24,000 nt of DNA from Peptostreptococcaceae bacterium (GCA_030532705.1 JAUNKR010000014.1:19681-43680); one strand, 5' to 3'; counted from the stretch's first letter, positions 1 to 24,000 are shown. Made by a program: numbers and translations. The notes: generated by a model from the letters alone, not told the origin.

Positions 1-1083
1 GACAAAAGTGATATCCATCTCTTTAATATTTTTTTCAAGCTCCCTAAAATCCTGTTTGCTGTAATCCAAATTGAGGATCATCGTAGCATAGATCTCAATA
101 TCATATTTCTTCAAAATAGAAACCGCTTGACGATTGGTCTCTACCGTTGTTTTTTTATTGAAATTCAAAAGGTCCTTTTTTCGAACCGATTCGATCCCGA
201 CGATCACTGCCCGAAGACCGTGGCGAGCAAGTCTTGAGATCAATTCTTCATGGTTGGCGATAAAATCAGCGCGCCCATAGACTAAAAAGCGTTTATCCAG
301 CTTTTCTTTTTCCAAAAGATCACAAAAAAGGTTCAAACGATTGGGATCGAACAAAAAATCATCATCCACGATATAGATCTCTTTTTCAGGGATCGTTTTA
401 AGCTCTTCGATGACCGACTCGATCTCACGAGCAAAATATTTTCCATCCGTCACTTCTTTACAGAAACAAAAGCTACAATCAAATGGGCATCCGAAAGATG
501 TCTTGATCAATGCACAGGGGTTATGGAACATATAATAATATCTGTCTCGGTATCGTGATACCTTCTCTCTCTTCGGCGGGTCATAAGGAAATTCCGCTTT
601 TTTCGTCCATCGAATAGTTTTGTGATAAGTTCCTTCGATGTGTTCTTCGTTATTCACTCCTAAAGAAAGTTTTGATCTATTTTCTCGCAAATGATCGACG
701 ATCCGTTTGAATGTCCCGATCGGATCCGAACAAATGATAAAGTCGATCGCATCATCTACAAAATCCTCCGGCACGACCTCTGCATGAACTCCTCCAACAA
801 CAATGACCGCATTAGGCAGTATCTTCTTGATGATCCTTGAATACTCCTTAATAACACCTACATGCGTGATATAGCCCGTTATCCCCACCACATCCGGTCG
901 ATATTTTTCAATATATACGGAAAGAGGTTTTTTTTCCAAGATCATATCCAAGATCGTGACTTCCGCCTTCTCCTCAGAAATATTGCCGGTCAAATATTCC
1001 AACTCCAGCGGTTCACATATCATTACATGCTGTAGACCGATCGTTTCTTTAGGCGGTCTCGGTCTGATCAAAAGAACCTGCAT
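1..1083 (-). CDS. Cobalamin (B12)-binding radical SAM enzyme, paralog 1; C-terminus lies beyond the left window edge
   Basis: Absent from the ORF track because it runs off the edge. My reverse-strand translation from the ATG at 1083-1081 reads MQVLLIRPRPPKETIGLQHVMICEPLELEYLTG...RPDVVGITGY...VVGGVHAEV...KTSFGCPFDCSFCFC (CX3CX2C)...IYIVDDDF and stays open to position 1 (361 codons). It is colinear with the 457-aa and 476-aa paralogs downstream in the window. An AAAGGAGAG SD-like sequence lies upstream. Confidence 0.85.
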   Translation of the reverse strand, partial: MQVLLIRPRPPKETIGLQHVMICEPLELEYLTGNISEEKAEVTILDMILEKKPLSVYIEKYRPDVVGITGYITHVGVIKEYSRIIKKILPNAVIVVGGVHAEVVPEDFVDDAIDFIICSDPIGTFKRIVDHLRENRSKLSLGVNNEEHIEGTYHKTIRWTKKAEFPYDPPKREKVSRYRDRYYYMFHNPCALIKTSFGCPFDCSFCFCKEVTDGKYFAREIESVIEELKTIPEKEIYIVDDDFLFDPNRLNLFCDLLEKEKLDKRFLVYGRADFIANHEELISRLARHGLRAVIVGIESVRKKDLLNFNKKTTVETNRQAVSILKKYDIEIYATMILNLDYSKQDFRELEKNIKEMDITFV

Positions 1084-1181
1084 CCTACTCTATTCTCTCC
1101 TTTTTAACGATCGTTGAGCACTTATGCAAAGCATTCTGTGACCGTATTCCACTTCCAAATTTTCGATTCAAAATTTTACAG

Positions 1182-1829
1182 CTATTTTCTTTCTTTTTTA
1201 CGAAATACCGTCACCAAAAGCGTCGGCATCCAAAAGCACTCCTTGAGCACATCCATTGCCAAAATCACCAGGTCCGGATCACAAAATCTGATCACCTCTC
1301 TTTTGGAAAGATATTTTGCAGATCCTGTAGTCATCTTAGTCAACGTAAATGCGATCTTATCGTAGATGCTATTTGATGAACCATGTGCCAAGATGAGCAA
1401 GCCACCCTCCCGAAGAAGACTCGTCATATCTTTGAACGCTTTTTTCTGATCTTTGTAATACGGAAGAGAGTGTGTGCACACTATGATATCGAATGCTCGA
1501 TCGATCGTAGCCAACTCGGAGACATCCTTGACGCAAAAATCCGCTTTGATCCCTTTTTTTCGTGCCACATCGATCATTCCCGGTGAATAGTCTATCCCAA
1601 GCATATGGAAATTTTTATCCTTTTTTCCATCTTGCTCAAAATATCTCTCCAGATCCTCTAACAGCTGCCCTGTCCCACAGCCGATATCCAATATATTTTT
1701 TACCTTTAGCCTGTTGTATTTTCGGATCATTTCGATCACTTTATCTCTTGTTACGCTCAGCGAATACTTTTGCATGAGCAATCGGTCATATCGGCTTGAC
1801 CAATAGTTCCAAATCTTTTTGCTTGACAT
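1182..1829 (-). CDS. Class I SAM-dependent methyltransferase
   Basis: 215 aa. It carries the methyltransferase motif I ILDIGCGTGQLLEDL, followed by an acidic loop (GIDYSPGMI) and a post-I/II pattern (FDIIVCTHSLPY). It starts 4 nt after the stop of the upstream rSAM gene. Confidence 0.85.
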   Translation of the reverse strand: MSSKKIWNYWSSRYDRLLMQKYSLSVTRDKVIEMIRKYNRLKVKNILDIGCGTGQLLEDLERYFEQDGKKDKNFHMLGIDYSPGMIDVARKKGIKADFCVKDVSELATIDRAFDIIVCTHSLPYYKDQKKAFKDMTSLLREGGLLILAHGSSNSIYDKIAFTLTKMTTGSAKYLSKREVIRFCDPDLVILAMDVLKECFWMPTLLVTVFRKKERK

Positions 1830-1833
1830 ATAC

Positions 1834-3207
1834 CTACCGATCCAAATAAATTTTACGTAGCAAATATCTGGACAACATTCTCTTAAAATATTTCAGATCC
1901 AAAAAATCGTATAGACCCGCTTTGCGTGCGCGCTTATACAGCTTTATAAACAAATCATAATAGTAGCGATAAAACTGTCTTCTGGTCAGATTTTTCGGCT
2001 CCATGACCAGATGAAGAAAATCCCAGTCTTCGATATTATCTGATGTGATCTCATCTTTGTACTCTTCATATAAGGGAGTCCCGGGGATCGGAGTAAAAAT
2101 AGATATCGTCACATGTAGTACTTCGTTACGCACGACCCAATCATAGATCCGATCAAAATCTTCTTTTTTGGCATCGACTCCTACGATCATCAATGCGATA
2201 CATTCTCCACCCGCACCATTGATATTACGTACCGCCTCTTCGTTGTTCGTCACACTGGTCTTTTTATTGTAAGCAAGCAGCTCTTTGTCACTGGTCGCTT
2301 CCAATCCCACCAAAAAATATTTAAATCCGATATCCACGAGTTCTTCAACGATCTCTTTATTTTGAGAAACAAAATCCGCCCTCGCATAACAGGTATAAGT
2401 TTTTTTGATGTCATTTTCCTTCACCAAACGGATAAATTCCCGAACTCTCTTTTTATCGACCAAAAAGTCATCATCGACGATCTGAATATTATCGACATCG
2501 ATCCCTTTCAACTCTTCGATCACCAAGTCCAGATCTCGAACTTGATAGCTCCCCTGATTTAGCAAGGTACAATAACAAAATTTGCAATCAAAAGGACAAC
2601 TGAACGATGTCTTGAGCGTTGCCATCGGAGTCATGTCCAAATATCGAAATCGATGTTTATGTTCATAAAAGAAAGTACGATCCGGTATCGGCAAGGTATT
2701 GATGTCTACACGTTCGTATGGATTTACGATCCATTGTCTGTTCTGATCTTTATAACATAGCCCATTGATCTCTTCGAATCTTTTGGAAAGCGGTCTCTTC
2801 AATCGGACATCCTCGATCATTCGGATCAGATCTACAAATCCATCGACGGACTCACTTCTTGAAATGAAGTCGATATGCTCATCATAAAATCGCTCATAAT
2901 TGAGCTGCACATGCACTCCACCGACGATCGTAACAATATCTTTCCGGAATTTTTTTGCCGCTCTAAACATATTTTTCATGACATTTTCTTGTGTCAGGTA
3001 GCCGGTGATCGCCACCACATCCGGCTCAAATCGTTTCAAGACTTTATTAAATGGTTTATTTTCACATATATAATCAAAAATGTGATCTTCGTAACCTGCC
3101 TTCATCAACCCCGTATGCAGATATTCCAGCTCTAGAGGTTCATTATCAAGCATGCCGGTAAAGCTCAATCTATTCGGTGCCGGTGGTCGTACCAAAAGCA
3201 CTTTCAT
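1834..3207 (-). CDS. Cobalamin (B12)-binding radical SAM enzyme, paralog 2
   Basis: 457 aa. The N-terminal Rossmann-like B12-binding region reads MKVLLVRPP...EPLELEYL...PDVVAITGY...IVGGVHV. The radical SAM cluster motif is SFSCPFDCKFCYC (CX3CX2C). An AAGGAG SD sits 7 nt upstream of the ATG. Confidence 0.9.
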   Translation of the reverse strand: MKVLLVRPPAPNRLSFTGMLDNEPLELEYLHTGLMKAGYEDHIFDYICENKPFNKVLKRFEPDVVAITGYLTQENVMKNMFRAAKKFRKDIVTIVGGVHVQLNYERFYDEHIDFISRSESVDGFVDLIRMIEDVRLKRPLSKRFEEINGLCYKDQNRQWIVNPYERVDINTLPIPDRTFFYEHKHRFRYLDMTPMATLKTSFSCPFDCKFCYCTLLNQGSYQVRDLDLVIEELKGIDVDNIQIVDDDFLVDKKRVREFIRLVKENDIKKTYTCYARADFVSQNKEIVEELVDIGFKYFLVGLEATSDKELLAYNKKTSVTNNEEAVRNINGAGGECIALMIVGVDAKKEDFDRIYDWVVRNEVLHVTISIFTPIPGTPLYEEYKDEITSDNIEDWDFLHLVMEPKNLTRRQFYRYYYDLFIKLYKRARKAGLYDFLDLKYFKRMLSRYLLRKIYLDR

Positions 3208-3346
3208 AATCTTACTCCTTATTCCCTTCCAAGATGATCTTTTTTCCTGCCTTCTTTACAACAAAATATCCTTCATTATACTTGTATGGATCAGTCAGAC
3301 TCTGCAAATTCAAGGAAGGACGCTTTCGTTTCTCAACAAGCCTCTC

Positions 3347-4168
3347 TTATTCAACGGGCATCAGATCGATCACAACATACTCCGGACGATTGTAAAAACG
3401 CGGGATTCTCGTTGACTCTCTGGCAAGCCCTCGACTGACGATCATCTTGCTGTTTTCAAATTCATACAAGCCCCCTGCATACTTAGGGAAAAAACCCTGA
3501 TTGGGTGCCAATAGTCCATTCAATATCTTGGGAATTCTCCACTGCCCTCCATGAGCATGTCCTGCCATAGACAGATCAAAATCTTTATAGAGCTCATATC
3601 GTTCCGGACGATGCGTCAAAAGCAGCGAAAACACTTTATCATCTATGGATCCTTTCACTGCCTTTAGCTGTTGTTGCCATATCGATTCCCCAACTTCCGG
3701 ATCATCGATCCCAAAAAGATCGATCCGTTGACCACGGATCTCTATTTCATTTTTCGTTCCCTCCAATACAGTGATCCCATAGGAGCTTACCATTGATTTC
3801 AAACGATCGAGATCATTCGTCCAGCATTCATGATTTCCCGATACATAATAACTCGGGTAATTTTTCCCCGCCCATTCTAAAAACTCCCATGCTTTCTTCT
3901 CCGGCAGATCATCATCAATAATATCTCCGGCAAGAAGTATGATGTCCGGCTTACTTTCATCGATCATACGAGTCAATCCGCTTTGTCCTTCTCCGTAATT
4001 ACAACTATGAAGGTCAGCGACCAATGCGATCCGAACAGAGCTGTCGATCCGATCATCTTTCAATGTATAATATACGGTCTTTGCTCTTTGATCCAGCCCG
4101 ATCCCTGTGAATAACACCATCGCTCCTACGATCAAGAACCATTTTTTACTTTTTTTGATTTTCTTCAT
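3347..4168 (-). CDS. Membrane-anchored calcineurin-like metallophosphoesterase
   Basis: 273 aa. It has an N-terminal basic stretch plus a TM helix (KKSKKWFLIVGAMVLFTGIGL). The metallophosphoesterase motifs occur in canonical order: ALVADLHS (DxH), LAGDIIDD (GDxxD), SGNHE (GNHE), LLTHRP and AGHAHGG (GHxH). Confidence 0.85.
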   Translation of the reverse strand: MKKIKKSKKWFLIVGAMVLFTGIGLDQRAKTVYYTLKDDRIDSSVRIALVADLHSCNYGEGQSGLTRMIDESKPDIILLAGDIIDDDLPEKKAWEFLEWAGKNYPSYYVSGNHECWTNDLDRLKSMVSSYGITVLEGTKNEIEIRGQRIDLFGIDDPEVGESIWQQQLKAVKGSIDDKVFSLLLTHRPERYELYKDFDLSMAGHAHGGQWRIPKILNGLLAPNQGFFPKYAGGLYEFENSKMIVSRGLARESTRIPRFYNRPEYVVIDLMPVE

Positions 4169-4309
4169 CCTCTTTTCTTCTCAGCTTCTTCCTTGTAACG
4201 CCCCTGAACCGATCCGGCGGATCCTTATCGATCAGAGTGACTCTTTGCCCCGATCGTTCGTACAGTAGGCAGTATAACGATCTTGGGGATATCCTGATCA
4301 TCCTCCGAT

Positions 4310-5740
4310 CTATCCAAGCGTTCTTGCATTTTGCTGCAATCTTTGTTTTATCTCTTTTTCTCTCTTACCCGCGTTCCAGAAATTTTTTATATATACAGAG
4401 ATCAAAGTATTAAAACCGAACAGCATACGGATCGTATTCCCGATCGGAAAGGCTTTGACCGTGTATTTTACGGAATGCCAATTCAAATTGACGCCAAAAG
4501 TAAATTTCAGCACTTCCCAATAATAGCTTCTCAGGCTCATCTTGGAAGGCATGATCAACACATCCCCAAAATTCCATTTATCATAGTCCGTCTCATCATA
4601 AAGCAGACGGCCCTTGTATTGCTCAAAAAGCGGTGTCAGCGGATGCGGATTGAGCGGTGAAAAAGTAAGAAGCTCGGGCTTAAGCAATTTTTTGTAGGCA
4701 TTCAGTTTTCTAAAATCCGATCTATCCCAATCCGGATGCAAAATAAACGAACCCCAGCAAGCAATCTCATTTGCACGCAAGATCTCTGTCGCTTTTAGAT
4801 TTTCGTCCACCGTTGCCGCTTTGTTATATTTTTTCAGCTGTGCATCGTCAAAACTCTCATATCCCACGATAACTGCTGTCAGTCCGTTCTTTCTTAGTCT
4901 TCTGAACAGATCCGGTTTTTCCAAAATTGAATTCACGGAACCATAGCAAATATACTCTTTATAGATCCCTTTTTCTTCCAGCAGATCACAAAATCTTTCC
5001 AATCGTTTTCGATTGATCAAAAAATCATTGTCACAGATCATGATATAAGGTTCTTCCAACGCCTGTATCTGAAGAACGATCTCGTCGATATTGATCTCTC
5101 GAAGTGTCGGGCCCTCCAACTTCCATCTCACGCAGAATTCACAGCGATTTCTGCATCCAAAGGAGGTTTGGATCACCGCACAGGGCTGAAACCCTACATA
5201 GCGGTATTCTTTCCGATATCTCCTTGTGGATTCCGTATCGGGTACGATATATTCATTAAAACAAAACTCTTTATCATTCGAAAAATCGAGCATTCGACTG
5301 TAGATCCCCTCGATCGGCTCATCAAGTATTCTCCTCTGCTCGATGGACTCCATCAGCTCTTTATAGTTCGCTCTTGTAGTAGACTTAAAAACATGATCGA
5401 CGCTCTCATCAAAAAATGAATTTGGATACACCATAGCTTGTACTCCACCTACGACAACAGTGATCGAATCATTATATCCCTTGACCGCTTTTGCAATGCC
5501 AAGAACATTCTCTACATCAGTGCATTGCGAAGTGATGCCTACTACATTCGGACTAAAGCGCTCCAGATACTCTTCCAAACGAGCATTGGTCTCGACCATA
5601 AAATCTGCAAGCAACACTTCATGCCCTTGTTCCTTCAAGATAGTAGCTACACATTCGATCCCCAAAGGCTCTCCAAATAAAAAATTTTTTACCGTTGTGA
5701 TATTTTTATTGACCCAAGGTCTGATAAGCAAAACTTTCAT
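4310..5740 (-). CDS. Cobalamin (B12)-binding radical SAM enzyme, paralog 3
   Basis: 476 aa. The N-terminal region reads MKVLLIRPW...EPLGIECV...PNVVGITSQ...VVGGVQA. The radical SAM motif is SFGCRNRCEFCVRW (CX3CX2C). A GGGAAGGGA SD directly precedes the ATG. Confidence 0.9.
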   Translation of the reverse strand: MKVLLIRPWVNKNITTVKNFLFGEPLGIECVATILKEQGHEVLLADFMVETNARLEEYLERFSPNVVGITSQCTDVENVLGIAKAVKGYNDSITVVVGGVQAMVYPNSFFDESVDHVFKSTTRANYKELMESIEQRRILDEPIEGIYSRMLDFSNDKEFCFNEYIVPDTESTRRYRKEYRYVGFQPCAVIQTSFGCRNRCEFCVRWKLEGPTLREINIDEIVLQIQALEEPYIMICDNDFLINRKRLERFCDLLEEKGIYKEYICYGSVNSILEKPDLFRRLRKNGLTAVIVGYESFDDAQLKKYNKAATVDENLKATEILRANEIACWGSFILHPDWDRSDFRKLNAYKKLLKPELLTFSPLNPHPLTPLFEQYKGRLLYDETDYDKWNFGDVLIMPSKMSLRSYYWEVLKFTFGVNLNWHSVKYTVKAFPIGNTIRMLFGFNTLISVYIKNFWNAGKREKEIKQRLQQNARTLG

Positions 5741-5871
5741 ATTCCCTTCCCTTATCTCAGATCTGCTCCATTTATACCAAAATAGAAACTTTTAGAATCC
5801 TATTCTATCATAGGACCTTATGATTTTTGCGGTTTTTTTGTAGTATCATAATCGATCGCATTCGCTCTGTT

Positions 5872-6870
5872 TCAAAAATCAAATCCCTGCTCGAAGTCCA
5901 CTCCCTGATTTTTCATGCAATACATTTGTTTTTGAAGACCGCGATGCTCCACATAGCTCACGATCTTTCTCAGCAAAAGATCCGGAATATATCGACTGCC
6001 AATATGTAAATACAGTTCTTTCGGATTTGCTCCGACTCTACATTTTGAATATTCCGTCGTTTGTCCAAGCAAGATCTTTTTCTTTCCCTGTCCAAGCGAA
6101 AGGATCTTAAGAAGAATGTTGATATAGAGATCATAAAACTTATTTTGCGTATGATCAAAACCGCAAAACAAAAAAATCAATTCCTCTTCGATCTCTTTCG
6201 TTTGAAAAAATGCGAGTACCTTCCCACCCTTTGTCCTCACACGATATAGATCGGCATCACATTTTTGAAAAAAATCAATGTTCAGTTTTTCCAATTTGCC
6301 TTCCGACCTTTCATGAACTTCTTCATACAAACGATATAGCTCTTCATCAAAGCAACTTGGATCGATCTTCTCAAAAGAAAGTGTCTTCCCCTTTTGGATC
6401 GCCTTGTTGATACGATAGCGATAATGACTGCGCATTTGCAAGATATGCTTATCCAAAGACTCCACCACCACTTCAAAAGATGGCAAGGTCCTTCCTTTTG
6501 GCAGATCCAATTCTCCATCGCTATTGAGAACAAGAATGCCCCCGAATTTTTTCAAGTATCTCGACAGCTCCCCGACTCCCTCTTTGGACGAACAATAACC
6601 CGGACAGGCGATCGATAATGGGATCCCCGCGATCATGATCGGCATTTTAACGCAGAAGGCTTTAGTGAATGTAAAAACATCCAGCCACAAACGATAGGTC
6701 ACCAAAAGGATCCCTGCGCTTTCATTCAAATGGTAGCGCTGATCACAAGGATTTACCTTTTCCAAAAATGACAGAAAAGATCTTTTCTGAAATGGATGAT
6801 CTGCGATCTGGTCCCAAGCTAAAGGCAATTCCTCCGCCTTATCATAAATTCGAAATTTTTTTGCCATCAT
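5872..6870 (-). CDS. FemAB-like / BioF2-like GNAT-fold acyltransferase family protein (weak family call)
   Basis: 332 aa. The N-terminal WDQIADHPFQKRSFLSFLEK, the mid-protein MRSHYRYRINKAIQKG and the C-terminal LGQTTEYSKCRVGANP resemble the DUF482 / Acetyltransf_6 (FemAB-like) pattern. Its ATG overlaps the upstream gene stop (ATGA at 6867-6870). Confidence 0.5.
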   Translation of the reverse strand: MMAKKFRIYDKAEELPLAWDQIADHPFQKRSFLSFLEKVNPCDQRYHLNESAGILLVTYRLWLDVFTFTKAFCVKMPIMIAGIPLSIACPGYCSSKEGVGELSRYLKKFGGILVLNSDGELDLPKGRTLPSFEVVVESLDKHILQMRSHYRYRINKAIQKGKTLSFEKIDPSCFDEELYRLYEEVHERSEGKLEKLNIDFFQKCDADLYRVRTKGGKVLAFFQTKEIEEELIFLFCGFDHTQNKFYDLYINILLKILSLGQGKKKILLGQTTEYSKCRVGANPKELYLHIGSRYIPDLLLRKIVSYVEHRGLQKQMYCMKNQGVDFEQGFDF

Positions 6871-8012
6871 AGATCGATCTCAAACACTTTATAAAGTGTT
6901 TTCTTCTCTTCTAAAAATTTTGAAGTCAAATTTCTGGATCCTGCATTTCCTTCTAGGATCCACCCTGACTCGATATAACGATACCGTTCCTTATTCAATT
7001 CGTAACAATGCTTCAAAAGCGCATAGATCGCTCCTGTCCTCTGATACTCTGGGATGACTCCAAACTCGGTCAACTTGATCGTGTCTATGCTTCGAGGAAA
7101 CAGCCTGCTTTTGATAAAAGAACATGGTCCCAGCTCCTGTCCTCTTTTGATCAATTGGTTGAAATCCGGATACCACAAAATAAATGCGATCGGTTTTTGA
7201 TCTTTATACGCAAATAAAATATTTTCAGGTTTCAAAAATAATTTGTACTCATTAAAAAGTTCAATATCCTCGTCTTCTCTACTCTCATAATAGTATTCAT
7301 GGTCCGAAAAGGCTTGATTATTGATCTGTCCGTAAATCCGGGCAACCTTTTCGATATTCCTAAAATCTGCATATCGGATCTCAAATCGATTTAGTCGCTC
7401 CTGCATCCCTTCCGAAAGTTTCAGATCCAGATCTGCGACCCTCCCTTTATAGCTCATCAGTCGGTTTACCTTTGATGCCCAAGGTTCGATATGGTCGATA
7501 TAGTATTTTGGATTATAGGCACTTCCTATACTTTGCATCTCTTCAAAGCCGGAAGCCAACATCCCCAGCCCATAGTTCACATGAAAATTCATCCCTATCA
7601 GAAGCTTGGAGATCCCTTTCTTCTTTGCAACAACCTCTGAATAGTTTAGGATCGCTTCGATTATTCGAGGATCATCTTTCATCTCAAGAAATGATATCTG
7701 CAAAATGTTGCTCATTCGATCGATGATACCCAAAAAAGCGCTTCCGACCACCTCATTCTCCCGCTCTACGATAATAGGTATGATCTCTGAGCTTTTTTGG
7801 ATCTGCATTTTTCGTTGCAAAAGAGATTTGATCGTCCTCGTTTGATTATCTCTATAATAAGGGTTCCCTTGATAAATCTTTTTTCTAAAATGTATGATCG
7901 ATGAAACATCAGATTTGTCTGCAAGGCGGACTCGGATATTCCTTTCTTTTCGGATCATTGTTTGCCATCTCCCTAATGTTAGATTACTGTCACTGCGTTT
8001 TAGGATCTTCAT
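6867..8012 (-). CDS. GNAT-family N-acyltransferase, long two-lobed form (YghO-like)
   Basis: 381 aa. It has the GNAT-like acyl-CoA binding segment FGVIPEYQRTGAIYALL and the terminal ESGWILEGNAGSRNL motif. It is the first gene of the operon. The start is ambiguous: the ATG at 8012 has a weak SD, while the internal ATG at 7958 (MIRKERNIRVRLADKSD) is preceded by GGGAGA 9 nt upstream and may be the real start. Confidence 0.6.
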   Translation of the reverse strand: MKILKRSDSNLTLGRWQTMIRKERNIRVRLADKSDVSSIIHFRKKIYQGNPYYRDNQTRTIKSLLQRKMQIQKSSEIIPIIVERENEVVGSAFLGIIDRMSNILQISFLEMKDDPRIIEAILNYSEVVAKKKGISKLLIGMNFHVNYGLGMLASGFEEMQSIGSAYNPKYYIDHIEPWASKVNRLMSYKGRVADLDLKLSEGMQERLNRFEIRYADFRNIEKVARIYGQINNQAFSDHEYYYESREDEDIELFNEYKLFLKPENILFAYKDQKPIAFILWYPDFNQLIKRGQELGPCSFIKSRLFPRSIDTIKLTEFGVIPEYQRTGAIYALLKHCYELNKERYRYIESGWILEGNAGSRNLTSKFLEEKKTLYKVFEIDL

Positions 8013-8098
8013 GCACCCATTCGATCGAAGGAATTTTTCTTTCGCTTGACAAGCTCACAGAAGATCTCAAGACAGGAAGCCTAGTTTGATCTGTTTCT

Positions 8099-8127
8099 AT
8101 TATAAAGGAGAAAGCACTCTAAGTCTA
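8099..8127 (-). promoter_or_regulatory. Sigma-A-type promoter candidate for the rSAM/GNAT operon
   Basis: On the minus strand: -35 TAGACT (8127-8122), a 17-nt spacer, then a perfect -10 TATAAT (8104-8099). It lies about 85 nt upstream of the ATG at 8012 and downstream of the preceding operon terminator. Confidence 0.4.
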
Positions 8128-8256
8128 TAAATCCCCTCTATTTATTTCCGGAGAGTTAGGTATCATTCCTAGTGTTTTGAGTTTTCTTCCCCCGACAAAA
8201 TACTTCACGAGCTGCGAATACATTTTGTCATTTGCATTTATGAGGTCCGGATCTTA

Positions 8257-8291
8257 GCAAAAATAAAAGCGCCCCTTAATAAAAGAAGCGC
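8257..8291 (-). terminator. Rho-independent terminator of the 9156-10472 / 8447-9175 operon
   Basis: On the minus strand: GCGCTTCTT-TTATT-AAGGGGCGC (9-bp stem including two G-U pairs, 5-nt loop), followed by TTTTATTTTTG. Confidence 0.6.
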
Positions 8292-8446
8292 TACTGCCAT
8301 CAGATCCTATCCTGATGATCTTTCTATTCTTATCGATAGGCATCCATAACTATACTTGATCTCTGCCTAACAAACTCAATTTTGATCCCTCTTCGAATCC
8401 GATCGCATTTGATCTGTGAACAAAGCTTTGTCTTGAGTTTTCATGA

Positions 8447-9175
8447 TCACATTTCCTCTATGAGATGTTTCCAATAATACTTCGGCAGATTCCCTCTTTG
8501 AAGGATCTTATTCTCCCTTTCTTTGATCGAGATCGATCGGTGAAATAGCTTCCATAGCTCAGAAAAAACAAGTTCTTCATCGCTCCACTCCGCATTCACG
8601 CTTTCCGTTAAAAACAGCTCCGTCGATTCGGTATCATAATATGCCAACATCCCACGCTTTTTATCAAAGATCGCAAATCGTTCATTGCGCAAGCGATTCT
8701 TGAAATGAGCGATCAGTGTAGGTAAAATATTGTTTTTAGGCTCGATCACCGAAAATAAAGTTCCATCCTTCATTTCTCTGAAACGAACCAGCCCTAAATA
8801 CCGATGTCTCTCCCCAAGGACCTGCTTTACATACTGTCTCATCCGGATAACATCATCTTCCATGATATCCATGATTTTCGCACCGATCTTGACCGCTCTG
8901 TAGATCGTTCGTACAGCTACTGTATCTTTATCCTGTTGATAGGACAAAAAACATGCCCGCACATCATCCATGAACTGCAATGAGATCTCATTTCGAATAT
9001 ACTTCTCCACTCTCCTTGCCTTTGCGAAATCTGTAGGAACGAATATTTCAAGATCATCCCATCTCATCTGCTTTGTATTGCAACAGACACGACGGATCTT
9101 CTGCTGCTCTTTGTAGGCATCGAATACCACTGTCAAAAGACCGTCAAAAGTTCCATCATACCAATAATCGATCAT
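8447..9175 (-). CDS. DUF4130 / TIGR03915-like putative DNA metabolism protein (partner of the DNA modification/repair radical SAM protein)
   Basis: 242 aa. The N-terminus MIDYWYDGTFDGLLTVVFDAY is characteristic of this family as I recall it. A strong GGAGG SD sits 5 nt upstream. The gene overlaps the upstream radical SAM gene by 20 nt. Confidence 0.7.
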   Translation of the reverse strand: MIDYWYDGTFDGLLTVVFDAYKEQQKIRRVCCNTKQMRWDDLEIFVPTDFAKARRVEKYIRNEISLQFMDDVRACFLSYQQDKDTVAVRTIYRAVKIGAKIMDIMEDDVIRMRQYVKQVLGERHRYLGLVRFREMKDGTLFSVIEPKNNILPTLIAHFKNRLRNERFAIFDKKRGMLAYYDTESTELFLTESVNAEWSDEELVFSELWKLFHRSISIKERENKILQRGNLPKYYWKHLIEEM

Positions 9176-10472
9176 TGGATCCTCCTTGTAAAAGCTTCAT
9201 CGATAGACGATCGCTTTCCAAAATATTTCCTTCGTCAAAAAAACTCATTTGCTTTCCCTCTAAAAACGAATTATCTTGAAGCTGATCCCTGATATATCCC
9301 GCATCATCCTTTCGGTATCCGTAAAACTCCCCATCGACAGTAATAAAATACTTCGCTCTTTTTAAGACTACGCCGATCTTTTTCAAATGCTCATACTTTA
9401 GCTTCCCATGCTTTCTCGCTTTTATGATACGCAGTGCCGATGTCACCCCCAAGCCCGGGATACGCAAAAGCTCCTCATAGCTCGCTTTATTGATCTCCAT
9501 TGGAAAGAGATGCAGATTATTGACAGCCCAATTCGCTTTTGGATCCAATAAAACATCAAAAAATGGCTGTTTTTCACTCAAAAGCTCTTTTGCTTCAAAT
9601 TTATAAAAACGGAGCAACCAATCCGCCTGGTATAAGCGATGTTCTCGCAGAGGAGATCCCGCTTTATGTTGTGCAAGCAAACCTCTTTTATTTACGGGTA
9701 CGTACGCGGAATAATAGACCCTTTTTAAATCGAAGCTTTTATACAGATATTCACTCTTACTCAGTATCGTATAATCATTTTCTCCACCTGCTCCGACGAT
9801 CATCTGAGTGGTTTGCCCTGCCGGAACAAATGCAGGCGTACTTTTGATCAATTTTTGTTCATGTGCTCTTTGGATCTGACGCTCATGAACACAATTCATC
9901 GATCGCACGATATCGCTCACCTTTTTATCCGGTGCTAAAAGTTGCAGACTTTGATTATCCGCCATCTCGATATTCACAGAAACTCGGTCCACATACATCC
10001 CCAATGTATAGATCAATTCAGCACTCGCTCCCGGGATCACTTTCATATGGATATACCCGTTGAATTTTTCGACCATGCGAAGACGGCGAGCGATCTGGAT
10101 CAATCGCTCCATCGTGTGATCCGGATCCTTCAAAATGCCGGAACTCAAAAACAATCCCTCGATGTAATTGCGACGATAAAAATTTATCGTCAATCGGACG
10201 ATCTCATCCGGTGTTAAAGTCGCACGCTCAATATCATTGCTTCTTCGGTTGATGCAATACTCACAGTCATAGATACAGTGATTTGTCATCAGGATCTTCA
10301 GCAAAGAGATACATCTTCCATCAGATGACCATGAATGGCAAATACCGCTTTTATGTGCGTTTCCGATCCCATCTTTCGTATTCTTTCTCTGACTCCCGCT
10401 CGACGAACAGGATACATCATACTTTGCAGAATCACTTAATATCCTTAGCTTATCTTCCAGACTTTTGCTCAT
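9156..10472 (-). CDS. Putative DNA modification/repair radical SAM protein (TIGR03916-like)
   Basis: It has the radical SAM motif NHCIYDCEYCINR (CX3CX2C) and a C-terminal helix-hairpin-helix-like segment ELLRIPGLGVTSALRIIKARKHG. The ORF-track start at 10511 is a GTG without an SD. I place the start at the ATG at 10472-10470 (MSKSLEDKL), preceded by GGAGG (10482-10478). Confidence 0.85.
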   Translation of the reverse strand: MSKSLEDKLRILSDSAKYDVSCSSSGSQRKNTKDGIGNAHKSGICHSWSSDGRCISLLKILMTNHCIYDCEYCINRRSNDIERATLTPDEIVRLTINFYRRNYIEGLFLSSGILKDPDHTMERLIQIARRLRMVEKFNGYIHMKVIPGASAELIYTLGMYVDRVSVNIEMADNQSLQLLAPDKKVSDIVRSMNCVHERQIQRAHEQKLIKSTPAFVPAGQTTQMIVGAGGENDYTILSKSEYLYKSFDLKRVYYSAYVPVNKRGLLAQHKAGSPLREHRLYQADWLLRFYKFEAKELLSEKQPFFDVLLDPKANWAVNNLHLFPMEINKASYEELLRIPGLGVTSALRIIKARKHGKLKYEHLKKIGVVLKRAKYFITVDGEFYGYRKDDAGYIRDQLQDNSFLEGKQMSFFDEGNILESDRLSMKLLQGGSNDRLLV

Positions 10473-10726
10473 CTTTACCTCCGATCCACCAAAAAATTCT
10501 ATGTTCCACACTTTTTCCGGAATAAATTGTTTTTAGATCTGATCTTTTTCTACATTTTCTACTTTTAATCACACTATATCATAAACAAAACAAGAAAACC
10601 AGAAATTTTCTCATTTTATTCTTTATTTTTCTATTGAATTTTCTTCTTTTTTAGTATAAAGTATAGAAAAGTATTTCTTAGAAACCGAATAAGCGGTTTC
10701 TTCTAAAGACGGAGTATTTCTACTCA

Positions 10727-11260
10727 ATGAAAAGGATGGAAATTATGAAAACAGCTCTTTGTATTGAAAAAATGATCGAGTTTTATAATGGTGATCTACG
10801 CGAAATAAATCACTTCCTAAAAGTTTTTTCATTTGCTCAAACGATCGGAAAGCTGGAGGATCTGGACGAAAAAACACAGGAAATTTTGGAAGTGAGCGCT
10901 ATTGTACACGATATCGCTTGTCCCTTATGTCGTGAGAAATATGGCCATGCGGACGGAAAACTTCAAGAAAAAGAAGGAATGCCTCTAGCGATCTCTTTTC
11001 TCTCCTCACTGAATTACGAAAAGACCTTGATCGATCGTGTAAGTTATCTGGTAGGACATCACCACAGTTACGATAATGTCGACGGATCGGATCATCAGAT
11101 CCTTCTGGAAGCCGACTTCTTAGTGAATGCTTTTGAGAGCAACTATTCCGAGGAGCAACTCTATCATGGATTTAAAAAAATTTTCAAAACAAGATCCGGC
11201 AAACAACTTTTTCTGAAAATGTATCCCATACGATCTCTTTTAGATGTAGATATTGCTTGA
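10727..11260 (+). CDS. HD-domain metal-dependent phosphohydrolase
   Basis: 177 aa with an HD signature (AIVHDIACP) and a downstream VGHHHSY. The start is ambiguous: ATG codons occur at 10727, 10736 and 10745, and the AAAGGA SD-like sequence best fits 10745 (MKTALCIEK). Confidence 0.8.
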   Translation: MKRMEIMKTALCIEKMIEFYNGDLREINHFLKVFSFAQTIGKLEDLDEKTQEILEVSAIVHDIACPLCREKYGHADGKLQEKEGMPLAISFLSSLNYEKTLIDRVSYLVGHHHSYDNVDGSDHQILLEADFLVNAFESNYSEEQLYHGFKKIFKTRSGKQLFLKMYPIRSLLDVDIA

Positions 11261-11269
11261 TCTTATAAT

Positions 11270-11301
11270 AAAATGGGCTGAACGATCGTTCAGCCCATTT
11301 T
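11270..11301. terminator. Bidirectional rho-independent terminator between the convergent HD and flavodoxin-like genes
   Basis: Perfect palindrome AAAATGGGCTGAACGATCGTTCAGCCCATTTT. The GC-rich stem GGGCTGAAC/GTTCAGCCC is flanked by an A-run and a T-run, so it is U-tailed on either strand. Confidence 0.75.
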
Positions 11302-11302
11302 A

Positions 11303-11764
11303 TTATTCTATCTTCATTTTCTGGATCACTTCTTCAACAAATACGATCGCATTTTGAATATCATCTTCATTCGGATGATCCGGCCTTTGCTCATACATCG
11401 ATCGGAATGGTCCGAAAGTATCGTAACCCCTGCACTCAAACTCACCGAGAACATCAAAGCCTTTTTCGCTCAACTCTTCTGAAAATGCATTTGCAAACTC
11501 GCCTTTACCGATACCGCTCGTGAGGATCACAAAAGTCTGATCAGGCAATCCTTCCTGTTCATTCAAAAACTTTCGGATCAATTTATGCGGTCTTGCCATA
11601 TAGATCCCGGATGCGAACCCTATCATTTCATAAGGAGACAGATCTACAGATTTTATTTGTGTAATATCATATAGATCTACCGGGCATTTTTGAGCAATCC
11701 TCTTTACCAACTTTTCTGTATTTTTATGATGCACGGATGCATAAATGATCGCAACTTTCGGCAT
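11303..11764 (-). CDS. Flavodoxin-like fold protein
   Basis: 153 aa. The N-terminus MPKVAIIYASVHHKNTEKLV is typical of short flavodoxin-family proteins, and GFASGIY / ILTSG are glycine-rich FMN-loop-like segments. An AAGGGGGA SD sits 4 nt upstream. Confidence 0.7.
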   Translation of the reverse strand: MPKVAIIYASVHHKNTEKLVKRIAQKCPVDLYDITQIKSVDLSPYEMIGFASGIYMARPHKLIRKFLNEQEGLPDQTFVILTSGIGKGEFANAFSEELSEKGFDVLGEFECRGYDTFGPFRSMYEQRPDHPNEDDIQNAIVFVEEVIQKMKIE

Positions 11765-11822
11765 AAAATCCCCCTTTACTCGTTGAACAAAAAGAAAGCC
11801 TTAGGAGTTGTAATTTTGCTAT

Positions 11823-11852
11823 ATTATAGCACAAAATTTTTCACCTTTTCAA
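11823..11852 (-). promoter_or_regulatory. Promoter candidate for the flavodoxin-like gene
   Basis: On the minus strand: -35 TTGAAA (11852-11847), an 18-nt spacer, then an extended -10 TGcTATAAT (11831-11823). Confidence 0.5.
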
Positions 11853-12085
11853 TGTTTACACCAAAAACCCCCATATATTTCAAGCTTTTCATAAACTTTC
11901 TTCAACTTTGGAACAAACTCCTCCCCTAATCATATCGGCTTTTATTCTATTTTGTGAAGTCTTTTGAATAAAACTTTATATATCGCAATATGCCTAGGAA
12001 ATTTACGAAATAGAACTTACCCTACTCTTAGCGAATAATTTGTTCCTTCATTTTTATAAATCGTAATAATTTTTATATAAATCTA

Positions 12086-12114
12086 TTTACAATTTATATT
12101 TTGAATGTTAATAT
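12086..12114 (+). promoter_or_regulatory. Promoter candidate for the RHH-clpB operon
   Basis: -35 TTTACA (12086-12091), a 17-nt spacer, then an extended -10 TGtTAATAT (12106-12114). An 8-bp AT-only inverted repeat ATATAAAT (12075-12082) / ATTTATAT (12092-12099) brackets the -35 hexamer. Confidence 0.45.
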
Positions 12115-12132
12115 TTATATATGGAGGTTGTT

Positions 12133-12786
12133 ATGAAAAAAAATATGTATAGTTTAATGTTGTCGAACGGCATTATGCAAGAGATCGATCGAATCGCTTA
12201 CAAACTCGGTACCAACCGAAGTAATTTAATAAATCAAATTTTAGCAGAATATATTTCCTTCGAGACTCCGGAAATGAGGATCCGCGAGATCTTCGGAAAG
12301 ATCTCAAAACTGATCGAGAGCACGGACTTTATTTTGCTTTCGGAAGGAAATTCTACACTTTCACTAAAAAGCCCTCTCGAGTATAAATATCGTCCAACGA
12401 TCAAATATTCTTTGGAACTTCATAAGCACAGTGAAGACTCTCAGATCGGAATGCTACGAGTGCACTTTCGTACACAAAGTATAGAACTGTTGGATCATTT
12501 GGATGATTTTTTTAAGGCATTTGTAATTCTTGAAAGAAAATATATCCACGGTCTTTTTCCGAAGGACAGTATCCAGTATGAGATCGAAAGCGGAAAATTC
12601 CGCCGAAGTTTCCCGATGCCGATCTGTGATAATGAAGCGAACAATCAGATCATCAGCGAGGCGATCAGCTCGTATATCAACTGTTTTGACAAACTTTTGA
12701 AATGGTATCTTGCTTATCCCCACACCGGGTTTGAGCAATTGGAACAACAATATCTGAGCATAATAAAAAATAAAATTGTGATTTAG
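12133..12786 (+). CDS. Ribbon-helix-helix (CopG/Arc/MetJ-like) domain protein with an uncharacterised ~165-aa C-terminal domain
   Basis: The N-terminus [41 protein letters not shown] fits a strand-helix-helix pattern. I moved the start from 12121 to the ATG at 12133 because GGAGG at 12123-12127 is the SD. Its stop codon TAG (12784-12786) sits inside the clpB SD AGGAGG. Confidence 0.6.
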
Positions 12787-12794
12787 GAGGTACA

Positions 12795-15380
12795 ATGAAC
12801 ACACAAAAATTTACTCAAAAAACTATTGCTGCTTTGACTGATGCTCGAAGCAATGCAATTTCAAGAAACAACACTCAAGTTGAACCGGAGCATCTGATGT
12901 TTGCGCTACTGGATCAAGAGGACGGCCTGATCCCCCGACTGCTTCAAAAGATGGGGATCGATCTGCACTTTGCCCTAAGCATCGTCCTCGAGCATCTAAA
13001 CAAGCTTCCTTCCGTGACCGGCGGAGAACAAACGGTTTACTACTCTCCTGCGATCGAAAGGATCTTGATCGAATCCGAAAAAAGCGCTAAAGAGTTCAAA
13101 GATGAATATGTTTCTGTCGAACATCTGGTACTGGGCTTTCTCGCCGACAAAAACGATAAAGTTCGTTCAATGATGCGATCCATCGGAATTGAAAAACAAA
13201 ATTTCCTAGAGGCTCTACAGAGTGTTCGAAGCAATCGACGGATCGATAATGATAATCCTGAAGAAAATTACGAGGCACTGACCAAGTATGGTTATGATCT
13301 TGTAGAGCGTGCACGAAGTCAGAAATTAGATCCTGTGATCGGACGTGATAATGAGATCCGAAACCTTATTCGTATCCTTTCCAGAAAAACCAAGAACAAT
13401 CCGGTTTTGATCGGGGAACCCGGCGTTGGAAAAACAGCTATCGTTGAAGGTCTTGCGATCCGAATATTGAAAGGGGATGTTCCGGAAGGCTTAAAAAACA
13501 AAACCATTTTTTCACTCGATATGGGTTCATTGATCGCCGGAGCAAAATTTCGGGGCGAGTTTGAAGAACGTCTCAAGGCCGTCCTAAATGAAGTCAAAGA
13601 ATCTGACGGAAGGATCATTCTTTTCATCGACGAGCTTCATAATATTGTCGGCGCCGGAAAAACGGATGGTGCTATGGATGCCGGAAACCTTCTAAAACCG
13701 ATGCTCGCTCGTGGCGAATTGCATTGTATCGGTGCCACCACATTGGATGAGTATCGAAAATATATCGAAAAAGACGCCGCTTTAGAAAGACGTTTCCAAC
13801 CCGTACTTGCAGACGAGCCGACGGTCGAAGATACGATCACTATCTTACGCGGCCTTAAAGAACGTTATGAGTTATTCCACGGTGTATCTATCGCAGACTC
13901 CGCACTTATCAGTGCAGCGACTCTTTCCCATCGATATATCAGCGATCGATTTTTACCGGATAAAGCGATCGATCTTGTGGACGAAGCCTGCGCAATGATC
14001 CGAACAGAGATCGATTCTCTCCCGACTGAACTGGATGAGATCTCCCGAAAGATCATGCAGCTTGAAATCGAAGAAGAGGCACTCAAAAAAGAGACCGATA
14101 AGCTTAGTTTAGAAAGACTTGAAAACACTCAGCGGGAGCTGGCTGATTTTCGGGACGAATTTGCTGTCATGAAAGCAAAGTGGGAAAGCGAAAAAGAAGG
14201 TATCGTTGCGATACAAAAATTAAAAGAAGAATTGGGCAATGTCAATTCAGAAATCGAGCGTGCTGAAAGAGAATATAATCTGGAGCGCCTTGCTGAATTA
14301 AAATATGGCATCCTCCCAAAATTACAGGCTGATTTGGAAAAAGCCGAAAACGAAAATCAAAATTCGAATCAGCATACTCTCCTTCGAGATCGTGTGACTG
14401 ATGAAGAAATTGCAAAGATCATCGCAAGATGGACAGGTATCCCGGTTACAAAATTGCTGGAAGGAGAAAAAGAAAAGATCCTGAATCTGGAGAATATCCT
14501 ACACCAAAGAGTGATCGGACAAGATCAGGCTGTGGCAAAGGTATCTGAAGCGATCCTTCGATCTCGCGCAGGAATTTCCGACCCGAATCGTCCGATCGGA
14601 TCCTTTATGTTCCTTGGGCCTACCGGTGTCGGTAAGACCGAATTGGCGAAGGCCCTTGCAGAAAGCTTGTTTGATGATGAACAAAATATCATCCGGATCG
14701 ATATGTCCGAGTATATGGAAAAACATTCCGTCTCTCGTTTGGTAGGAGCTCCTCCGGGATATATCGGCTATGATGAAGGCGGTCAGCTGACAGAGGCTGT
14801 CCGAAGAAAACCTTACTCGGTCATTCTGTTTGACGAAGTGGAAAAAGCACACCATGACGTATTTAATATTCTTCTTCAGGTGCTTGACGATGGACGGATC
14901 ACCGACTCGCAAGGAAGAACAGTCGATTTCAAAAACACGATCATCATCATGACCTCCAACCTCGGCTCAGAATACCTTCTCTCCGGGATCGATCCGGATG
15001 GGAACTTAACTCAAGAAGCTATCGATCAAGTAAATAGTCTTCTTAAAATGTCTTTCCGACCGGAATTTTTGAATCGATTGGATGAGATCGTATTCTACAA
15101 ACCACTGAACAAAAACGAAGTTCTTTCGATCATTGATCTGATCATCAAAAAACTTGGCGACCGACTTGAACAGCAGCAGCTGAAATTAGAAGTGACGCCA
15201 GAAGCGAGAAACTTCATTGCGGATGCCGCTTATGATCCGCTTTATGGGGCACGTCCACTGAAGCGATATATCCAAAGTAAACTGGAGACCTTGATCGCAC
15301 GAAAGATCATCATCGGAGATCTTGATCTCGATTCAAAGATCATCGTTGATCTGGAAGAAGAAAAGCTGATCATTCGATAA
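12795..15380 (+). CDS. clpB: ATP-dependent chaperone / disaggregase ClpB
   Basis: 861 aa. It has a Clp N-domain, two AAA+ modules with Walker A motifs [15 protein letters not shown] and [15 protein letters not shown], a long coiled-coil middle domain (EIDSLP...[10 protein letters not shown]) between them, and no ClpP-docking loop. Confidence 0.97.
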
Positions 15381-15393
15381 AAATATAAACAGC

Positions 15394-15421
15394 AAAAAAC
15401 GCTTGAATTCAAGCGTTTTTT
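15394..15421. terminator. Bidirectional rho-independent terminator between convergent clpB and the LCP gene
   Basis: AAAAAACGCTTG-AATT-CAAGCGTTTTTT: a 6-bp GC-containing stem extended by A/T runs on both sides. Confidence 0.8.
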
Positions 15422-15440
15422 GTTATGATAAGAAATCCTT

Positions 15441-16430
15441 CTATTCTTTTTTATCATTTTCCGTTACGACATTATCTCCCGTCGTGGTCGCACTTGGCGG
15501 AGGGTCCACCGCATCCGAAAGCAGTTCGATCAATAGATCATTTTTCCCTGTTTCATCAACGATCCAATAGTCTACTCCACCGATCCGCTGACCTCCTCCC
15601 GGAATATGCGCCTTCTCGATCGTGGATGGATCAAATTTGAGCAATAGCGACTTGGATAGGTCCAGCATCTGCTTTTTACTCATATCCGTCTCAACATTTC
15701 GAGAAAGGATATCAATATATGTCGGCACGTTGACTACTAAGGATGGCGATACGATCTTTTCCATCATAAGTTTTACAAATTCCTGCTGAGCTCCGATCCG
15801 ACCAATATCCGGAATAACATAACCGCTCCTAAAACGAAGATACTTCACCGCTTCTTCTCCGCTGAGCGTCTGTAATCCTTTTGTGAAATGGATCTTGAGT
15901 GCTGCATAATGCATATCCTGAGGAATATCGATCTCCAGACCTCCAACGGCATCTACCAATTCCGTTACCGCATTATAATCCACCTTCACATAATGATGGA
16001 TCGGTATTTCCAAAAAGTTTGAAATGGTCCTGATCGCCAGATCCGTTCCTCCATAAGAGTGGGCATGATTGATCTTGTCCATTCCGTAACCTTCAATAGG
16101 TACTCTGGAATCCCTCGGTATCGAAAGCAAAAACGATTTATTGTTTTTAGGATTATAGCTAAAGAGCATGATGGTATCCGTTCTGGTGCCTCGCTGACCT
16201 TCATCACTTCCAAGCTTGAGATAATCTACTCCCATCACAAGAATGTTGATACGTTCGGTCAATTCCGGAACGACCTCTTCCAAACTCTCGATATTCTTTT
16301 CCTCGTTTTCCTTCATCTTCGCCTGATGATCCCGCTCTAAATAATAGCTGATCCCTGCACCGATCGCTACGGAAAACACAAAAAATAATGTAAAAAATAA
16401 TAAAACTCCGGTTCTTAGTTTTCTTCTCAT
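15441..16430 (-). CDS. LCP family (LytR-CpsA-Psr) cell-envelope glycopolymer transferase
   Basis: It has an N-terminal TM helix (GVLLFFTLFFVFSVAIGAGISYYL) and the LCP core NILVMGVD...TRTDTIMLFSYNP...LLSIPRDS...KINHAHSYGG. The ORF-track ATG at 16463 lacks an SD. The ATG at 16430 (MRRKLRT) is preceded by GGAGTGAGG, so I start there. Confidence 0.88.
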   Translation of the reverse strand: MRRKLRTGVLLFFTLFFVFSVAIGAGISYYLERDHQAKMKENEEKNIESLEEVVPELTERINILVMGVDYLKLGSDEGQRGTRTDTIMLFSYNPKNNKSFLLSIPRDSRVPIEGYGMDKINHAHSYGGTDLAIRTISNFLEIPIHHYVKVDYNAVTELVDAVGGLEIDIPQDMHYAALKIHFTKGLQTLSGEEAVKYLRFRSGYVIPDIGRIGAQQEFVKLMMEKIVSPSLVVNVPTYIDILSRNVETDMSKKQMLDLSKSLLLKFDPSTIEKAHIPGGGQRIGGVDYWIVDETGKNDLLIELLSDAVDPPPSATTTGDNVVTENDKKE

Positions 16431-16489
16431 ATGCCTCACTCCATTTTGGTTTTGCTCGATCATTCTAACATATTTTCGGCAGATTGTAA

Positions 16490-16518
16490 ATAATCCTAAG
16501 AGCTAGAGGTCGTGTCAA
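16490..16518 (-). promoter_or_regulatory. Promoter candidate for the LCP gene
   Basis: On the minus strand: perfect -35 TTGACA (16518-16513), a 17-nt spacer, then -10 GATTAT (16495-16490). Confidence 0.35.
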
Positions 16519-16611
16519 GCGATGCTTTCCATATCGACCAAAGTCACAGTACAGACTAGGTATCTTATATCCCTTATCCGTGCACTTCTATGTTCAATCC
16601 CCTGTTCCTTC

Positions 16612-17493
16612 TTATAACTCTATTCCGGTCAAGTACTCCACATGCCGAAGGTCACTTATCATAAACCGATATTCCGGTGTGATCAACTCCTCCCCAATCT
16701 CAGAAATCTTATACCAGCAACTGTTGGGAGAAGATGGGTTTTTGAGTATATGAAACTCTTGCGCCGGCATAAAGCCTTGCGCCAGAAGAAATGCTTTGTC
16801 CCCATTCTGATCTTCGCAAAGATCTGCAACCATCACAACATGTCCCGGGCTGCCTCCTTTTATAAAAATATCACCGATCTGAAGATCGGTAAGCTCTATT
16901 TTTTCACTTTCTTCTACCATTGAAAGAGTTGATGAGTATGCAAAAACCATATTCAGATACTTCTCAAAAGTCACTTTATCGTCTAGAAGTCCCGTCTGTT
17001 TCTGCCAAGTAGTTCCCGGTCCACTAAAAACAACTCGATAACCTTCTCTCCAATGCTTGTAGTCACATAAAAATCCATCGACAAAATGAAAAGCGATCTT
17101 ATCTTTTTGATCTGTTTGATAAAGATATTCCGCATAGATCCGCATGACAGAATCTGCGCATTGTTGTAGATCTCTTTCACCAAGCTTCATATCAAAAACA
17201 GCTTCATGATCCGATTGATTCGCTTTCTTTTTTCCATCGAACAGAAGAATCGGACTGCCGTGTTCTTTGAGTGGATAGTGACGAATAAAATCAGCAAAAC
17301 TTCCCTCTTCGGCCGCAACTCTCTCAAATCCCTTCGGTATGTAAAATCTACTTTCTATCGTGTTCCCTGCCGGATCGATCATTTGTTCAGCCTGCTCAGA
17401 CTCCTGTGAAGTGATGTATCCCCTCCCGGACTCTAGATCAACACAACCTGTCAAAAGAATCAGAATGACAAAAAGAATAGTACACTTCTTCAT
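16612..17493 (-). CDS. Putative lipoprotein, DUF4846-like (function unknown)
   Basis: The start is moved to the ATG at 17493 (MKKCTILFVILILLTGC), which has GGAGG 5 nt upstream. There is a clear signal peptide with lipobox LTGC. The GDIFIKGGSPGHVVMV segment resembles papain-like/amidase-fold uncharacterised families. The family name is from memory only. Confidence 0.55.
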   Translation of the reverse strand: MKKCTILFVILILLTGCVDLESGRGYITSQESEQAEQMIDPAGNTIESRFYIPKGFERVAAEEGSFADFIRHYPLKEHGSPILLFDGKKKANQSDHEAVFDMKLGERDLQQCADSVMRIYAEYLYQTDQKDKIAFHFVDGFLCDYKHWREGYRVVFSGPGTTWQKQTGLLDDKVTFEKYLNMVFAYSSTLSMVEESEKIELTDLQIGDIFIKGGSPGHVVMVADLCEDQNGDKAFLLAQGFMPAQEFHILKNPSSPNSCWYKISEIGEELITPEYRFMISDLRHVEYLTGIEL

Positions 17494-17540
17494 CACAGCC
17501 TCCTTCTGCTCACAAAGTAAAATGATAACCATTTTCTGCT

Positions 17541-17570
17541 ATTGTAACATATCCATCTATTCGATTCCAA
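17541..17570 (-). promoter_or_regulatory. Promoter candidate for the lipoprotein gene
   Basis: On the minus strand: -35 TTGGAA (17570-17565), an 18-nt spacer, then an extended -10 TGtTACAAT (17549-17541). Confidence 0.4.
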
Positions 17571-17592
17571 TTTTGGAAGTTTCACAAACAGA

Positions 17593-17620
17593 CAAAAAGA
17601 GCTGTAACGACTACAGCTCT
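17593..17620 (-). terminator. Rho-independent terminator closing the hypD-proC-regulator transcription unit
   Basis: On the minus strand: AGAGCTGTA-GTCGT-TACAGCTCT (9-bp perfect stem, 5-nt loop), followed by TTTTTG. It lies 11 nt after the regulator stop codon. Confidence 0.7.
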
Positions 17621-17630
17621 TAAAAATGAT

Positions 17631-18236
17631 CTATTTCCCATGTTCATCGATGCGCGTATTTGCATCATTTTGAATAAATGGGTTCGGATAATTGATAACG
17701 AGTATTCGTACCTTCTTATTGGTGTTATTTTCCCAATTATGCGGTGTCTTCGAATCTAAATAGGCGGTATCTTCCGGATACATCTCATAAACTTTGTTTT
17801 TATAGTTCAATGTCAAAACACCTTCCAGGACATAGATGAATTCTACTCCTTCATGAACATAGGTTTTGACATGGTCATTATCTGATGATGGCCACAATTC
17901 GTAGATTCGAGGCAAAAACTTTGCATCTTCAAGATCTTTTGCTAAATAAAATTGGACATACTTCGTATTGACAGACCCAACCTGCCGATCATAGCTGCGA
18001 ATGACCGGCTCTTCATCATAAACTGATTTTTTGGGCATATTAAAAAAACTGTCCATATCCATGTCTAAGATTTTTGCAATGTTTTGAAGTGAATCGATCG
18101 CGATCGATGTCATTCCACGCTCAAATTGTGATAAAAAACCTGTCGAAAGACCGGTGCGCTCACTCAGCTCTTTGAGTGTGATCTTTTGTTCCTTCCGTCT
18201 ATTTTGTACCCTGCTACCAATATCCAAATTGTTCAT
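17631..18236 (-). CDS. XRE-family HTH transcriptional regulator with a C-terminal cupin domain
   Basis: 201 aa. The N-terminal HTH_3 pattern is IGSRVQNRRKEQKITLKELSERTGLSTGFLSQFERG. The C-terminal cupin-like strands read HEGVEFIYVLEGVLTL...PHNWEN. Only 37 nt separate it from proC, with no terminator in between. Confidence 0.85.
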   Translation of the reverse strand: MNNLDIGSRVQNRRKEQKITLKELSERTGLSTGFLSQFERGMTSIAIDSLQNIAKILDMDMDSFFNMPKKSVYDEEPVIRSYDRQVGSVNTKYVQFYLAKDLEDAKFLPRIYELWPSSDNDHVKTYVHEGVEFIYVLEGVLTLNYKNKVYEMYPEDTAYLDSKTPHNWENNTNKKVRILVINYPNPFIQNDANTRIDEHGK

Positions 18237-18273
18237 ATTTAACCTATTTCTTTTCTAAATTTGCAGTAAAGAC

Positions 18274-19071
18274 CTACATCTTTCCTGATTTATCATATAC
18301 GGCATTCATCGCTTGGATCACAGCCGAGCGCATACCTTTTTCTTCCAATACTGCCACTCCTTCGATCGTTGTCCCTCCCGGTGAGCAAACCATATCTTTC
18401 AGGTCTCCGGGGTGCTTCTTCGTCTCCAGAACCATTTTTGCACTTCCGAGCACGGCTTGTGCCGCAAATCGATATGCCTTATCACGAGCCATCCCTTGGA
18501 GAACTGCCGCATCCGCCATCGCTTCGATAAACATAAATACATATGCCGGTGAAGATCCTGAAACAGCAACGACTGAATCAAAAAGTTTCTCATCGATACG
18601 CTCTACGATACCAAAAGTACCAATGATCGCTTCCAATGCCTCTTGGTCTTCTGGTGTAATATTTTTATTCGGGCAGATCGCTGTGACCCCTTCGCCCACC
18701 ATTGCCGGAGTATTCGGCATCGTTCTAAGTATTTTTGTGCTTTTTCCAAGACCATTCTCAAGATAATCTAAAGTCTTGCCGGGAGCGATCGATACAAAGA
18801 TCTTTCCCTCTCCCAAAGGCGCGACTTCCTGCATCACGGAATCATACATATTCGGTTTGACTGCAAGAAATATCACGTCACTTGACTTCACGACTTCTTT
18901 GTTATCCAACGTCGTATGGATCCCCAAACGTGTCTTTACATCATCCAAGCTCGGTTGATATCCATCGCTTGCAAAAATATTCTTCGGATCGACAAGCTCC
19001 GCTTTGATAATGCTTACTATCATCGCTTTCGCCATATTTCCACAGCCGATAAATCCAATTTTTTTGTTCAT
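18274..19071 (-). CDS. proC: Pyrroline-5-carboxylate reductase
   Basis: It has the NAD(P)-binding N-terminus MNKKIGFIGCGNMAKAMI, LAVKP, RTMPNTPAMVGEG, and the C-terminal dimerisation motif VCSPGGTTIEGV. The ORF-track start at 19101 is a TTG. The ATG at 19071 has a GAGGTG SD 6 nt upstream. Confidence 0.9.
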   Translation of the reverse strand: MNKKIGFIGCGNMAKAMIVSIIKAELVDPKNIFASDGYQPSLDDVKTRLGIHTTLDNKEVVKSSDVIFLAVKPNMYDSVMQEVAPLGEGKIFVSIAPGKTLDYLENGLGKSTKILRTMPNTPAMVGEGVTAICPNKNITPEDQEALEAIIGTFGIVERIDEKLFDSVVAVSGSSPAYVFMFIEAMADAAVLQGMARDKAYRFAAQAVLGSAKMVLETKKHPGDLKDMVCSPGGTTIEGVAVLEEKGMRSAVIQAMNAVYDKSGKM

Positions 19072-19099
19072 TTTTTTCACCTCATCATTATATTTTATC

Positions 19100-19131
19100 A
19101 AAAAACTTCAAGGCGTGCTAGTAGCACGCCT
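19100..19131 (-). terminator. Strong hairpin with an offset T-run between hypD and proC (partial terminator, attenuator or processing site)
   Basis: On the minus strand: AGGCGTGCT-ACT-AGCACGCCT (9-bp perfect GC-rich stem), followed by TGAAGTTTTTTG. It sits in the 66-nt gap between the hypD stop (19138) and the proC ATG (19071). Confidence 0.45.
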
Positions 19132-19137
19132 AAAATA

Positions 19138-21513
19138 CTAATTAAAACTTTGTTCTGTTCTTCCGATGATCTCATCTTGCAATGCTTTGCTCAAGTTATG
19201 GAAATGATCGGAATAACCTGCAACACGTACGATCAGATCTTTGTAATTTTCAGGATGTTTCTGTGCGTCGATCAAGATCTCACGATCGATCACATTGAAC
19301 TGGATATGATGGCCATCCATATTAAAGTAAGCACGAACCAGATTTGCCATATGCTCCAATCCCAGATCGCCCTCTACAACAGATGGTGTGAATTTTTGAT
19401 TTAGGAGCGTTCCGCCTGTTGCCAAGTGGTCCATCTTCGAGCATGATTTGATAACTGCCGTCGGTCCTTTCACGTCTGCACCTTTTTCCGGAGAGATCCC
19501 CTCGGAAACCGGTAGATGTGCCTTTCGTCCATTCGGACTTGCCATCATCACTTCACCGAAATAAACATGGCAGGTCGTCGGCAACATATTGATCCCGTAT
19601 TTTCCGCCTTTAACATTCGGTCTTCCCACGACCATTCCACGATACAGGTCAAATACCGATTTCATGATATCATCTGCATAGTCATCGTCATTACCATACT
19701 TTGGTGTCTTATTGGTAACAAGATGGTGGATCTCCTCGTAACCTTCGAAGTTCGCATCCAACGCCTTTTGCAATTCTTCCATCGAAAATTTCTTGTTGTC
19801 GAAGACATTGTATTTGATCGCTGCCAATGAATCCGTGATCGTTCCGATCCCTACACCTTGAATGTAGTTTGTGTTATATTTTGCCCCACCCGCATTGTAA
19901 TCTTTTCCGGATGTGATACATCCATTTGTTACAAGAGAAAGGAATGGCACCGGCATATACTCTGCATAGATCTTTTCGATAATATTATTTCCTTCGATCT
20001 TAATATTTACAAAATACTCTACCTGCTTTTTATATGCTTCAAAGAATTCACCATATGTTTTAAAATCTTTTGCCTCTCCGGTCTTTGGTCCCAACTGTTG
20101 ATTGGATACTTTGTCAAATCCATTGTATAATGTCAATTCAACGATCTTAGGAAGATTCAGATATCCTGTTAAAATATAGGCTTCATTTCCAAACGCACCG
20201 GTCTCTACGCAGCCGCTTGTTCCGCCTCGTCTTGCGTCTTCCAATGTTTTTCCGGCATTCAGAAGCTCTTGAACGATCGCTTCTGTATTATAGAATGCAG
20301 GCTGTCCCCAACCTCTTCTTGAGATCTCGCATGCTCTCTTCAGGAACTTGTGCGGTGTCTTTCGGCTGATCTGAACATTCGAGCTCGGCTGAAGCAGTCT
20401 CATCTCATCCATACAGTCAAGGATCAGATAGCTGACCTCATTAACACCATCGCTTCCGTCCGGAGCGATACCGCCGGTGTTGATATTGGCAAAGTCCGTA
20501 TAAGTTGAACTTTCTTTCAATGTGATACCCACCTTTGGCGGTGCCGGCTGATTGTTGAATTTGACCCATAGGCATTCAAGAAGTTCCAACGCCTTAGTAT
20601 CATCCAAAATACCATTTGCCGTGTCATTCTTATAGAATGGATATAGATGCTGATCCAATCTTCCCGGGCTAAATGCATCCCATGGGTTCAGCTCTGTTGT
20701 TACTCCGATATGAACAAACCAGTACATCTGAAGTGCTTGGTAATATGTCTTAGGAGCATGTGCAGGTACGACGCGGCAGTTTTCCGCGATCTGAAGAAGC
20801 TCCGCTTTTCTAGCCGGATCACTTTCTTTCGCTGCAAGCTCTTCTGCGTATTTTGCATATCTTTCCGCATAGATAATGATCGCATCACAGCAGATCTTCA
20901 TCGCTTCAAGCTCTTGCTTTTTACTTAGCGCTTCTTTATCATTTACAAAATCCAATGCATCGATCTGAGATTGAACTTCCGCTTTTAGATCCAAAAAGCC
21001 TTTCTTATAAAAAACTTCTCCACCGACAGTATGTCCGGGACCTCTTTGCTCCATAAACTCTGTAAAAATTCCCGCGCCATAGCATTTTTTCCACTCTTCG
21101 CCAAGATTGTTCAACATTTTGTTTCGAAGTGCCCGCTTTTCCCAATATGGAATGATCTCTTCTTCCTGGATCTTTCGGTCATTATCATTCACCTTGAAGA
21201 AAATGATGTCTCTGGAATCCATAACATTCATATCCTCTAATGTGTGACAGCAAAGCTCAGGGAATGTAGGAGCCGCTTGAGGAGAGTCCCCTTTTTCACC
21301 CACGATCAGTTCATGGTCATTGATACACAGACTTCGATTTTCCATAAAATGCTTGAACGCAAGCGCTCTCATCTCCGGAATAGAAACTGTACCCTCGTAC
21401 ATTTTGTAAGCATCCGTGATCAATTTTGCACGCTCGATGTAAATATGCGGAACGGCTTCAACACTTTGCTTTCTAAGCGTTTTAATTCTTTCGTTCATTC
21501 CTCTGTTTTCCAT
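19138..21513 (-). CDS. hypD: Glycyl radical enzyme, trans-4-hydroxy-L-proline dehydratase
   Basis: It has the C-terminal glycyl radical motif LIVRVAGYSDHFHNLSKALQDEIIGRTEQSF and the Cys loop GGTSGCVETGAFG. Long stretches match C. difficile HypD as I recall it (VGITLKESSTYTDFANINTGGI, KTPKYGNDDDYAD). It is flanked by a GRE activase and proC, which is the diagnostic context. I use the ATG at 21513, which has GGAGG 5 nt upstream; the track start at 21525 is a TTG. Confidence 0.9.
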   Translation of the reverse strand: MENRGMNERIKTLRKQSVEAVPHIYIERAKLITDAYKMYEGTVSIPEMRALAFKHFMENRSLCINDHELIVGEKGDSPQAAPTFPELCCHTLEDMNVMDSRDIIFFKVNDNDRKIQEEEIIPYWEKRALRNKMLNNLGEEWKKCYGAGIFTEFMEQRGPGHTVGGEVFYKKGFLDLKAEVQSQIDALDFVNDKEALSKKQELEAMKICCDAIIIYAERYAKYAEELAAKESDPARKAELLQIAENCRVVPAHAPKTYYQALQMYWFVHIGVTTELNPWDAFSPGRLDQHLYPFYKNDTANGILDDTKALELLECLWVKFNNQPAPPKVGITLKESSTYTDFANINTGGIAPDGSDGVNEVSYLILDCMDEMRLLQPSSNVQISRKTPHKFLKRACEISRRGWGQPAFYNTEAIVQELLNAGKTLEDARRGGTSGCVETGAFGNEAYILTGYLNLPKIVELTLYNGFDKVSNQQLGPKTGEAKDFKTYGEFFEAYKKQVEYFVNIKIEGNNIIEKIYAEYMPVPFLSLVTNGCITSGKDYNAGGAKYNTNYIQGVGIGTITDSLAAIKYNVFDNKKFSMEELQKALDANFEGYEEIHHLVTNKTPKYGNDDDYADDIMKSVFDLYRGMVVGRPNVKGGKYGINMLPTTCHVYFGEVMMASPNGRKAHLPVSEGISPEKGADVKGPTAVIKSCSKMDHLATGGTLLNQKFTPSVVEGDLGLEHMANLVRAYFNMDGHHIQFNVIDREILIDAQKHPENYKDLIVRVAGYSDHFHNLSKALQDEIIGRTEQSFN

Positions 21514-21514
21514 T

Positions 21515-22417
21515 TTAACCTCCAATTTTTACAGGTATATTTTTCCGTTCAAAAATATTTTTAAGCTCCAACATGCGTTCTTCGCTTGGAGCAGAAAAAT
21601 CTGTTCCTTCATACACCATATCGATGCGATCATATTTCCCTTGACCGATCGCATGATACGGTAGTAAACTCACCATTGTGATATTCAGATCTTTAACAAG
21701 ATCGGCAATACCGCTGATATTCTCATCATCGCTGTTGACCCCTTCGATCACAGGGATTCGAACATGGATCTTTGCATTCTTTTCATTTAGTTTTTTCAGA
21801 TTATCCAAAATAAGTACATTATCCTTGCCGGTCAATGATCGATGTTTCTCCGGATCAATATGTTTGATATCATATAAAAAAGTATCTACATAAGGCAACA
21901 GTTTTTCAAAGCGTTCAAAACTCGAATATCCACAGGTATCGATATTCACATTATATCCCATGCGATCACATCTTTTTAGGATCTGCAGAATAAAATTGAT
22001 ATCCTGCGTCATCACCTCACCACCGGACAGAGTCACTCCACCCTTGGATTGTTCATAGAACATTTTATCTTTTTCGATCTCTTTCATGACCTCATCCACA
22101 GAATATAGCTTGCCTGCCTTTTCTCTTGCACCATAGATGCAAAAATCAACACAGGTAGCACAAGCATCACATTTATCTCGAGGAACAGGATAGAATCCAT
22201 CCTTCTCAATAATGCCTTGTTGTGGACATTTCATTACACAGCGCATACAAGCAGCACATTTTTCTTTGTTGTACATGATCTCTGCCTGATAAGATTGACT
22301 TTCAGGATTATGACACCATTTGCATTCAAGTGGACAGCCTTTGAAAAATATCGTCGTACGTATGCCATCTCCATTATGTATTGAATATTTTTGTATATCT
22401 AACAACAAATGTTCCAT
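21515..22417 (-). CDS. Glycyl radical enzyme activating enzyme (radical SAM) for HypD
   Basis: 300 aa. It has the N-terminal motif GCPLECKWCHNPES (CX3CX2C) and two ferredoxin-like Cys clusters, CAACMRCVMKCP and CDACATCVDFC. Its stop lies 1 nt before the hypD ATG. Confidence 0.92.
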   Translation of the reverse strand: MEHLLLDIQKYSIHNGDGIRTTIFFKGCPLECKWCHNPESQSYQAEIMYNKEKCAACMRCVMKCPQQGIIEKDGFYPVPRDKCDACATCVDFCIYGAREKAGKLYSVDEVMKEIEKDKMFYEQSKGGVTLSGGEVMTQDINFILQILKRCDRMGYNVNIDTCGYSSFERFEKLLPYVDTFLYDIKHIDPEKHRSLTGKDNVLILDNLKKLNEKNAKIHVRIPVIEGVNSDDENISGIADLVKDLNITMVSLLPYHAIGQGKYDRIDMVYEGTDFSAPSEERMLELKNIFERKNIPVKIGG

Positions 22418-22597
22418 CGTACTCCCTCTATCATATAATTCTGATCTGCTATCTGATCAAAGGTTCGATAATATCGCTTTAGCTCCCCTGTTTGATATAA
22501 ACTTATATTTCTACTCCGTCATTTGACCGAGCTTCGATAGCCAGATACTCCTAAACGTTTTGACGAACTAAGCTGTTCTTTTATCATGAGATGATAT

Positions 22598-22879
22598 CTA
22601 TTCGTATCTACAAATATAAATCGTATCCTCTTTTACTATTACATCAAAGCTCTGATTTGCTTCTACCACAAAGCTTCCATGATTTGAGATCGATTTAAAC
22701 GCTGTTTCTCCGGGAAGTTTCACATCCATCTCCCCGCTTGCCACAAACATAAATTCCTTCTTTGAGGTCGAAAATTGATATTCGCCTGCCTTCATTACAC
22801 CCACTGTCTGTTCCCCATCTGAGTTTTGAACAGCTATCGATTTTACATTTCCTGAAAAATATTCATTGACCTTAATCAT
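22598..22879 (-). CDS. ppnP: Pyrimidine/purine nucleoside phosphorylase PpnP (YaiE/DUF1255 family)
   Basis: 93 aa. NEYFSGNVKSI...GVMKAGEYQFST...GEMDV.LPG...YICRY is colinear with the E. coli YaiE/PpnP pattern. An AGGAGG SD sits 4 nt upstream. Confidence 0.85.
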   Translation of the reverse strand: MIKVNEYFSGNVKSIAVQNSDGEQTVGVMKAGEYQFSTSKKEFMFVASGEMDVKLPGETAFKSISNHGSFVVEANQSFDVIVKEDTIYICRYE

Positions 22880-22927
22880 ACTACCTCCTATTTTTCATTA
22901 TAGTGAATTTGATTTCTTTATATGACT

Positions 22928-22956
22928 ATGATATTTCATTTCAATGAATATGTCAA
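22928..22956 (-). promoter_or_regulatory. Promoter candidate for ppnP
   Basis: On the minus strand: perfect -35 TTGACA (22956-22951), a 17-nt spacer, then -10 TATCAT (22933-22928). Confidence 0.45.
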
Positions 22957-23408
22957 GAGCATATCAATATAATTACCACAAATCAACTTATATCTTTTGT
23001 TTTTGTACATAACTTATTTTATCATATTCCAATAATGATATATTTTCTTTCTATACTTGGTTTTGTGAAACATATTTAAGATAGGGCAAATCCATCCGAT
23101 CCTATTTCACTTTGCTCCATAAGGCAATTCTTTTCAGAATATCCCTTTCTTTTGATCTTAGTCATTAAACTCCAAGATCCATCGGATGCTTCTTCCGGCG
23201 ATCTAATAAAAATCCTCCCCTCTGATACCGCCTGAAAAAACCGCTTCTCCGTCGAATCATCTAACAACTCGCCTGTTCACAAAAAACGAATGACCCTTGA
23301 CCCTGATTATGAAATTCAATGGCTAATCCAATATACAAAGCTCCTTAACTCAATGTATAGAAAATACAGGGTTAATTTATCCTATCTCCTGATCTCTTAT
23401 GTTTTAAC

Positions 23409-23437
23409 TTGCCGTATCAAACCCGCAATGATAAAAT
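23409..23437 (+). promoter_or_regulatory. Promoter candidate for the signal peptidase gene
   Basis: -35 TTGCCG (23409-23414), a 17-nt spacer, then an extended -10 TGaTAAAAT (23429-23437). It lies about 30 nt upstream of the GGGAGG SD. Confidence 0.45.
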
Positions 23438-23469
23438 ATAAGAAAGAAGTAAACAAATAGGGAGGCATT

Positions 23470-24000
23470 ATGAACGAAAAGGACCAAAATACTTTTCTTA
23501 TTTTTTTGTTACGCCTTGCGATCGTTGTCGTCATCATCGGATTGATCAAATCTGCTTTTATTGAAAATGTTTCTGTACTTCAAACCAGTATGAACGATAC
23601 ATTGTATGAGGGCGATCTTTTATTGGTCAATAAGCTGGCAAAAAACAAATTGGAAAGAGGCGATATCATTATTTTTCGAAATCCTGAAAAAAGAGACCCC
23701 GATGATTACGAATATTTTACCAAGCGGGTGATCGGTATGGAAAATGATGTGGTGAAAATAGAGAACGGAAAAGTGATCGTCAATGGAGAAACTCTGGTAG
23801 AAAACTATGTGACCCCTAGCAATAATCAAATCAATGTAGCTGGAGAATGGACAGTCCAAGACAATTATCTTTTTGTACTTGGCGATAACCGCGACAGTTC
23901 TTTGGATAGTCGCAAGTTCGGAACCATTCCGCAAGCCTATGTGCTAGGTAAAGTATTTTTGCGGATCTACCCTTTCGAAAGTTTTGGTAAAGTGGAATAA
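23470..24000 (+). CDS. lepB: Signal peptidase I
   Basis: 176 aa. It has an N-terminal TM anchor, the catalytic Ser box QTSMNDTL, the Lys box TKRVIGMENDVV, and the conserved box GDNRDSSLDSR. The TAA stop falls exactly at the window end. Confidence 0.92.
   Translation: MNEKDQNTFLIFLLRLAIVVVIIGLIKSAFIENVSVLQTSMNDTLYEGDLLLVNKLAKNKLERGDIIIFRNPEKRDPDDYEYFTKRVIGMENDVVKIENGKVIVNGETLVENYVTPSNNQINVAGEWTVQDNYLFVLGDNRDSSLDSRKFGTIPQAYVLGKVFLRIYPFESFGKVE

Follow-up and report, generated by a model that had tools for sequence, protein, structure and literature searches.

A conserved operon of B12-type radical SAM enzymes and tandem-GNAT transferases in strict anaerobes, a candidate pathway to a C-methylated amide conjugate

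An operon of eight genes, seven of which lie inside the 24,000-nucleotide stretch of Peptostreptococcaceae DNA analysed here (the window), carries a self-contained module, conserved in strict anaerobes with its genes closely spaced. The module families are a tandem-GNAT protein (GNAT), a Fem-like transferase, a methyltransferase and four radical SAM enzymes (rSAM1, rSAM2, rSAM3 and rSAM4). With a probability of about 0.5, the module is a biosynthetic pathway that would yield a multiply C-methylated acyl or aminoacyl amide conjugate retained by the cell, possibly an aminolipid. The preliminary description of the locus had already suggested an acylated or aminoacylated, multiply methylated product, which is still the best reading of the gene set. 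In agreement with that description, the combination matched no described pathway in curated families or in the searched literature.

The seven genes in the window are co-directional on the minus strand and run from position 8012 to the left edge. The GNAT gene (8012-6867), whose predicted product is an acyl-CoA N-acyltransferase, shares an ATGA overlap at 6867-6870 with the gene of a Fem/MprF-like tandem-GNAT transferase of 332 aa (6870-5872). Further downstream are located rSAM3 (5740-4310), a membrane-anchored, YaeI-like calcineurin-type metallophosphoesterase (4168-3347), rSAM2 (3207-1834), a class I SAM-dependent methyltransferase of the Methyltransf_11/25 type (1829-1182) and the N-terminal 361 of the 461 residues of rSAM1 (1083-1). 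The gap between rSAM2 and the methyltransferase gene is 4 nt (1830-1833) and that between the methyltransferase gene and rSAM1 is 98 nt. The gene order, the overlap and the 4-nt gap agreed with the preliminary coordinates. The expected continuation of the operon past the left edge was found in contig L001 (12.9 kb), identical to the window over their overlap, which supplies the full-length rSAM1 gene (461 aa, L001 7870-9255) and, just beyond the left edge of the window, rSAM4 (L001 9271-10593), a fourth and different B12-type radical SAM gene where three had been counted. An AlaX-like gene follows rSAM4 in this contig.

Upstream of the operon, a terminator-like hairpin on the minus strand (8292-8268; 10-bp stem with five G-C pairs, then a T-run) closes a DUF4130/rSAM gene pair (TIGR03915/TIGR03916) and sits between the DUF4130 stop codon (8447) and the sigma-70-like promoter candidate proposed earlier. 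The candidate (8127-8099, minus strand; TAGACT-17-TATAAT) does exist and shows 10 of 12 consensus matches, but shuffled sequence yields such sites about as often (29.5, vs. 33 in the window), so that in this AT-rich DNA it was not statistically distinguishable from chance.

Far from being an orphan, as it had been called, the module has conserved counterparts in no fewer than 14 GTDB species and in 294 metagenomic stretches; the same families were seen in the 80 of these that were retrieved. The families recurred in over 100 loci (about 105), and all seven were present in 24 of the 41 untruncated ones. Cultured hosts include Alkaliphilus metalliredigens QYMF, Desulfuribacillus and Acetoanaerobium noterae, and cable bacteria carry a minimal form of four genes; the number of radical SAM genes ranges from one to four per genome. 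Intergenic gaps had a median of -1 nt and 80% of them were 30 nt or less. On either side lie housekeeping genes, different ones in each lineage. Conservation of accessory genes or small ORFs, whether inside the cluster or next to it, did not extend beyond closely related or near-identical loci. No precursor peptide, transporter, exporter or regulator was conserved with the module, and neither was a glycosyltransferase, a deacetylase or a sugar-activating gene.

The paralogy of rSAM1, rSAM2 and rSAM3 was evident from pairwise identities of 28-34% (E 1e-53 to 1e-88) and from the previously noted motifs M[QK]VLL[IV]RP, EPL.[LI]E, P[DN]VV[GA]IT, VGGV and SF[GS]C...C.FC. All three passed the B12-binding (PF02310, 54-61 bits against a cut-off of 32.1) and radical SAM profiles (PF04055, 57-63 bits against 29.5), and the CxxxCxxC motif was intact in the aligned proteins (CPFDCSFC, CPFDCKFC, CRNRCEFC and CPKSCSFC). 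For rSAM4 a PF02310 match was recorded, which is missing from some of its orthologs. The alignment also showed GGVQ in rSAM3 in place of the GGVH of the others. Across genomes, the radical SAM proteins fell into four clean orthogroups, as expected for ancient, distinct paralogs, which argues for separate steps and supports the earlier reading of their divergence.

The orthogroups differed in their distribution. The rSAM3 group (20 members) is clean but accessory: it is absent from six-gene clusters, and the Desulfuribacillus rSAM3 carries an intact guanylate kinase domain as a fusion. rSAM2 is the only radical SAM enzyme retained in minimal four-gene clusters, and its ortholog is the sole one in Ca. 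Electrothrix laxa. rSAM1 and rSAM4 were adjacent in 58 loci, and rSAM4 is unusually conserved, with 59-90% identity across orders.

The top NCBIfam models for rSAM1, rSAM2 and rSAM3 were the class B C-methyltransferase model HpnR and then BchE, with which the operon enzymes share the order of an N-terminal B12-binding domain and a radical SAM core, yet the scores of 142-180 bits stayed well below the cut-offs of 650 and 481. The best model for rSAM3 was HpnR (180 bits), and rSAM2 scored 146 bits with HpnR and 137 bits with BchE. An identity with the hopanoid C-3 methylase HpnR (TIGR04367) was rejected for all three on the basis of these scores, which lie below the equivalog cut-off. The window and about 105 related loci contained neither squalene-hopene cyclase nor hpn genes, and no (bacterio)chlorophyll genes accompany the operon enzymes. 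A direct PDB sequence search with rSAM3 returned OxsB as its sole match (E 0.004). rSAM4 scored equally with the PhpK, ladderane and BchE models, its nearest families including HpnJ and AprD4; its best solved sequence relative was the protein glutamine C-methyltransferase QCMT (PDB 9CCB), and it matched CysS with an E-value of 0.0015. Because B12-type relatives such as BchE, HpnJ, OxsB and ThnL perform chemistry other than methylation, and some, such as AprD4, have the B12-binding domain yet bind no cobalamin (PMC12931638), C-methylation by the operon enzymes is a prior and not a result.

The GNAT protein probably starts at M19 (position 7958), which gives 363 aa, since an AGGGAG ribosome-binding site and the length of its homologs (356-364 aa) fit this start. 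Acetyltransf_1 (PF00583) matched residues 239-363 (31.5 bits vs. a cut-off of 20.7). In the AlphaFold2 model (pLDDT 93.6), the best Foldseek match was the glucosamine N-acetyltransferase of C. acetobutylicum (5kf1, E 1e-14, TM 0.6-0.7), and further leading matches were MAB_4324, the clavulanate tandem GNAT and MshD (E 1e-14 to 1e-11). The modelled fold is thus nearest to tandem GNATs that acylate amines from acetyl-CoA, among them glucosamine N-acetyltransferase and MshD, with which the operon protein shares two GNAT lobes and an acetyl-CoA-type profile match in the C-terminal one, but only 11-14% identity. Unlike mycothiol and bacillithiol systems, the operon lacks their glycosyltransferase, deacetylase and ligase genes. 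The GNAT gene adjoined the Fem-like gene in 87 loci, and one protein (P0412) is a fusion of the two.

The earlier biosynthetic reading had been tied to profile support for its GNAT/FemAB calls; GNAT, the phosphoesterase, the methyltransferase and the radical SAM enzymes passed their thresholds, but the Fem-like protein of the window matched no Pfam or NCBIfam model at E<=0.1, including PF02388, PF13480 and PF04339. The basis of the call is the predicted fold together with the homologs, of which 14 of 21 matched PF13480 and 9 of 21 PF04339; the FemAB model PF02388 was matched by one of the 21 (E 0.04). The AlphaFold2 model (pLDDT 90) showed a Fem-type tandem GNAT fold, and the top 23 Foldseek matches were all aminoacyl-tRNA-dependent enzymes, such as Sbb17/Sba18, the MprF synthase domain and FemX (E about 1e-8 to 1e-6, TM about 0.5, 11-15% identity). 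Judged from this model, the protein is a probable aminoacyl-tRNA-dependent aminoacyl transferase. Its donor could instead be an acyl-CoA or acyl-ACP, because N-myristoyltransferases were also among the structural neighbours. A basic RSHYRYR motif is conserved. The protein shares its predicted fold with FemX/FemABX, MprF and Sbb17/Sba18, but lacks the membrane (flippase/anchor) domain of MprF, as all 332 residues fall in the two GNAT lobes, and its gene has no peptidoglycan genes around it. No transmembrane helix was evident, and the two 19-residue windows above the hydropathy threshold lie in modelled beta-strand.

The methyltransferase gave Pfam matches above cut-off, its best NCBIfam models (BioC and CpaM) were far below theirs, and its PDB neighbours were generic only; its gene was followed by rSAM1 in 63 loci. 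The phosphoesterase exceeded the cut-off of the general Metallophos family (PF00149), the only one reached, an identity with the YaeI phosphodiesterase (NF008460) being rejected at 80.6 bits against 188. A lysine-rich N-terminus followed by a single hydrophobic segment suggests, by the positive-inside rule, that its catalytic domain probably faces outward. The gene was seen only in the window and in loci L003-L006, all of the Peptostreptococcaceae/Filifactoraceae lineage. It is a lineage-specific insertion and no core step, and therefore weak evidence for the pathway chemistry, contrary to its earlier use as a pointer to a phosphorylated or lipid-linked product.

No radical SAM, GNAT or Fem-like protein reached a curated NCBIfam cut-off, and nothing similar to this gene combination was described in the searched literature, 2026 reviews included. 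As noted before, hallmark partners were absent: there was no pepM, squalene-hopene cyclase or precursor peptide, a profile search of the window found no RRE or SPASM domain, and no YcaO or protease was found with the operon. The PADLOC anti-phage models gave weak superfamily-level matches and no specific defence-protein match. CysS extends the chain of a methoxy group, and the bza genes are those of anaerobic benzimidazole. These sets (bzaC/bzaD/bzaE, bottromycin BotRMT1-3 with an O-methyltransferase, CysS), part of which are listed in PMC12931638, share with the operon the logic of one conventional methyltransferase and one to four paralogous B12-type radical SAM enzymes acting on one scaffold. 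However, the BzaD model scored the operon enzymes at 25-37 bits against a cut-off of 450, genes for a precursor peptide, an NRPS or cobamides are missing from the operon, and none of these sets includes a tandem GNAT and a Fem-like transferase. The sole NCBIfam model touched by the Fem-like family was TIGR03019 (3 of 21 proteins, best E 8e-4), which together with the acyltransferase TIGR03694 and the decarboxylase TIGR03099 belongs to the XrtA/PEP-CTERM FemAB set, itself uncharacterised. Relatives of the partner acyltransferase and decarboxylase occurred in one variant cluster (L105), but the matches of L105 and of the Fem-like proteins to these models were all far below cut-off, the XrtA set has no B12-type radical SAM enzymes and the operon loci have no exosortase or PEP-CTERM genes.

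Under the preferred reading, the pathway would start from ordinary cell metabolites, join them into an amide-linked conjugate and alkylate the latter. The Fem-like enzyme would place an aminoacyl group, most likely from aminoacyl-tRNA, on a common acceptor, at either an amine or a hydroxyl, and the tandem GNAT, resembling MshD and glucosamine N-acetyltransferase, would cap an amine using an acyl-CoA. The class I methyltransferase would then methylate an O or N atom. The three HpnR/BchE-like paralogs might methylate one unactivated carbon each, at different positions, or lengthen a single methyl group step by step, and the highly conserved rSAM4 would perform a further radical step. Since no exporter is conserved, the product is probably retained in or on the cell. 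Among product classes, our preferred guess would be an amino-acid-bearing lipid or lipoamino acid. Solubility is predicted for every core protein, which counts against this best reading.

In the first of the alternatives, which we regard as unlikely, an amino sugar or a sugar phosphate serves as the acceptor and the product is a soluble, mycothiol- or bacillithiol-like N-acetyl-aminoacyl-hexosamine conjugate, ring-modified and C-methylated, which might serve as a low-molecular-weight cofactor or osmolyte of anaerobes. The predicted solubility of the core proteins fits such a product, and the top fold matches of GNAT (glucosamine N-acetyltransferase and MshD) and of the Fem-like protein (Sbb17/Sba18 in complex with streptothrisamine) are enzymes that acylate either the amine of a hexosamine or a residue linked to it, but these matches are at fold level only (TM 0.5-0.7, 9-14% identity). 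The proximity of rSAM4 to HpnJ and AprD4, which act on amino-sugar rings according to their NCBIfam and PDB names, is offset by its equal scores with the PhpK, ladderane and BchE models. The fusion of rSAM3 to a GMP kinase (in one genome) and the adjoining phosphoesterase would suit phosphorylated or nucleotide-linked substrates, and in three related loci the gene next after the cluster encodes a glycine-betaine-type binding protein; against this stands the lack of any conserved glycosyltransferase, deacetylase or sugar-activating gene.

If the module modified a macromolecule encoded elsewhere, be it a nucleotide of tRNA or RNA or a housekeeping protein, and produced no free metabolite, this would also explain why substrate genes, transporters and regulators do not accompany it. 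Fem-fold proteins, as exemplified by FemX, bind tRNA acceptor ends, the closest solved relative of rSAM4 (QCMT) is a protein modifier, and the strong conservation of rSAM4 and the nucleotide-kinase fusion of rSAM3 point the same way. Of the seven core-family proteins, five have a basic pI (GNAT, Fem-like, methyltransferase, rSAM1 and rSAM4), but such values are common in AT-rich genomes. This explanation is quite improbable. There would be no precedent for seven enzymes serving a single modification site, and a radical SAM number varying from one to four between genomes fits metabolite tailoring better than a fixed macromolecular site. Clusters for bottromycin, polytheonamide and clavusporin also combine several B12-type radical SAM C-methyltransferases with an O-methyltransferase, and the present gene set recalls them. 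A RiPP or other secreted natural product with precursor or scaffold genes elsewhere is nevertheless very improbable, as no small ORF is conserved in or around the cluster except in near-identical loci, no RRE, protease, YcaO or exporter was found and the flanks are unrelated housekeeping genes in each lineage.

Several single-lineage neighbours hint at lipid or N-acyl-amine chemistry. A FeeM-like N-acyl amino acid synthase and a phosphatidylserine-decarboxylase homolog lie inside the cluster of L018, and a FeeM/exosortase-type acyltransferase and a PLP decarboxylase adjoin that of L105. In L104, a fatty-acid-CoA-ligase-like adenylating enzyme, whose NCBIfam matches were all below cut-off, and an acyl carrier protein are located directly upstream of the cluster, and in L022 a DltB-like MBOAT operon is joined to it. 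Such hints are singletons among about 105 loci, which counts against a lipid product.

More tentatively, and with doubt outweighing confidence, the module may define a new class of cell-retained metabolites, in which a tRNA-dependent, Fem-like-derived amide is combined with a heavily branched alkyl group built by B12-type radical SAM enzymes on an aminolipid- or mycothiol-like scaffold. Up to three paralogs together with rSAM4 could build such a group, for example from methyl through ethyl and isopropyl to tert-butyl. If true, this would add four new functional groups of class B radical SAM enzymes, a new tRNA-dependent pathway and a new metabolite class in strict anaerobes, cable bacteria included. 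The Fem-like family comprised 284 clusters (50% identity, E<=1e-30) in a set of 1.84 billion proteins, each of which represents one 50%-identity cluster.

The operon at the left end of the window represents an undescribed, widely conserved tailoring module built around B12-type radical SAM enzymes (rSAMs). All of its genes lie on the minus strand, and ORF listing and translation bore out the seven co-directional genes of the preliminary description. The set opens with a tandem-GNAT acyltransferase gene (GNAT; 8012–6867, 381 aa as the longest ORF), which shares an ATGA stop/start overlap at 6867–6870 with the gene of a Fem/MprF-like tandem-GNAT transferase (Fem-like; 6870–5872, 332 aa). Genes encoding rSAM3 (5740–4310, 476 aa), a phosphoesterase (4168–3347, 273 aa), rSAM2 (3207–1834, 457 aa), a methyltransferase (1829–1182, 215 aa) and rSAM1 (from 1083 to the left edge, with 361 aa inside the window) follow. 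The 4-nt gap was located between rSAM2 and the methyltransferase, the remaining intergenic gaps being 98–141 nt. Judged from the sequence, the true GNAT start is probably at 7958, which is preceded by a ribosome-binding site (AGGGAG) at a distance of 10 nt and fits the 356–364 aa of the homologs. Ahead of the operon, the TAGACT-17-TATAAT site proposed as its promoter does exist at 8127–8099 and is retained only as a candidate, since promoter-like matches were equally frequent in shuffled sequence (33 vs 29.5). A riboswitch or other RNA leader was rejected, as no Rfam match was found within the window. The palindrome GATCCGTGGTCAACGGATC at 3722–3740, inside the phosphoesterase gene, gave a terminator-like score on both strands and is probably coincidental.

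An exact-protein look-up extended the operon beyond the left edge through a Logan contig of 12,954 bp (L001), which encodes proteins 100% identical to those of the window across the overlap. The full-length rSAM1 has 461 aa, and 15 nt after it starts the gene of rSAM4, a fourth B12-type rSAM of 440 aa. This protein is about 24% identical to the other rSAMs and forms a separate branch, with QCMT (PDB 9CCB) and AprD4 as the closest solved relatives; a 100%-identical rSAM4 at NCBI carries the label 'MAG: Peptostreptococcaceae bacterium'. At a distance of 270 nt past rSAM4, an AlaX-like alanyl-tRNA editing gene (L001 10868–12040) is followed by a lipoprotein-like gene, with just a weak 5-bp hairpin between the operon and these genes. 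In the related locus L003, the AlaX-like gene (18663–19880) starts 10 nt after rSAM4. Such a neighbor was detected in the window's lineage only and was missing in other lineages, and its position beside a pathway that would use aminoacyl-tRNA could be meaningful or just coincidental.

The Fem-like family is rare: clustering at 90% identity gave 49 clusters, and 284 were counted at 50% identity with E ≤ 1e-30. In a scan that took one genome from each GTDB species, 14 loci were recovered, 13 of them in Bacillota, with a partial match in a MAG of Gemmatimonadota as the weakest. Metagenomes scanned with the GNAT alignment as query yielded 294 relatives, and the metagenome synteny was based on 80 loci among them. 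The canonical order was GNAT, Fem-like, rSAM2, methyltransferase, rSAM1, rSAM4 and rSAM3, and an alternative one was methyltransferase, rSAM1, rSAM4, GNAT, Fem-like, rSAM3 and rSAM2. Among 41 loci uncut by contig ends, 24 contained all seven families and five lacked only rSAM3; the median gap between core genes across loci was −1 nt. Among the cultured hosts are Alkaliphilus metalliredigens QYMF (6 genes), Acetoanaerobium noterae DSL2 (7 genes), Desulfuribacillus alkaliarsenatis and a strain labelled Alloiococcus sp. CFN-8, which has a complete genome. A minimal set of GNAT, Fem-like, rSAM2 and methyltransferase was identified in Candidatus Electrothrix laxa. In A. noterae DSL2, the canonical seven-gene cluster was located at 3648–11676 of a 2.63-Mb replicon (NZ_CP154629.1) deposited as 'plasmid pTPELB2', with four annotated features in the plasmid collection, which looks like a chromosome under a plasmid label. 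A plasmid location was thus rejected, as this chromosome-like 2.6-Mb Acetoanaerobium replicon was the sole close match in the collection. The phosphoesterase was confined to the Peptostreptococcaceae/Filifactoraceae lineage to which the window belongs and was for this reason rejected as a core step. Its lysine-rich N-terminus precedes a single hydrophobic segment, which suggests, by the positive-inside rule, an outward-facing catalytic domain.

Each of rSAM1, rSAM2 and rSAM3 scored above the Pfam B12-binding and Radical_SAM cut-offs, as did the methyltransferase and Metallophos calls above theirs, and the enzymes are members of known superfamilies. No rSAM, GNAT or Fem-like protein attained a curated NCBIfam cut-off; the top rSAM matches were HpnR (142–180 bits vs the cut-off of 650) and also BchE. 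Hopanoid, bacteriochlorophyll, phosphonate, arsinothricin, ladderane, benzimidazole and MCR-methylase assignments were rejected on these scores far under the cut-off and on the lack of partner genes. The three window rSAMs are 28–34% identical in pairs and carry the shared motifs noticed earlier, including GGVH vs GGVQ. Bit-score clustering split the rSAMs into four clean orthogroups, from which it follows that the paralogs are ancient and differ in function, as had been guessed from the window alone. The methyltransferase gave only generic matches to sequences of solved structures. In one metagenomic lineage (L034 8318–8551 and the related loci L035–L058), the rSAM1–rSAM4 gap is filled by a 113-nt tandem repeat (2.1 copies, 84% matches). 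In D. alkaliarsenatis (L021 16880–18841), the rSAM3 ortholog and a guanylate kinase domain form one fusion protein, in which all GMP-binding residues of the kinase domain are intact (SVTTRAIRPEE, GNYYGT, DID). This fusion is a hint that rSAM3 acts on a nucleotide or a phosphorylated compound.

For the two transferases, GNAT scored above the Pfam Acetyltransf_1 cut-off, and the Fem-like protein of the window had no match in Pfam or NCBIfam. Members of its family matched PF13480 (14 of 21) and PF04339 (9 of 21), and the sole NCBIfam model touched was PEP-CTERM-associated FemAB (3 of 21, best E 8e-4). For both the Fem-like protein and the phosphoesterase, searches against sequences of solved structures were without a match. 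The AlphaFold models were confident, with a pLDDT of 90 for Fem-like and 93.6 for GNAT. The top 23 PDB matches of the Fem-like model were all aminoacyl-tRNA-dependent (Sbb17/Sba18 peptide synthases, MprF synthase domains and FemX), with N-myristoyltransferases ranking next. The GNAT model matched amine-acetylating tandem GNATs, namely the C. acetobutylicum glucosamine N-acetyltransferase, MAB_4324, the clavulanate tandem GNAT and MshD. A distant GNAT relative (P0169) stood alone and was set aside as uninformative. The GNAT and Fem-like genes were side by side in 87 loci and fused in one protein of 718 aa (P0412). Two further fusions join Fem-like to a class III aminotransferase plus a dehydrogenase-like domain (P0391, 1282 aa) and to a B12-binding domain (P0374, 454 aa).

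All-against-all clustering of the neighboring genes in about 105 loci showed no accessory family conserved beyond near-identical loci, only lineage-specific neighbors, and in every lineage the module was flanked by unrelated housekeeping genes. As no consistent companion genes were found, the module is self-contained and must use common metabolites, without a dedicated exporter. PADLOC gave generic matches only, on which a defence system was rejected. Product hints came from single lineages. A FeeM-like N-acyl amino acid synthase and a phosphatidylserine-decarboxylase homolog lie within the cluster in locus L018, and a FeeM/exosortase-type acyltransferase and a PLP decarboxylase adjoin it in L105. 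Directly upstream of the cluster in L104 are an acyl carrier protein and a fatty-acid-CoA-ligase-like adenylating enzyme (all NCBIfam scores under the cut-off), and in L022, which has no Fem-like gene, GNAT and rSAMs are joined to a DltB-like MBOAT operon. Together with the rSAM3–guanylate kinase fusion of D. alkaliarsenatis and the Fem-like–aminotransferase fusion P0391, these hints, each confined to one lineage, lean toward N-acyl amino acid/aminolipid chemistry and a phosphorylated or nucleotide-linked intermediate.

The general scheme proposed, with a probability of about 0.5, is that a conjugate would be built by the transferases and then subjected to methylations and radical steps. The Fem-like enzyme would aminoacylate a common acceptor, probably from aminoacyl-tRNA, and the tandem GNAT would cap an amine with an acyl group from acyl-CoA. 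The class I methyltransferase may then methylate a heteroatom, followed by methylation of unactivated carbons by rSAM2, which is retained even in the minimal set, and next by rSAM1 and rSAM3, with rSAM4 performing a further radical step. A lipid-type product is a tentative assignment. A soluble mycothiol-like amino-sugar conjugate appears unlikely, and it was considered quite improbable that the module modifies a tRNA or a protein whose gene lies elsewhere. A RiPP-type cluster was rejected as very improbable, because no conserved small ORF, RRE, protease or exporter was found.

The bza, bottromycin and CysS systems resemble the module in combining one conventional methyltransferase with several B12-rSAMs but lack its pair of tandem GNAT and Fem-like genes. 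Family-level tests placed the module in none of the known systems, and no mention of such a cluster was found in full-text literature searches or in two 2026 reviews listing the characterised lipid-modifying and B12-dependent rSAM enzymes (PMC13459092, PMC12931638). The module occurs in Peptostreptococcaceae/Filifactoraceae MAGs of oral or saliva type as well as in cable bacteria, a distribution which suggests a physiological role, either envelope-related or that of a cofactor-like compound, and not a niche antibiotic. Four distinct rSAM groups are brought together in one compact, self-contained operon, and the tandem GNAT and Fem-like transferase provide two clear handles on the scaffold chemistry. 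The natural versions with 4, 6 and 7 genes might serve to put the steps in order. With these versions and with cultured hosts, whose genomes are complete or in draft form, the module is a good lead for enzyme discovery that can be put to the test. Should aminoacyl-tRNA prove to be the donor for the Fem-like enzyme, a further tRNA-dependent reaction outside translation would be added to those known.

The gene pair directly upstream of the operon (8447–10511, minus strand) consists of a TIGR03916 'DNA modification/repair radical SAM' gene and its TIGR03915 (DUF4130) partner, which overlap each other. This pair, which ends in a terminator-like hairpin at 8292–8268 before the operon, also adjoins the cluster in the related Peptostreptococcaceae/Filifactoraceae loci L003–L005. 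A hairpin with a perfect 19-bp stem (11265–11306) between a convergent HD-domain gene (10727–11260) and a flavodoxin-like gene (11764–11303) looks like a bidirectional terminator. The region 12795–17532 encodes ordinary neighbors, namely ClpB (above the equivalog cut-off, plus strand) and a LytR-CpsA-Psr and a DUF4846 protein, whose genes lie on the minus strand, as does the operon. The genes at 18274–22417 (minus strand) are a known hydroxyproline-reduction set, comprising HypD, a glycyl-radical trans-4-hydroxy-L-proline dehydratase (1513 bits vs the cut-off of 1100), its activase and pyrroline-5-carboxylate reductase, and an HTH-cupin regulator gene (17631–18236) is located just downstream of this set.
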